NCBI GenBank assembly: GCA_002269645.1 | Contig: NIVC01000006.1 | Coordinates: forward strand, 434,001-498,000 | Length of the DNA stretch: 64,000 nt | Direction of reading: 5' to 3' | Source: Macrostomum lignano | Lineage: Eukaryota | Part shown: one piece after another, positions 1 through 64,000 of the stretch | How positions within the stretch are numbered: position 1 is the stretch's first letter | How the letters are laid out: each line of letters begins with the position of its first letter | The notes under the pieces: generated by a model | What the model was told of the DNA's origin: nothing | What the model saw: the letters and a program-made list of their open reading frames with translations, nothing else | Database searches by the model: none | Program-made: the position numbers and the translations under genes

Positions 1-517
1 AAAGATTTTTGCTACCAACAAGTCCAGCCTTAGTGAAGCAAAAAGAAACTGTCCAGAAACTTCAGTTTATTCTTACTACTAATATCCGTACGAGCGTAAT
101 TTTTCTATTAAAATACACTAGAGCCAATTTTCTATCTTGGATAGCTGGTTCAATAAAAGCTTCTTATTATGCAGTACGCAGGATCGTTCCTGAGAGACGC
201 GACTTCACGTGGCATATCTTGGACTGTACGAGCTAGATATTGCACTGTGACCGCGCCTTGCACAGTCAACCCCAGTGTACGCAATGGTACGAACTTACAG
301 GCGCTAAATCGGGGTGCAAAATTTCCGATAAGAGCGCCGCTAGCCTTCAAACTGTTGGCTAACCAGCCTAATCTGCTTCCAGCAGTGGAAAGCCCGAAGT
401 TAAAGAGCTGGTTAGCAGTACAAAGCTTTGGTTTGGTGCAAATCCAAAGGCTGCGAGTGTTGCCGAGTGAAGTAGAACAAACCTCGGCATGGGCAACCGT
501 CTGGTCATGTGCCGCAG

Positions 518-953
518 GGGCGCCAGCGGACAGGAGACCTACACAACCACGGTGATTCAAGACCGATTCTCCTCTGACATCGACGGTGGCAAAAATTTGC
601 CTAATCGACGACGGTCAAACGATGAAGACGCCGACGATGAGGACGATGACGGTTTAGAAGAGGAAGCTGAGCACTCTGTGTACGAAATCCGCCCAGTGCA
701 ACATCAGCATCGAGCTCAAGGTCTGGGCGATCAGAAATCTCCCCTGACTATTTTGACTAATCCGCTGTACGAGGACAGCCCCAATGAGAAAGACGTCCAG
801 GACGATACGTCGCCAGTTGTCGATGAGGTAGCAGCGGCGGCGGCCGCCGAGGCCGCGCTCGAGAAGGTTCGAGCTGAGGCAGCGGCGAAGCGCAGTTTTC
901 TGCTTGAGCAAAGCCATCCAGAGGCTAAGCAGCCCGACCCCGTGCTGCTGTGA
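518..953 (+). CDS. Probable terminal coding exon of an unidentified gene (acidic, low-complexity tail with NPLY motif); 5' boundary uncertain (acceptors at 517 or 533)
   Basis: Open frame 471-953 that is GC-richer than its flanks, encoding ...EDADDEDDDGLEEEAE...ILTNPLYEDSP...PDPVLL*, followed by AT-rich UTR-like sequence. No recognisable domain. Confidence 0.45.
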
Positions 954-1080
954 GCACGGCCTTAGTTTATGTTGCTTGACTTGGACTTTGCATGCTAAAA
1001 TTTTTGACAACAATTGCAATTCTCATCAGTTCTTTTCTAACGTCACTCAAACTATTCATATTTGCTGAAATTTACATGTA

Positions 1081-1303
1081 ACCCGTACAGCAAGTACGAC
1101 GTCGTCGATGTCGGCGAACGTTCCCGACGTCTATCGACGTCGCTGAAAAATATGTACTTTTACATTTCACCGAAATTTAGCTGGCGTGACGTCGTTATCT
1201 GTCGTATGAACTCGTAGTCTGTCGATGTAATATAAAGCGACACATTTTTCAGCGACGTAGATAGACGTCAGAAGCGTCGCCGACGTCGGATTGCTGTACT
1301 GGT
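1081..1303. mobile_element. MITE-like non-autonomous DNA element with long imperfect terminal inverted repeats and TA flanks
   Basis: Left arm ACCCGTACAGCAA...CGACGTCTATCGACGTCGCTGAAAAATATGT (1081-~1155) is the reverse complement, with indels, of right arm ACACATTTTTCAGCGACGTAGATAGACGTC...TTGCTGTACTGGT (~1240-1303). TA at 1079-1080 and 1304-1305. Confidence 0.75.
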
Positions 1304-2177
1304 TAGCACATTTTGAAGAAAATTTGAAAAAAATTCTCCTCGAAATCCAAATTTACATTCTAAACGGATTTCGCAAAAACTCTGTAAAGATTACAAGCGT
1401 ATTTGGTGGAAAAAATTGTCTAGAATAACAAACAACAACAAAGAACTCCTCCCACCAATCACACAAAGTGTCCACAAGGGGGAGGAATCAGATGGCACGC
1501 CCATGGGCCAGGTTCCTCAAAAAGTCTCTAGAAAGAATGCACTACGAGCTAAGGAGACAGGAACAGTGGCATTTTGCCTGCTTGTCGGTCTTTGGTATGG
1601 CATTTCAAGAAAAAACGGCTTGATAAACTTTTGAGTCTAAATGTGAGATATTTGAGGAATTTAGAAGATGCTAAAGAACTAAAAACTAGTCCTAGTTTTT
1701 GTCCTAATGGTCTTAGGGTTCTTAGGGCTCTTCGGGTGAAAGAATCCAATTTAAAAAGGATTAGGCCACCCTCTCATCGGACTGAGAGCTTGAGAACAGT
1801 TTGAGATGTGTTTTCTTCCTAGGATGAGGAAGGTAATTTTACCAATAATCATCAGTGCTACATCATCGTTTCATTTTCTTAGCTGTTCACAAGTAAGGAC
1901 ATGCAATGTGAAAGGACTACTTTTGTAATATGCAAATTGCTTTTATTGTTACGCTTGCAAACATACTACTTTCACTAGTCTATTGCTGCATGTTAGGCCA
2001 GAAATTATAAGCTTAAACTTTTCATGAAGAGTCAGGGTGTAAGAGAATGATTTCGATTTATTTCTTTTTTTACCAACTGACTTAGAGTATTCGCTGTATC
2101 GCTGGTGCATGCATTTAGTAAGCTCTGGCCATAGACGACTTCAGTCGTGAAATTCAGACTCTCAGTCACCGGCCGCA

Positions 2178-2940
2178 TGGGAATCACCCAGCTGGTCACT
2201 GGATCAATTTGAATCGCCCAGTTGGTCACTGAATCAATGAGAATCGCCCAGTTGGTCACTGAATCAATAGGAATCGCCCAGTTGGTCACTGAATCAATTT
2301 GAATCGCCCAGTTGGTCACTGAATCAATGGGGATCGCCCAGTTGGTCACTGAATCAATAGGAATCGCCCAGTTGGTCACTGAATCAATGGGAATCGCCCA
2401 GTTGGTCACTAAATCAATAGGAATCGCCCAGTTGGTCACTGAATCAATGGGAATCGCCCAGTTGGTCACTGAATCAATGGGAATCGCCCAGTTGGTCACT
2501 GAATCAATGGGAATCGCCCAGTTGGTCACTGAATCAATGGGAATCGCCCAGTTGGTCACTGAATCAATGGGAATCGCCCAGTTGGTCACTGAATCAATGG
2601 GAATCGCCCAGTTGGTCACTGAATCAATGGGAATCGCCCAGTTGGTCACTGAATCAATGGGAATCGCCCAGTTGGTCACTGAATCAATGGGAATCGCCCA
2701 GTTGGTCACTGGATCAATGGGAATCGCCCAGTTGGTCACTGAATCAATGGGAATCGCCCAGTTGGTCACTGAATCAATGGGAATCGCCCAGTTGGTCACT
2801 GAATCAATGGGAATCGCCCAGTTGGTCACTGAATCAATGGGAATCGCCCAGTTGGTCACTGGATCAATGGGAATCGCTAAGGTGGTCACTGAAATGATGG
2901 GAATCGCCCAGTTGTTCACTGGATTAATGTGAATCGCCCA
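2178..2940. repeat. 30-bp minisatellite (GAATCGCCCAGTTGGTCACTGAATCAATGG), about 25 copies
   Basis: Direct tandem periodicity of 30 nt; near-identical central copies and diverged edge copies. Confidence 0.98.
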
Positions 2941-5133
2941 TTGAGCTCTGGTATTGATTCTGGTATTCGAATGTCTCTCATTAATCTATTCGTTCACTGA
3001 TTGAATTCGCTGAGGGGTAGTCGCGGAAATGCGAAGAGGAACTCATCGATAAATAATAAGTGAGTAGAGTAAGGTCGCAACGACTTACAGCTTCCTGAGT
3101 TACGTCGGTGAAACACGATGGCTGTGTGTACATTTAGCTTTGTCCGTCATACGAGACTGTACCGAACAGACGTAGGAAATGACGAACGTCAAAGGGTTGT
3201 AATAATTTTAAAGAAATGTTTTTGAACGTATAGCCACCAGTATAGAATTTAGTTTTAAAATTAACAGCCGCATTCTTCCAAAATAGTGCTTGACGAGTTC
3301 AGTCAACCAGCCAATCAATCAAACTATTCAACAGCAATGGCATAGCGGCCTTAACAATCCAGACGCTCTCAGAGAGAGCTACACACAATCGCAACTATGC
3401 AACTGTCAGATCAATTCGCATGCTCTGCTCGCCATCCGTCTCCCGTCAAAAACCAGTGCTGCAGCCTCCTCCTGCATCCCTCACTGGCTGCTCCGCACAA
3501 TTAATTCATCGGCCCGTGCGGCCGCTGTGCCTGCGGGCCCTTCATTAGCCAGTTCATGGAGACTCGCGTGAAGCTGCTGTTCGGTCTTCCCTGCCAGCTA
3601 TTCAACTGTAACTCCCTTCCCCTAATTCTGGGAGCTGAACTGCCAAAGCTTCAGCTTGAATGCATCTGCATGGCAATGCGTGTGGACTGTCTCAATTATA
3701 TTTCGGATAAGCAGAGCCATATTGCCAATTGCGCTGGCGGCTGGGCGATGCAGAACTATCGCTTGATTCTCACTGCTGTGTCTGTTGTCCCAATCTCTCT
3801 TGCTTTCGCAATTATAATCTGATAGCTGCTATATTTGAGCATTTTTGACTCCGTCTTACCGTCTACCCTAGATACGAGCAAGCATCACGGATTCTATATT
3901 CCTACAGGGAGCGTCTTACCGGGGACAGAAATGTCAAGGAAATCTTCAATCCTCGTTACTATAGTTGCTTGGACCTATACAGGTAGACAACAGTTTATTT
4001 TTATAATGGCTGTCAGAATTGAACGACAACAGTAACAACAAGCTACGTTAGCATTGAATAATATTGGTGTTATAAAGAAAACATAACTCTGACCATTTAT
4101 TGGTCCACTAGTCCGCCAGAGGTATGGCAAGTTGCGGCGAACAAACAACGTACAAACACGATCCTAACGTCAGTGCGCGCAATTCTCTCAACTCAACTGT
4201 AGATGAATTTATAACTCCGGCCAGACTATGAAAGTGACTCCATAGATTCCATTTAAGTCTTTTGGCTCCCGGACAGAGAAGTGACGTTTCTGTCCGCCCT
4301 TGCAACTTTGATAGGAATGGCTGCAAACGTACCGTTTTGGGTGGCACGTACGAACCGTTTCACGTCTCATACATAACGGCGGCTGGAGTGGCTCATCTAG
4401 GAGTATAAAAAATCTGTGGATAGCATAGCACTGCTCACCGATGAGACACAACTGAATCATGCTAGCTCGTAATTGATATCTGTTCAGAGAAAAGTTTCGC
4501 GCCTATGCTACGACTTTGGAAAACACACCCCCATTTAGTTGAGGATTTCAAGCCAACCGCTCAGAGTGAAATAGAACTTTTAGTTAAATGGCAAACAAAT
4601 GAGCTGCACTACAAGTTCTATTCTACAGAAATTTTGAATAGCTGAGAAAATTGGCAAAGCCGTATTCTTCTGCATGTGCGCCAGAGAGATCAGAGTAGCC
4701 ATTGGGAGACGCAGCCTGATTGGCTACAGCTTCCTCATCCAGTTTCTGATGCTGCAGCGCCTCGCTCCCCATATGTGTGCTTGTCCCTAAAGGCCGTAGC
4801 TGAGAGCCGCACACTGCAGCTTAATAGTAGCAGCGTAGCAAGTGCATCGTCATATTGCAGCACATCGGCTGGACCTCCAGCCAGCCTATTCCAGTATTCC
4901 AGTTGGGGCAAATACATCGGGGGGTGAAAAAAAGTGAAAACTTAGACAAAGTAGGAAACAAAAGAGCGAGGGAAGAAGATTCAGGTAGGAACTTAGCAGC
5001 GGAGACCGAGACGACTAGTCAAACAGACGCAAGACGAGAAGACAAAAATTGGAAGCGACGTGCAAGAAAGTTGATTGATTAAAAGGTAAAAGAGTTTTGG
5101 CAGGCAACGCTGCTGCAGACCAATTAACTAAAC

Positions 5134-5928
5134 ATGAGCAGCCCTGCGCCTTCACTGGCGACTGCAACGTCTGCTGGAGCAAATTCAGCGGTTTATTCAG
5201 CCCCCACCCGCTCAGCACCGGAGGAGGCTCTGCTCATCGCCGGCTACTCAGCCGCAGTGCTGCTCAGCACCGTCGGCAACTTGACAGTCATTGTGGTTGT
5301 GACGCGCGGCCGCCAGTGCCGGACAGATCTGCGCGGCTTTCTGCTCAGCCTGGCCGTTGCTGACCTTCTAATCGGCTGCTTCTGTCTGCCCTTCACTCTC
5401 GTGAACGTGCTCTACCGCCGCTGGCCTCTGCCTGACATTCTGTGCAAGCTGGTGTCTTACTGCCAGCTGGTGGCCGTGACGTCTTCTGTGCTGACCAACA
5501 TGGCTATTGGCTTCGATCGTTTCTGGGTGGTGACGTTTCCTCTGAGCCAGCGGCTGACCTTCAATCGGTCCCGAGCAGTGATTGTCGCTCTGTGGACGGC
5601 GTCGCTGCTGCTGTCCTCGGTGCAGCTGCGCGTCAGTGGAAAGTACGCCACCGGAGGCGGCGGACCCGATGACCCTCACAACGGCGCGGCAGCTGCCTCG
5701 GACAACGAGACAGCGTCAGTTGTGGTGGTGGAAATGTGTCGCGAGCATTGGCACAGCCCCGGCATCCAGAGGGCCTACTCAGTGTTTGTCCTGGTGCTCA
5801 CCTACCTGCTGCCCGTGTCCGTTCTCTGCGCCACCTACGCTGCCATCGGGAGAAAACTGTGGACCAGAACGCTGCCAGGCAATGCAGACTCGGCCAGGGA
5901 TCAGCAGCACGTCAGGGCCAAGCGAAAG
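5134..5928 (+). CDS. Class A neuropeptide GPCR (tachykinin/RYamide-luqin/leucokinin-receptor-like), coding exon 1 (N-terminus to TM5/ICL3)
   Basis: TM1 GN (TVGNLTVIVVV), TM2 LSLAVADLL, TM3 CKLVSY...GFDRF, ECL2 Cys (MCREHW), TM5 YLLP; ends ...RAKRK at an AAG|GCAAGT donor (phase 0). Confidence 0.92.
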
Positions 5929-6359
5929 GCAAGTTTTAGTTAGTTTTATCAATTTTCGATGATTCGATTCGGCGCTGCGCTCGTATGCTTTCTCTTGAGC
6001 ATCCTAAATGCTCTGGAGATACAGCAAATATCCTTTCCTTACTGGTCTTCAGCTCATTTCTAAGAAAACCGAGTGTAGCGTCCTACTTCAGTTGTCTGCA
6101 GTACGAGTACGCAACTGCTGGCAATTGGCCCTGACGCATGGAAAATAGAAAAATATAAAGAATGTCACGACGGGAAGTCAAGCTATTTTCAGTTCATGAT
6201 GCAAAACTGACAAGCATCGCAAAGTAAGGTCTAAAAGTTCTTAGCCCGATGGATAAGAAAAAGGTGAATACAGTAGGGCTGCACTGAACTAAATTTGTTT
6301 ATACTGTTCAAAAGTTTGACAGCACTGACCGTCAGTGCATCCCTTCCCAAAAAATCTAT

Positions 6360-6700
6360 AGAGCAACAGCGGTAGGTCAAGTGGCTGGCTTGGAAGTCAT
6401 CAGCTGGGCGCCCTCTATCTCTCAGAAGTCTCTCTAAGATCAGTATTGACAGCCTTCGGTAGTGGCGTCTCAGTTTGGTCGACTGTGTCGAATAATGTGT
6501 TGATGGTTTTTAGAATCTGGTGGCCTCGGAGGTTACAGCAGGCTCTCTAGTTACTGTGCCAGTCATTCGTTCTAGGAGTCAATTGTCTGCTCACCTCAGG
6601 TGACCTTCTAAGCGATCTAACAGCCCTCTCGATCTACCTGATCGTTGGATCCAGGTTGGTAGAGTTCACAGGATCTTGTGTGTAGCGATCCGTGACCATC
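6360..6700 (-). pseudogene. Possible highly decayed non-LTR RT fragment
   Basis: Minus-strand translation with stops gives DPTIR*IERAVRSLRR...KTINTLFDTVDQTETPLP...DFQASHLT, loosely matching the LINE RT N-terminal PT..E...A...L / l.n.i..t...P / NYRPISLT pattern. Confidence 0.3.
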
Positions 6701-6907
6701 TCGTCGCTAAGAGTGTATGATTAATCGACGTATGATCGACATATGATTCATGATTTATGGTCTTTGTAGGTCTTGCAGACCAATTTTCCTAAACTAAAGT
6801 TACCCTGTATGCAGAATCAAACCCACGGTACTTTGGTGCAAGTCCGTACCCCATGTAGGCCATGTAGGCCATTACCCCATGTAGGCCATGCTGAGTACCG
6901 GTTGAGG

Positions 6908-7357
6908 CTGGGGTCGAACATATCGGTATAGGGCAGGGGTCGAACATATCGGTATAGGGCAGGGGTCGAACATATCGGTATAGGGCAGGGGTCGAACATA
7001 TCGGTATAGGGCAGGGGTCGAACATATCGGTATAGGGCAGGGGTCGAACATATCGGTATAGGGCAGGGGTCGAACATATCGGTATAGGGCAGGGGTCGAA
7101 CATATCGGTATAGGGCAGGGGTCGAACATATCGGTATAGTGTAGGGGTCGAACATATCGGTATAGGGCAGGGGTCGAACATATCGGTATAGGGCAGGGGT
7201 CGAACATATCGGTATAGTGTAGGGGTCGAACATATCGGTATAGGGCAGGGGTCGAACATATCGGTATAGGGCAGGGGTCGAACATATCGGTATAGTGTAG
7301 GGGTCGAACATATCGGTATAGGGCAGGGGTCGAACATATCGGCATAGGGCAGGGGTC
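6908..7357. repeat. 26-bp minisatellite (GGGTCGAACATATCGGTATAGGGCAG), about 17 copies, in GPCR intron 1
   Basis: Period 26 (CGAACA at 6915, 6941, ...); variant unit with TAGTGTAG recurs. Confidence 0.98.
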
Positions 7358-7614
7358 AGCAAACGATCCGGCTCGTGGGCCACATTCGACGCGCAAAGCC
7401 TCTTTATCCAGCCCTCGGGTCCTTTGAAACTTCACAATAGCAATCCGGCCTACTCAAGGTTTGTGTCTCCTTTCACGCACTTCTCACCTCTCCCTTTCCA
7501 CTTCCCTTCTGTCTTCTCCTATTTCATCCCTTCTCTCGTCTCGTCTCCAATCTTTTTTCCTCACCTCTCCTCTCTTCCCCTTCTCTGGCCTGCAGTCATG
7601 CGAAGCTAAAAAGC

Positions 7615-7684
7615 GGAGAGCAACGACCTGCGCCCCCCCCCGAGGTGCCCTCTGGAGGACCGAAAGGCCCACGAAATGCAGGTC
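7615..7684 (+). ncRNA. HDV-like (nested double pseudoknot) self-cleaving ribozyme candidate
   Basis: P1 GGAGAGC(7615-21)/GCCCTCT(7647-53) with G1-U wobble and one A-C mismatch; P2 GACCTGC(7625-31)/GCAGGTC(7678-84) perfect; P3 GCC(7632-34)/GGT(7644-46); C-rich L3 ending CGA; GG(7654-55) for P1.1; P4 GGACC-GAAA-GGCCC; J4/2 A-C7672-GAAAT. Confidence 0.75.
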
Positions 7685-7767
7685 AGCAACGGGCCTTTCC
7701 CGAGGCCCACACCGCGACGCAGTCTCTTCGCCGCCCAATTGGCATCTGGCGGCCACCTGCCGATTAA

Positions 7768-10700
7768 ATGACTAGCCGACGCCTGAACCAGCCCGCCGAG
7801 CCTCAACGGCGGGCCCCCGGCGGCGCGAGGCGCCCCCGACCCAGCGGCCCGTGCGCGCGCGGCCCCCCAGTAGCCTGCACCTCCTGCAACTCAACGCAGA
7901 GGGCGTCGCCTCCAAGATGCCCGAATTGTGCAAGCTGCTGCTGGATCTGCGCATCGACGTGGCGTGCCTGCAAGAGACCCACACCACCGAGGGTCGGGAT
8001 CCGCGCCTGCCGGGGTTCAACGCGATCTGGCGCCACCGACAGAGCGGCCGGCGCTCCGGCGGCCCCACGCGCGGAGGAGGCGCTGCAATCGTCATCCGCG
8101 AGGGGCTGCGCTTCGAGGTGCTCCAGGAGCGCCCCTGCGCCCCCGATGACGTCACCACGGAGTGGGCCGGCGTCCGGGTTTTCCCCTCTGAAAAGAGCGT
8201 CGAGAGCCTGGACATCCACTGCCTCTACATCCCGCCGATCAGAACGGCTGAAGGCGACGACCGCGTGCAGCGCTTCAGCCCCCGGCACCTCCCGTCCGGC
8301 GTCAACACGGTGATCCTGGGCGACCTGAACGCGCACCATCCAGCCTGGGACCCCGAATCGGAAGAGTCGGACCTGGGCACGGCGGTCTTCGAGTGGTCCG
8401 TGGTGTCCGGCATGCGCGTCCTGAACGACGGCAGCGCCACCCACATGCCGCGCCGCGCCAACACCCGGCAGACGGCGCCTGACGTCAGCCTGTGCCACAA
8501 GTCGCTCGCCAACCGGGCCGAGTGGCAGGTCCGGGGAGACGTCGGCTCGGACCACCTGCCGATCTGCATCACCATCCACAGCCGAGGCGCGGCCAAGCGC
8601 GGGGGCGCCGCCCGGCGGTCCTGGGCGAAGGCGGACTGGGCCAGTTTCCGCGCCCGGACCGAGGAAGCCCTGGCTGGCTGGGAGGCCTGCCCGCCCGAGT
8701 CGGTCAGCGAGGCCAACCAGCAGCTGACCACGGCCATCCAGGAAGCCGACAAGGCGTCTGTCCCTCGCGGGGCGCGGCCCTCCGCCAAGGCCTGGTGGAC
8801 GCCAGAGGTCGACGACGCCGTGAAGGCTCGCCGCGCCGCGTGGGCCGCCGCCGCCGCCGACCCGAGCGTGCGGCCTGCCTGGAATCGAGCCTGTGCCGAC
8901 GCCAAGAAGACGATCGCCGACGCCAAACGCGAGAGCTGGAGGACCTTCGCCGGCGAGGTGGCAGCTGACAGCGACCACTCCAAGATCTGGAGAATTGTCC
9001 GCTCCCTCGACGGCAGAAACAGCAACCTGCAGCGGGACGCAGCGCTCCGGGTGGGCCAAAAGACGCTCGTCCAGTCGAAGGACATCGCCGAGGCCTACGC
9101 CCGTGAGTATGCCTCCGTCAGCCGCCTCCCGCAAGACCGCAGGACGCGAGACCTCCGCCGCGAGAACTTCCGCAGCAGCGTTTCGCGAGCCGGCGCCGAC
9201 AGCCATGGGAGCAGAGACTTTGGAAAGCCGTTCTCGCACCGCGAGCTGGACAGGGCTCTCCACTCCCTCCCGGCCAGGAAGGCCCCAGGACCCGATGAGA
9301 TCTGCGCTGAACATCTGCAGCACCTCGGTGCCGCTGGACGCCGGGCGGTCCTGCAGCTGATCAACGCGTCCTGGACCCAGGGGGAGGTCCCCGCGGCGTG
9401 GCGCCGTGCCCACATCGTGCCGATCCTCAAGAAGGGCAAGCCGGCCGACGAGATCGGCTCATACCGGCCGATTGCCCTTACCTCCACTCTGGCCAAGCTG
9501 GCCGAGCGTCTGGTTCAAGCGCGGCTCTACTGGTGGGCCGAGTCCCGGCACCTGCTGCACCCCGCCCAAGCCGGCTTCCGCAAGCGGCGCAGCACCGAGG
9601 ACCAGATTGCCCGGCTCACCCAGCTCATCAGCGACGGCCACCAGGCGGCCCCCGCCAGGCGGACGGTCGTCGTCCTGTTCGACTTCCGGCGGGCGTACGA
9701 CACCGTCTGGAAGCAGGGCCTGCTGCACAAGCTGCACAACGCCGGCATCCCAGCGGCCGGGGTCCGCTGGGTCAGCAGCTTCCTGGCCGATCGCCGCGCT
9801 GCCGTCAGGGTGGACGGCGCGCTGAGCAGCTGGCGGCTCTTCCGCGAGGGCCTGCCACAGGGGAGTGTCCTTGCCCCTCTGCTCTTTGCGCTGTACATCA
9901 ACGACCTGCCTGACCACCTGCCGTCCGACTGCACGCCGTTCCTCTACGCCGACGACCTGGCCATCGCAGTGCAAGGCCTGACCGTGGAAGAGGCCGAGAC
10001 GAAGGCGCAGGCTGCGATCGACGCGGTCTCCGACTGGGCGAACGAGTGGCGGATGGAGCTGGCGCCGAACAAGTGCGCCGCTTTCCTGTTCACCACCACC
10101 GCCGGAGAGGCCAGCCGTGAGCTGCGTCTGCGGCTGAACGACGCCCCGCTCTCGACGGACCGCCAGCCGCGCTTCCTCGGCGTCATCCTGGACCGGCTGC
10201 TCAGCTTCACGGCGCACGCCGCCAACGTCGCCGGCCGCGCCCGCGCCCGCTGCGGCGTTCTGGCGGCGCTGTCTGGCAGCAACTGGGGCGCCAAGCAGAG
10301 CGACGTGCGCCAGCTCTACACGGCATATGTGCGGCCGGTGCTGGAGTACGCTGCCGGCGCCTGGATGCCGACGGCCTGCAGGACAGCTATCGACCACCTG
10401 GACCGGGCCCAGCGCCTGGGCGCGCGCATCATCACCGGGTGTCCACGGAACACCAGGTCGGAGGTGCTGGAGCGCGAGGCTGGATTGCCGCCGATGGCAG
10501 TCCGCGCGGAGATGCACGCTGGCCTCCTCCACGAGCGCGCCCTCCGGCTGCCGCATGACAACCCGCTGCGCGCCTGCGCGGCCAGCGTCGGCCCGCGCCG
10601 CCGCCTCCAAAGCGCCCGTGGCTGGCGCGAGACGGCGGCCAGTGTATGCAGCGCTGCGGGCCTGAGCGGCTTCCCGCGAGAGCCCGTCCACGCTATCCCG

Positions 10701-11683
10701 ACGACACCTCCCTGGGCTGTTCTGGACTCTGTCACCCTCGGGCTGCAGTTGGCCTCCCCAACCTCGCGGGGGACCTGCCGGAGGCCCGGAGAGCCGCGGC
10801 GCAGCAGACACTTGCCGCCCTGCCGCCCGCCAGCACCGTGATCTGGACCGACGGAGCGGCGAAGGACGGCATCCTGGACGGCGGCAGTGGCGTCCTGGTC
10901 GAGCCCAACACGACGCTGTGCGTCGCTGCTGGCCATGTGACGTCCAGCTTCCACGCCGAGTTAGTGGCCATCGCTGAGGCCCTTCGGTGGGTGCTCGCGG
11001 CCCCGGACCCGGCAGAGCTGTCGCCGGTCCGCATCTGCTCCGACTCCCTGAGCGCGCTTAGCGCGCTCGCGTCCGGCCCCGGGTCGACGGGCGCCACCAT
11101 GATCGACGCCGTCTGGGGCAGCCTCGCCGACCTCGCGGCCCGGGGAACCTCGGTCCACCTGCAGTGGGTGCCTGGCCACGCGGGAATCCCAGGCAACGAG
11201 GCCGTGGACGAGATCGCCAAGCAAGGCACCACGCTGGCGCAAGGCACCGCGCCCGTACCGCTAGCTGCCGCGCAGGCTGCCGTCCGCCGCTACTGCCTCG
11301 CCCGCTGGCACCAGATCTACAACGCGGCGGCCACCGAGGCGGCGAGCACGAGCTCGCTTGCCTGGCACCTTGCCTGCACGGCGGGCCGCCTGCCGCCTCA
11401 GCCGACAAGCGACCTCACGCGGCGGCAGGAGCGGCTGATCTGCCAGCTGCGCGCCGACCGCTGCCCGGCCCTGCGGGGCTTCCAGGCCGCCATCGGCGTT
11501 GACGTGGCCCCCACCTGCCGCCTCTGTGGCGATGGAGAGGAGACGGCGGCCCATCTGCTGATCTCCTGCCCCGCCCTGACATCACACCGCTGCCGCCTCT
11601 GGGGGCCAAGCCCGGAGCCCGCGGCAGTTTTCGAGAACTGCGTCGCGGTGTTGAACTTCCTCGGGAAGGCGGGCGCCATCTGA
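7768..11683 (+). CDS. Retrotransposon polyprotein APE endonuclease + reverse transcriptase + RNase H + C-terminal CxxC-H-C finger; two -1 frameshifts as assembled
   Basis: APE: LQLNAEG, DVACLQETH, ILGDLNAHH, GSDHLPI. RT: KAPGPD, SYRPIALTS, FDFRRAYDTV, GLPQGSVLAP, LYADDL, FLGVILD. RNase H: WTDGAA, AELVAI, SDSLSAL, WVPGHAGIPGNEAVD. Finger: CRLCGDGEETAAHLLISC. One extra base in a homopolymer upstream of the APE (e.g. C6 at 7863-68) and in G5 (10768-72) would fuse ATG 7768 through stop 11683. Confidence 0.9.
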
Positions 11684-12780
11684 CGCCCGGTGCCATGGGC
11701 CCTGGCCCGAGCACGCCCGAAGAAGAAGAAGAAGAAGAAGAAGAAGAAGCTAAAAAGCTGCATAGCCTTCGTGGCTCCTTCAGCCAGCACATACTTTCTC
11801 AAGTATACTCATATCTCAAAGTGTACTCATGTACATGTACACTTTCGCAGGTATAATTGCTCATTCCTGCTACCTGCTACTTTACGCTCGTAGTAACATC
11901 AAGACATTAGCTCGCACTGCTGTGATATCAGTAGATTAACTTTCCTCAGTGTATTTGTTTTTTGTCAAAAAAATGCACAGGCTTGTGCAGAGGGGCTGGT
12001 TAAGGGTTAGGATAGGACGACCTCGAATTCAATCAGTTTCTCTCTTTGCTTTCAATTGCCCAGCCTGCTCAGTCTGTTTCGAACGCTGAGCAGGGCAGGA
12101 CCGTTTTAGACAAAGTTCTTTGAATGTGAAGCGCTTACAGGCTGCCCCAGTCGCTGGAACTGGAATGGCATGACTGTAGGCTCAATGGGAAGCATCTTGC
12201 TATTCCTCTTGGCAATTGCGTGCAGCCTGACTGACTCTCGCTGCCAGAGAACAACTTGAGCCGCCATAAATTTGATGTCTGTTAGTCTCTCAGTCTGCTT
12301 AGGCTGATCTTCCAGCCCTTCAAGCTCTTCGAAAGCGGTGGTCGAGCATTTCCCGACGGATATATGGGCCAGACTGCCACATATGCTAAGCAAAACTGCT
12401 TGATATTTGTTTGTATAGTTTTCACAAAAAAGTCTTTAATTCTTTGTTGATTGACCTTTTTTTGCGCTAGCTAGTCACAATGTTTTATGGCCGCTAGATC
12501 ATAAAAACAACCAACGAAGAAGCCAATGCATTGCATTAAATTACAAGTAGAGATTACAAGTTTTTATATAGGTCAGAAGAGGAACTACCATATCTGATTT
12601 TGGTTTGGTACGGTCTAGCGCAGCAATAATCTGTTAGCGTCACTGCGGTGTACCGATGTAATTTAGACTTTTTTGTCCTTTGAAAGTGGGTGCATGCAGT
12701 CACTGCTCATACAAGGACAACTTAAGTAGAAGGACGCAACACTCGAAATCTGTGGTAAATGTTTTGAAGGCAACTTCTTG

Positions 12781-12990
12781 CCGAAAAATACACTACAGAG
12801 ATAGGAGGTTTTAATTTTTTTCAGCACTAAAATTGTTATTGCTTTTGATAGGAGGCAGATCCAGTGTTCATCTTTTGATATGTTGTGCCTTTCTTATTGC
12901 TCTATCGATATTTATAAAGCTTTTCGTTCAAAAATAGTTTTAAAGGCAGGTTTCACCGGAAAAATACACTACAGAGATAGGAAATTTCAA
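12781..12990 (+). repeat. Short dispersed repeat, copies at ~12781, ~12956 and ~18920
   Basis: CCG(G)AAAAATACACTACAGAGATAGGA at 12781 and 12956; CCGAAAAATACATTACGGAGATAGGG at 18920; each followed by an AT-rich ...CACTAAAA-like tail. Confidence 0.65.
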
Positions 12991-15299
12991 GATTTTCAAC
13001 ACTAAAACAGTGATCGGGTCTCTTAACAGTGTCAGAGAAAGTTCTAATCACACTATTTTGTGCCTAACATGCTGCTCTAACGACGCATTAATCGATTTTT
13101 CATGTTAAATTGGTCTGTCACTTGAAAAAACGTTTAAATTAATTACAAAATGCGAAAAGTTGCCTTCAAAACATTTACCACAGATTTCGAGTATAGCGTC
13201 CTATATATATGTTACTTGAGTAGTCCTTGTGCTCATATTGGAAAAGGCGTTCAACCTTTCTTCTATGGTTCTAGTAGTTCTTGGTCTCTGACGCATCGCG
13301 CTTCATCAGTTCATCAGGTTGGAGACACCCATAGCACTTGTTACCTGCTTTCCGTTTCCTGACTCATCTACCTGATCCTGATCGCATTCAGATCTCCATG
13401 CAGTTCTTCTGGAATTCTAACACCCCAGAACTCGGGAAGAGCTTGTGTAATTTTTTTTCGTAAACTCGAACAGCTCTCTAAGCTCATCGATCCAGACCAG
13501 CAATCTAGTAAGTGCCTCCGGGATTACACTGTAGTTGCTGGGCTCAGACTCTCCGGAGTTCTGCGAAAGTGCATTCTTAACTTCCTCAAGACTTCCTCAA
13601 TGTTGCGCAGAAAATTGCTACGAACTTGCTGTTTTATTGCAGTAATAAAGTAAAGTATTATAGTTCATTGTCGATCATCAGCATCTAATGAATACAAACT
13701 TCGCACTTATTAACAATAGGCTTGTTTGAAACTTGGCCTCTTTACGGGTTCATGTGGTTAATATTGCACTTGTAGCTTGTCAAATACGAAAGTCCCCCAG
13801 CTTATGGTCAATTTTGATTCCCATATTCAGAGTTAAAAGAGGCTTTACAATTTTTAATAAATTTCGCACACTTACAATGCGACTTCGATGTCATTAGCTT
13901 AATTGGTGAGTTCAGAGGCACGCATAATTGTACATGTTGACCATCAAGCATTGCTCAAGCACGAGTATAGGTAAACGAGTTTAGTAGCGCTTACCTAAAA
14001 TGCTTTTCCTCTCCATTGCTTACTCAAGGAGGCCCAGGAATTAGAGAACGCGAAAGTTATTTGAGGTGCGAGGGACGCTAGAGTAGGTTGATTGGCTGAA
14101 GCATGTGGCAAACTAGCCAGCAGCAGTTAGGCAAAACTTTAGTAGATGTGGATAGAGTGCTGAAGTGCGCCTTAGTGTGTTCGGAAAGTCTCCGGGATTC
14201 TGTGACGAATTCGGGAGTGAGTGGAGGCCCTGTTTCCGTGTTTAGTTTTCCTGTAAATTTCTCGATTTGCATTGAATCAACTCTACAAGTTTGGGTGAAC
14301 TCAGTGTGTGAGCATCTGTGCACGGTTAGTTTGGGACAAGGCTCCTACCGGTTTGACTTGGAGATTTACTTCGTACTTGTACGCTCGTGTTTTTGATTTT
14401 TTGCCTAAATGCACCTATTCCGAACTGCTGAAAGTTGAACACCGAAAAACAAGTTAGGCCACTTTGAAACTTTGAAACTAGGAATCGAGATAGGAATCGA
14501 AAAGACGTGAAAAAAGCTAAAACCATAATTCGGATTTTAAATGGATAATCGGCGTTTCGGATTCGGATTCGGCCGGCGGCGTGGATTTCATTCGCGACCT
14601 GGCCCTGGGGCGCGCCCTGTGACGCTGACAGCGTATTTTGTTGTTGTTGTTGTCAATTCAACGACGTCAAAATATAGACGCCTGCTACATCAACGGTGTA
14701 ATGTAAAAGTGCTTCAGGGAATCGAATAATTCTTTATGATGAGCATGAGCACTACTGACTTTGGCACTGCAGTAATCTGCCGCTTGTGCCCAACATTAGC
14801 TATAGATCGATGCGCACTCAGCTTTGGTGCTGGTTGATTTTGCAATAGACTGGAGACAAAGTGCATAGGTACTCTGTTTGAAATAGACCGGAAGCAATGC
14901 AATGCGGCATAATACTAGGGTATTGCAGAAAAAAGTTTTTGAAAAACTCCGCTATGTGCTCTACAGATCGCTCAAATAGAGCTGTTTCCTGAATTTTTTT
15001 CTTAAAGTGCACAAAAATGGTCTCAGCTGAGCATGAGCCTCAGAAATAGAGGCGGAAATCAGCACTACATGTGGACTACTGAAGCTTGACCAGGAATTAA
15101 GTAGATAAGCTTCTAGGAACAATGCAAGGCTGCTTTAGGACCAAAAGTGCCACTTAAAGAACTGTAAAATCCCACAGTTTCAGTAGAAAAAAATTGAAGT
15201 CCACTTTAGCACCATAGTTTTACTGTGAACTTTAAGACTATTTATTGATTCAAGCCACGCGGTTTTGAGACATTCATGAACTGTACGCACATATTTGCT

Positions 15300-15650
15300 C
15301 CGTTCCGATCGTGTGGGAAGAAGCATAGGCGGCCAAGGATTGCCATAGACTATACCGAGGTCTCAATTCGAGGTACTTGCCTAACAACATGCATCCATGG
15401 GTTGTTTGATTGACAGGCAAGGGCAAGGTCGCTACTTCTCGACGCTGGATGCCAAATCAGAGCACTATCAGATGCTGCTGAACGATAAGGAAAAGGATCC
15501 TAACGAGCTTCGTGATAACCATGGGATCAGCATAAATGGGAGCGAGGTTGTCAATTCAGCTTGTCTGTGGTATGCCGTCTAATGAGCGTCGTTTCGTGTG
15601 ATCTTATGTGCTTAGCGACGCTTTATATTGCATGGATGACGTCGTCCGCC
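15300..15650 (+). pseudogene. Decayed Ty3/Gypsy LTR-retrotransposon reverse transcriptase fragment
   Basis: With frameshifts: KKHRRPRIAIDY-RGLN (KKdG..R.ciDYR.LN), GRYFSTLDAKSEHYQMLLNDKEKD (yFStlDlksgYhQi.l...dk), and CMDDVV at the YxDD position. Confidence 0.7.
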
Positions 15651-15883
15651 TCTATCGAACTTGTTCGCATCACATGGAAAGGTTGCGGAGAATTTTGGAG
15701 AAAATTCTGGAAGACGCAATAAAATTTTTGCTGCGAATTTTGGAAGACGCAAAATTTTGGAAGACGCAATAAAAAAGGCCACTGAATTGTGCGCTTATGG
15801 GGGTCACGGAAATCAAGTATCCAACGGTGACCAACGGGCGGTTAAGCCATTTCTTCGGATAGAGTCGAATCTCAAAAACATTT

Positions 15884-17398
15884 CCTGCGGTGCCAAAATG
15901 AGTGCCTGTGGCGCTAAAATGAGCGCCTGTGGCGCTAAAATGAGTGCCTGCGGCGCCAAATGAGTGCCTGCGGCGCCAAAATGAGTGCCTGTGGCGCTAA
16001 TGAGTGCCTGCGGCGCTAAAAGGAATGCCTGCGGCGCCAAAATGAGTGCCTGTGGGGATAAAGTGAGTGCCTGCGGCGCTAAAAGGAGTGCCTGCGGCGC
16101 TAAAATGAGTGCCTGCGGCGCCAAAATGAGTGCCTGCGGCGCTAAAATGAGTGCCTGCGGCGCTAAAAGGATTGCCTGCGGCGCCAAAATGAGTGCCTGC
16201 GGCGCCAAAATGAGTGCCTGTGGCGCTAAAATGAGTGCCTGCGGCGCCAAAATGAGTGCCTGCGGCGCTAAAATGAGTGCCTGCGGCGCTAAAAGGAATA
16301 CCTGCGGTGCCAAAATGAGTGCCTGCGGCGCTAAACTGAGTGCCTGCGGCGCTAAAAGGATTGCCTGCGGCGCCAAAATGAGTGCCTGCGGCGCCAAAAT
16401 GAGTGCCTGCGGCGCTAAAATGAGTGCCTGCGGCGCTAAAAGGATTGCCTGCGGCGCCAAAATGAGTGCCTGCGGCGCCAAAATGAGTGCCTGTGGCGCT
16501 AAAATGAGTGCCTGCGGCGCCAAAATGAGTGCCTGCGGCGCTAAAATGAGTGCCTGCGGCGCTAAAAGGAATACCTGCGGTGCCAAAATGAGTGCCTGCG
16601 GCGCTAAAATGAGTGCCTGCGGCGCTAAAAGGATTGCCTGCGGCGCCAAAATGAGTGCCTGCGGCGCCAAAATGAGTGCCTGTGGCGCTAATGAGCGCCT
16701 GCGGCGCTAAAAGGAATACCTGCGGTGCCAAAATGAGTGCCTGCGGCGCTAAAATGAGTGCCTGCGGCGCTAAAATGAGTGCCTGCGGGGCTAAAAGGAA
16801 TACATGCGGCGCCAAAATGAGTGCCTGCTGCGCCAAAATGAGTGCCTGTGGCGCTAAAATGAGTGCCTGTGGCGCTAAAATGAATGCCTGTGGCGCTAAA
16901 AGGAATACCTGCGGCGCCAAAATGAGTGCCTGCGGCGCTAAAATGAGTGCCTGCGGCGCTAAAAGGAATACCTGCGGTGCCAAAATGAGTGCCTGCGGCG
17001 CTAAAATGAGTGCCTGCGGCGCTAAAATGAGTGCCTGCGGCGCTAAAAGGAATACCTGCGGTGCCAAAATGAGTGCCTGCGGCGCTAAAATGAGTGCCTG
17101 CGGCGCTAAAATGAGTGCCTGCGGCGCTAAAATGAGTGCCTGCGGCGCTAAAATGAGTGCCTGCGGCGCTAAAATGAGTGCCTGCGGCGCCAAAATGAGT
17201 GCCTGCTGCGCCAAAATGAGTGCCTGTGGCGCTAAAATGAGTGCCTGTGGCGCTAAAATGAATGCCTGTGGCGCTAAAAGGAATACCTGCGGCGCCAAAA
17301 TGAGTGCCTGCGGCGCTAAAATGAGTACCTGCGGGGCTAAAAGGAATACATGCGGCGCCAAAATGAGTGCCTGCGGCGCCAAAATGAGTGCCTGCGGA
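15884..17398. repeat. 21-bp minisatellite (TGAGTGCCTGCGGCGCYAAAA), about 72 copies, with higher-order repeats
   Basis: Period 21; variant units AAAAGGAATACC and AAAAGGATTGCC recur at 273-bp spacing, and a GCCTGCTG variant at 378-bp spacing. Confidence 0.98.
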
Positions 17399-17559
17399 AT
17401 GAAAACCAACAGTTGCCACTGTTGTCGATCATTAACTATTTACTAGCCTCTGTAGTCAGCCTTCTTTACTCCTATTAGCACTGTTATTGTTTTAGTATAG
17501 TGTGGTCGACTGTCAGTCTGCGATTGGTGCACCTGTACGCTTAACCTCAGCCTTGTTTT

Positions 17560-17617
17560 TTGCTATTGCTATTTGCTATTTGCTATTTTGCTATTTGCTA
17601 TTTGCTATTTGCTATTG
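17560..17617. repeat. (TTTGCTA)n heptanucleotide microsatellite
   Basis: About 8 tandem TTTGCTA/TTTTGCTA units. Confidence 0.9.
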
Positions 17618-17929
17618 TAGAAATTGTAGAATCGATCGGCAATCAGTGACTGACAGTGTTGCAGAACTTGCAGCATGATAATTGACTAAATAATATCATT
17701 TTAATGATAATTACTAATTATTATAAGCTAATTAATAAAGTATATATGGGCGCAGGCTATTTTAAAAAGTTCTAAAAACTTACTTTAAGATCGAAAGTAT
17801 TAATTATTTCAGCTTAATTGACCTAAAAGTGAAGTATTTATCATTACTCTCTGTAAAACTACGCAACAATTTCATTCATTTTAACAAAATTTTGATTGTT
17901 TGCATACTCAAAATTTTAAAAGTATAGGA

Positions 17930-18083
17930 CTATCGGATTATCGGGAAAATTTGAAAATTGTATCGGAAGTTACCGAAGTCCGATACCGTCAAAAAAGTAT
18001 CGACTTCCGATACTCCGATACCCAAAAGGTATCGCCGATAGTATCGGAGTATCGGAGTTTCGGAATTGTGCCCAACACTAGTA
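17930..18083. mobile_element. CCGATA/TATCGG-rich MITE-like remnant with internal inverted repeat
   Basis: TCCGATACTCCGATAC (18006-18021) is the exact reverse complement of GTATCGGAGTATCGGA (18041-18056); many TATCGG motifs; ends GCCCAACACTAGT. Confidence 0.5.
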
Positions 18084-18563
18084 AACATAATATACGAAAG
18101 ATGTTTCATAAGCAATGAGAATGAGAGTGGATGGTGTGATAACTCCTGGATATATGGGGCAGAGTCTAGACAACATTTTAAAGCCAAAAAATTTGCAAAT
18201 ACTGGTAGACTCACTTAAAAGACTTCAAGGCTCATAAACCAAAAAATCCCAGGAAAATTTTCGCCCAGAGAGTCGACAGAGTAGGTAACGAGTAGACAGG
18301 TAGACAGGTTACCCATTCAAAGTCATGAAAGTCATGATAAAACTTTTCGTTACTTTTGGAAAACCCTCTAAAATCGCTGTCTGCAGCCAAGGCCCAGTCT
18401 CCTTTTTCCTTTTTTCCTTTTGCTTTTCTCTGGGAAAGGAAACGAAATGATGGTCACAGATACGCTCTCCGCAAATTAATTGTATATTTTCATTTATGAA
18501 TATGACAAATACACGACATACGCCCATAGTAACTAAATTGTCCCTAAACTTAACACCTGCCAG

Positions 18564-18773
18564 GTTGTGAAAATGCTGATTATTGTGGTCCTACTGTTCG
18601 CCATCTGCTGGCTGCCGCTGCACATATTCAACGTGCTGGTGGACTATACCCAGGTGCAGGCGTGGCTGGACAGCGTCACCCTGGAGAGGATTTTTGTCGC
18701 ATTCCACTGGACCGCCATGGCCAACTCGTTCGTCAATCCAATCGTCTACGGATTCCTGAATGACTCTTTTCGG
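18564..18773 (+). CDS. Neuropeptide GPCR coding exon 2 (TM6-TM7)
   Basis: Acceptor CCTGCCAG|GTT; VVKMLIIVVLLFAICWLPLH (CWxP) and FHWTAMANSFVNPIVYGFLNDSFR (NPxxY); donor CGG|GTGAGA; phase 0 at both ends. Confidence 0.95.
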
Positions 18774-19554
18774 GTGAGAGCTCGATGAGGAAAGACGCTG
18801 AGGTTTATTTTTAAACCCTATATTAGACACCGAAAGTCGGGCGTGCATTCATCAAGGACCTCTCAAGTACAAGGACGATAAACTATACGTTTCTTGGAAA
18901 TTTCAAGAGACAGGTTTTACCGAAAAATACATTACGGAGATAGGGGGATTGATAAATTAAATTCAGAAAACTAAAATTTTAGTTTAAAAATTTCCCAAAT
19001 ATTTCCAAGAAATGTAGCTGCTCGTCTAAATTGGAATGACCCAGTGACGTACGCCAGAAACGAATGACCGCAGATCAACATTTATTACCGTGGACGCGAT
19101 ATCCACTGGCCCAGGAGATCCAGTTAGCGACTTAGGCCTTCTGTGACTTTATCATTAAGCTTATAGAATTTTATTTACAATTTAGAGTCGATACAGGGGG
19201 GGAGGGGCGAGATGAGGCGGTGGCTAAGGCAAAACTATGAAGAAGACTGCAAGACTTCTTACTTTTTCTCGAATCAATATTAGCCACTGATAATGTGCTT
19301 CTTAATCAACCTAGCCATGTGGAGCGACCAGATCTGCACACATGATAAGCTCGCATGGTAGCGAATGTAAACAGTTCGTCATCACCCCTCTGCATGGAGC
19401 GATTTTCCAATAGGCACCTCGCGTTTCTGTCGATTTTTTGGGAAAAGATTAAAATCTTCCCCCTGAGACGTGCGAAGAACAACAAGCAGCTTTATTGTTA
19501 GTATCATCATCAGAAAGCCAATCTGCTGCGTTATTAATCCTGCGTACGGTTTAG

Positions 19555-19893
19555 AACGACCTCGCCACGCTGATGAAGCCAGTCTGCCGGGCACTGCCCA
19601 GCTGCCTCCGCCGCGGCTGCCAGCTGACGCCCCTGCCCGCAGCCTCCGCAGTTGAACATTCGAGACATCCAAGACCGATCTGCGACCGCGACCGCGACTA
19701 CCGCACTCTGGGCGGGTCCGTCTTCGAGCTGCAGGACGTTCCCGGCGGCGCAGTCTCAACTGGCGTCACACAGGGGCCGATGATTCTGGCCGACCCTGAC
19801 AGAGGCGATGAAGACCGGCAGCAGCTGATGCAGCACCGAAAGCAGAGCAGGAGAGTTGGAACTGTTTTGACACAGTTTGTGACGCAGTTGTAG
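19555..19893 (+). CDS. Neuropeptide GPCR coding exon 3 (helix 8 and C-terminal tail); full protein about 447 aa
   Basis: Acceptor GGTTTAG|AAC in phase 0 gives FR-NDLATLMKPVCRALPSCLRRGC (helix 8 plus Cys candidates for palmitoylation); open to TAG 19891-93. Confidence 0.75.
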   Translation, partial: NDLATLMKPVCRALPSCLRRGCQLTPLPAASAVEHSRHPRPICDRDRDYRTLGGSVFELQDVPGGAVSTGVTQGPMILADPDRGDEDRQQLMQHRKQSRRVGTVLTQFVTQL

Positions 19894-20902
19894 TGTTCCA
19901 TGCGAGTGTTTTATGCACAGTAAATTATTTTGCGAACTTGCAGCACAGTTTTGCATATGACGCATCGCTATGTAAAGAAACTGAAACTGAAAAAATAGTC
20001 GTCAAAGACAGCTGTTCAAAGTCAATGTACTCGTATAACTACGTAGAAGAGGCTGAACACTTCTATTGGGCAGAATTCTCAGATTTAGAAAACTGAGGGC
20101 ACTCTTCGGCGACATGGTCCCACAGACAGCGCTGACGACAATTCTGCCCATTCCGAGCTGACTTCTGAGCAAAAACAAGAAGTTTATCTATTTGCTAACT
20201 GGTTGATTGGATTGCAATTTGAGGACCTGCAAGATAACTGTCATGTCCCTGTAGACTTGGATGCAGCAGACACAGACATCGGGTCCATTTTCATTCACTG
20301 CAAGTCAGCTTTGCTCTTTTTAGTTGAGCCGGGCAACTAGGGAGCTCAAGTCACAAGCAAATTGAAAAAAAGTTGAGTAGCAAAACTGACTGAGGCTTGG
20401 AGAAATTGAAGAAATTGTAACCCAACTTGAGCTGATGAGCAAGATAAAAAATAGTTAGCCAACAGGGCGCAAGAGGGAAGGCACAGGCGTGGCGACAAAG
20501 GCAGCGGACGAAACGAGTCCTGCGATAGCGAATATATTTTAGGATTTGAGGCGATTAAAAGGGAAGTCACGAAGCAACGGAATAAAAGCATTACAAGAAA
20601 AATAATAAAAAAAAAATTTTACGAGCCAAAGCGCTCTCGCAGCGCGCACGAGAGAGCGTGAGCGCACAAATAAAATGGGGCCGACGCCGCCCACCCCCAA
20701 CCCAACACCCCCGCCTGCCGGCCGGCACACAGCACCCCACCTTGCGGCAGGGATGTACACGCGCGGGCCGCACGCACAGACGGGCGGAGGGGCGGCCCCG
20801 TCGGCTAAACACGATTACAGAGACGGTTAAAACCGGCCCCTGAAATTGCAATCTTATTTAAGCTGTGGCTAGGAGAAAATAGACTCTGTTATAGAGACGC
20901 GC

Positions 20903-21904
<1,002 letters not shown>

Positions 21905-23050
21905 TCAGACATTGAACTTAGCGGTCTAATTGGCATTAAAGTTGCAAGTTAATGTCAACCACTCGGAAGTACTTTTATTTGTTATAAACAGCAGAGCTAC
22001 GAGTGTTCGCCGCACTCGAACTGCAGCCCCTTGGTTATCAAGCAGTCCCTTCAGCCAAAACATTCTTTCCAATCCTAATATCCTCGCTGCCTCTGTCTTT
22101 TCTTTGTCAGGCATATAAAATCTGGGATTAAGAATAATGATGCGCTCTGCTTAATCCACTGTCGCACTCAAGCTTAAAAAATCAAAGTCGAGATTTTGTT
22201 GCCTGTGGGGCGAGAGGATTAACCTCTCGCTCTTTTGATGGGAACGAGATTTATGTTATGGTTTCCAGTATCTCTACATTGTAGGCAACAGCGTCCATAG
22301 CGTTCTGCATTCCTTTTTCGACACTGCCAGTAACACCAAAAAGCTAGTTGCAATGCACTGTAGCTACTTTTGAATTGACCTCCGTACATGCTGCCCAATA
22401 TGAATTATATTATTGAATTTTCACGTGACACTCGGCATCTGACTGTGTATTGTTTGGCACCTGCCCTCTCAGTTGTCCAGTCTAGTCTCAATAGCCATTG
22501 CTTTTGTCCCATGCTGTATTGTGCGCGTCTTCTGCAGGACAGCCCCGAGCTACCTTGTAATTTGATAAATTAATTAATTTGCGAGCCACACAAAGCCATC
22601 TTGACTGCATGACTGGCTGAATATTTTATTGAGCACAAAATTCTTTCTATAATTTCTAGAAGTGGAATTGCGTTATATTTCCTGATGGAAATTGAAATGC
22701 AGCAAATCAGACTGAGAATCTGCTAATGATTTAGCAGAAATTGAATGATGAAAAAATAATTAAAAGACAGTCGGAAAGACATTAAAAGATCTCTGCAGTA
22801 TTAATCTTTAAATGCGTACTCGAAGCAGCGATGACTAAGAGTGCAACTTAGAATTTGTCCCTTTACTTAGAAAATGTTTCAAAGGTCACAATTTGGAAGA
22901 TCCAAGCTGCACTTGAATGGTAGTGGAAGTATTCAACACTTCAAAATATGGAAATTTATTTGAAGGGCACTGGTTTTCTTTTCAAAATGCATTGAAGGCA
23001 CTGCCGAGCACAGATATTTTCAAAAACCTTATAGGGGATCGATATTTGCT

Positions 23051-24490
23051 GTCTTGGTGAGCGCCCCTGTATCTTGGGTGGGCGACCCTGTCTCTTGGGT
23101 GGGCGACCCTGTCTCTTGGTTGGGCGCCCCCGTCTCATGCTGGGCGCCCCTGTCTCTTTGTGGGCGCCCCTGTCTCTTGGGTGGGCGCCCCTGTCTTTTG
23201 TGTGGGCGCCCCTGTCTCTTGGTGGGCGCTCCTGTATCTTGGGTGGGTGACCCTGTTTCTTGGTGGGCGCCCCTGTCTCTTGCTGGGCGCCCCTGTCTCT
23301 TTGTGGGCGCCCCTGTCTCTAAGGGTGGGCGCCCCTGTTTCTTGGTGGGCGCCCCTGTCTCTTGGTGGGCGCCCCTGTCTCTTTGTGGGCGCCCCTGTCT
23401 CTTGGGTGGGCGCCCCTGTCTTTTGTGTGGGCGCCCCTGTCTCTTGGTGGGCGCTCCTGTATCTTGGGTGGGTGACCCTGTCTCTTGGTGGGCGCTCCTG
23501 TCTGATGGTGGGCGCCCCTGTCTCTTGGTGGGCACCCCTGTCTCTTTGTGGGCGCCCCTGTCTCTTGGTGGGCGACGCTGTCTCTTGGGTGGGCGCCCCT
23601 GTCTCTTGGGTGGGCGCCCCTGTCTTTTGTGTGGGCGCCCCTGTCTCTTTGTGGGCGCCCCTGTCTCTTGGGTGGGCGCCCCTGTTTCTTGGTGGGCGCC
23701 CCTGTCTCTTGGTGGGCGCCTCTGTCTCTTGGGTGGGCGCCCCTGTCTCTTGGGTGGGCGCCCCTGTCTCTTGGTGGGCGCCCCTGTCTCTTGGTGGGCG
23801 CCCCTGTCTCTTTGTGGGCGCCCCTGTCTCTTGGGTGGGCGCCCCTGTCTTTTGTGTGGGCGCCCCTGTCTCTTGGTGGGCGCTCCTGTATCTTGGGTGG
23901 GTGACCCTGTCTCTTGGTGGGCGCTCCTGTCTCTTGCTGGGCGCCCCTGTCTCTTTGTGGGCACCCCTGTCTCTTTGTGGGCGCCCCTGTCTCTTGGTGG
24001 GCGACGCTGTCTCTTGGGTGGGCGCCCCTGTCTAATGCTGGGCGCCCCTGTCTCTTTGTGGGCGCCCCTGTCTCTTGGGTGGGCGCCCCTGTTTCTTGGT
24101 GGGTGCCCCTGTCTCTTGGTGGGCGCCCCTGTCTCTTTGTGGGCGCCCCTGTCTCTAAGGGTGGGCGCCCCTGTTTCTTGGTGGGCGCCCCTGTCTCTTG
24201 GTGGGCGCCTCTGTCTCTTGGGTGGGCGCCCCTGTCTCTTGGGTGGGCGCCCCTGTCTCTTGGTGGGCGCCCCTGTCTCTTGGTGGGCGCCCCTGTCTCT
24301 TGGGTGGGCGCCCCTGTCTCTTGGGTGGGCGCCCCTGTCTTTTGTGTGGGCGCCCCTGTCTCTTGGTGGGCGCTCCTGTCTCTTGGTGGGCGCCCCTGTC
24401 TCTTGGTGGGCGCCCCTGTCTCTTGGTGGGCGCCCCTGTCTCTTGGTGGGGGCCCCTGTCTCATGGTGGGCGTCCCTGTCTCTTGGGCCC
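23051..24490. repeat. 20/21-bp GC-rich minisatellite (GGTGGGCGCCCCTGTCTCTT), about 70 copies
   Basis: Tandem units with a GGCGCC core; the same family occurs in reverse orientation at 54790-55334. Confidence 0.98.
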
Positions 24491-25067
24491 GTGAGTTAAG
24501 CGTCCAAGACGAGGCAAAAGTTGAGCTCCTGCGCCACTTATTGATGAGACATGAATTTTTCTGTTCTGCAAACTGCATCACTCAAATCCGGCGCATAAAA
24601 GATTTCGGAATTCAGTTTAAGGACTGGCAGCCTCGTCCAAAAAAATTATTTTGAAGAGCTGCAAAATTTCGCTTATTGCATCTTGTTCTCATCTGCAGAG
24701 GATTTTCAAGCTTAATCTACAATCGACGCTATTAAGATAAATCTTTATTAATCATTTCTCAAAGCTTTTCGAATATCCAAAAAGCAGAAAAATAAAAGAA
24801 AATAGATTCAAAAGAAACAAAGCAGAAAGGAGACGAAATCTTGAATGCTGTCAATGGTGTTTCATTCTGTGGGATCGCCTTTTGTGACACTTGACTCCCT
24901 TGCTTTTGCGCTTAGCCTGATGGCGCTGAGCTGCTTACTGATTCAGGGGCACCTCTGATATCCTTGTTGGCCAGATTGAAGGACTGCGATAGGCGACACT
25001 TTCCTAGAGACAAAACAGTGACAAGAAAGGTAAAATAGGCGCGCTTTACTGTGATAGATGGAGGATG

Positions 25068-25345
<278 letters not shown>

Positions 25346-25842
25346 GATAGATCACTCAGGTAGATAGACGGATAGAAGCAGTGCAGGCCCATTTCACTAC
25401 TTCCGCACTGCAATGCAAGCCGGTTTGCTCACGCAGGTATGCAGAGTGAGCAAGTCGAGAAAGGAAAAAACAGTGGAAATTCATCTCCCCAGGTAAATAT
25501 TTCCCAAATCTCGACCTGCCCCCGCTGCGGGGGCCGGCCAAAGTAAATGGAAATTTTTCCTATTCTTGGCCAGCCCCTATGCGCATTTGTCTCAGTGAAG
25601 CTGCAAATCGCTGCAGACACCTGCCGTTAATTAATCCTTCTTTTGACTGCCGGCCCTTCTGCAAAAGTCAAATCGATGGCCCTCGCTTTCTTATTCTGTG
25701 TCGTTGTAATCGAGTTTCCGTTTTTTGGGCTGTTGATTATATTTACTGTTGCCAACAGGTCTGTTTATTCACTGTTGGCATTCCATATTTGGTCAAATGA
25801 AAATGGGCTCGAAAACTGCACAGCTCATCTACTGTGCCTCAT

Positions 25843-26581
25843 CAACACCCACAACACCTCAGCAACACCCACAACACCTCAGTAACACCCACAGCACCTC
25901 AGCAACACCCACAACACCTCAGTAACACCCACAACACCTCAGCAACACCCACAACACCTCAACAACACCCACAACACCTCAACAACACCCCAGAGCACCT
26001 CAGAAACACCCACAACACCTCAGCAACACCCACAACACCTCAGCAACACCCACAGCACCCCAACAACACCCCACAGCACCTCAACAACACCCACAACACC
26101 TCAACAACACCTCAACAACACCCCAGAGCACCTCAGAAACACCCACAACACCTCAGCAACACCCACAACACCTCAGCAACACCCACAACACCTCAACAAC
26201 ACCCACAACACCTCAACAACACCCCAGAGCACCTCAGAAACACCCACAACACCTCAGTAACACCCACAACACCTCAGTAACACCCACAACACCTCAGTAA
26301 CACCCACAACACCTCAACAACACCCACAACACCTCAGCAACATCCCACAACACCTCAGCAACATCCCACAACACCTCAGTAACACCCACAACACCTCAGT
26401 AACACCCACAACACCTCAGTAACACCCACAACACCTCAGCAACATCCCACAACACCTCAGCAACATCCCACAACACCTCAGCAACATCCCACAACACCTC
26501 AGCAACATCCCACAACACCTCAGCAACATCCCACAACACCTCAACAACACCCACAGCACCTCAGCAACACCCACAGCACCC
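25843..26581. repeat. 20/21-bp CA-rich minisatellite (CAACACCCACAACACCTCAG)
   Basis: Tandem units; the 21-bp variant AACATCCCAC dominates the right part. Confidence 0.97.
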
Positions 26582-27839
26582 CCGCCATTGTACGTGTATA
26601 CAAACCTTTGTGTACAAATGTACAATGTACTCGTATTTCAGGGAACAGCAAAGTGCTCGAATACTCATACAAGTACTTGGCTTCAGACAACGCTGCATGG
26701 ACAGCTGTCTGTCTTTTAAATATGCCAGAGATATGCCAGAGCCTTCTTAATCTTCGTCTGCATAACATTTACTACGACCATCTCATTACAGCTGAAGTGC
26801 TTCGCTGCATCACAACCCTGTTAATGCAGCTAATTTCCACTGGTCATCCAGCTTCCTCTTCGACGTTTATATGGTTTGATTTCCATGAACTTACATAACA
26901 GGGCAGCAATTAATTAAGCATTAAATCCTAGCCTTATTTATAATTTAGCATAGGCCCCTGCATGAAGTTCAGACTCTCAAAATCGACTGTAATTTTAGCA
27001 GACGCAATTGAAGCGGGCGCTGCTTTTATGTTTGTCATGAAATGCGTGCGATTTTTTCCGGATTGCGCGCGCAGATTGCTGTAGAAAATATATTAGGAAG
27101 GCCCCAGCGGTTAACAGTAAATTCTGAATTGGACTAATTTATTGGATGAAAATCGTGACACTTATAATTTAATTAGCTCTTCTGAATTACCCTGACTGCT
27201 ATTTTACTTCTGTAGGTCCTTTAGCTTGTAAGATAGCTATAAATCCTTGGAAACTTCTTGATATATAGATCTTGCAGCATCATCTGTAAATATGAATCTT
27301 ACAAAATTCTTTCAAGATTCAGTAGTTACTAGCCATTTCGCCCCCCGCTGGGGGGGCTTAAAAATGACACCAAATTGCCATGAATCAAAACTTTCATCAA
27401 CTAAAAAAGTTTCCTTCATCAACCCAAAACCCTTTCTCAATCAGCCTTAGACCCCTCTTTATTAGCCTAACTCAAAGAACCAAACATTTCATAAATACAC
27501 GGGTATTTCCTATTAGAAGAAATTAGCATCACCTGTGTGTACTATTTCATTATCTTAAATACATGAGCTACTTGAGCCGTACTAATTGACGATCTTACAA
27601 TCGCTCAGCAACCTAACACCCTCCCCAACAATTCAGCCATCCCGTTTGAACCATGATAGTCCAAGGGCTATCTCAAGACTCCAGTAGGCCTGGATATGGA
27701 TATCTCAGTAATTCCCCCAGTAAGTCTTGGCATCTGAGGAATTCCCTCATTAAACATCGCAGCAATTAAACTCGAGCGTTGACATCTACGTAATTTGCCT
27801 GCCCAGCCCAGTAAGCTTTGAAATCTTAGCAATCTACGC

Positions 27840-30800
27840 CAGCAAGCATCAGCAAGCATCCCCCAGACAGCAAGCATCCCCCAGACAGCAAGCATCCCTC
27901 AGACAGCAAGCATCCCTCAGAAAGCAAGCATCCCTCAGACAGCAAGCATCGCCCAGACAGCAAGCATCCCCCAGACAGCAAGCATCCCCCAGACAGCAAG
28001 CATCCCCCAGACAGCAAGCATCCCTCAGACAGCAAGCATCCCTCAGACAGCAAGCATCCCTCAGACAGCAAGCATCGCCCAGACAGCAAGCATCCCCCAG
28101 AGAGCAAGCACCCCCCAGACAGCAAGCATCCCTCAGACAGCAAGCATCCCTCAGACAGCAAGCATCGCCCAGACAGCAAGCATCCCCCAGAAAGCAAGCA
28201 TCCCCCAGACAGCAAGCATCCCTCAGACAGCAAGAAGCCCATAGCAAGCATCCCCCAGACAGCAAGCAGCCCATAGCAAGCATCCCCCAGATAGCAAGCA
28301 TCCCCCAGACAGCAAGCATCCCTTAGATAGCAAGCATTCCCCAGACAGCAAGCAAGCATCCCCCAGACAGCAAGCAAGCATCCCCCAGACAGCAAGCAGC
28401 CCACAGCAAGCATCCCCCAGATAGCAAGCATCCCCCAGACAGCAAGCATCCCCTAGATAGCAAGCATTCCCCAGATAGCAAGCATCCACCAGATAGGAAG
28501 CATCCCACAGATAGCAAGCATCCCCCAGATAGCAAGCATCCCCCAGATAGCAAGCATCCCCCAGATAGCAAGCATTCCCCAGATAGCAAGCATCCCCCAG
28601 ACAGCAAGCATCCCCCAGATAGCAAGCATCCACCAGATAGCAAGCATCCACCAGATAGCAAGCATCCCCCAGACAGCAAACATCCCTCAGACAGCAAGCA
28701 TCCCTCAGACAGCAAGCATCCCTCAGACAGCAAGCATCCCCCAGACAGCAAGCATCCCTCAGACAGCAAGCATCCCTCAGACAGCAAGCATCCCCCAGAC
28801 AGCAAGCATCCCCCAGACAGCAAGCATCCCTCAGACAGCAAGCATCCACCAGATAGCAAGCATCCACCAGATAGCAAGCATCCACCAGATAGGAAGCATC
28901 CCACAGATAGCAAGCATCCCTTAGATAGCAAGCATTCCCCAGACAGCAAGCAAGCATCCCCCAGACAGCAAGCAGCCCACAGCAAGCATCCCCCAGATAG
29001 CAAGCATCCCCCAGACAGCAAGCATCCCCTAGATAGCAAGCATTCCCCAGATAGCAAGCATCCACCAGATAGGAAGCATCCCACAGATAGCAAGCATCCC
29101 CCAGATAGCAAGCATCCCCCAGATAGCAAGCATCCCCCAGATAGCAAGCATTCCCCAGATAGCAAGCATCCCCCAGACAGCAAGCATCCCCCAGATAGCA
29201 AGCATCCACCAGATAGCAAGCATCCACCAGATAGCAAGCATCCCCCAGACAGCAAACATCCCTCAGACAGCAAGCATCCCTCAGACAGCAAGCATCCCTC
29301 AGACAGCAAGCATCCCCAGACAGCAAGCATCCCTCAGACAGCAAGCATCCCTCAGACAGCAAGCATCCCCAGACAGCAAGCATCCCCCAGACAGCAAGCA
29401 TCCCTCAGACAGCAAGCATCCACCAGATAGCAAGCATCCACCAGATAGCAAGCATCCACCAGATAGGAAGCATCCCACAGATAGCAAGCATCCCTTAGAT
29501 AGCAAGCATTCCCCAGACAGCAAGCAAGCATCCCCCAGACAGCAAGCAGCCCACAGCAAGCATCCCCCAGATAGCAAGCATCCCCCAGACAGCAAGCATC
29601 CACCAGATAGCAAGCATCCACCAGATAGCAAGCATCCACCAGATAGGAAGCATCCCACAGATAGCAAGCATCCCCTAGATAGCAAGCATCCCCCCAGACA
29701 GCAAGCATCCCTCAGACAGCAAGCATCCCCCAGACAGCAAGCATCCCCCAGACAGCAAGCATCCCCAGACAGCAAGCATCCCCCAGACAGCAAGCATCCC
29801 CCAGACAGCAAGCATCCCCAGACAGCAAGCATCCCCAAGACAGCAAGCATCCCCAGACAGCAAGCATCCCCCAGACAGCAAGCATCCCCAGACAGCAAGC
29901 ATCCCCCAGACAGCAAGCATCCCCAAGACAGCAAGCATCCCCCAGACAGCAAGCATCCCCCAGACAGCAAGCATCCCCCAGACAGCAAGCATCCCCCAGA
30001 CAGCAAGCATCCCCAAGACAGCAAGCATCCCCAGACAGCAAGCATCCCCAGACAGCAAGCATCCCCCAGACAGCAAGCATCCCCCAGACAGCAAGCATCC
30101 CCCAGACAGCAAGCATCCCCCAGACAGCAAGCATCCCCCAGACAGCAAGCATCCCCCAGACAGCAAGCATCCCCCAGACAGCAAGCATCCCCCAGACAGC
30201 AAGCATCCCCCAGACAGCAAGCATCCCCAGACAGCAAGCATCCCCCAGACAGCAAGCATCCCCCAGACAGCAAGCATCCCCAGACAGCAAGCATCCCCCA
30301 GACAGCAAGCATCCCCCAGACAGCAAGCATCCCCCAGACAGCAAGCATCCCCAGACAGCAAGCATCCCCAGACAGCAAGCATCCCCCAGACAGCAAGCAT
30401 CCCCCAGACAGCAAGCATCCCCCAGACAGCAAGCATCCCCCAGACAGCAAGCATCCCCCAGACAGCAAGCATCCCCAGACAGCAAGCATCCCCCAGACAG
30501 CAAGCATCCCCCAGACAGCAAGCATCCCCCAGACAGCAAGCATCCCCCAGACAGCAAGCATCCCCCAGACAGCAAGCATCCCCCAGACAGCAAGCATCCC
30601 CCAGACAGCAAGCATCCCCCAGACAGCAAGCATCCCCCAGATAGCAAGCATCCCCCAGACAGCAAGCATCCCCAGACAGCAAGCATCCCCCAGACAGCAA
30701 GCATCCCCCAGACAGCAAGCATCCCCCAGACAGCAAGCATTCCCCAGACAGCAAGCAAGCATCCCCCAGACAGCAAGCAGCCCACAGCAAGCATCCCCCA

Positions 30801-33800
30801 GATAGCAAGCATCCCCCAGACAGCAAGCATCCACCAGATAGCAAGCATCCCCAGATAGCAAGCATCCACCAGATAGCAAGCATCCCACAGATAGCAAGCA
30901 TCCCCCAGATAGCAAGCATCCCCCAGATAGCAAGCATCCCCAGATAGCAAGCATCCCCAGATAGCAAGCATCCCCCAGACAGCAAGCATCCCCCAGATAG
31001 CAAGCATCCCCAGATAGCAAGCATCCCCAGATAGCAAGCATCCCCCAGACAGCAAGCATCCCTCAGACAGCAAGCATCCCCAGACAGCAAGCATCCCCAG
31101 ACAGCAAGCATCCCCAGACAGCAAGCATCCCCAGACAGCAAGCATCCCCCAGACAGCAAGCATCCCCCAGACAGCAAGCATCCCCCAGACAGCAAGCATC
31201 CCCAGACAGCAAGCATCCACCAGATAGCAAGCATCCACCAGATAGCAAGCATCCACCAGATAGGAAGCATCCCACAGATAGCAAGCATCCCTTAGATAGC
31301 AAGCATTCCCCAGACAGCAAGCAAGCATCCCCCAGACAGCAAGCAGCCCACAGCAAGCATCCCCCAGATAGCAAGCATCCCCCAGACAGCAAGCATCCAC
31401 CAGATAGCAAGCATCCACCAGATAGCAAGCATCCACCAGATAGGAAGCATCCCACAGATAGCAAGCATCCCCCAGATAGCAAGCATCCCCCCAGACAGCA
31501 AGCATCCCTCAGACAGCAAGCATCCCCCAGACAGCAAGCATCCCCAGACAGCAAGCATCCCTCAGACAGCAAGCATCCCCCAGACAGCAAGCATCCCCAG
31601 ACAGCAAGCATCCCCAGACAGCAAGCATCCCCAGACAGCAAGCATCCCCAGACAGCAAGCATCCCCCAGACAGCAAGCATCCCCAGACAGCAAGCATCCC
31701 CCAGACAGCAAGCATCCCCAGACAGCAAGCATCCCCAGACAGCAAGCATCCCCAGACAGCAAGCATCCCCCAGACAGCAAGCATCCCCAGACAGCAAGCA
31801 TCCCCAGACAGCAAGCATCCCCCAGACAGCAAGCATCCCCAGACAGCAAGCATCCCCCAGACAGCAAGCATCCCCCAGACAGCAAGCATCCCCAGACAGC
31901 AAGCATCCCCCAGACAGCAAGCATCCCCAGACAGCAAGCATCCCCAGACAGCAAGCATCCCCCAGACAGCAAGCATCCCCCAGACAGCAAGCATCCCCCA
32001 GACAGCAAGCATCCCCAGACAGCAAGCATCCCCAGATAGCAAGCATCCCCAGACAGCAAGCATCCCCCAGACAGCAAGCATCCCCCAGACAGCAAGCATC
32101 CCCAGACAGCAAGCATCCCCAGACAGCAAGCATCCCCCAGACAGCAAGCATCCCCAGACAGCAAGCATCCCCCAGACAGCAAGCATCCCCCAGACAGCAA
32201 GCATCCCCCAGACAGCAAGCATCCCCAGACAGCAAGCATCCCCCAGACAGCAAGCATCCCCCAGACAGCAAGCATCCCCCAGACAGCAAGCATCCCCCAG
32301 ACAGCAAGCATCCCCAGACAGCAAGCATCCCCAGACAGCAAGCATCCCCCAGACAGCAAGCATCCCCCAGACAGCAAGCATCCCCCAGACAGCAAGCATC
32401 CCCAGACAGCAAGCATCCCCAGACAGCAAGCATCCCCCAGACAGCAAGCATCCCCAGACAGCAAGCATCCCCCAGACAGCAAGCATCCCCCAGACAGCAA
32501 GCATCCCCCAGACAGCAAGCATCCCCAGACAGCAAGCATCCCCAGACAGCAAGCATCCCCCAGACAGCAAGCATCCCCCAGACAGCAAGCATCCCCAGAC
32601 AGCAAGCATCCCCAGACAGCAAGCATCCCCCAGACAGCAAGCATCCCCAGACAGCAAGCATCCCCCAGACAGCAAGCATCCCCCAGACAGCAAGCATCCC
32701 CAGACAGCAAGCATCCCCAGACAGCAAGCATCCCCAGATAGCAAGCATCCCCAGACAGCAAGCATCCCCCAGATAGCAAGCATCCCCAGATAGCAAGCAT
32801 CCCCAGATAGCAAGCATCCCCAGACAGCAAGCATCCCCAGACAGCAAGCATCCCCAGACAGCAAGCATCCCCAGACAGCAAGCATCCCCCAGACAGCAAG
32901 CATCCCCAGACAGCAAGCATCCCCAGACAGCAAGCATCCCCAGACAGCAAGCATCCCCCAGACAGCAAGCATCCCCAGACAGCAAGCATCCACCAGATAG
33001 CAAGCATCCACCAGATAGCAAGCATCCCCAGATAGCAAGCATCCCACAGATAGCAAGCATCCCCAGACAGCAAGCATCCCCAGACAGCAAGCAAGCATCC
33101 CCAGACAGCAAGCATCCCACAGCAAGCATCCCCAGATAGCAAGCATCCCCAGACAGCAAGCATCCCCAGATAGCAAGCATCCCCAGATAGCAAGCATCCC
33201 CAGATAGCAAGCATCCCACAGATAGCAAGCATCCCCCAGACAGCAAGCATCCCCAGACAGCAAGCATCCCCAGACAGCAAGCATCCCCAGACAGCAAGCA
33301 TCCCCAGACAGCAAGCATCCCCCAGACAGCAAGCATCCCCAGACAGCAAGCATCCCCAGACAGCAAGCATCCCCAGACAGCAAGCATCCCCAGACAGCAA
33401 GCATCCCCAGACAGCAAGCATCCCCCAGACAGCAAGCATCCCCCAGACAGCAAGCATCCCCAGACAGCAAGCATCCCCAGACAGCAAGCATCCCCAGACA
33501 GCAAGCATCCCCCAGACAGCAAGCATCCCCAGACAGCAAGCATCCCCCAGACAGCAAGCATCCCCAGACAGCAAGCATCCCCCAGACAGCAAGCATCCCC
33601 AGACAGCAAGCATCCCCCAGACAGCAAGCATCCCCAGACAGCAAGCATCCCCAGACAGCAAGCATCCCCAGACAGCAAGCATCCCCCAGACAGCAAGCAT
33701 CCCCAGACAGCAAGCATCCCCCAGACAGCAAGCATCCCCAGACAGCAAGCATCCCCAGACAGCAAGCATCCCCCAGACAGCAAGCATCCCCAGACAGCAA

Positions 33801-36800
33801 GCATCCCCCAGACAGCAAGCATCCCCAGACAGCAAGCATCCCCCAGACAGCAAGCATCCCCAGACAGCAAGCATCCCCAGACAGCAAGCATCCCCCAGAC
33901 AGCAAGCATCCCCAGACAGCAAGCATCCCCAGACAGCAAGCATCCCCAGACAGCAAGCATCCCCAGACAGCAAGCATCCCCAGACAGCAAGCATCCCCAG
34001 ACAGCAAGCATCCCCCAGACAGCAAGCATCCCCCAGACAGCAAGCATCCCCAGACAGCAAGCATCCCCCAGACAGCAAGCATCCCCAGACAGCAAGCATC
34101 CCCAGACAGCAAGCATCCCCCAGACAGCAAGCATCCCCAGACAGCAAGCATCCCCAGACAGCAAGCATCCCCAGACAGCAAGCATCCCCAGACAGCAAGC
34201 ATCCCCAGACAGCAAGCATCCCCAGACAGCAAGCATCCCCAGACAGCAAGCATCCCCAGACAGCAAGCATCCCCAGACAGCAAGCATCCCCAGACAGCAA
34301 GCATCCCCAGACAGCAAGCATCCCCAGACAGCAAGCATCCCCAGACAGCAAGCATCCCCAGACAGCAAGCATCCCCAGACAGCAAGCATCCCCAGACAGC
34401 AAGCATCCCCAGACAGCAAGCATCCCCAGACAGCAAGCATCCCCAGACAGCAAGCATCCCCAGACAGCAAGCATCCCCAGACAGCAAGCATCCCCAGACA
34501 GCAAGCATCCCCAGATAGCAAGCATCCACCAGATAGCAAGCATCCCCAGATAGCAAGCATCCCACAGACAGCAAGCATCCCCAGATAGCAAGCATCCCCA
34601 GACAGCAAGCAAGCATCCCCCAGACAGCAAGCATCCCACAGCAAGCATCCCCAGACAGCAAGCATCCCCAGACAGCAAGCATCCCCAGACAGCAAGCATC
34701 CCCAGACAGCAAGCATCCCCAGACAGCAAGCATCCCCAGATAGCAAGCATCCCCAGACAGCAAGCATCCCCAGACAGCAAGCATCCCCAGACAGCAAGCA
34801 TCCCCAGACAGCAAGCATCCCCAGACAGCAAGCATCCCCAGACAGCAAGCATCCCCAGACAGCAAGCATCCCCAGACAGCAAGCATCCCCAGACAGCAAG
34901 CATCCCCAGACAGCAAGCATCCCCAGACAGCAAGCATCCCCAGACAGCAAGCATCCCCAGACAGCAAGCATCCCCAGACAGCAAGCATCCCCAGACAGCA
35001 AGCATCCCCAGACAGCAAGCATCCCCAGACAGCAAGCATCCCCAGACAGCAAGCATCCCCAGACAGCAAGCATCCCCCAGACAGCAAGCATCCCCAGACA
35101 GCAAGCATCCCCAGACAGCAAGCATCCCCAGACAGCAAGCATCCCCCAGACAGCAAGCATCCCCCAGACAGCAAGCATCCCCAGACAGCAAGCATCCCCA
35201 GACAGCAAGCATCCCCAGACAGCAAGCATCCCCAGACAGCAAGCATCCCCCAGACAGCAAGCATCCCCAGACAGCAAGCATCCCCCAGACAGCAAGCATC
35301 CCCCAGACAGCAAGCATCCCCAGACAGCAAGCATCCCCCAGACAGCAAGCATCCCCAGACAGCAAGCATCCCCAGACAGCAAGCATCCCCAGACAGCAAG
35401 CATCCCCAGACAGCAAGCATCCCCCAGACAGCAAGCATCCCCAGACAGCAAGCATCCCCCAGACAGCAAGCATCCCCCAGACAGCAAGCATCCCCCAGAC
35501 AGCAAGCATCCCCAGACAGCAAGCATCCCCCAGACAGCAAGCATCCCCCAGACAGCAAGCATCCCCCAGACAGCAAGCATCCCCAGACAGCAAGCATCCC
35601 CAGACAGCAAGCATCCCCAGACAGCAAGCATCCCCAGACAGCAAGCATCCCCCAGACAGCAAGCATCCCCCAGACAGCAAGCATCCCCAGACAGCAAGCA
35701 TCCCCCAGACAGCAAGCATCCCCAGACAGCAAGCATCCCCAGACAGCAAGCATCCCCCAGACAGCAAGCATCCCCAGACAGCAAGCATCCCCCAGACAGC
35801 AAGCATCCCCAGACAGCAAGCATCCCCAGACAGCAAGCATCCCCAGACAGCAAGCATCCCCAGACAGCAAGCATCCCCCAGACAGCAAGCATCCCCAGAC
35901 AGCAAGCATCCCCCAGACAGCAAGCATCCCCCAGACAGCAAGCATCCCCAGACAGCAAGCATCCCCAGACAGCAAGCATCCCCAGACAGCAAGCATCCCC
36001 AGACAGCAAGCATCCCCAGACAGCAAGCATCCCCAGACAGCAAGCATCCCCAGATAGCAAGCATCCCCAGACAGCAAGCATCCCCAGACAGCAAGCATCC
36101 CCAGACAGCAAGCATCCCCAGACAGCAAGCATCCCCAGACAGCAAGCATCCCCAGACAGCAAGCATCCCCCAGACAGCAAGCATCCCCAGACAGCAAGCA
36201 TCCCCAGACAGCAAGCATCCCCAGACAGCAAGCATCCCCAGACAGCAAGCATCCCCAGACAGCAAGCATCCCCAGATAGCAAGCATCCCCAGATAGCAAG
36301 CATCCCCAGATAGCAAGCATCCCACAGACAGCAAGCATCCCCAGACAGCAAGCATCCCCAGACAGCAAGCAAGCATCCCCAGACAGCAAGCATCCCAGAC
36401 AGCAAGCATCCCCAGACAGCAAGCATCCCCCAGACAGCAAGCATCCCCAGACAGCAAGCATCCCCAGACAGCAAGCATCCCCAGATAGCAAGCATCCCCA
36501 GACAGCAAGCATCCCCAGATAGCAAGCATCCCCCAGACAGCAAGCATCCCCAGACAGCAAGCATCCCCAGACAGCAAGCATCCCCAGACAGCAAGCATCC
36601 CCAGACAGCAAGCATCCCCAGACAGCAAGCATCCCCAGACAGCAAGCATCCCCAGACAGCAAGCATCCCCAGACAGCAAGCATCCCCAGACAGCAAGCAT
36701 CCCCAGACAGCAAGCATCCCCCAGACAGCAAGCATCCCCAGACAGCAAGCATCCCCAGACAGCAAGCATCCCCAGACAGCAAGCATCCCCAGACAGCAAG

Positions 36801-39800
36801 CATCCCCAGACAGCAAGCATCCCCAGACAGCAAGCATCCCCAGACAGCAAGCATCCCCAGACAGCAAGCATCCCCAGACAGCAAGCATCCCCAGACAGCA
36901 AGCATCCCCAGACAGCAAGCATCCCCAGACAGCAAGCATCCCCAGACAGCAAGCATCCCCCAGACAGCAAGCATCCCCCAGACAGCAAGCATCCCCAGAC
37001 AGCAAGCATCCCCAGACAGCAAGCATCCCCCAGACAGCAAGCATCCCCCAGACAGCAAGCATCCCCCAGACAGCAAGCATCCCCCAGACAGCAAGCATCC
37101 CCAGACAGCAAGCATCCCCCAGACAGCAAGCATCCCCCAGACAGCAAGCATCCCCAGACAGCAAGCATCCCCAGACAGCAAGCATCCCCCAGACAGCAAG
37201 CATCCCCAGACAGCAAGCATCCCCAGACAGCAAGCATCCCCCAGACAGCAAGCATCCCCAGACAGCAAGCATCCCCAGACAGCAAGCATCCCCAGACAGC
37301 AAGCATCCCCAGACAGCAAGCATCCCCAGACAGCAAGCATCCCCAGACAGCAAGCATCCCCAGACAGCAAGCATCCCCAGACAGCAAGCATCCCCAGACA
37401 GCAAGCATCCCCAGACAGCAAGCATCCCCAGACAGCAAGCATCCCCAGACAGCAAGCATCCCCAGACAGCAAGCATCCCCAGACAGCAAGCATCCCCAGA
37501 CAGCAAGCATCCCCAGACAGCAAGCATCCCCAGATAGCAAGCATCCCCAGATAGCAAGCATCCCCAGATAGCAAGCATCCCCAGATAGCAAGCATCCCCA
37601 GACAGCAAGCATCCCCAGACAGCAAGCATCCCCCAGACAGCAAGCATCCCACAGCAAGCATCCCCAGATAGCAAGCATCCCCCAGCACAGCAAGCATCCC
37701 CAGATAGCAAGCATCCCCAGATAGCAAGCATCCCCAGACAGCAAGCATCCCCAGATAGCAAGCATCCCCAGACAGCAAGCATCCCCAGACAGCAAGCATC
37801 CCCAGACAGCAAGCATCCCCCAGACAGCAAGCATCCCCAGACAGCAAGCATCCCCAGACAGCAAGCATCCCCAGACAGCAAGCATCCCCAGACAGCAAGC
37901 ATCCCCAGACAGCAAGCATCCCCAGACAGCAAGCATCCCCAGACAGCAAGCATCCCCAGACAGCAAGCATCCCCAGACAGCAAGCATCCCCAGACAGCAA
38001 GCATCCCCAGACAGCAAGCATCCCCAGACAGCAAGCATCCCCAGACAGCAAGCATCCCCAGACAGCAAGCATCCCCAGACAGCAAGCATCCCCAGACAGC
38101 AAGCATCCCCAGACAGCAAGCATCCCCAGACAGCAAGCATCCCCAGACAGCAAGCATCCCCAGATAGCAAGCATCCCCAGACAGCAAGCATCCCCAGATA
38201 GCAAGCATCCCCAGACAGCAAGCATCCCCAGACAGCAAGCATCCCCAGACAGCAAGCATCCCCAGACAGCAAGCATCCCCAGACAGCAAGCATCCCCAGA
38301 CAGCAAGCATCCCCAGACAGCAAGCATCCCCAGACAGCAAGCATCCCCAGACAGCAAGCATCCCCAGACAGCAAGCATCCCCAGATAGCAAGCATCCCCA
38401 GACAGCAAGCATCCCCAGACAGCAAGCATCCCCAGACAGCAAGCATCCCCCAGACAGCAAGCATCCCCAGACAGCAAGCATCCCCAGACAGCAAGCATCC
38501 CCAGACAGCAAGCATCCCCAGACAGCAAGCATCCCCAGACAGCAAGCATCCCCAGACAGCAAGCATCCCCAGACAGCAAGCATCCCCCAGACAGCAAGCA
38601 TCCCCAGACAGCAAGCATCCCCCAGACAGCAAGCATCCCCAGACAGCAAGCATCCCCAGACAGCAAGCATCCCCAGACAGCAAGCATCCCCCAGACAGCA
38701 AGCATCCCCAGACAGCAAGCATCCCCAGACAGCAAGCATCCCCAGACAGCAAGCATCCCCAGACAGCAAGCATCCCCAGACAGCAAGCATCCCCAGACAG
38801 CAAGCATCCCCAGACAGCAAGCATCCCCAGACAGCAAGCATCCCCAGACAGCAAGCATCCCCAGATAGCAAGCATCCCCAGACAGCAAGCATCCCCAGAT
38901 AGCAAGCATCCCCAGACAGCAAGCATCCCCAGACAGCAAGCATCCCCAGACAGCAAGCATCCCCAGACAGCAAGCATCCCCAGACAGCAAGCATCCCCAG
39001 ACAGCAAGCATCCCCAGACAGCAAGCATCCCCAGACAGCAAGCATCCCCAGACAGCAAGCATCCCCAGACAGCAAGCATCCCCAGATAGCAAGCATCCCC
39101 AGACAGCAAGCATCCCCAGATAGCAAGCATCCCCAGATAGCAAGCATCCCCAGATAGCAAGCATCCCCAGACAGCAAGCATCCCCAGACAGCAAGCATCC
39201 CCAGACAGCAAGCATCCCCAGACAGCAAGCATCCCCAGACAGCAAGCATCCCCAGACAGCAAGCATCCCCAGACAGCAAGCATCCCCAGACAGCAAGCAT
39301 CCCCAGACAGCAAGCATCCCCAGACAGCAAGCATCCCCAGACAGCAAGCATCCCCAGACAGCAAGCATCCCCAGACAGCAAGCATCCCCAGATAGCAAGC
39401 ATCCCCAGATAGCAAGCATCCCCAGACAGCAAGCATCCCCAGACAGCAAGCATCCCCAGACAGCAAGCATCCCCAGACAGCAAGCATCCCACAGCAAGCA
39501 TCCCCAGATAGCAAGCATCCCCAGACAGCAAGCATCCCCAGACAGCAAGCATCCCCAGATAGCAAGCATCCCCAGACAGCAAGCATCCCCAGACAGCAAG
39601 CATCCCCAGACAGCAAGCATCCCCAGACAGCAAGCATCCCCAGACAGCAAGCATCCCCAGACAGCAAGCATCCCCAGACAGCAAGCATCCCCAGACAGCA
39701 AGCATCCCCCAGACAGCAAGCATCCCCAGACAGCAAGCATCCCCAGACAGCAAGCATCCCCAGACAGCAAGCATCCCCAGACAGCAAGCATCCCCAGACA

Positions 39801-42800
39801 GCAAGCATCCCCCAGACAGCAAGCATCCCCAGACAGCAAGCATCCCCAGACAGCAAGCATCCCCCAGACAGCAAGCATCCCCAGACAGCAAGCATCCCCC
39901 AGACAGCAAGCATCCCCCAGACAGCAAGCATCCCCCAGACAGCAAGCATCCCCCAGACAGCAAGCATCCCCAGACAGCAAGCATCCCCAGACAGCAAGCA
40001 TCCCCAGACAGCAAGCATCCCCCAGACAGCAAGCATCCCCAGACAGCAAGCATCCCCAGACAGCAAGCATCCCCCAGACAGCAAGCATCCCCCAGACAGC
40101 AAGCATCCCCAGACAGCAAGCATCCCCAGACAGCAAGCATCCCCCAGACAGCAAGCATCCCCAGACAGCAAGCATCCCCCAGACAGCAAGCATCCCCCAG
40201 ACAGCAAGCATCCCCCAGACAGCAAGCATCCCCAGACAGCAAGCATCCCCAGACAGCAAGCATCCCCCAGACAGCAAGCATCCCCCAGACAGCAAGCATC
40301 CCCCAGACAGCAAGCATCCCCAGACAGCAAGCATCCCCAGACAGCAAGCATCCCCAGACAGCAAGCATCCCCCAGACAGCAAGCATCCCCCAGACAGCAA
40401 GCATCCCCCAGACAGCAAGCATCCCCAGACAGCAAGCATCCCCCAGACAGCAAGCATCCCCAGACAGCAAGCATCCCCCAGACAGCAAGCATCCCCAGAC
40501 AGCAAGCATCCCCAGACAGCAAGCATCCCCAGACAGCAAGCATCCCCCAGACAGCAAGCATCCCCAGACAGCAAGCATCCCCAGACAGCAAGCATCCCCA
40601 GACAGCAAGCATCCCCAGACAGCAAGCATCCCCAGACAGCAAGCATCCCCAGACAGCAAGCATCCCCAGACAGCAAGCATCCCCAGATAGCAAGCATCCC
40701 CAGATAGCAAGCATCCCCAGACAGCAAGCATCCCCAGACAGCAAGCATCCCCAGATAGCAAGCATCCCCAGACAGCAAGCATCCCCAGACAGCAAGCATC
40801 CCAGCAAGCATCCCCAGATAGCAAGCATCCCCAGACAGCAAGCATCCCCAGATAGCAAGCATCCCCAGACAGCAAGCATCCCCAGACAGCAAGCATCCCC
40901 AGACAGCAAGCATCCCCAGACAGCAAGCATCCCCCAGACAGCAAGCATCCCCAGACAGCAAGCATCCCCAGACAGCAAGCATCCCCAGACAGCAAGCATC
41001 CCCAGACAGCAAGCATCCCCCAGACAGCAAGCATCCCCAGACAGCAAGCATCCCCAGACAGCAAGCATCCCCAGACAGCAAGCATCCCCAGACAGCAAGC
41101 ATCCCCAGACAGCAAGCATCCCCAGACAGCAAGCATCCCCAGACAGCAAGCATCCCCAGACAGCAAGCATCCCCAGACAGCAAGCATCCCCCAGACAGCA
41201 AGCATCCCCAGACAGCAAGCATCCCCAGACAGCAAGCATCCCCAGATAGCAAGCATCCCCAGACAGCAAGCATCCCCAGACAGCAAGCATCCCCAGATAG
41301 CAAGCATCCCCAGACAGCAAGCATCCCCAGATAGCAAGCATCCCCAGACAGCAAGCATCCCCAGACAGCAAGCATCCCCAGACAGCAAGCATCCCCAGAC
41401 AGCAAGCATCCCCAGACAGCAAGCATCCCCCAGACAGCAAGCATCCCCCAGACAGCAAGCATCCCCAGACAGCAAGCATCCCCCAGACAGCAAGCATCCC
41501 CAGACAGCAAGCATCCCCCAGACAGCAAGCATCCCCAGACAGCAAGCATCCCCCAGACAGCAAGCATCCCCCAGACAGCAAGCATCCCCAGACAGCAAGC
41601 ATCCCCCAGACAGCAAGCATCCCCCAGACAGCAAGCATCCCCCAGACAGCAAGCATCCCCCAGACAGCAAGCATCCCCAGACAGCAAGCATCCCCCAGAC
41701 AGCAAGCATCCCCAGACAGCAAGCATCCCCCAGACAGCAAGCATCCCCAGACAGCAAGCATCCCCCAGACAGCAAGCATCCCCCAGACAGCAAGCATCCC
41801 CCAGACAGCAAGCATCCCCCAGACAGCAAGCATCCCCAGACAGCAAGCATCCCCCAGACAGCAAGCATCCCCAGACAGCAAGCATCCCCAGACAGCAAGC
41901 ATCCCCAGATAGCAAGCATCCCCAGACAGCAAGCATCCCCAGACAGCAAGCATCCCCAGATAGCAAGCATCCCCAGACAGCAAGCATCCCCAGACAGCAA
42001 GCATCCCCAGACAGCAAGCATCCCCAGACAGCAAGCATCCCCAGACAGCAAGCATCCCCAGACAGCAAGCATCCCCAGACAGCAAGCATCCCCCAGACAG
42101 CAAGCATCCCCCAGACAGCAAGCATCCCCAGACAGCAAGCATCCCCCAGACAGCAAGCATCCCCCAGACAGCAAGCATCCCCCAGACAGCAAGCATCCCC
42201 CAGACAGCAAGCATCCCCCAGACAGCAAGCATCCCCCAGACAGCAAGCATCCCCAGACAGCAAGCATCCCCCAGACAGCAAGCATCCCCCAGACAGCAAG
42301 CATCCCCCAGACAGCAAGCATCCCCCAGACAGCAAGCATCCCCCAGACAGCAAGCATCCCCCAGACAGCAAGCATCCCCCAGACAGCAAGCATCCCCCAG
42401 ACAGCAAGCATCCCCCAGACAGCAAGCATCCCCCAGACAGCAAGCATCCCCCAGACAGCAAGCATCCCCAGACAGCAAGCATCCCCCAGACAGCAAGCAT
42501 CCCCCAGACAGCAAGCATCCCCAGACAGCAAGCATCCCCCAGACAGCAAGCATCCCCAGACAGCAAGCATCCCCCAGACAGCAAGCATCCCCAGACAGCA
42601 AGCATCCCCAGACAGCAAGCATCCCCAGACAGCAAGCATCCCCCAGACAGCAAGCATCCCCAGACAGCAAGCATCCCCAGACAGCAAGCATCCCCAGACA
42701 GCAAGCATCCCCAGACAGCAAGCATCCCCCAGACAGCAAGCATCCCCAGACAGCAAGCATCCCCCAGACAGCAAGCATCCCCCAGACAGCAAGCATCCCC

Positions 42801-43461
42801 AGACAGCAAGCATCCCCAGACAGCAAGCATCCCCAGACAGCAAGCATCCCCCAGACAGCAAGCATCCCCAGACAGCAAGCATCCCCCAGACAGCAAGCAT
42901 CCCCAGACAGCAAGCATCCCCCAGACAGCAAGCATCCCCAGACAGCAAGCATCCCCAGACAGCAAGCATCCCCCAGACAGCAAGCATCCCCAGACAGCAA
43001 GCATCCCCCAGACAGCAAGCATCCCCAGACAGCAAGCATCCCCAGACAGCAAGCATCCCCCAGACAGCAAGCATCCCCAGACAGCAAGCATCCCCCAGAC
43101 AGCAAGCATCCCCCAGACAGCAAGCATCCCCCAGACAGCAAGCATCCCCCAGACAGCAAGCATCCCCCAGACAGCAAGCATCCCCCAGACAGCAAGCATC
43201 CCCAGACAGCAAGCATCCCCAGACAGCAAGCATCCCCAGACAGCAAGCATCCCCAGACAGCAAGCATCCCCCAGACAGCAAGCATCCCCCAGACAGCAAG
43301 CATCCCCCAGACAGCAAGCATCCCCCAGACAGCAAGCATCCCCAGACAGCAAGCATCCCCCAGACAGCAAGCATCCCCAGACAGCAAGCATCCCCCAGAC
43401 AGCAAGCATCCCCCAGACAGCAAGCATCCCCAGACAGCAAGCATCCCCAGACAGCAAGCAT
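27840..43461. repeat. Giant satellite, 17/18-bp unit CAGACAGCAAGCATCCC(C), 15.6 kb (roughly 900 units)
   Basis: Uninterrupted tandem array; unit length varies through the C4/C5 run; diverged higher-order left flank and abrupt right end. Confidence 0.99.
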
Positions 43462-45402
43462 TGCCCCGCCGGTTCGACTTTCGTTACGTCGTTGTTGCTT
43501 CGCAAGTCTACTATTCTGTGATTTAGGTTAATTCAACGGATGAATTGTTCGTATAGTCGTATAGATTTATTCGTATTCTATCATTATTCGTATAGATTTA
43601 ATATATTACGAATACGAATATAAAGAGACGAAGGATCAAACAAATATGTTTTTAGTCTATGGCCCTGAGTCATAGTTGGCTCTGACTGCCAGCAAAAATG
43701 CACTGAAAGCATTAGAAAAAAGCAGGTTTTCTCAAATTTAAAGGGCCATCTTTGTGAATATCAAGAATTAAAATAGTCATGCATAGTCCCGTAAAAACTT
43801 CCAATCAAAATGGTGCAAGTTTGATAAATTTTGGTCCAACAGTCTAGGAGGAGTATTGAAATACCTACAATATGGTTTTCATCTTTAGTATTAAGAAGAT
43901 TGTTGTGTAAAGACTGCATGAAATATTCATTTAGTTAAAACGGTAAAATGTATTCGACAGATATTTATTGATTATTTTCTTAGCGTATTTTCCTCGTATT
44001 TCTACTGCCAGTAGGATATTAAATTAAAGTAGTGTAATAAGTTAGAATAGGTATTTTTTAATTAGTGTACGTTGTATTTTACTTTCTCGGTCACTTAGTT
44101 TTATACAAGGACTACTAGACTACTATACTAGGAAGTGTTCCTATAGTGGTCCTTGGTTTTATATACGATAATTCGTGGCGTGTGGCGGGTCCAGCCAAGT
44201 CGTGTACGTATCATTCATTATACGAGCGCAAATTGGAGCTCTCTCTATAGCTCACTTACCCTTTTATTTTATCAATTGCAGCTACAATACACAACATACA
44301 TATGTATCTAAGAATCTCTTTGTTAAATTTTACGATTACATGTACATGTACTTTAGTGAGTTACCTATACATGTAGCTGTTTGAATTAAAACCAGTACAA
44401 TATTATTGAGATATTGTACTGGTTGAGATCGGCTTTTGCACTAGCCCTAAAATCTGAATCCTTTTCGGCGCAGAGCTGCTGTTAATTATTGCGTTTGTTT
44501 TGTGGAAAAGCAATTGTCTAATTTGGCCTAAGCGTATGAAAATGTCTAATTGCACACCTGTGTATTGCATATATATACAAGGTATCATCCTGGCACTTAT
44601 GGCAATTAGTTAACACATACTACGTCGGATTGCTGCAACGCTTAATTACATGTACAGTACCTACGGATCTGTATTAACTTAATTTATTCCAGCAATCACT
44701 CCCCGCAACGTACATTTGGCATTTGCTCCATGTGTTAATTTCATCACGTGACTGCCTTGCCTCGTTTATTACCCGCATCTATCCACCGCTCCTTATCTTC
44801 TTTGCTGAAAATGTATAGATCGAATGATATACATGTACATGTACGTCCGTATAACTAAGCAAAATACAGCTACAGTATAATGAGCTATATATGCCCCAGC
44901 CACGAATGGGTATTCAAGACGCCCCTTCACAGCATGCATGGCGCTTCCTCTAAGGTATAATATCATATGCCCCTATTTACAGTCTTTGCTGTGTCCCGAT
45001 AAGGCAATAACTAAAACTAAACGAAAAGTAATCATGATTATATGCATGATTTTATTTGTAGAGCAATAAATGGTCGAAAAAGGAATTCAAAGTAATATAA
45101 ATATCATAGTTCGCTTTGAAAATACAGTACTTAATTGCGAATGTTTTAAGAAAGCGTAATACTGAGCAAGAGAATTTAGGATATTTGTTTTTCTAGTCTA
45201 ATCTATATTTCTAGGAAAACGTGAGTAGTGCGACGTCCTACCCCCGCCCGCCCCCCCCCCCGCCTGAACAACTCAAACTTGATTTTTCGAGTTGTTTTGT
45301 GCTTTGTGCTAGCTAAAGAACAAACAATACTCATTTAAAATAAAGGTTGGAGATTTATACAAACAAATTAATTTTAATTCTTCAAAACCTGAAGAGTCAA
45401 AA

Positions 45403-45467
45403 ATGAAATCCGAAGAAATTGAAGAAGCAAGGGAAAACATTGCAACCCTGTTACGTGGAATTGATAG
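45403..45467 (+). CDS. EIF3K: Eukaryotic translation initiation factor 3 subunit K, exon 1
   Basis: MKSEEIEEARENIATLLRGID(R) matches the eIF3k N-terminus (LLKGIDRYNPEN); donor AG|GTAGGC, phase 2. Confidence 0.9.
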
Positions 45468-45797
45468 GTAGGCCTAGTACTTGCTATTATTTCATATTTT
45501 GTGAGCAAAATGTTTCTGATAATCTTTTACTGCGTGTGTCACTGTCACCCTGTGCTGAAAATTTCTGCTAGACCTTCGCTGTGTGCACCAATTTGTAGGC
45601 CCTATACTGGCTATACACCTTACTGTTTTTATGTACCAGAATTTTCCACCATAATGTAATGTACAAGTACACCTTTCTGAGTGTGGCTTATAGCAGAGGC
45701 CTGCCTACCCTATACATTGTCTAGATCATGGTATGCATATGGTAGAATTAAAAATCTAATTTTTGATTCTATGCAAACAATAAAAGGTAGCACTGCT

Positions 45798-47116
45798 CAT
45801 TTAGCTAGCATAAGTTTGCTACTTTTTAGCCAGCACTGGTCAAATAATAAACCCATCAATATTTAGCTGGTAGTCCTGAGCCATTGCCAGTCCAATAAAC
45901 TTGTCACTATTTAGCCAGCAATCAAGTCCTACCAATTGCTGATCAAATAAACCTGTCACTATTTAGCCATTAGTATTGCCCTACTGCCAGTCAAATAATT
46001 AAACCCATCAATATTTAGCCACAGTCTTGCCTCATTGCCAGTCAATGCTAGTCAAATAGGCTCGTCAAAAATAAGCTTAAATTATAAAATTTTCATATTG
46101 GATATTAAAAATATATTTTGAGGTTTTCTTGATACAGGTATATTATTACAATGACTATTGTATAAACTTTATATACAGTAGTCCTTGTTAAGGTGTTGAG
46201 CAAAGGCCATAGTTTTTTTGCTTTAATAAATAATTTCAAATAATAATAAATTAAAAATATAATGCATCAATTTTGAATTTATTTCTCTGTATCCAGATGC
46301 TACAAATTATTTATTATCTAGAATATTTAAGGCCACTCTGAAAACAATTAAACAAAAAGGCAAGTAATAAAATTAGACTAATTGTATCTTTTATGATTAT
46401 CAGCTGCTACAATGTACTTAATAATTTGTTAGCAGTGGGCATATGTCTAAGCCATAATTGAAGGCAGTAGAATTCACCAAATTTATTGGTGCAAATTAGC
46501 CATTTGTCTGGCATACTCTGCACATTTGGTGCAAAAAATGATAGCTTGCAACTTGGCACAGTTGGTACATGGGATAGATTCCTTTGATCAGTAAATAATA
46601 ATATAATCAAGTAGCCTTCGCTATAGGCTTGTATATTTTTTGTATTTTTGAATATTTTGTTGTTACAATTATAGTAACTGTAACAATAATCGTTTATTTA
46701 CCTAAAACAATTTTATGGAACATTTACAAAAATTGTTATTTTTTTATGAACATTAAAGACTGCTCAAAGTTCAAATTCAAATTTCCATTTATTATTTGAT
46801 GTTTGCCATTTGCTATCTTATTGCTAAATCATCATTGTTATAATATTATAAACAACATTTTTAACTATTCCAAGCACTGGCGCATGGTGCAAGGAAAAAA
46901 ATTGCTTTGGCGCATGGTGCATTAGAAAAAAAATAGGAGAAATTCATTCTGGCACACATGGTGCACCTTCTTGACTATGGAGCATAAGTAAGACTACCGG
47001 ATAAATAGTGATGGGTTTATTTGACCAGCAGTGGTTGGGACTGCTAGCTAGATAGTGATAGGTTTATTTGACCAGTGCTAGCTAAATAGTAACAAACTTA
47101 TTTGACCAATGCTGGC
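45798..47116. repeat. Inverted pair of diverged tandem arrays (foldback-like) in eIF3k intron 1
   Basis: CCAGCACTGGTCAAATAATAAACCCATCAATATTTAG-type units at 45798-46060; reverse-complement units TAAATAGTGATGGGTTTATTTGACCAGCAGTGG at 47002-47116. Confidence 0.75.
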
Positions 47117-48412
47117 AAAATAAGCATTGCCATAAAAATTGTTAATAAAAAGTTGCTTGTATGTCTTTGTTAACTTTTTTTACTACAATCTTTTAAAAAT
47201 TAAATAACAAAATGAATCATAAATTCAGTGTTCAGCAATTTTTTGTTTTATTCTGTCTGTATATGTTATATACTATTTCTATTTTAGTTTAGGCCCAATT
47301 TCTGTTGATTTACAAAAATATCTTTTTGATCAAAATTTGGCTATATAATATATAGGCTATATTAAACTTCAATATGGTCATTTTTATGGCCTATGCCAAT
47401 ATTATATAGGCCCTACAAAGTTTAGACCTAAAAATTAATATATGCCAAGACTCAAGAGTCATTAAAAGGCCATAGTTCAGAAGGCAACATATATGCCATG
47501 ATTTCCTAGCATACAAGGGTCTTACCATTTTTTAGTATATATTAGGGTATGTCCTGGCATACATGGCACAGCAGATACATTGTGTCAAATGACAATTTTT
47601 TGTATTGGCTTACAAACCTGGCATACAAATGAGGTCTCATCATTTTTTTGACATTAAACCTAGTGTACACTAATATACAATCCGAACTATGGTTAAAAGG
47701 CAAAAATATGCTAGAATTTCTGGTATAAAAACCATATTTTAGATTATGGCTTGTATTTAAGTACTTAGTACCTAGCTTAATAAGATATAAATATAATTCT
47801 TATTATAACTTAATGATATTTTGATATAAGAGGCCTAGCTTAGTACTTTAAATTCAAGTTATGTTTATCCTTTACTATTTTTAGACTTAGATAGCTAAGG
47901 TTGTATAAAAGCTTCTTCCTTTCTAGCCTTTAAAAACATTGACATTTATTATGATGCTTTTAGGTTCTATAAAGTCCTATATAGGCAAATGGCCAGTTAA
48001 ATGACAAAGAATATTAAATAATAGTTGTCTATGTTGAATGAAATTATAGTTCAGTTTATTTGAATATCTATAGACAAGCCTAAACAGTTGCAATGAATTG
48101 TTCATAATATTTGTATAGGGCCTAGGGCCTATATAAAAGTAAAATAGGATCTTGATCCTAATAAACTTGATTTCTTAGTTTATAATTGTAAGTATTTCTA
48201 GTTTAGTTTGGTATCTTTAATATTTATTATAGCCAACCTAGCCATTCAGTTGCTCAAGAAAAATATCGATTTCATACTCTTCCTTGTGAGTTTTCATTTA
48301 AAAAGCAGTGCAAACTGTGATCTCATTAAGTTATTCAAGCTGATTTTACCAAAGTTTATTTAAATATGAAAAATTATTTAAAAAAACATTTACCATATAT
48401 ATGCAACTCTAG

Positions 48413-48511
48413 GTATAATCCTGGCAATATAGAACATCTGGAGAAGTACATTGAACTGCAAGTAACCGAGAATGTCTACGACTGCGAGGCCAACCTGGCT
48501 GTGCTGAAGCT
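48413..48511 (+). CDS. EIF3K: eIF3k exon 2
   Basis: CTCTAG|G TAT; [33 protein letters not shown]; donor CT|GTGAGT, phase 2. Confidence 0.95.
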
Positions 48512-48879
48512 GTGAGTTATTTTTGCACACAAGCCCCAAATTAATTTTGTCATGTGCTTACTGTTATGTACTCATGTACTTAGGAGTGTTCAAATAAAAG
48601 ATTGCCAATTGTAACAGTCCCATAGTGGCGAACTTAATGTAAATTTCGAAAAGAACACTTGAAGTGACATTGTCACACAACTGGCGAGAGGCATTACTGC
48701 CTATTCCGCCGACTTCCCTGAGCAGGCACACCATACATGCGCAACCCCCCTGATTTACACTGGCCATGCGACTTACTTTTTGACCAAAAATGCGACTTAC
48801 CTGTGAAAGAAACCCTAACGCAATTTCGAGTAAACGGCAGGAGTAACTAAGGGCTAAATGCCTCGTCATCTAATTAGTA

Positions 48880-49190
48880 ATACGTCCGTATTTTTTAGGC
48901 TGGGCATTTTTGCGACTTGCCCCTGGTCCACCACAATTTACGGTGGCCAGGTCGGCCAGCAGTTGCGCATTTATGAGGCACACACTCACACAGGACTTTA
49001 CAGCGGCCCTGACTTTATTTTATCGTTAGGCATGTACACTTCACTGTGCCTTGGGGGTTGGCCCTCAATGGCGTTAATTGCACGAGCAGAGCCAAACTGA
49101 GACTCCAATTTAGCCGCAAATATTAATGTGACTGCACTTGGAATCGAGCCTGGGCCGCTGGCACATCGGAGCGCCGCACTAGACAGAGAT
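48880..49190 (-). mobile_element. Possible tRNA-derived SINE in eIF3k intron 2
   Basis: Minus strand: A-box-like TGTCTAGTGCGG (49185-49174) and B-box-like GGCTCGATTCC (49150-49140), followed by about 250 nt of mixed-composition body ending CCTAAAAAATACGG. A-B spacing (23 nt) is shorter than in tRNA. Confidence 0.4.
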
Positions 49191-49412
49191 AGGGCGCCAG
49201 CTAGAGGGGGCGCCAGCTACAGAAGAGGCGCCAGCTATAGAGGGAGTGCCGGCTACAGTGGGGACGCCAGCTACATAGGGGGGCGCCAGCTACAGAGAGG
49301 GCGCCAGATACAGAGTGGGCGCCAGCTACAGAGGGGGCGCCAGCTACAGAGGGGGCGCCAGATACAGAGTGGGCGCCAGCTACAGAGGGAGCGCCAGCTA
49401 CAGAGGGCGCCT
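49191..49412. repeat. 18-bp minisatellite (AGAGGGGGCGCCAGCTAC), about 12 diverged copies
   Basis: Reverse complement of the array at 51672-52964. Confidence 0.92.
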
Positions 49413-49554
49413 TTGTAGCGAGAGCACAAATGTAACAACTTGTGCACATTATTCCATTCGGTATTTAATAGCCTACTATAAGTAGAGTGGGTAAGTAGTT
49501 TTTTGTTTGTGAAAAAGTCTTAATTTCAGTCTCGAACTGTCTATTTCTTTGCAG

Positions 49555-50098
49555 CTACCAGTTCAACCCGTCTCACTACCAGACCAACGTGACCATCAAG
49601 ATCCTGTTGAAGGCCATCGCCAACCTGCCGCACCCGGACTTCTCGCTGTGCAAGTACCTCATCGAGCCAGACAAACTGCGCGAGGAGCCGCTAAGCAGCG
49701 TCGTTGCCCTTGGCAACCAGCTGGAGACGTGCGATTTCGAAGAATTCTGGCAAAGTCTGGCCTCTACTAAAAGTAGTATACCAGCAATCGGCTCAGTGGT
49801 TGGGTTCACCGATTCTGTGCGCAAATTCATCTGTCACGTGGTTGGCATCAGCTATCAGAAGATTAAAACCGACCAGCTGTGTCGGATTCTCGACATCAAG
49901 CGCGACCAGCTGGCCGTGTACCTGGAAGAGTACGGCTGGAAGCTGGTCCCAGACGACCCCAGTCACGTGTTCGTGTTTAACTATGAGGAGACGATCAAGA
50001 CTAGGAATATTAGCGAGAAGATCGGCTTTCCGCAGGTGAAGCAGTTGGCTCCGGTGCTGCAGAATGCCGCCAGCGACTGTCACAAGAGAGCCAAGTGA
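49555..50098 (+). CDS. EIF3K: eIF3k exon 3 (terminal); full protein 235 aa
   Basis: TTTGCAG|C TAC; YQFNP...ILLKAIANLPHPDFSLCKY...LETCDFEEFWQ...GFTDSVRKFICHVVGISYQ...YGW...EETIKTRNISEKIGF; stop TGA 50096-98; AATAAA near 50326. Confidence 0.97.
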
Positions 50099-50354
50099 GC
50101 GAGGATTGACTGCTAGATTGAGACACTCTTCTGTTCATGTATTTGTTCTTGTTGAAATGGGGAAATACATGGCATTCGCTTTAGCTGCTTAGTTAATTGG
50201 TAAATCTGTGACAGTTGAAGAAGTGCTTGTTTTTCATGCTGACTTGCTTATTTGGTGGCTTAGCGTTTGCTATGCACTACTGAAAGTAGCTAAAAAGGTC
50301 GACTAAATTCAACAGGTTTCATTGAAATAAATTGGCGGTTGCTAAGCTCTAAAA

Positions 50355-51103
50355 ATTCAGATTGTATAATTAATTTTTATCAAAGACTCAAATTATTCAG
50401 ATTGTATAATTAGCTAAGACTCCAAATCATTCAGATTGTATAATTTGCTAAGACTCCAAATCATTCAGATTGTATAATTAGCTAAGACTCCAAATCATTC
50501 AGATTGTATAATTAGCTAAGACTCCAAATCATTCAGATTGTATAATTAGCTAAGACTCCAAATCATTCAGATTGTTTAATTAGCTAAGACCCCCATCATT
50601 CAGATGTATAATTAGCCAAGACTCCAATCATTCAGATTGTTTAATTAGCTAAGACCCCCATCATTCAGATGTATAATTAGCCAAGACTCCAATCATTCAG
50701 ATTGTTTAATTAGCTAAGACCCCCATCATTCAGATGTATAATTAGCCAAGACTCCAATCATTCAGATGTATAATTAGCTAAGACTCCAAATCATTCAGAT
50801 TGTTTAATTAGCTAAGACCCCCATCATTCAGATGTATAATTAGCCAAGACTCCAATCATTCAGATTGTTTAATTAGCTAAGACCCCCATCATTCAGATGT
50901 ATAATTAGCCAAGACTCCAATCATTCAGATTGTTTAATTAGCTAAGACCCCATCATTCAGATGTATAATTAGCCAAGACTCCAATCATTCAGATTGTTTA
51001 ATTAGCTAAGACCCCCATCATTCAGATGTATAATTAGCCAAGACTCCAATCATTCAGATTGTTTAATTAGCTAAGACCCCCATCATTCAGATGTATAATT
51101 AGC
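50355..51103. repeat. AT-rich 32-34-bp minisatellite with 65-bp dimeric higher-order unit
   Basis: TCATTCAGATTGTATAATTAGCTAAGACTCCAAA monomers, then alternating 32+33-bp units (GACCCCCATC at 50588, 50653, 50718). Confidence 0.97.
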
Positions 51104-51671
51104 AAAGTACAATATTTTTCTGTTTGAAGTTAAAGTACCTACAGGTAAAGTCTGCAGTAGTTTAAGTACGCTCAAATTAGAATGCTCAACAAGCGCGTGC
51201 GTCATGACTGGTTGGAAAGAAAAGTTTATTTAAACAAAAGTGCGAGCACTTTGGAACTAGCATGGCGCCACAAAACTCCATCTGTCGGACCATTTTGCTT
51301 GCCTATTGAGAGCAGTGCTCATGCTTTGTAAAGGGTTTTATATTCCGACGAGTAACCTGAACTGCTCTCTTTTGTTGGGGTCTTTTGATCTTTCTTTCAA
51401 AGTATTATCTTACTCGCGCAAAACCAAAATTAAGAGCGTATTTCTCAGCCATTGCTATTCTTGAAGGAATATGATGAGAAGCGATGGCGTGCAGTCCACA
51501 CTGTATCTTTATAGGTGTGTAGCTGTCTTATCACCTGACTGCCCAGGCATCAAAGTAACGGTATAAACTAGTATGAGCTGAAATTTAAGTACAGCTCTAC
51601 CGCTGCAGATGCTGTTTTTCATGTCCACCTCAGCATCATTCCAAGCTAAGATTGTGTAGCTGGATTGTCTA

Positions 51672-52964
51672 GCCCCTCTGTAGCTGGCGCCCCCTCTGTA
51701 GCTGGCGCCCCCTTTGTAGCTGGCGCCCCCTTTGTAGCTGGCGCCCCCTCTGTAGCTGGCGCCCCCTCTGTAGCTGGCGCCCCTTCTGTAGCTGGCGCCC
51801 CCTCTGTAGCTGGCGCCCCCTCTGTAGCTGGCGCCCCCTCTGTAGCTGGCGCCCCCTCTGTAGCTGGCGCCCCCTTTGTAGCTGGCGCCCCCTTTGTAGC
51901 TGGCGCCCCCTTTGTAGCTGGCGCCCCCTCTGTAGCTGGCGCCCCCTCTGTAGCTGGCGCCCCCTCTGTAGCTGGCGCCCCCTCTGTAGCTGGCGCCCCC
52001 TCTGTAGCTGGCGCCCCCTCTGTAGCTGGCGCCCCCTCTGTAGCTGGCGCCCCCTCTGTAGCTGGCGCCCCCTCTGTAGCTGGCGCCCCCTCTGTAGCTG
52101 GCGCCCCCTCTAGCTGGCGCCCCCTCTGTAGCTGGCGCCCCCTCTGTAGCTGGCGCCCCCTCTGTAGCTGGCGCCCCCTCTGTAGCTGGCGCCCCCTCTA
52201 GCTGGCGCCCCCTCTAGCTGGCGCCCCCTCTAGCTGGCGCCCCTCTAGCTGGCGCCCCTCTAGCTGGCGCCCCCTCTAGCTGGCGCCCCCTCTAGCTGGC
52301 GCCCCCTCTAGCTGGCGCCCCCTCTAGCTGGCGCCCCCTCTAGCTGGCGCCCCCTCTAGCTGGCGCCCCCTCTAGCTGGCGCCCCCTCTAGCTGGCGCCC
52401 CTCTAGCTGGCGCCCCCTCTAGCTGGCGCCCCCTGTAGCTGGCGCCCCCTCTAGCTGGCGCCCCCTCTAGCTGGCGCCCCCTCTGTAGCTGGCGCCCCCT
52501 CTGTAGCTGGCGCCCCCTCTGTAGCTGGCGCCCCCTCTGTAGCTGGCGCCCCCTCTGTAGCTGGCGCCCCCTCTGTAGCTGGCGCCCCCTCTGTAGCTGG
52601 CGCCCCCTCTGTAGCTGGCGCCCCCTCTAGCTGGCGCCCCCTCTGTAGCTGGCGCCCCCTCTGTAGCTGGCGCCCCCTCTGTAGCTGGCGCCCCCTCTAG
52701 CTGGCGCCCCCTCTAGCTGGCGCACCCTCTGTAGCTGGCGCCCCCTCTAGCTGGCGCCCCCTCTAGCTGGCGCCCCCTCTAGCTGGCGCCCCCTCTAGCT
52801 GGCGCCCCCTCTAGCTGGCGCCCCCTCTAGCTGGCGCCCCCTCTAGCTGGCGCCCCCTCTAGCTGGCGCCCCTCTAGCTGGCGCCCCCTCTAGCTGGCGC
52901 CCCCTCTAGCTGGCGCCCCCTCTGTAGCTGGCGCCCACTCTGTAGCTGGCGCCCTCTCTGTAGC
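51672..52964. repeat. 18/16-bp minisatellite (GTAGCTGGCGCCCCCTCT / AGCTGGCGCCCCCTCT)
   Basis: Blocks of 18-mers alternate with blocks of 16-mers lacking GT. Confidence 0.98.
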
Positions 52965-53390
52965 AAGTGTAAACAAGTCTCAGTGTTATTAGCTCACTCA
53001 TTATTGTGATTTGGTTTGCTGAACTTGCGGGCCATAAGATCTTGCGTTGTCCAATAATAAGGTTTTTTAAAAAAGCAAGCTGCTTTTTCTATTCCCAGGC
53101 TTCGAAAGCAACGAAAAACTGTACGTTCCTATTCATACATTCATAAATGAGACTGTACACGAGACTCGTGAAAAAGCACGCTGCTATAGACAGGTGCAGA
53201 TAAAGAAACACAGACAGACAGCCATGCAAAGATAAGGAAACTTCGTATCGTATTGTCGGTCACTATACTCTGCAACAAGTTTAAGGTTCCTTCTCAAGTC
53301 GTTTCACTCTTATCGGATTAAACAATTTTATATCTTCTGTAGTAATTTTCTAGGTAATTTTCTATTATTCAATAACTGGACAGAGAATTA

Positions 53391-53480
53391 ATGGAGCTGC
53401 AAGGTGTTCAAAGTCTAAATTCTGACATGGAACTGTACTCAAAACCAAATGGAGTTGCTATGACTAATAGAGGCGCAGCG
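53391..53480 (+). CDS. MFSD2: Putative first coding exon of the MFSD2-type transporter
   Basis: ATG...MELQGVQSLNSDMELYSKPNGVAMTNRGAA ends at a phase-0 GCG|GTAAGC donor compatible with the phase-0 acceptor at 55410. The downstream exon has no in-frame ATG before TM1. Confidence 0.45.
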
Positions 53481-53538
53481 GTAAGCATTATAATTATTGC
53501 ATCTTGCGTGCACTTCAGTGCTTCAGTGCTTCAAATGA

Positions 53539-54386
53539 TTCATAAATATCTGTGTCATAGATGGTTCATAAATGTCTGCCATAGATGGTTCATAAATGTC
53601 TGCCATAGATGGTTCATAAATATCTGTGCCATAGATGGTTCATAAATGTCTGCCATAGATGGTTCATAAATGTCTGCCATAGATGGTTCATAAATGTCTG
53701 CCATAGATGGTTCATAAATGTCTGCCATAGATGGTTCATAAATATCTGTGCCATAGATGGTTCATAAATATCTGTGCCATAGATGGTTCATAAATGTCTG
53801 CCATAGATGGTTCATAAATATCTGTGCCATAGATGGTTCATAAATATCTGTGCCATAGATGGTTCATAAATATCTGTGCCATAGATGGTTCATAAATATC
53901 TGTGCCATAGATGGTTCATAAATATCTGTGCCATAGATGGTTCATAAATATCTGTGCCATAGATGGTTCATAAATGTCTGCCATAGATGGTTCATAAATA
54001 TCTGTGCCATAGATGGTTCATAAATATCTGTGCCATAGATGGTTCATAAATATCTGTGCCATAGATGGTTCATAAATATCTGTGCCATAGATGGTTCATA
54101 AATATCTGTGCCATAGATGGTTCATAAATATCTGTGCCATAGATGGTTCATAAATGTCTGCCATAGATGGTTCATAAATATCTGTGCCATAGATGGTTCA
54201 TAAATATCTGTGCCATAGATGGTTCATAAATGTCTGCCATAGATGGTTCATAAATATCTGTGCCATAGATGGTTCATAAATGTCTGCCATAGATGGTTCA
54301 TAAATATCTGTGCCATAGATGGTTCATAAATATCTGTGCCATAGATGGTTCATAAATATCTGTGCCATAAATGGGTTATAAATATC
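53539..54386. repeat. 26/24-bp minisatellite (GCCATAGATGGTTCATAAATATCTGT / ...AAATGTCT)
   Basis: About 33 tandem units of two length variants. Confidence 0.98.
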
Positions 54387-54707
54387 AACGCCAACTAATA
54401 CGACGTACAAACGTAGTTAAGGGTGCAAAAACCCGTGCAAGATTCGACAAGCTTTTATAAAGTACACGTGTAGTTCCTACGCTAGACAGACAGCCAATAA
54501 ATTGCATTGCTGGCACAACATTTGGAGCAAGTCAAATAAATGTGATATGCATTAAAATCGATAAAAATTTTAGCTCGTATTCGGGAGTCAGTGGACTCAA
54601 CAGGTGGTTCGTTTTTATCGAATTTTTGTAGAGCACGAGCTTTGCTTGCATTCTCCCACTAGAGCGATAGCTTCTGATGCAGCTGTTGGCAAGCTTAGTA
54701 GCAGCCC

Positions 54708-55334
54708 TGTGTGGCTGGCGGCCCCTTCTGTAGCTGGCGCCCCTCTGTAGCTGGCGCTCCCTCTAGCTAGCGCCCCTTCTGTAGCTGGTAAGACAGGAGC
54801 GCCCACCAAGAGACAGGGTCGCCCACAAAGAGACAGGGGCGCCCACAAAGAGACAGGGGCGCCCACCAAGAGACAGAGGGCGCCCAACAAGAGACGGGCG
54901 CGCCCACCAAGAGACAGGGGGCGCCAACCAAGAGACAGGGGCGCCCACCAAGAGACAGGGGCGCCCACCAAGAGACAGGGGCACCCAGCATGAGACATGG
55001 GTTCCCACCAAGAGACAGAGGGCGCCCACCAAGAGACAGAGGGCGCCCACCAAGAGAGACGGGGGCGCCCACCAAGAGAGACGGGGGCGCCCACCAAGAG
55101 ACGGAGGGCGCCCACCAAGAGAGACGGGGGCGCCCACCAAGAGAGACGGGGGCGCCCACCAAGAGACAGAGGGCGCCCACCAAGAGAGACGGGGGCGCCC
55201 ACCAAGAGACAGGGGCGCCCACCAAGAGAGACGGGGGCGCCCACCAAGAGAGACGGGGGCGCCCACCAAGAGACGGAGGGCGCCCACCAAGAGAGACGGG
55301 GGCGCCCACCAAGAGAGACGGGGGCGCCCACCAA
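54708..55334. repeat. Composite array: 18-mer GTAGCTGGCGCCCC family (54708-54788) fused to the reverse-oriented 20-22-mer GGGGCGCCCACCAAGAGAC family (54790-55334)
   Basis: Direct junction GTAGCTGG-TAAGACAGGAGCGCCCACC; the families match the arrays at 51672 and 23051. Confidence 0.93.
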
Positions 55335-55410
55335 TCTCCATGATTGCCTGTGATCTTCCTGCCACTATAAAAGCCATTTGAACACAAGCGCTCATGGCTC
55401 AACCTCTCAG

Positions 55411-55845
55411 ACTGGGTCAGCCGCAGATGCCTCCTGGGAACCAGCGACTTCTCAGCAGGAGCAGCGGGAGCAGAAGAGGCAGCTCAGCCTGTGCCGCATT
55501 GCTCTGTTCGGTCTGGCTGGGCCGCCACTGCAGATGACGGGCAACGTGGCGGCATTCTACTTCAGCATCTACCTGCTCGAGGTGGCCCGGCTCAGCCCGG
55601 CCTACGTGTCCGTTATCAGCTTCTCCGGACGGGCGTGGGACGCCGTGACGGACCCGCTGATCGGGCTGCTGCTGTCCTGCACCAACACGAGATTCGGCAA
55701 AACCCGGCCGTGGATCCTGGGCTCGAGTCTTTGCGGCAGCTGCCTGTTTCTGTTCATGTGGTGGCCGGTTGCGGCAGCTGAAACGCAGGCTGGCAAGTTT
55801 GCCTACTACCTGCTGATGCACCTGGTGTACTGCACCCTCGTCACG
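55411..55845 (+). CDS. MFSD2: MFSD2-type (sodium-dependent lysolipid/GPH family) MFS transporter, exon 2
   Basis: CTCTCAG|ACT; FSGRAWDAVTDPLIG...TRFGKTRPW, matching the MFSD2A GRAWDAITDPLVG...GRLMPW motif; donor ACG|GTGAGT. Confidence 0.9.
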
Positions 55846-55928
55846 GTGAGTCAGTGTCAGTATGTCTACTGTTGACTAACCATTCCGGTGCACCATTCCG
55901 GTGACACTCTCTCTCTTCAGCCGTCTGA

Positions 55929-56760
<832 letters not shown>

Positions 56761-56918
56761 CCCCCTTCCGTCTGACTCTCTCCAGCTTTCTAACTCTGAC
56801 TCTTCACCTCCGTGATTTTCCCAACCTGTTGCTTGAATTGCGCCATATACTTTCATTCAAAACTTACATGCATCGAAACTCATAACTTATCAACAAGTCA
56901 AACAAATCCACACCACAG

Positions 56919-57137
56919 TGCTACCACATCCCGTACACCTCCGCCACGGTGCTGCTGTCGCCGCATTCGGCCGACCGCGACGCAGCCACCGCCGCCCGCA
57001 TCGCCTGCGAGCTGCTGTTTACCATCGTTGGCAGCGCCGCCTTTGGCGCCGTGATCGGCTCAAAGAGAATCGCCACCGAGTGCGGAAATTTTTCCACGAA
57101 TGGCACCGCCGATATGCTGCTGAGGGCTTCTGAGGAG
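56919..57137 (+). CDS. MFSD2: MFSD2-type transporter exon 3
   Basis: CCACAG|TGC; CYHIPYTSATVLLSPHSADRDAATAARIACELLFTIVG (MFSD2A: CFHVPYSALTMFIS...ERDSATAYRMTVE); donor GAG|GTGGGC. Confidence 0.92.
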
Positions 57138-57167
57138 GTGGGCTGAGTCTTTGTTAGTTCCGTGTAG

Positions 57168-57415
57168 GGTGCCTGGGTAGCCTACAGGTTACCTGGGTAG
57201 GTTACAGAGTACCTTCGTAGGATAAAAGATACCTTGGTAGTTTGCAGGGTACCTGGGTAGGTGACAGGGTACCCGGGTAGGTGACAGGGTACCTGGGTAG
57301 GCGACAGGGTTCTCAGGTAGGTTAGAGGGTACCTAGGTAGGTTACAGGGTACTTAGGTAGGTTAGAGGGTACCTAGGTACAGGGTATCTGTGTAGGTTGC
57401 AGGGTTTCTGAGTAG
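57168..57415. repeat. Diverged 20-bp minisatellite (GGGTACCTGGGTAGGTKACA)
   Basis: Period 20, about 12 copies, in MFSD2 intron 3. Confidence 0.9.
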
Positions 57416-57829
57416 TGTCTATTCGCTGTGCTCAAGGGTACCTAGGTATTTTAGCTATAACGAGGTTGCTAAGGTGCAAGTTTCGACCGGCTATTGATAA
57501 AACATTCAGCCTTTAAGCCTCTATCAGCTCTTTTATCTGTCCGATTTCGCAATTTCGTCTGTTATAAAATACGAATACAATTTAGTTTAAAAGTGCAGAA
57601 AAACCGCGTGCACCCCTGCAGGCAGCCAGTCCAGAGTTGTGATTTGCACACAGCTGGGGTAATTTAGCTTATCTATAAAATTATTATTCAAAGTTTCAAC
57701 AGACTACAAGTAAGATTTTTGCAGACTAAAAACCTGCGTTGGGTGATAAAATTTACCGATAAAACTGGCTTTTTACTTTTATAGTTCAATGCATGATTAC
57801 TAATAGCAGGTCCTTTAGTCGATTGAATT

Positions 57830-58256
57830 GAGTGACAGCCGATTGACAGATACTGGGAAACGAGGAGTGACAGCCGAGTGACAGATACTGGAGGGTAGAG
57901 TGACAGATGCTGGGGGATAGAGTGACAAATACTGGAGAGAGAGTGACAGATACTGGAGGGTAGTGACAGATACTGGAGGGTGGAGTGACAGATACTGGAG
58001 GGTAGAGTGACAGATACTGGAGGGTGGAGTGACAGATACTGGAGGGTAGAGTGACAGATACTGGAGGTAGAGTGACAGATACTGGAGGGTGGAGTGACAG
58101 ATACTGGAGGGAGAGTGACAGATACTGGAGGGAGAGTGACAGATACTGGAGGGAGAGTGACAGATGCTGGGGGGTAGAGTGACAGATGCTTGGGGGTAGA
58201 GTGACAGATACTGGAAGGTAGAGTGACAGATACTGGAGGGTGGAGTGACAGACAAG
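57830..58256. repeat. 21/22-bp minisatellite (GAGTGACAGATACTGGAGGGTA)
   Basis: About 20 copies in MFSD2 intron 3. Confidence 0.95.
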
Positions 58257-58297
58257 AGGGCATAGACAAAGATTTCAAACTATTTGAACCCCCACAG

Positions 58298-58510
58298 AGA
58301 GACAGCTACAAGCTGGCTGCAGGAATAATCTCCCTGATTTATCTGAGCTGCGGCATTGTCGGCTTCTTGGGAATCAAAGAGCGAGTGACTTCAGTTCGGG
58401 ACAGTTCCGAGAGCTTTGCCAGCACGCTTCGGCGAATCGGCGAAGTCATCACCTTCAAGCCATACGTAGCCCTCATGATGGCCTTCCTGTTCATGTCTCT
58501 GGGCATTCAG
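58298..58510 (+). CDS. MFSD2: MFSD2-type transporter exon 4
   Basis: CCCACAG|AGA; SYKLAAGIISLIYLSCGIVGFLGIKER...FKPYVALMMAFLFMSLGIQ; donor CAG|GTGAGT. Confidence 0.92.
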
Positions 58511-58534
58511 GTGAGTAGTTCTCAAAGGTAGTTG

Positions 58535-58900
58535 AGACGATTCTCATCGGTAGTTAGAGGCGATTCTCATTGATAGTTAGAGGCGATTCTCATCGGTAGT
58601 TAGAAGCGATTCTCATCGGTAGTTAGAAGCGATTCTCATTGGTAGTTAGAAGCGATTTTTATCGGTAGTTAGAGGCGATTTTATCGGTAGTTAGAGGCAA
58701 TTCTCATCCGTAGTTAGAGGCGATTTTTATCGGAGGCGATTCTCATTGGTAGTTAGAAGCGATTCTCATCGGTAGTTAGAGGCGATTCTCATTGGTAGTT
58801 AGAGGCGATTCTCATTGGTAGTTACAGCCGATTTTCATCGGTAGTTAGAGGCGATTCTCATTGGTAGTTAGACAATTATCATCGGTAGTTAGAAGCGATT
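58535..58900. repeat. 23-bp minisatellite (GCGATTCTCATCGGTAGTTAGAR)
   Basis: Period 23 (CGATTC at 58561, 58584, ...); fills MFSD2 intron 4. Confidence 0.95.
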
Positions 58901-58960
58901 CAGTAATTAGATGGAAATTTTAAGGGTAGTTGGTCTCTGGGACTCGCCTCCACTTTGCAG

Positions 58961-59128
58961 ACAATCCAAGCCAACTTAGGCCTATTCACTACACACCGTT
59001 TGAAAATTGGCTGGCACATGACTTTCGGTTTCATGTGTGTCCTTGTGGTAGCCACCCTGTGCGTGCCTTTGATGCACCTGCTGAATCAGCGAATCGGAAA
59101 GAAGAAAGTCTTCATTATTGGAGTGATG
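58961..59128 (+). CDS. MFSD2: MFSD2-type transporter exon 5
   Basis: TTTGCAG|ACA; TIQANLGLFTTHRL...ATLCVPLMHLLNQRIGKKKVFIIG (MFSD2A: EGNFVLFCTY...ATLTIPIWQWFLTRFGKK); donor ATG|GTGAGT. Confidence 0.92.
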
Positions 59129-59162
59129 GTGAGTTCCTGCTGAATGGGAATTTCTGGGGCAG

Positions 59163-59610
59163 CAAGTGGGGTGGCTGACTGGGTGAGGGGGGTTATTAAG
59201 AGAGGCAGGGAGTGGGGTGGCTGACTGAGTGAGGGGAGGTTATTAAGAGAGGCAGAGAGTGGGGTGGCTGACTGGGTGAGGGGAGGTTATTAATAGAGGC
59301 AGGGAGTGGGGTGGCTGACTGGGTGAGGGGGTGTTACTAATAGAGGCAGGGAGTGGGGTGGCTGACTGGGTGAGGGGAGGTTATTAATAGAGGCAGGGAG
59401 TGGGGTGGCTGACTGGGTGAGGGGGTGTTACTAATAGAGGCAGGGAGTGGGGTGGCTGACTGAGTGAGGGGAGGTTATTAAGAGAGGCAGAGAGTGGGGT
59501 GGCTGACTGGGTGAGGGGGTGTTACTAATAGAGGCAGGGAGTGGGGTGGCTGACTGAGTGAGGGGAGGTTATTAAGAGAGGCAGAGAGTGGGGTGGCTGA
59601 CTGGGTGAGG
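59163..59610. repeat. About 47-bp G-rich minisatellite (GAGTGGGGTGGCTGACTGGGTGAGGGGAGGTTATTAATAGAGGCAGG)
   Basis: About 10 copies in MFSD2 intron 5. Confidence 0.95.
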
Positions 59611-59735
59611 GTTTATTGATAGCGCAAGGGGGGTCAGTAGTGAGTGCGTTGAGACAAGTATAAACTACAATGTAAATACACGATTGAAATGGCCAAATGC
59701 GGACTTTACACTAGCATCTACGCAACTCCTACCAG

Positions 59736-60148
59736 ATCGTGTTCCCCTGTCTACTGCTCACCCAACTGATGGAGCCAAAGACCCTGTTCTTGTACTATTT
59801 AGTCACCAGCCTGTCCGGTGTTACAATTTCGGTAGCCATGCTGCAGCCGTGGTCGATGCTGCCAGATGTTATTGAAGTGTTCTACAAACGTCACGGTGAC
59901 AGAATGGAGGCTACCTTCTATTCTCTGTACGCTTTCTTCACCAAATTTGCCGCGGGCATCAGCCTCGCAGTCTCCCAGCTGGCCCTGTGGCTCAGCAACT
60001 ACGATAGCAACGCGTGCGAGCAGCCCGAGTCGGTGTCGAACACGCTGCGACTGCTGATGGGCCCCGGCCCGATCGCGTGCCTGCTGGTGTCAATGCTTAT
60101 CATCATTTGCTTCTATCGGGTTCGACCAGTGGACAATGCGACGGAAGA
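59736..60148 (+). CDS. MFSD2: MFSD2-type transporter exon 6
   Basis: CCTACCAG|ATC; LQPWSMLPDVIE...EATFYSLYAFFTKFAAGISL...TLRLLMGPGP; consensus donor GA|GTGAGT at 60149 (phase 2). If unspliced, the frame stops at 60152. Confidence 0.93.
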
Positions 60149-60501
60149 GTGAGTGAGGGAGGGAAGGAGGCAGTGGCGGCGCAGGGGGGGGGGGGTAGCT
60201 GGGTGACCACAGGTCACTGCTTCAAGGGGGGTGACCACCCCACCATCCCCACGGCCCTCAAAAAGACCCTAGGAAGGGAGGGCAGATGGTCACCCCTGCT
60301 AGGCAACTTGCATCAATGGTTAAAAATGCATTTTTATAAGAATTTTCGTGCTGTACATTCGTTTTGCAAGAAGTGTGTCATACGAGCTAATTTGTTCGTG
60401 ATTTTTTACTTTCTTAGAAAATTTGTGTTCTAATTCAAATGTTTTTATTTGTTTAATTACGATTGGTAGGGGAAGGGGGTGACCACCTAACTACTGCCCA
60501 C

Positions 60502-60880
60502 GGGAAGAAGAGAGAAGAAAAGGAGGAGAGGGGAAAAAAGGAGAGGAGGGAAGGAGGGAGGAGAGGGGAAAAAAGGAGAGGAGGGAAGGAGGGAGGAGAG
60601 GAGAAAAGGAGAGAGGAGAGAGGAAGGAAGGAGAGAATTACCAGAGGAGATCGGAGGAAAGGAAAGAGAGGTGGGAATGAGAGAAGAGGAGGAGGAGAGA
60701 AGAGGAAAGCAGAGGAGGATCGAGAGGAGGGGAGGGGAGAGGATAGAAAAAAGGAGAGGGGATGAGAAGAGAGGAGGGCAGGAGAGAGGAGAGGGGAAGA
60801 TAGGATAGGAGGAGATAGGAGAGGGAGAGGAAACGAGGGAAGGAGAGGGGAGAGAGGAGAGGAGAGGAGAGCAGGGAAGG
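60502..60880. repeat. Polypurine (GA-rich) low-complexity tract
   Basis: About 380 nt almost entirely A/G (AGGAGAGG motifs) in MFSD2 intron 6. Confidence 0.92.
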
Positions 60881-61014
60881 TCCTGCAGAGGCCAAGGACC
60901 ACTTAAAGATACGTAATTCGTCCCTGACAAAAGCATCAGCAGAATTTTGAAGGACACAGCTCAGTTTCCATTAATCAGCCTCACCTCACTGCTACGCTCA
61001 AAATTGTTTTCCAG

Positions 61015-61135
61015 ACCGAACTCTCAGTCAGCCAACGAAACCAACATCCACGTGTCTCGAAGCGTCAGTGAACTTCAACGGCACCCACAACGCCGGGCGT
61101 TACTGCCCTCGGCAGACACCGAGCTCGGGTCCTAA
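61015..61135 (+). CDS. MFSD2: MFSD2-type transporter terminal exon, copy A
   Basis: CTCAC...TTGTTTTCCAG|A; phase 2 completes GAA and reads PNSQSANETNIHVSRSVSELQRHPQRRALLPSADTELGS*. Confidence 0.72.
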
Positions 61136-61856
61136 TGGCTGCTTGAATGCTCCCCTGAAGAGGTACAAAAGCTAGTCTTAACAACTAAAACTTTGCAGAA
61201 TTGTCACACATAGATGAATCCCATAATATGCTTTTTATAAATAATAATTCCTTTACTTCACGTCAAGCGGGTGCCAGCCTTCTCAGCTCCAGAAGGACGA
61301 GACACAGCTGACGAGCCGGAAGGCGCTGGACAGGCCGCGGCGAACTTCGGCGCTGCGGAGATGATCGAGTCTGGTGCGGCGGAGCCACCAATTGGATGCC
61401 GCCCGCATCCAAGAAGCTGCAAGATCCCGAGACCGGACTATCATGATTGATTTTCTTTCTGACTGATTTGATTCGAACTGATTCATGAACTGTCAATTTC
61501 CGCATGATGTTTCACTATCAAAAAAACTTTTAATCCCATTTTTATTTTCCTGTAAAAGTTCACGCGGGGGAAAGATGTTATACACGGCCACTCTCATTCT
61601 CTGCGCGGCTATTTTATTCCAAATGCACATTGAGCTGATGTACGTGCAAGGTTGATTGTACGTGTAATTGGATGTACGTTTCTCTCGCATCGAACCCTTA
61701 GGTTAGCTCTTAAATATATATATCGCAATCAATGCCCAAGTCGGGGCCGAAGTCTTACTCAGCAAATTATCTCTGTTTCGCGTCAGTCACTACAGACACA
61801 GCTCAGTTTCCATTAATCAGCCTCACCTCACTGCTACGCTCAAAATTGTTTTCCAG

Positions 61857-61977
61857 ACCGAACTCTCAGTCAGCCAACGAAACCAACATCCACGTGTCTC
61901 GAAGCGTCAGTGAACTTCAACGGTACCCACAACGCCGGGCGTTACTGCCCTCGGCAGACACCGAGCTCGGGTCCTAA
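61857..61977 (+). CDS. MFSD2: Duplicated terminal exon, copy B (alternative 3' end)
   Basis: 842 bp downstream of copy A; identical acceptor region; one coding difference (CAC>TAC, His>Tyr). Confidence 0.6.
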
Positions 61978-62034
61978 TGGCTGCTTGAATGCTCCCCTGA
62001 AGAGGGACAAAAGCTACTCTTAACGACTAAAACT

Positions 62035-62413
62035 TAGCAGAATTGTCACACAGATGAATCCCATAATATGCTTTTTATAAAAATCATTCCTTTACTTAGC
62101 AGAATTGTCACACAGATGAATCCCATAATATGCTTTTTATAAAAAATCATTCCTTTACTTAGCAGAATTGTCACACAGATGAATCCCATAATATGCTTTT
62201 TATAAAAATCATTCCTTTACTTAGCAGAATTGTCACACAGATGAATCCCATAATATGCTTTTTATAAAAATCATTCCTTTACTTAGCAGAATTGTCACAC
62301 AGATGAATCCCATAATATGCTTTTTATAAAAAATCATTCCTTTACTTAGCAGAATTGTCACACAGATGAATCCCATAATATGCTTTTTATAAAAAATCAT
62401 TCCTTTACTTCAC
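62035..62413. repeat. 62/63-bp tandem repeat, 6 copies, derived from the 3' UTR end of the duplicated segment
   Basis: AATTG starts at 62041, 62103, 62166, 62228, 62290, 62353; the single ancestral copy lies at ~61194-61262. Confidence 0.97.
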
Positions 62414-62671
62414 GACTTTATGCCATCTAAACTATTCTTTCGCTGCAAAAATGGTTATCAATGATGTGGTAAAAATTTAATGATATCAATAAATGACTTA
62501 AAAGAAATTATTTCAATTCAATTTATTAAAAGTTTAAGGTTTTTATTAACGAATCGTGCTATTAATATTTATTGATAGTTTAAAAAATCAAATTTCGCAT
62601 TACCGTTTTATACTACTTAATGAGTCATCTCTAAAAATTCAATACCAAAAACAAGTAAAACTCTATTCGTA

Positions 62672-63133
62672 CTACTCGGCTAGCTGGGCAGCCAGTAGTC
62701 TGGTCAGCTCGTCGCGCTGATTTCGCAAAGATTCCCGACCGGCGCAGTGGAACAGCGGGCGGGCCCCTGTTGCGCAGTCCGCATCGAGCAAGGACTCCAA
62801 GGTGGCCCGATCGGCGAAGTGGCTGGCCAAGCTGCAGACGGCCTCGCAGTCTGATTGGCTACCGTCTGCCGCCTGAATCAGCGCCAGCCAATCGGCGCTC
62901 TGCAATCCTAGGCAGCCAATCAGGCGTCGACGCGTGTCCGCGGATGCGCCGTCCAATCGGATTAGCGGAAGGAGGCGGCGGGCTCGAAGCTCCGGATTGG
63001 TCAGCTCTCGACAGCCAATCAGAAGCGGCGCCTGAGAAATGCACAGAGCCAGGCTGGGGTGCGCGGAGCCGAGGCTGCGGCACAGGGCGTCAAAGCCAGA
63101 TGGCGGAGGCTGACCTGGCTGCAGCCACAGCAG
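62672..63133 (-). CDS. Terminal exon of a convergent minus-strand gene; weak resemblance to a degenerate AAA+ ATPase C-terminal/lid region
   Basis: Acceptor TTCTGCAG|CTG (63134-36); stop-free to TAG 62672-74; LIGCRELTNPELRARRLLPLIRLDGASADTRRRLIG...DWLALIQAADGSQSDCEAVCSLA; AATAAA on the minus strand near 62522. Confidence 0.7.
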   Translation of the reverse strand: MLWLQPGQPPPSGFDALCRSLGSAHPSLALCISQAPLLIGCRELTNPELRARRLLPLIRLDGASADTRRRLIGCLGLQSADWLALIQAADGSQSDCEAVCSLASHFADRATLESLLDADCATGARPLFHCAGRESLRNQRDELTRLLAAQLAE

Positions 63134-63233
63134 CTGCAGAATTGAGTTGAGAAGGGCTTTAAGAAACTCGAATTCTTAGAAAAACTGATGCTGATACTAG
63201 TGCTAAAGGCCCTGGTGCTAAAGCCTCTGCCCT

Positions 63234-63718
63234 CTGGTGCTGGCGCCCCGGGTGCTGGCGCCCCGGGTGCTGGCGCCCCGGGTGCTGGCGCCCCGGGTGC
63301 TGGCGCCCCGGGTGCTGGCGCCCCGGGTGCTGGCGCCCCGGGTGCTGGCGCCCCTGGTGCTGGCGCCCCGGGTGCTGGCGCCCCGGGTGCTGGCGCCCCG
63401 GGTGCTGGCGCCCGGGTGCTGGCGCCTCTGTTGCTGGCGCCCCTGGTGCTGGCGCCCCTGGTGCTGGCGCCCCTGGTGCTGGCGCCTCTGGTGCTGGCGC
63501 CCCTGGTGCTGGCGCCCCTGGTGCTGGCGCCCCTGGTGCTGGCGCCCCTGGTGCTGGCGCCCCTGGTGCTGGCGCCTCTGGTGCTGGCGCCCCTGGTGCT
63601 GGCGCCCCTGGTGCTGGCGCCCCTGGTGCTGGCGCCCCTGGTGCTGGCGCCCCTGGTGCTGGCGCCCCTGGTGCTGGCGCCCCTGGTGCTGGCGCCCCTG
63701 GTGCTGGCGCCCCTGGTG
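63234..63718. repeat. 15-bp minisatellite (GGTGCTGGCGCCCCK), about 32 copies
   Basis: Tandem units; fills intron 63134-63800 of the minus-strand gene. Confidence 0.98.
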
Positions 63719-63800
63719 TCACGCCTCAGTTCAAGTGGCGCCCCTCATAAAAGAACGGCGTCCCCAATGAAAGCTCCTGGCTACAGCAGCATCTGCTCAC

Positions 63801-63920
63801 CAGAAGAACTCGCTGAGCTACAAAAGCCAGACAGCAGCACTGCCGACTCTCCATGCCTGGTAGATTGTACAGCAGAGACAGCAGCCGCTTGAGCAGGCCC
63901 TCCGGGGTGGACAAGCTCAC
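63801..63920 (-). CDS. Penultimate exon of the minus-strand gene
   Basis: Branch point and acceptor CCTAACTGCCAG|GTG; VSLSTPEGLLKRLLSLLYNLPGMESRQCCCLAFVAQRVLL; donor CTG|GTGAGC; phase 0 joins the exon at 63133. Confidence 0.7.
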
Positions 63921-64000
63921 CTGGCAGTTAGGCGGACAATTAATAACTTTTTAACAACCATGTAAAGATATTTAGTTACTACTTTCATTTTGAAGTTTTT

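What the first reader, a model, noticed from the sequence alone, without database searches (positions are those of the whole stretch)
5929..18563. Sense-oriented ribozyme inside a neuropeptide-receptor intron: potential co-transcriptional cut of the host pre-mRNA
Seen: the element lies on the same strand as the GPCR, about 1.7 kb after a non-canonical GC donor and about 10.9 kb before the acceptor. Established: the intronic CPEB3 HDV-like ribozyme can cleave its host pre-mRNA. Inference: the GPCR promoter could drive element RNA in the cells that express the receptor, and cleavage could compete with splicing of a long GC-AG intron. That would couple retrotransposon expression to receptor dosage, and it could differ between insertion-present and insertion-absent alleles.
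Basis: inference. Interest (0 to 1): 0.7.

Follow-up and report, generated by a model that had tools for sequence, protein, structure and literature searches.

The report
Ribozyme-capped retrotransposon in receptor intron
A 4.1-kb jumping gene whose very first bases fold into a probable self-cutting RNA sits, in the same orientation as the gene, inside a long intron of a flatworm neuropeptide-receptor gene; this is a known lifestyle for such elements, and whether it damages the receptor's mRNA is plausible but untested.

Summary
A three-exon peptide-receptor GPCR (NPY/RYamide/QRFP-like, probably Macrostomum lignano) has a 12,635-nt first intron (5929-18563). Its donor is AAG|GCAAGT and its position is conserved in a nemertean ortholog. 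In that intron, on the same strand, lies a non-LTR retrotransposon flanked by target-site duplications (7615-11748; endonuclease, RT, RNase H, (GAA)10 tail). Its first 70 nt (7615-7684) fit the HDV-like double-pseudoknot fold. The predicted cleavage site is exactly the first base after the duplication, and C7672 is in the catalytic position. Chance gives about 2e-4 per position. Two distant relatives (L002, L018) carry the same architecture upstream of their ORFs, with different but complementary P1 and P2. Weak points: Rfam models do not detect it, and this copy has an A·C mismatch in P1 and another in P4. No other M. lignano copy could be fetched. The ribozyme most likely serves the element, freeing its 5' end from host read-through RNA, as known for R2, L1Tc, RTE and baggins. 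The proposed effect on receptor splicing is a reasonable analogy (Cpeb3; Fong 2009), countered by exon tethering, and not testable here. Verdict: new member of a known kind, of moderate interest.

The parts
5134..5928 (+). GPCR exon 1 (start codon to TM5/ICL3, ends RAKRK)
   Evidence: ORF and Pfam 7tm_1 profile 1-195. Homologs align up to 5928.
5929..18563 (+). Intron 1, 12,635 nt, GC-AG (donor GCAAGT 5929-5934, acceptor cag 18561-18563)
   Evidence: Sequence. The junction is supported by contiguous homolog residues. The intron position is conserved in Tubulanus.
6906..7357 (.). 26-nt tandem repeat x17 in the intron, outside the element
   Evidence: TRF
7602..7614 (+). Left target-site duplication GAAGCTAAAAAGC (GCTAAAAAGC unambiguous, 7605-7614)
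   Evidence: Exact 13-mer shared with 11746-11758
7615..7684 (+). HDV-like ribozyme motif. P1 7615-7621/7647-7653. J1/2 7622-7624. P2 7625-7631/7678-7684. P3 7632-7634/7644-7646. L3 7635-7643. P1.1 GG 7654-7655 with CC in L3. P4 7656-7671 (GAAA loop). J4/2 CGAAAT 7672-7677 (C7672). Predicted cleavage between 7614 and 7615. Mismatches: A7619·C7649 in P1 and A7659·C7668 in P4.
   Evidence: Descriptor scan, shuffles, same architecture in relatives L002 and L018. The P2 and P4 pairs of the model recur in the MFE fold. No Rfam hit.
7615..11748 (+). Non-LTR retrotransposon, 4,134 nt, 71% GC, single copy in the window
   Evidence: TSD, domains, 93-99% identity to M. lignano UniRef A0A1I8JA46, self-BLAST
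7851..10841 (+). Reading frame with AP-endonuclease (Exo_endo_phos) and reverse transcriptase (RVT_1)
   Evidence: Pfam E 2e-12 and 6e-39
10646..11683 (+). Reading frame with RNase H and a C-terminal zinc knuckle. It is in the -1 frame relative to the RT frame, and the shift lies in the G5 run 10769-10773.
   Evidence: Pfam RNase_H E 5.5e-14. P0001 reads through as if the run were G6.
11719..11748 (+). (GAA)10 3' tail of the element
   Evidence: Sequence
11746..11758 (+). Right target-site duplication
15884..17397 (.). 21-nt tandem repeat x72 in the intron
   Evidence: TRF
18564..18773 (+). GPCR exon 2 (TM6 CWLP to TM7 NPIVY, ends NDSFR|gtgaga)
19555..19893 (+). Probable GPCR exon 3 (C-terminal tail NDLATLM... 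to the stop)
   Evidence: In frame after tttag. Resembles the paralog tail ADLRDLAQRLRCCRSGRQL. No Pfam domain.

Best explanation
The feature is a young APE-type, RNase H-bearing non-LTR retrotransposon of Macrostomum lignano, inserted in sense orientation into the ancestral first intron of a peptide-receptor GPCR. Its first 70 nt encode an HDV-like self-cleaving ribozyme. The ribozyme's job is for the element. When the element is transcribed as part of a longer RNA (here the receptor pre-mRNA, or elsewhere an upstream tandem copy), the ribozyme cuts immediately 5' of G7615. That sheds the host sequence and leaves an element RNA with a defined 5'-OH end, which is what is copied at the next insertion. 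This explains why the full-length insertion begins exactly at the predicted cleavage site. Any cut in the receptor pre-mRNA is a side effect. Its consequence for receptor mRNA depends on how fast this copy cleaves and on exon tethering, and is probably modest. Shown here: gene structure, TSD, protein domains, fit to the fold, coincidence of the cleavage site with the 5' end, and the same architecture in two relatives. Inferred: catalytic activity, co-transcription with the receptor, and any effect on splicing.
For: Element: EN, RT and RNase H domains. Exact 13-nt TSD and (GAA)10 tail.

Fold: P1 has 6 of 7 pairs with G·U at the cleavage site. P2 has 7 bp, P3 is GCC/GGU, P1.1 is GG with CC in L3, P4 carries a GAAA loop, and J4/2 is CGAAAU.

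Chance: the descriptor hits 16 times in 128 kb of the window and 1.8e-4 per position in dinucleotide shuffles of the element. None of 3000 shuffled 5' UTRs had a hit starting at nt 1. None of 300 shuffled elements had a hit with P2 of at least 7 bp, a short J1/2 and a CNAA J4/2.

Relatives: L002 186-301 and L018 349-410 lie upstream of their EN-RT ORFs and have the same layout (P1 7 bp, P2 7 bp, P3 GCC/GG[CU], P1.1 GG, J4/2 C[GA]AA). Their P1 and P2 sequences are different but fully complementary. These were the only + strand hits of that quality in 751 kb. The L018 motif begins right after an (AAC)7 tail-like microsatellite. Rfam RF02682 aligns to exactly those L018 coordinates, though below threshold.

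Literature: HDV-like ribozymes at +1 of R2, L1Tc, RTE and baggins release the element from co-transcripts (PMC6765202; PMC3185411).
Against: No Rfam family matches the window motif, even at E up to 10. A covariance model built from L018 alone does not retrieve it. This copy has an A·C mismatch in the middle of P1 and one in P4, so it may be slow or dead. Of 36 metagenomic relatives with N-terminal coverage, none had a strict hit within 1 kb upstream. The barnacle relative L001, 59% identical to L002 at the protein level, shows no convincing motif. No second M. lignano copy could be obtained to check the consensus. No RNA data are available.
Confidence: 0.7

Rival explanations
1. The ribozyme is active and fast, cuts the nascent receptor pre-mRNA minutes before the 3' splice site 10.9 kb downstream is made, and measurably lowers exon1-exon2 splicing. 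This would make the insertion a hypomorphic allele and tie element RNA output to receptor-expressing cells.
For: The geometry is right: sense strand, 1.7 kb after the donor and 10.9 kb before the acceptor. The Cpeb3 ribozyme lies 9,931 nt before the next exon, and inhibiting it raises CPEB3 protein expression. Fast synthetic HDV ribozymes in introns block splicing (PMC10919898; Fong 2009 as cited in PMC2995048). The element has no AATAAA or ATTAAA near its 3' end, so read-through to exon 2 is expected.
Against: Activity of this copy is unproven, given the P1 and P4 mismatches. Exon tethering lets a ribozyme-cut intron splice normally (Dye 2006 as cited in PMC2995048). The receptor ORF is intact over three exons, so there is no sign of relaxed constraint. 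There are no expression or polymorphism data.
Confidence: 0.15
2. The ribozyme is real and active but harmless to the host. Cleavage happens after U1/Pol II tethering or in the excised lariat, so the element RNA is released from the intron without changing receptor mRNA output.
For: Exon-tethering results. The 1.7 kb between donor and ribozyme gives time for 5' splice-site commitment. Sense intronic copies of ribozyme-bearing elements are described as the normal transcribed state for baggins and RTE.
Against: Fast HDV ribozymes did abort splicing in Fong 2009. Nothing here measures kinetics.
Confidence: 0.4
3. This particular copy is inert. The A7619·C7649 mismatch in P1 and the weak P4 disable the ribozyme, and the frame problems disable the element. 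It is then just intronic filler that is spliced out.
For: Mismatches in P1 and P4. A frameshift in the G5 run relative to P0001, and no AUG upstream of the conserved EN residues.
Against: The copy is 93-99% identical to the only other copy seen, so it is young. An A·C pair in a GC-rich helix may be tolerated. The homopolymer shift could be an assembly error.
Confidence: 0.25
4. The motif is a chance fit in a GC-rich 5' UTR, and the 5' end is set by an internal promoter or by full-length reverse transcription of a capped RNA.
For: Rfam is silent. Loose descriptors give many false hits. The MFE z-score is only -0.96.
Against: The chance of a hit starting at nt 1 is about 2e-4. Two relatives have the same architecture and compensatory helices at the same place.
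Confidence: 0.07

Closest known systems
L1Tc/NARTc HDV-like ribozyme (L1TcRz, Pr77) of Trypanosoma cruzi
   Same: An HDV-like ribozyme occupies the first ~70-77 nt of an APE-RT-RNase H non-LTR element and cleaves at +1. It releases the element from longer co-transcripts and leaves a 5'-OH (PMC3185411).
   Different: L1Tc has an N-terminal 2A peptide and a dual promoter/ribozyme hallmark. The window element has no 2A motif, though several relatives do. The host is a flatworm, not a kinetoplastid. RT phylogeny was not done, so clade membership is open.
R2, RTE (drz-Agam-2 type) and baggins elements with 5' HDV-like ribozymes
   Same: These are promoter-less non-LTR elements that rely on co-transcription and self-cleavage. 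Baggins and RTE copies are transcribed because they lie in introns (PMC6765202).
   Different: R2 is rDNA-specific, has a restriction-like endonuclease and is transcribed by Pol I. RTE lacks RNase H. The present element is APE + RT + RNase H and was inserted at an A-rich, non-specific site.
Mammalian CPEB3 intronic HDV-like ribozyme
   Same: An HDV-like fold in sense orientation in a long intron about 10 kb upstream of the next exon, with J4/2 CGAA. There is evidence that its cleavage lowers host mRNA maturation (PMC10919898).
   Different: CPEB3 is a host-conserved, TE-independent sequence. The one here is the 5' end of a TSD-flanked retrotransposon, and no host effect has been shown.
Twister-variant ribozymes in Schistosoma mansoni non-LTR retrotransposons
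   Same: A flatworm non-LTR retrotransposon that uses a self-cleaving ribozyme in retrotransposition (PMC8501958, abstract).
   Different: A different ribozyme class (twister rather than HDV-like) and a different flatworm lineage.

Membership tests
HDV-like self-cleaving ribozyme | Nested double pseudoknot with P1 (7 bp), P2, P3 (3 bp), P1.1 (2 bp) and P4 in the canonical order | tested here: met
   7615-7684 fits, with one A·C mismatch in P1 and one in P4. The P2 and P4 pairs of the model recur in the MFE fold.
HDV-like self-cleaving ribozyme | Cleavage 5' of a G at +1 that closes P1 (G·U or G-C); in retrotransposons this is the element's first base | tested here: met
   G7615·U7653 closes P1, and the TSD ends at 7614. 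The chance of this coincidence is about 2e-4.
HDV-like self-cleaving ribozyme | Catalytic C opening J4/2, followed by purines (CNRA) | tested here: met
   C7672-G-A-A-A-U. Relatives have CGAA (L018) and CAAAC (L002).
HDV-like self-cleaving ribozyme | Helices supported by covariation among homologs | tested here: inconclusive
   Only three sequences. P1 and P2 differ at most positions yet stay complementary in L002 and L018 (7/7 each), and P3 is invariant. There are too few sequences for statistics, and 36 other relatives gave no strict hit.
HDV-like self-cleaving ribozyme | Match to a curated HDV-family covariance model (Rfam) | tested here: not met
   No hit in the window at gathering score or at E up to 10. 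The relative L018 gets RF02682 at 20.4 bits, below the gathering score of 44.
HDV-like self-cleaving ribozyme | Mg2+-dependent self-scission giving a 2',3'-cyclic phosphate and a 5'-OH | not testable with these tools
   Needs an in vitro transcription and cleavage assay.
APE-type non-LTR (LINE) retrotransposon | AP-endonuclease and reverse transcriptase (here also RNase H), target-site duplication, simple-repeat 3' tail | tested here: met
   Pfam Exo_endo_phos, RVT_1 and RNase_H. A 10-13-nt TSD and a (GAA)10 tail.
L1Tc/ingi clade | RT phylogeny within the clade; N-terminal 2A peptide; Pr77 hallmark | tested here: inconclusive
   No 2A motif in the window element, but 2A-like motifs in relatives L003, L007, L010, L014, L018 and L036. 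RT tree and Pr77 comparison not done.
CPEB3-type host regulatory intronic ribozyme | Host-owned sequence, conserved in the orthologous intron and independent of a mobile element | tested here: not met
   The motif lies inside a TSD-flanked retrotransposon. The orthologous Tubulanus intron was located but not scanned for a motif.

The most novel reading that the evidence does not exclude
The insertion is a natural, possibly polymorphic, ribozyme-dependent attenuator of a neuropeptide receptor in a regenerating flatworm. Co-transcriptional self-cleavage 1.7 kb into a 12.6-kb GC-AG intron would lower receptor mRNA and at the same time launch retrotransposon RNA specifically in receptor-expressing neurons. 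That would be a TE-borne counterpart of the Cpeb3 ribozyme.
Probability: 0.1. Interest if true: 0.6.

Novelty: new member of a known kind. Interest (0 to 1): 0.35.

Why it matters
If confirmed, this would add a free-living flatworm and an RNase H-bearing APE-type lineage to the list of retrotransposons that use a 5' HDV-like ribozyme; I found no such report for Macrostomum in the paper search. It would also provide a concrete locus where a TE-borne ribozyme sits in a long intron of a neuronal receptor gene. As recalled from the literature and not checked here, M. lignano can be made transgenic and has inbred lines. The open question of whether intronic ribozyme cleavage costs the host gene expression (Fong 2009 versus Dye 2006) could therefore be tested at a natural locus. 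On its own, the arrangement is what is expected of this class of elements.

Tried and rejected
- **Rfam:** gathering thresholds on the whole window, then E up to 10 on 7350-7950. Nothing found.
- **First loose descriptor:** 268 and 282 hits per strand, and it missed the candidate. Discarded as uninformative. Relaxed scans of the relatives' 5' regions also gave only noise, with more hits on the G/T-rich minus strands.
- **Strict scan upstream of metagenomic relatives:** within 1 kb upstream of 36 relatives, 0 hits against 5 in the reverse-complement control. There is no clade-wide signal.
- **5' UTR alignment:** L002 versus the barnacle L001 shows no similarity. MAFFT could not align the L018 and L002 ribozymes.
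- **Covariance model from L018 alone (P2+P3+P4):** does not retrieve the window motif at E up to 10. A single-sequence model is dominated by primary sequence.
- **Attempts to reach other M. lignano copies or an empty allele:** exact-protein look-ups of the exon-1 ORF and of P0001 failed. A protein search with the three-frame translation of the 5' UTR found nothing.
- **Alternative GT donor at 5933:** rejected because it breaks the frame with exon 2 (sequence).
- **The 26-nt repeats as an element promoter:** rejected as part of the element because they lie outside the TSD.
Full report
**What is there: the host gene**

The + strand carries a rhodopsin-type GPCR. Exon 1 (5134-5928) runs from the start codon through TM5 and ends ...RAKRK. 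The next bases are GCAAGT. Exon 2 (18564-18773) follows ...cctgccag and encodes VVKMLIIVVLLFAICWLP...NPIVYGFLNDSFR, followed by gtgaga.

- Pfam 7tm_1 covers profile positions 1-195 in exon 1 and 201-260 in exon 2, so nothing is missing between them.
- The best named relatives are RYamide, QRFP-like, PrRP-like, substance-K-like, NPFF and NPY2 receptors. 'Neuropeptide receptor' is therefore a fair label.
- A M. lignano paralog (P0014) and all orthologs read ...KRK[VI][VI]KML... without a break.
- tblastn of three homologs stops at 5928 and resumes at 18561/18564 with contiguous residues. No other GPCR piece exists in the window.
- In the nemertean Tubulanus polymorphus the orthologous gene has an intron at the same codon boundary and phase (AAG|GTACGT ... 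cag|GTGATC, about 23.9 kb). The intron is therefore ancestral, and the GC donor is a derived T-to-C state in the consensus AG|GCAAGT context.
- A GT four bases downstream cannot be the donor, because it breaks the frame.
- A probable third exon (19555-19893) supplies the C-terminal tail. The open reading frame is intact across all three exons.

**What is there: the element**

An exact 13-mer, GAAGCTAAAAAGC, lies at 7602-7614 and again at 11746-11758. Between the two copies is a 4,134-nt, 71% GC sequence ending in (GAA)10.

- It encodes an AP-endonuclease and a reverse transcriptase in one frame (7851-10841). RNase H and a zinc knuckle follow in the -1 frame (10646-11683).
- The best database match is a Macrostomum lignano UniRef model, 93-99% identical over its pieces. 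The window is therefore very probably M. lignano, and the family is young.
- The frame shift lies in a G5 run (10769-10773) that the other copy reads as if it were G6. It may be a real lesion or a homopolymer assembly error.
- The conserved endonuclease residues start upstream of the first in-frame AUG at 7917.
- The element has one ATTAAA, near its 5' end, and no poly(A) signal at its 3' end.

**The ribozyme motif**

Starting at the first base after the TSD, nt 7615-7684 can be drawn as an HDV-like double pseudoknot:

| Part | Sequence | Note |
|---|---|---|
| P1 | GGAGAGC / GCCCUCU | 6 of 7 pairs; G·U at the cleavage site; A7619·C7649 mismatch |
| J1/2 | AAC | |
| P2 | GACCUGC / GCAGGUC | 7 bp |
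| P3 | GCC / GGU | |
| L3 | CCCCCCCGA | |
| P1.1 | GG | pairs with CC in L3 |
| P4 | AGGACC-GAAA-GGCCCA | one A·C mismatch |
| J4/2 | CGAAAU | opens with C7672 |

The P2 and P4 pairs of the model also appear in the non-pseudoknot MFE fold, although the overall energy is unremarkable (z = -0.96).

**Is it more than chance?**

- A first, loose descriptor was useless.
- A tighter one requires P1 with at least 6 of 7 pairs and a paired G at +1, a 3-bp P3, L3 containing CC, P1.1 GG, P2 of at least 5 bp, a P4 hairpin, and a C 3-7 nt before P2'. It gives 16 hits in the 128 kb of both strands, and 7615 is one of them.
- In dinucleotide-preserving shuffles of the element it hits 1.8e-4 per position.
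- None of 3000 shuffled 5' UTRs had a hit starting at nt 1.
- None of 300 shuffled elements had a hit with P2 of at least 7 bp, J1/2 of at most 5 nt and a CNAA J4/2. That last criterion was chosen after seeing the candidate.

The strongest point is the coincidence of two independent landmarks: the TSD-defined 5' end and the base of P1.

**Relatives**

I could not reach any other M. lignano copy. Protein relatives at 25-40% identity were fetched from ENA and NCBI contigs (L001-L005) and from JGI metagenomes (L006-L085).

Across 751 kb, the only + strand hits with P1 7/7, P2 of 7 bp and a short J1/2 were L002 186-301 and L018 349-410. Both lie upstream of the EN-RT ORF.

- They share the window's layout: P1 7 bp, P2 7 bp, P3 GCC/GG[CU], P1.1 GG, J4/2 C[GA]AA. 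Their P1 and P2 sequences are quite different but fully complementary.
- The L018 motif is a compact 62-nt ribozyme that starts right after an (AAC)7 microsatellite resembling the tail of an upstream copy.
- Rfam's HDV-F-prausnitzii model aligns end to end with exactly those coordinates, though at only 20.4 bits against a gathering score of 44.
- L002 has a large, very stable two-hairpin P4 domain.

Several results temper this support:

- 36 other relatives with N-terminal coverage have no strict hit within 1 kb upstream.
- The barnacle element closest to L002 has none that convinces.
- A covariance model from L018 alone does not find the window motif.
- Rfam finds nothing in the window.

I therefore rate the motif as very probably a genuine HDV-like ribozyme of the family. 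Whether this particular copy, with two A·C mismatches, still cleaves is uncertain.

**How it most likely works**

HDV-like ribozymes at +1 of R2, L1Tc, RTE and baggins elements free the element RNA from a longer co-transcript. Baggins and RTE lack promoters and are transcribed because they sit in introns or behind other elements (PMC6765202). L1TcRz cleaves at +1, leaves a 5'-OH and is fast (PMC3185411). L1Tc has the same APE-RT-RNase H make-up.

The window element fits this pattern. Transcription from the receptor promoter would carry Pol II through the element. Cleavage between C7614 and G7615 would give two products:

- an exon 1 + 1,686-nt fragment ending in a 2',3'-cyclic phosphate;
- a 5'-OH element RNA still attached to the polymerase.

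By established HDV-ribozyme chemistry, a 5'-OH end is a poor substrate for 5'-monophosphate-dependent exonucleases. Transcription should therefore continue to exons 2 and 3.

The 3' splice site is 10,949 nt downstream of the cleavage site, which means minutes of transcription. An active ribozyme would therefore usually cut first.

Whether that costs spliced mRNA is genuinely open:

- Fast HDV ribozymes in introns aborted splicing (Fong 2009).
- Blocking the Cpeb3 ribozyme, which lies 9,931 nt before the next exon and has a half-life of 2-3 min, raised CPEB3 protein expression (PMC10919898).
- A hammerhead-cut intron, however, spliced normally through exon tethering (Dye 2006, as cited in PMC2995048).
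- Cleavage could equally occur in the excised lariat.

Nothing in the sequence decides between these. There are no data here on expression or polymorphism. The receptor ORF shows no decay.

**Comparison and novelty**

This is a new member of a known kind: a retrotransposon with a 5' HDV-like ribozyme lying in sense in an intron. What is new is the host, a free-living flatworm (a full-text search for Macrostomum lignano plus ribozyme found nothing relevant), the RNase H-bearing lineage outside trypanosomatids, and the particular gene. It is not a CPEB3-type host ribozyme, because it lies inside the TSD. Clade assignment (I, Ingi, Nimb and related clades) was not tested.

**Verdict**

Noticed in passing
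window 27850-43461: A 15.6-kb satellite of a 17-nt unit (CAGCAAGCATCCCCAGA, about 897 copies, 95% matches) with extreme strand asymmetry (GC skew -0.4, AT skew +0.69).
   Followed up: partly
window 6906-7357 and 15884-17397: Two tandem arrays inside the GPCR intron: 26 nt x17, ending 258 nt upstream of the element, and 21 nt x72. Both lie outside the element's TSD.
   Followed up: partly
window 7440-7596: A long CT-rich tract ending in cctgcag, 18 nt upstream of the insertion site, in sense. It looks like a strong 3' splice (or trans-splice) acceptor and could trap exon 1 into a chimeric transcript just ahead of the ribozyme.
   Followed up: no
window 10769-10773: The EN-RT and RNase H frames are offset by -1 at a G5 run. 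The other M. lignano copy (P0001) reads as if it were G6. This is either a real frameshift or a homopolymer assembly error. No in-frame AUG precedes the conserved endonuclease residues (first AUG at 7917).
   Followed up: partly
window 5929-5943 versus protein P0013: The UniRef M. lignano model closest to this receptor (95-97% identity) ends RAKRKASFS*. It reads through the GC donor into the intron and lacks TM6-TM7, so public gene models probably miss exons 2 and 3 of this gene or its homeolog.
   Followed up: partly
L086 (Tubulanus polymorphus) 1466/1467 and 25341/25342: The orthologous QRFP-like receptor has an intron at the same codon boundary (KRK|V, phase 0), about 23.9 kb long, with a canonical GT donor. 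The intron is ancient and long in both phyla.
   Followed up: yes
L003 2020 and 6809; L007 501; L010 545; L014 292; L018 635; L036 5102: 2A-like 'D[VI]ExNPGP' peptides in L003, L007, L010, L014, L018 and L036, as in L1Tc. Most lie upstream of the endonuclease-RT match; the L003 6809 and L036 5102 sites lie downstream of it (L003 6809 at the start of a second gene at 6797). None is found in the window element.
   Followed up: partly
L002 157-182 and 494-520: A 26-nt direct repeat that includes the start codon (GGTAAATGAACCCAGACGCCC...) brackets the ribozyme-containing 5' region. A 111-codon ORF starting at 163 ends in TAAATG, overlapping the main ORF start.
   Followed up: no
L018 1-55 versus 4986-5040: The first 55 nt of the contig are identical to a stretch in the RNase H region of the same contig. 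An (AAC)7 tract directly precedes the ribozyme. This suggests head-to-tail copies or an assembly join.
   Followed up: partly
window 49589-50098 and 55378-55875: Exons of two other genes on the + strand: a CSN8/PSMD8/eIF3K-family protein (Pfam E 5.5e-27) and an MFS_2 sugar-type transporter (E 1.6e-23).
   Followed up: partly
window 20904-21904, 23052-24486, 51673-52964, 53535-54386, 54791-55334, 55951-56761, 63229-63718: Many further micro- and minisatellites, including (GACA)250, 20-nt and 18-nt GC-rich units, and (CT)406. The 20-nt unit at 23052-24486 recurs in reverse complement at 54791-55334.
   Followed up: no

What the first reader, a model, noticed from the sequence alone, without database searches (positions are those of the whole stretch)
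7615..7684. HDV-like self-cleaving ribozyme starting exactly at the 5' end of the retrotransposon
Seen: all HDV-fold elements in the right order, namely P1 with a G1-U wobble, a perfect 7-bp P2, a 3-bp P3, a C-rich L3 with CG, GG for P1.1, P4 capped by GAAA, and a C (7672) followed by GAA in J4/2. G1 is the first base after the TSD. Established: HDV-like ribozymes define the 5' ends of R2, L1Tc/Ingi and some RTE elements. Inference: this copy is full length rather than truncated, and releases its RNA from read-through transcripts. Caveats: A-C mismatches in P1 and P4, a C9 run that makes L3 two nt too long (or shifts the P2/P3 register), and a J4/2 two nt longer than canonical, so this copy may be slow or dead.
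Basis: partly seen in the sequence, partly recalled or inferred. Interest (0 to 1): 0.85.

Follow-up and report, generated by a model that had tools for sequence, protein, structure and literature searches.

The report
HDV-like ribozyme heading a flatworm retrotransposon
The first 70 bases of this jumping gene, probably from the flatworm Macrostomum lignano, match a self-cutting RNA (HDV-like ribozyme) that nine related jumping genes also carry at their very start, a known trick found here in a new lineage, though this copy looks slightly damaged.

Summary
Confirmed and supported.

The element (7615-11749) is a 70% GC non-LTR retrotransposon. It has one APE-RT-RNase H ORF and a (GAA)n tail. 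Its protein is 93% identical to a Macrostomum lignano protein.

Nine related elements (24-40% protein identity; barnacle-like and marine metagenome contigs) carry the same fold in their 5' UTRs. P3 (GCC/GGU), the L3 G and a C-A/G-A-A J4/2 are conserved; P1, P2, P1.1 and P4 vary by compensatory changes. In six of them homology starts exactly at G1.

A descriptor built only from the relatives gave no false hit in 566 kb. Relaxing its L3 rule alone added one hit, window 7615-7684.

This copy deviates in three ways: L3 is 9 nt, starts with C and lies in a C9 run; P1 and P4 each have an A-C mismatch; the ORF has two frameshifts, one mapped to a G5 run. It may be weak, dead or mis-assembled.

Rfam and two covariance models built here were uninformative. 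Cleavage is untested.

Verdict: a new member of a known kind, of moderate interest.

The parts
7602..7614 (+). 5' copy of the target-site duplication, GAAGCTAAAAAGC
   Evidence: Identical 13-mer at 11746-11758. Its first 4 nt overlap the (GAA)n tail, so the true TSD is 9-13 bp.
7615..7684 (+). HDV-like ribozyme candidate (whole fold); predicted cleavage is 5' of G7615
   Evidence: Found by the generic descriptor and by the family descriptor. Shuffle controls. Same architecture as nine relatives.
7615..7621 (+). P1 5' strand, GGAGAGC
   Evidence: Pairs with 7647-7653: 6 of 7 pairs, G1-U wobble, A7619xC7649 mismatch.
7625..7631 (+). P2 5' strand, GACCUGC (J1/2 = AAC, 7622-7624)
   Evidence: Perfect 7 bp with 7678-7684. 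An 8th pair, G7632-U7677, appears in the MFE fold.
7632..7634 (+). P3 5' strand, GCC
   Evidence: Pairs with GGU 7644-7646. GCC/GGU is identical in 8 of 9 relatives; L006 has ACC.
7635..7643 (+). L3, CCCCCCCGA. It holds the conserved G7642 and the C's that pair with G7654-G7655 (P1.1).
   Evidence: The relatives have 7-8 nt beginning with U. Here it is 9 nt beginning with C, inside a C9 run. This is the only feature that fails the relatives-only descriptor.
7644..7646 (+). P3 3' strand, GGU
7647..7653 (+). P1 3' strand, GCCCUCU
7654..7655 (+). P1.1 3' strand, GG
   Evidence: Pairs with CC in L3. In the relatives this pair covaries: CC/GG, AU/AU, UC/GU.
7657..7670 (+). P4 hairpin, GGACC-GAAA-GGCCC
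   Evidence: 4 pairs plus an A7659xC7668 mismatch. Present in the MFE fold.
7672..7677 (+). J4/2, CGAAAU, with the putative catalytic C7672
   Evidence: Identical J4/2 in relatives L052 and L053. The others have CAAAC, CAAAU, CAACC or CAAAGC.
7678..7684 (+). P2 3' strand, GCAGGUC
7685..7767 (+). Remainder of the 5' UTR
   Evidence: Lies between the ribozyme and the ATG. No sequence similarity to the relatives' UTRs.
7768..11683 (+). Single ORF with two frameshifts. Domains: APE about 7860-8555, RT 9426-10190, RNase H 10832-11230, zinc-finger-like motif 11489-11575.
   Evidence: Pfam. tblastn of relatives shows a frame change at 10757-10778, in the G5 run 10767-10771. ATG 7768 sits in a TAAATGA context shared with relatives but is out of frame with the APE domain.
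11719..11749 (+). (GAA)n 3' tail
   Evidence: Five relatives (L052, L053, L055, L056, L057) end in (CAA)n.
11746..11758 (+). 3' copy of the target-site duplication

Best explanation
Bases 7615-7684 are the 5'-terminal HDV-like (double-pseudoknot) self-cleaving ribozyme module of a non-LTR retrotransposon lineage. The lineage has one APE-RT-RNase H ORF and a trinucleotide-repeat tail.

Proposed mechanism:
1. The element is transcribed as part of a longer upstream-initiated transcript.
2. The first 70 nt fold co-transcriptionally: P1 and P1.1 stack on P4, and P2 stacks on P3.
3. C7672 in J4/2, together with a Mg2+ ion held by L3, catalyses attack of the 2'-OH of the upstream base (C7614) on the phosphate 5' of G7615.
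4. This leaves element RNA that begins with a 5'-OH G1.
5. Target-primed reverse transcription to the end of that RNA makes new copies that begin exactly at G1, next to the TSD.

What is shown: the fold, its conservation and covariation in relatives, and the coincidence of G1 with the element boundary.

What is inferred from R2, L1Tc and other HDV-like ribozymes: catalysis, read-through transcription and any role in cap-independent translation.

This particular copy is probably weakened or inactive, or its C-run is mis-sized in the assembly. Its L3 is 1-2 nt too long and lacks the leading U, P1 and P4 each have an A-C mismatch, and the ORF has two frameshifts.
For: - Fold at the exact 5' end after a 13-nt TSD.
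- The relatives-only descriptor hit 9 of 9 relatives' 5' UTRs and nothing else in 566,578 nt. Relaxing L3 alone added exactly one hit, window 7615-7684.
- Shuffles: 0 of 50,000 anchored hits, and 21 hits in 8.26 Mb of shuffled element sequence.
- Sequence-based MAFFT alignment of four relatives: 76 of 76 cells paired, 4 of 7 P2 pairs with changes on both sides, and 34-59% paired when the partners are slid. RNAalifold independently recovers P2 and P4.
- L019 versus L021 (74% identical): P1.1 changes from CC/GG to AU/AU, and P2 and P4 show compensatory changes.
- Homology among L002, L057, L052 and L053 is 21% upstream of G1 and 83% downstream. L019 and L021 homology also starts at G1.
- L052 has a 9-nt TSD ending 5 nt before G1.
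Against: - No cleavage assay.
- No Rfam HDV-family hit, even at E<=10. Rfam also misses all four relatives tested, so this says little.
- Covariance models built from relatives score the window copy only 11.8-12.7 bits, E about 2 over the whole window, rank 3-4.
- The nested MFE is unremarkable, z = -0.67.
- L3 lies outside the range of the relatives, P1 alone is weak at -3.9 kcal/mol, and there are two frameshifts.
- No other Macrostomum copies could be retrieved.
- The cross-family structural alignment was found by searching for pairing, so its pair counts are partly circular.
Confidence: 0.78

Rival explanations
1. The copy as assembled is a fully active ribozyme. The C9 run simply lets P3 slide (C7635-C7636 with G7645-G7644), giving a 7-nt L3 with a 2-3 nt bulge between P2 and P3, and the A-C mismatches are tolerated.
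For: L006 already has a 1-nt bulge between P2 and P3, and L055, L056 and L019 carry single mismatches in P1 or P2. In R2, about a quarter of ribozymes have P1 mismatches, and the active jewel-wasp ribozyme has unusual L3 spacing (PMC3774820).
Against: All nine relatives start L3 with U and have 7-8 nt. A 2-3 nt bulge would interrupt P2/P3 stacking. P1 with its internal mismatch is weak. The ORF of the same copy is broken twice.
Confidence: 0.3
2. The conserved 5' structure serves another purpose, such as an internal promoter, an IRES-like element or a binding site for the element's protein, and does not self-cleave.
For: Pr77 of L1Tc is both a promoter and a ribozyme. The R2 5' pseudoknot binds R2 protein and is proposed to act as an IRES (PMC3383444, PMC6765202).
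Against: These roles are add-ons to cleavage in the known cases. The features conserved here are the catalytic ones: the C in J4/2, the G in L3, P1.1, and P1 starting at the element boundary. A boundary exactly at G1 in independent insertions is what cleavage predicts.
Confidence: 0.08
3. The fold is a chance resemblance in a GC-rich 5' UTR.
For: A loose generic HDV descriptor hits about 53 times in the 128 kb of both strands, mostly in GC-rich DNA. The MFE z-score is -0.67. The covariance-model scores are at noise level.
Against: The family descriptor gave zero false positives in 566 kb and 0 of 50,000 anchored shuffle hits. Unpaired motifs that the first generic search did not demand are shared with relatives: GCC...GGU, GG-A after P1', and CGAAAU.
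Confidence: 0.03

Closest known systems
[quoted passage not shown]
   Same: A dispersed, TSD-flanked LINE with a single ORF encoding APE, RT and RNase H. The ribozyme occupies the very first ~70-77 nt, so cleavage defines the RNA 5' end (PMC3185411, PMC4035085, PMC6765202).
   Different: No sequence similarity was detected. L1Tc proteins were not among the homologues found. The tail here is (GAA)n/(CAA)n. Promoter activity like that of Pr77 is untested here.
R2 (and R4) retrotransposon HDV-like ribozymes
   Same: A 5'-terminal double-pseudoknot ribozyme with a conserved P3/L3/P1.1 core, while P1, P2 and P4 vary by compensatory change. P1 is 6-7 bp with occasional mismatches, and P4 is highly variable (PMC3774820).
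   Different: R2 is site-specific in 28S rDNA, uses a restriction-like endonuclease, and often forms P1 with upstream rRNA sequence. Here the element has an APE endonuclease, inserts at dispersed sites with TSDs, and P1 lies wholly within the element.
HDV-like ribozymes of Baggins (LOA clade) and RTE elements (Ruminski et al. 2011, cited in PMC3774820 and PMC8501958; paper not held)
   Same: APE-type LINEs whose 5' termini are processed by HDV-like ribozymes. A role in translation initiation of uncapped RNA has been proposed.
   Different: The clade of the present element was not resolved, and it is not known whether it belongs to either clade. Rfam models of insect HDV-like ribozymes do not match it.
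Twister-variant ribozymes at the 5' end of Perere-3 LINEs in the flatworm Schistosoma mansoni
   Same: The same job (5' processing of an APE-type LINE with TSDs) in the same phylum (PMC8501958).
   Different: A different ribozyme class. There, P1 is regenerated from the TSD; here the whole fold lies inside the element.

Membership tests
HDV-like (double-pseudoknot) self-cleaving ribozymes | Helix order P1-P2-P3-L3-P3'-P1'-P1.1-P4-J4/2-P2', giving a nested double pseudoknot | tested here: met
   Descriptor hits at 7615-7684; helix table.
HDV-like (double-pseudoknot) self-cleaving ribozymes | P1 of 6-7 bp beginning at the cleavage-site nucleotide (usually a G1-U wobble) | tested here: met
   7 positions, 6 paired, G7615-U7653 wobble, one internal A-C mismatch. 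R2 ribozymes tolerate P1 mismatches.
HDV-like (double-pseudoknot) self-cleaving ribozymes | 3-bp P3 closing a short L3 that carries a conserved G and two bases forming P1.1 | tested here: inconclusive
   P3 (GCC/GGU), G7642 and CC/GG for P1.1 are present. However, L3 is 9 nt and starts with C, against 7-8 nt starting with U in all nine relatives.
HDV-like (double-pseudoknot) self-cleaving ribozymes | Catalytic C in J4/2, a few bases before P2' | tested here: met
   C7672-GAAAU, identical to L052 and L053. Its function is not testable here.
HDV-like (double-pseudoknot) self-cleaving ribozymes | Helices supported by covariation among homologues | tested here: met
   Met for the relatives. A6: 100% paired, 4 compensatory P2 pairs, slide controls 34-59%. 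P1.1, P2 and P4 changes between L019 and L021. No other Macrostomum copies were available.
HDV-like (double-pseudoknot) self-cleaving ribozymes | Match to a curated covariance model (Rfam HDV-like families) | tested here: not met
   No hit at gathering score or at E<=10. The same search misses the four relatives tested (L002, L006, L019, L021), so the models are too narrow to decide.
HDV-like (double-pseudoknot) self-cleaving ribozymes | Mg2+-dependent site-specific self-scission, abolished by mutating the catalytic C | not testable with these tools
   Needs an in vitro transcription and cleavage assay.
Ribozyme-terminated non-LTR retrotransposons (R2, L1Tc, Baggins, RTE type) | The ribozyme's cleavage site coincides with the 5' end of full-length copies | tested here: met
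   The TSD abuts G7615. Homology among relatives starts at G1. In L052 the TSD ends 5 nt before G1.
Ribozyme-terminated non-LTR retrotransposons (R2, L1Tc, Baggins, RTE type) | The element encodes a non-LTR RT with an endonuclease | tested here: met
   Pfam Exo_endo_phos, RVT_1 and RNase_H.
Ribozyme-terminated non-LTR retrotransposons (R2, L1Tc, Baggins, RTE type) | Element RNA carries a 5'-OH at G1 and derives from read-through transcripts | not testable with these tools
   Needs 5'-OH-specific RACE or RNA-seq from the animal.

The most novel reading that the evidence does not exclude
These ten sequences define an undescribed, phylum-spanning family of HDV-like ribozymes (flatworm, barnacle-like and marine metagenomic hosts) that no Rfam model detects. 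The family heads a LINE lineage with (NAA)n tails.

In this lineage the ribozyme lies upstream of a conserved 'stops in several frames plus TAAATGA' start context. This suggests that the 5'-OH, uncapped RNA is translated by a ribozyme-assisted, cap-independent route.

The Macrostomum variant, with an L3 embedded in a C9 run, might show that L3 length is more tolerant than assumed.
Probability: 0.2. Interest if true: 0.55.

Novelty: new member of a known kind. Interest (0 to 1): 0.42.

Why it matters
- It extends the ribozyme-terminated LINE strategy to another retrotransposon lineage, and to a free-living flatworm. In another flatworm, Schistosoma mansoni, Perere-3 LINEs use twister variants for the same job.
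- It gives a sequence-level marker, G1 of the ribozyme, for telling full-length copies from 5'-truncated ones in a very repeat-rich genome.
- It supplies ten seed sequences for a covariance model that current Rfam families lack.
- It offers natural variants (L3 length, P1.1 AU/AU, an extra hairpin between P4 and J4/2) for studying how tolerant the HDV fold is.

Tried and rejected
- **Rfam, whole window at gathering score, and 7500-7800 at E<=10:** nothing relevant. Rfam also misses four relatives with clean folds, so the negative result is uninformative.
- **Generic HDV descriptor:** finds the fold but is too permissive, with about 53 hits in 128 kb. It was replaced by a family descriptor.
- **A very loose family scan:** produced thousands of hits and was discarded.
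- **Covariance models R1 (3 relatives) and R2 (8 relatives), nested P2+P3 only:** the window copy has the right boundaries but scores 11.8 and 12.7 bits, E 1.7 and 2.3, rank 3 and 4. The E-value is 0.011 only when the search is limited to 401 nt. R1 also misses L006. A nested model cannot hold P1 and P2 together, and P4 length varies from 16 to 79 nt.
- **Thermodynamics:** MFE -21.7 kcal/mol, z = -0.67. It contains P2 and P4 but is not exceptional.
- **Other copies of the element in the window:** none.
- **Other Macrostomum copies:** P0001 is not on record.
- **Primary-sequence similarity of 5' UTRs across subfamilies:** none.
- **Loci without a ribozyme:** no ribozyme was found upstream of the barnacle genome copy L001, in L003-L005, in the 5'-truncated L054, or in the other 43 metagenome loci. 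These copies may be truncated or may use other 5' ends.
- **Clade of the element** (I, LOA, ingi, Nimb, etc.): could not be resolved. Source names such as 'jockey', 'BS' and 'R1' are automatic labels.

Full report
**1. Observation**

- P1 is GGAGAGC (7615-7621) with GCCCUCU (7647-7653). It has a G1-U wobble and one A7619xC7649 mismatch.
- J1/2 is AAC.
- P2 is GACCUGC (7625-7631) with GCAGGUC (7678-7684), a perfect 7 bp.
- P3 is GCC (7632-7634) with GGU (7644-7646).
- L3 is CCCCCCCGA (7635-7643).
- P1.1 is GG (7654-7655).
- P4 is GGACC-GAAA-GGCCC (7657-7670), with an A-C mismatch.
- J4/2 is C7672-GAAAU.

My own HDV descriptor recovers exactly this parse. G7615 follows a 13-nt target-site duplication, GAAGCTAAAAAGC, at 7602-7614 and 11746-11758.

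**2. The element**

The element spans 7615-11749, is about 70% GC and sits in a 45-52% GC context.
- It encodes Exo_endo_phos (APE), RVT_1 and RNase_H domains, plus a weak zf-RVT motif.
- It ends in (GAA)n.
- The best protein match is 93% identical, to a Macrostomum lignano protein. The next matches are 39% identical, from the barnacle Amphibalanus amphitrite and from metagenome contigs.
- Relatives have one continuous ORF. Here the frame changes at 10757-10778, inside a G5 run.
- The ATG at 7768 is out of frame with the APE domain that follows. That ATG lies in a TAAATGA context shared with relatives.
- The copy is therefore broken, or the assembly has homopolymer indels.

**3. Chance**

- A loose generic descriptor is not specific: it gives about 53 hits in 128 kb.
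- The nested MFE is unremarkable at -21.7 kcal/mol, z = -0.67, although it does contain P2 and P4.
- The specific test is the family descriptor described in section 4.
- In 50,000 dinucleotide shuffles of 7615-7800 it never hit position 1, and hit anywhere once.
- In 1,000 shuffles of the whole element (8.26 Mb, both strands) it hit 21 times, about 2.5e-6 per base.

**4. Relatives**

Loci were fetched through the encoded proteins. Nine of them carry the same fold on the coding strand upstream of the ORF:

| Locus | Coordinates |
|---|---|
| L002 | 186-301 |
| L057 | 89-201 |
| L052 | 1114-1229 |
| L053 | 903-1011 |
| L056 | 94-189 |
| L055 | 682-748 |
| L006 | 251-378 |
| L019 | 121-197 |
| L021 | 9-95 |

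Shared architecture:
- P1 of 6-7 bp
- J1/2 of 2-4 nt
- P2 of 6-7 bp
- P3 GCC/GGU (ACC in L006)
- L3 of 7-8 nt, beginning with U and with a G at the sixth position
- P1.1
- a variable P4
- J4/2 of CAAAC, CAAAU, CGAAAU, CAACC or CAAAGC

Features that were not demanded by the first, generic search turned out to be shared with the window: GCC/GGU, the C-rich L3, 'GG A' after P1', and CGAAAU.

Covariation:
- In the hand-made structural alignment of the first five sequences found (the window, L002, L006, L019, L021), 88 of 91 cells pair and 14 of 19 pairs change on both sides. This alignment was selected for pairing, so these counts are partly circular.
- A purely sequence-based MAFFT alignment of the four closest relatives gives 76 of 76 cells paired. 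Four of seven P2 pairs are compensatory, and only 34-59% pair when the partners are slid.
- RNAalifold on that alignment finds P2, P4 and a second hairpin without my input.
- L019 and L021 are 74% identical. Between them P1.1 differs as CC/GG versus AU/AU, and P2 and P4 show compensatory changes.

Leave-one-out test:
- A descriptor written only from the nine relatives hit those nine and nothing else in 566,578 nt.
- The window fails only its L3 rule.
- Relaxing L3 alone (up to 9 nt, any first base) added exactly one hit, 7615-7684.

**5. Boundary**

- Anchored at G1, the four close relatives are 21% identical over the 40 nt upstream and 83% identical over the 40 nt downstream.
- L019 and L021 homology also starts at G1.
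- L052 has a 9-nt TSD whose 5' copy ends 5 nt before G1.
- This is what cleavage at G1 followed by full-length reverse transcription predicts.

**6. How this copy deviates**

- L3 is 9 nt rather than 7-8, and begins with C where all nine relatives have U.
- The extra bases lie in a C9 run, so P3 could slide, leaving a bulge between P2 and P3.
- P1 has an internal A-C mismatch; P1 alone is worth -3.9 kcal/mol. P4 has another A-C mismatch.
- The mapped frameshift lies in a G5 run. The C9 length may therefore be an assembly error or a slippage mutation (inference).
- The 6-nt J4/2 is not a defect, because L052 and L053 have the same one.
- In R2, P1 mismatches occur in about a quarter of ribozymes. 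One active ribozyme has atypical L3 spacing, and one inactive ribozyme lacks the conserved L3 G (PMC3774820). Here the G is present.

**7. Negative or inconclusive tests**

- Rfam gives no HDV-family match for the window, but none either for the four relatives tested (L002, L006, L019, L021).
- Covariance models from relatives, holding only the nested P2+P3 pairs, place the window copy at the correct coordinates. The scores are 11.8-12.7 bits, E about 2 for the whole window, and E = 0.011 within 401 nt.
- No second copy is present in the window, and no other Macrostomum locus could be retrieved.

**8. Mechanism (inferred from R2, L1Tc and HDV-like ribozymes)**

1. Read-through transcription runs into the element.
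2. The double pseudoknot folds co-transcriptionally.
3. C7672 and an L3-bound Mg2+ catalyse cleavage 5' of G7615.
4. The 5'-OH RNA is translated, possibly with help from the ribozyme.
5. The RNA is copied by target-primed reverse transcription. This is primed where the (GAA)n tail meets a GAAG-containing target, and produces the TSD.

**9. Comparison and novelty**

- HDV-like ribozymes at LINE 5' ends are established for R2/R4, L1Tc/ingi, Baggins and RTE (PMC3774820, PMC3185411, PMC4035085, PMC6765202, PMC8256844).
- In the flatworm Schistosoma mansoni, LINEs use twister variants instead (PMC8501958).
- A full-text search found no paper combining HDV-like ribozymes, flatworms and retrotransposons.
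- I rate this a new member of a known kind, in a lineage and phylum not previously reported in the library searched.
- Interest is moderate. Its main value is for TE annotation and as a seed for a new RNA family.

I did not compare letters with the hepatitis delta virus ribozymes themselves (see referred steps).

Noticed in passing
window 27850-43461: A 15.6-kb array of about 897 copies of the 17-mer CAGCAAGCATCCCCAGA (95% matches), with strong strand asymmetry (GC skew -0.41, AT skew +0.69).
   Followed up: partly
window 2177-2940, 6906-7357, 15884-17397, 20904-21904, 23052-24486, 25837-26580, 50383-51107, 51673-52964, 53535-54386, 54791-55334, 55951-56761, 62032-62410, 63229-63718: The window is packed with micro- and minisatellite arrays (periods 2-82 nt). 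The 20-mer at 23052-24486 and the one at 54791-55334 are reverse complements of each other. The retrotransposon sits just downstream of a 26-mer array and a polypyrimidine stretch (7460-7590).
   Followed up: no
window 10767-10771 and 7768-7870: The mapped frameshift in the ORF lies in a G5 run; one G fewer restores the relatives' reading frame. The other, unmapped, frameshift lies in a stretch with C5-C6 runs. This suggests homopolymer indels from the assembly or from slippage, and bears on how far the C9 run in L3 can be trusted.
   Followed up: partly
window 7764-7775; L002 495-503; L056 about 343-352; L055 about 904-913: The start codon lies in a conserved TAAATGA-like context, with stop codons in several frames packed around it (window: TAA-ATG-A-C-TAG). 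This resembles a reset before the main ORF and could matter for translating an uncapped RNA.
   Followed up: no
L002 157-185 vs 495-523; L006 219-250: Just upstream of G1, L002 has a 29-nt near-copy of its own ORF start, and L006 has a 21-nt tandem duplicate that includes the first 15 nt of the ribozyme. These may be template-switch products at the 5' junction.
   Followed up: no
L002 220-290, L057, L052, L053 (between P4 and J4/2): The four closest relatives carry a second, covarying hairpin between P4 and J4/2. This placement is unusual for an HDV-like fold. The window copy lacks it.
   Followed up: partly
3' ends of L052, L053, L055, L056, L057 vs window 11719-11749: These relatives end in (CAA)n a few bases after the stop codon. 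The window element ends in (GAA)n. The lineage therefore has trinucleotide-repeat tails rather than poly(A).
   Followed up: partly
protein P0055: A 690-aa protein 60% identical to the barnacle-type LINE protein is named in NCBI as coming from a cyanobacterial MAG. This is probably a eukaryotic contig mis-binned into a bacterial genome.
   Followed up: no
window 7619 and 7659: Both helix defects are A-C mismatches that a single G-to-A change on the coding strand would explain, for example P4 GGGCC changed to GGACC. This is consistent with decay by transitions after insertion. Speculative.
   Followed up: no
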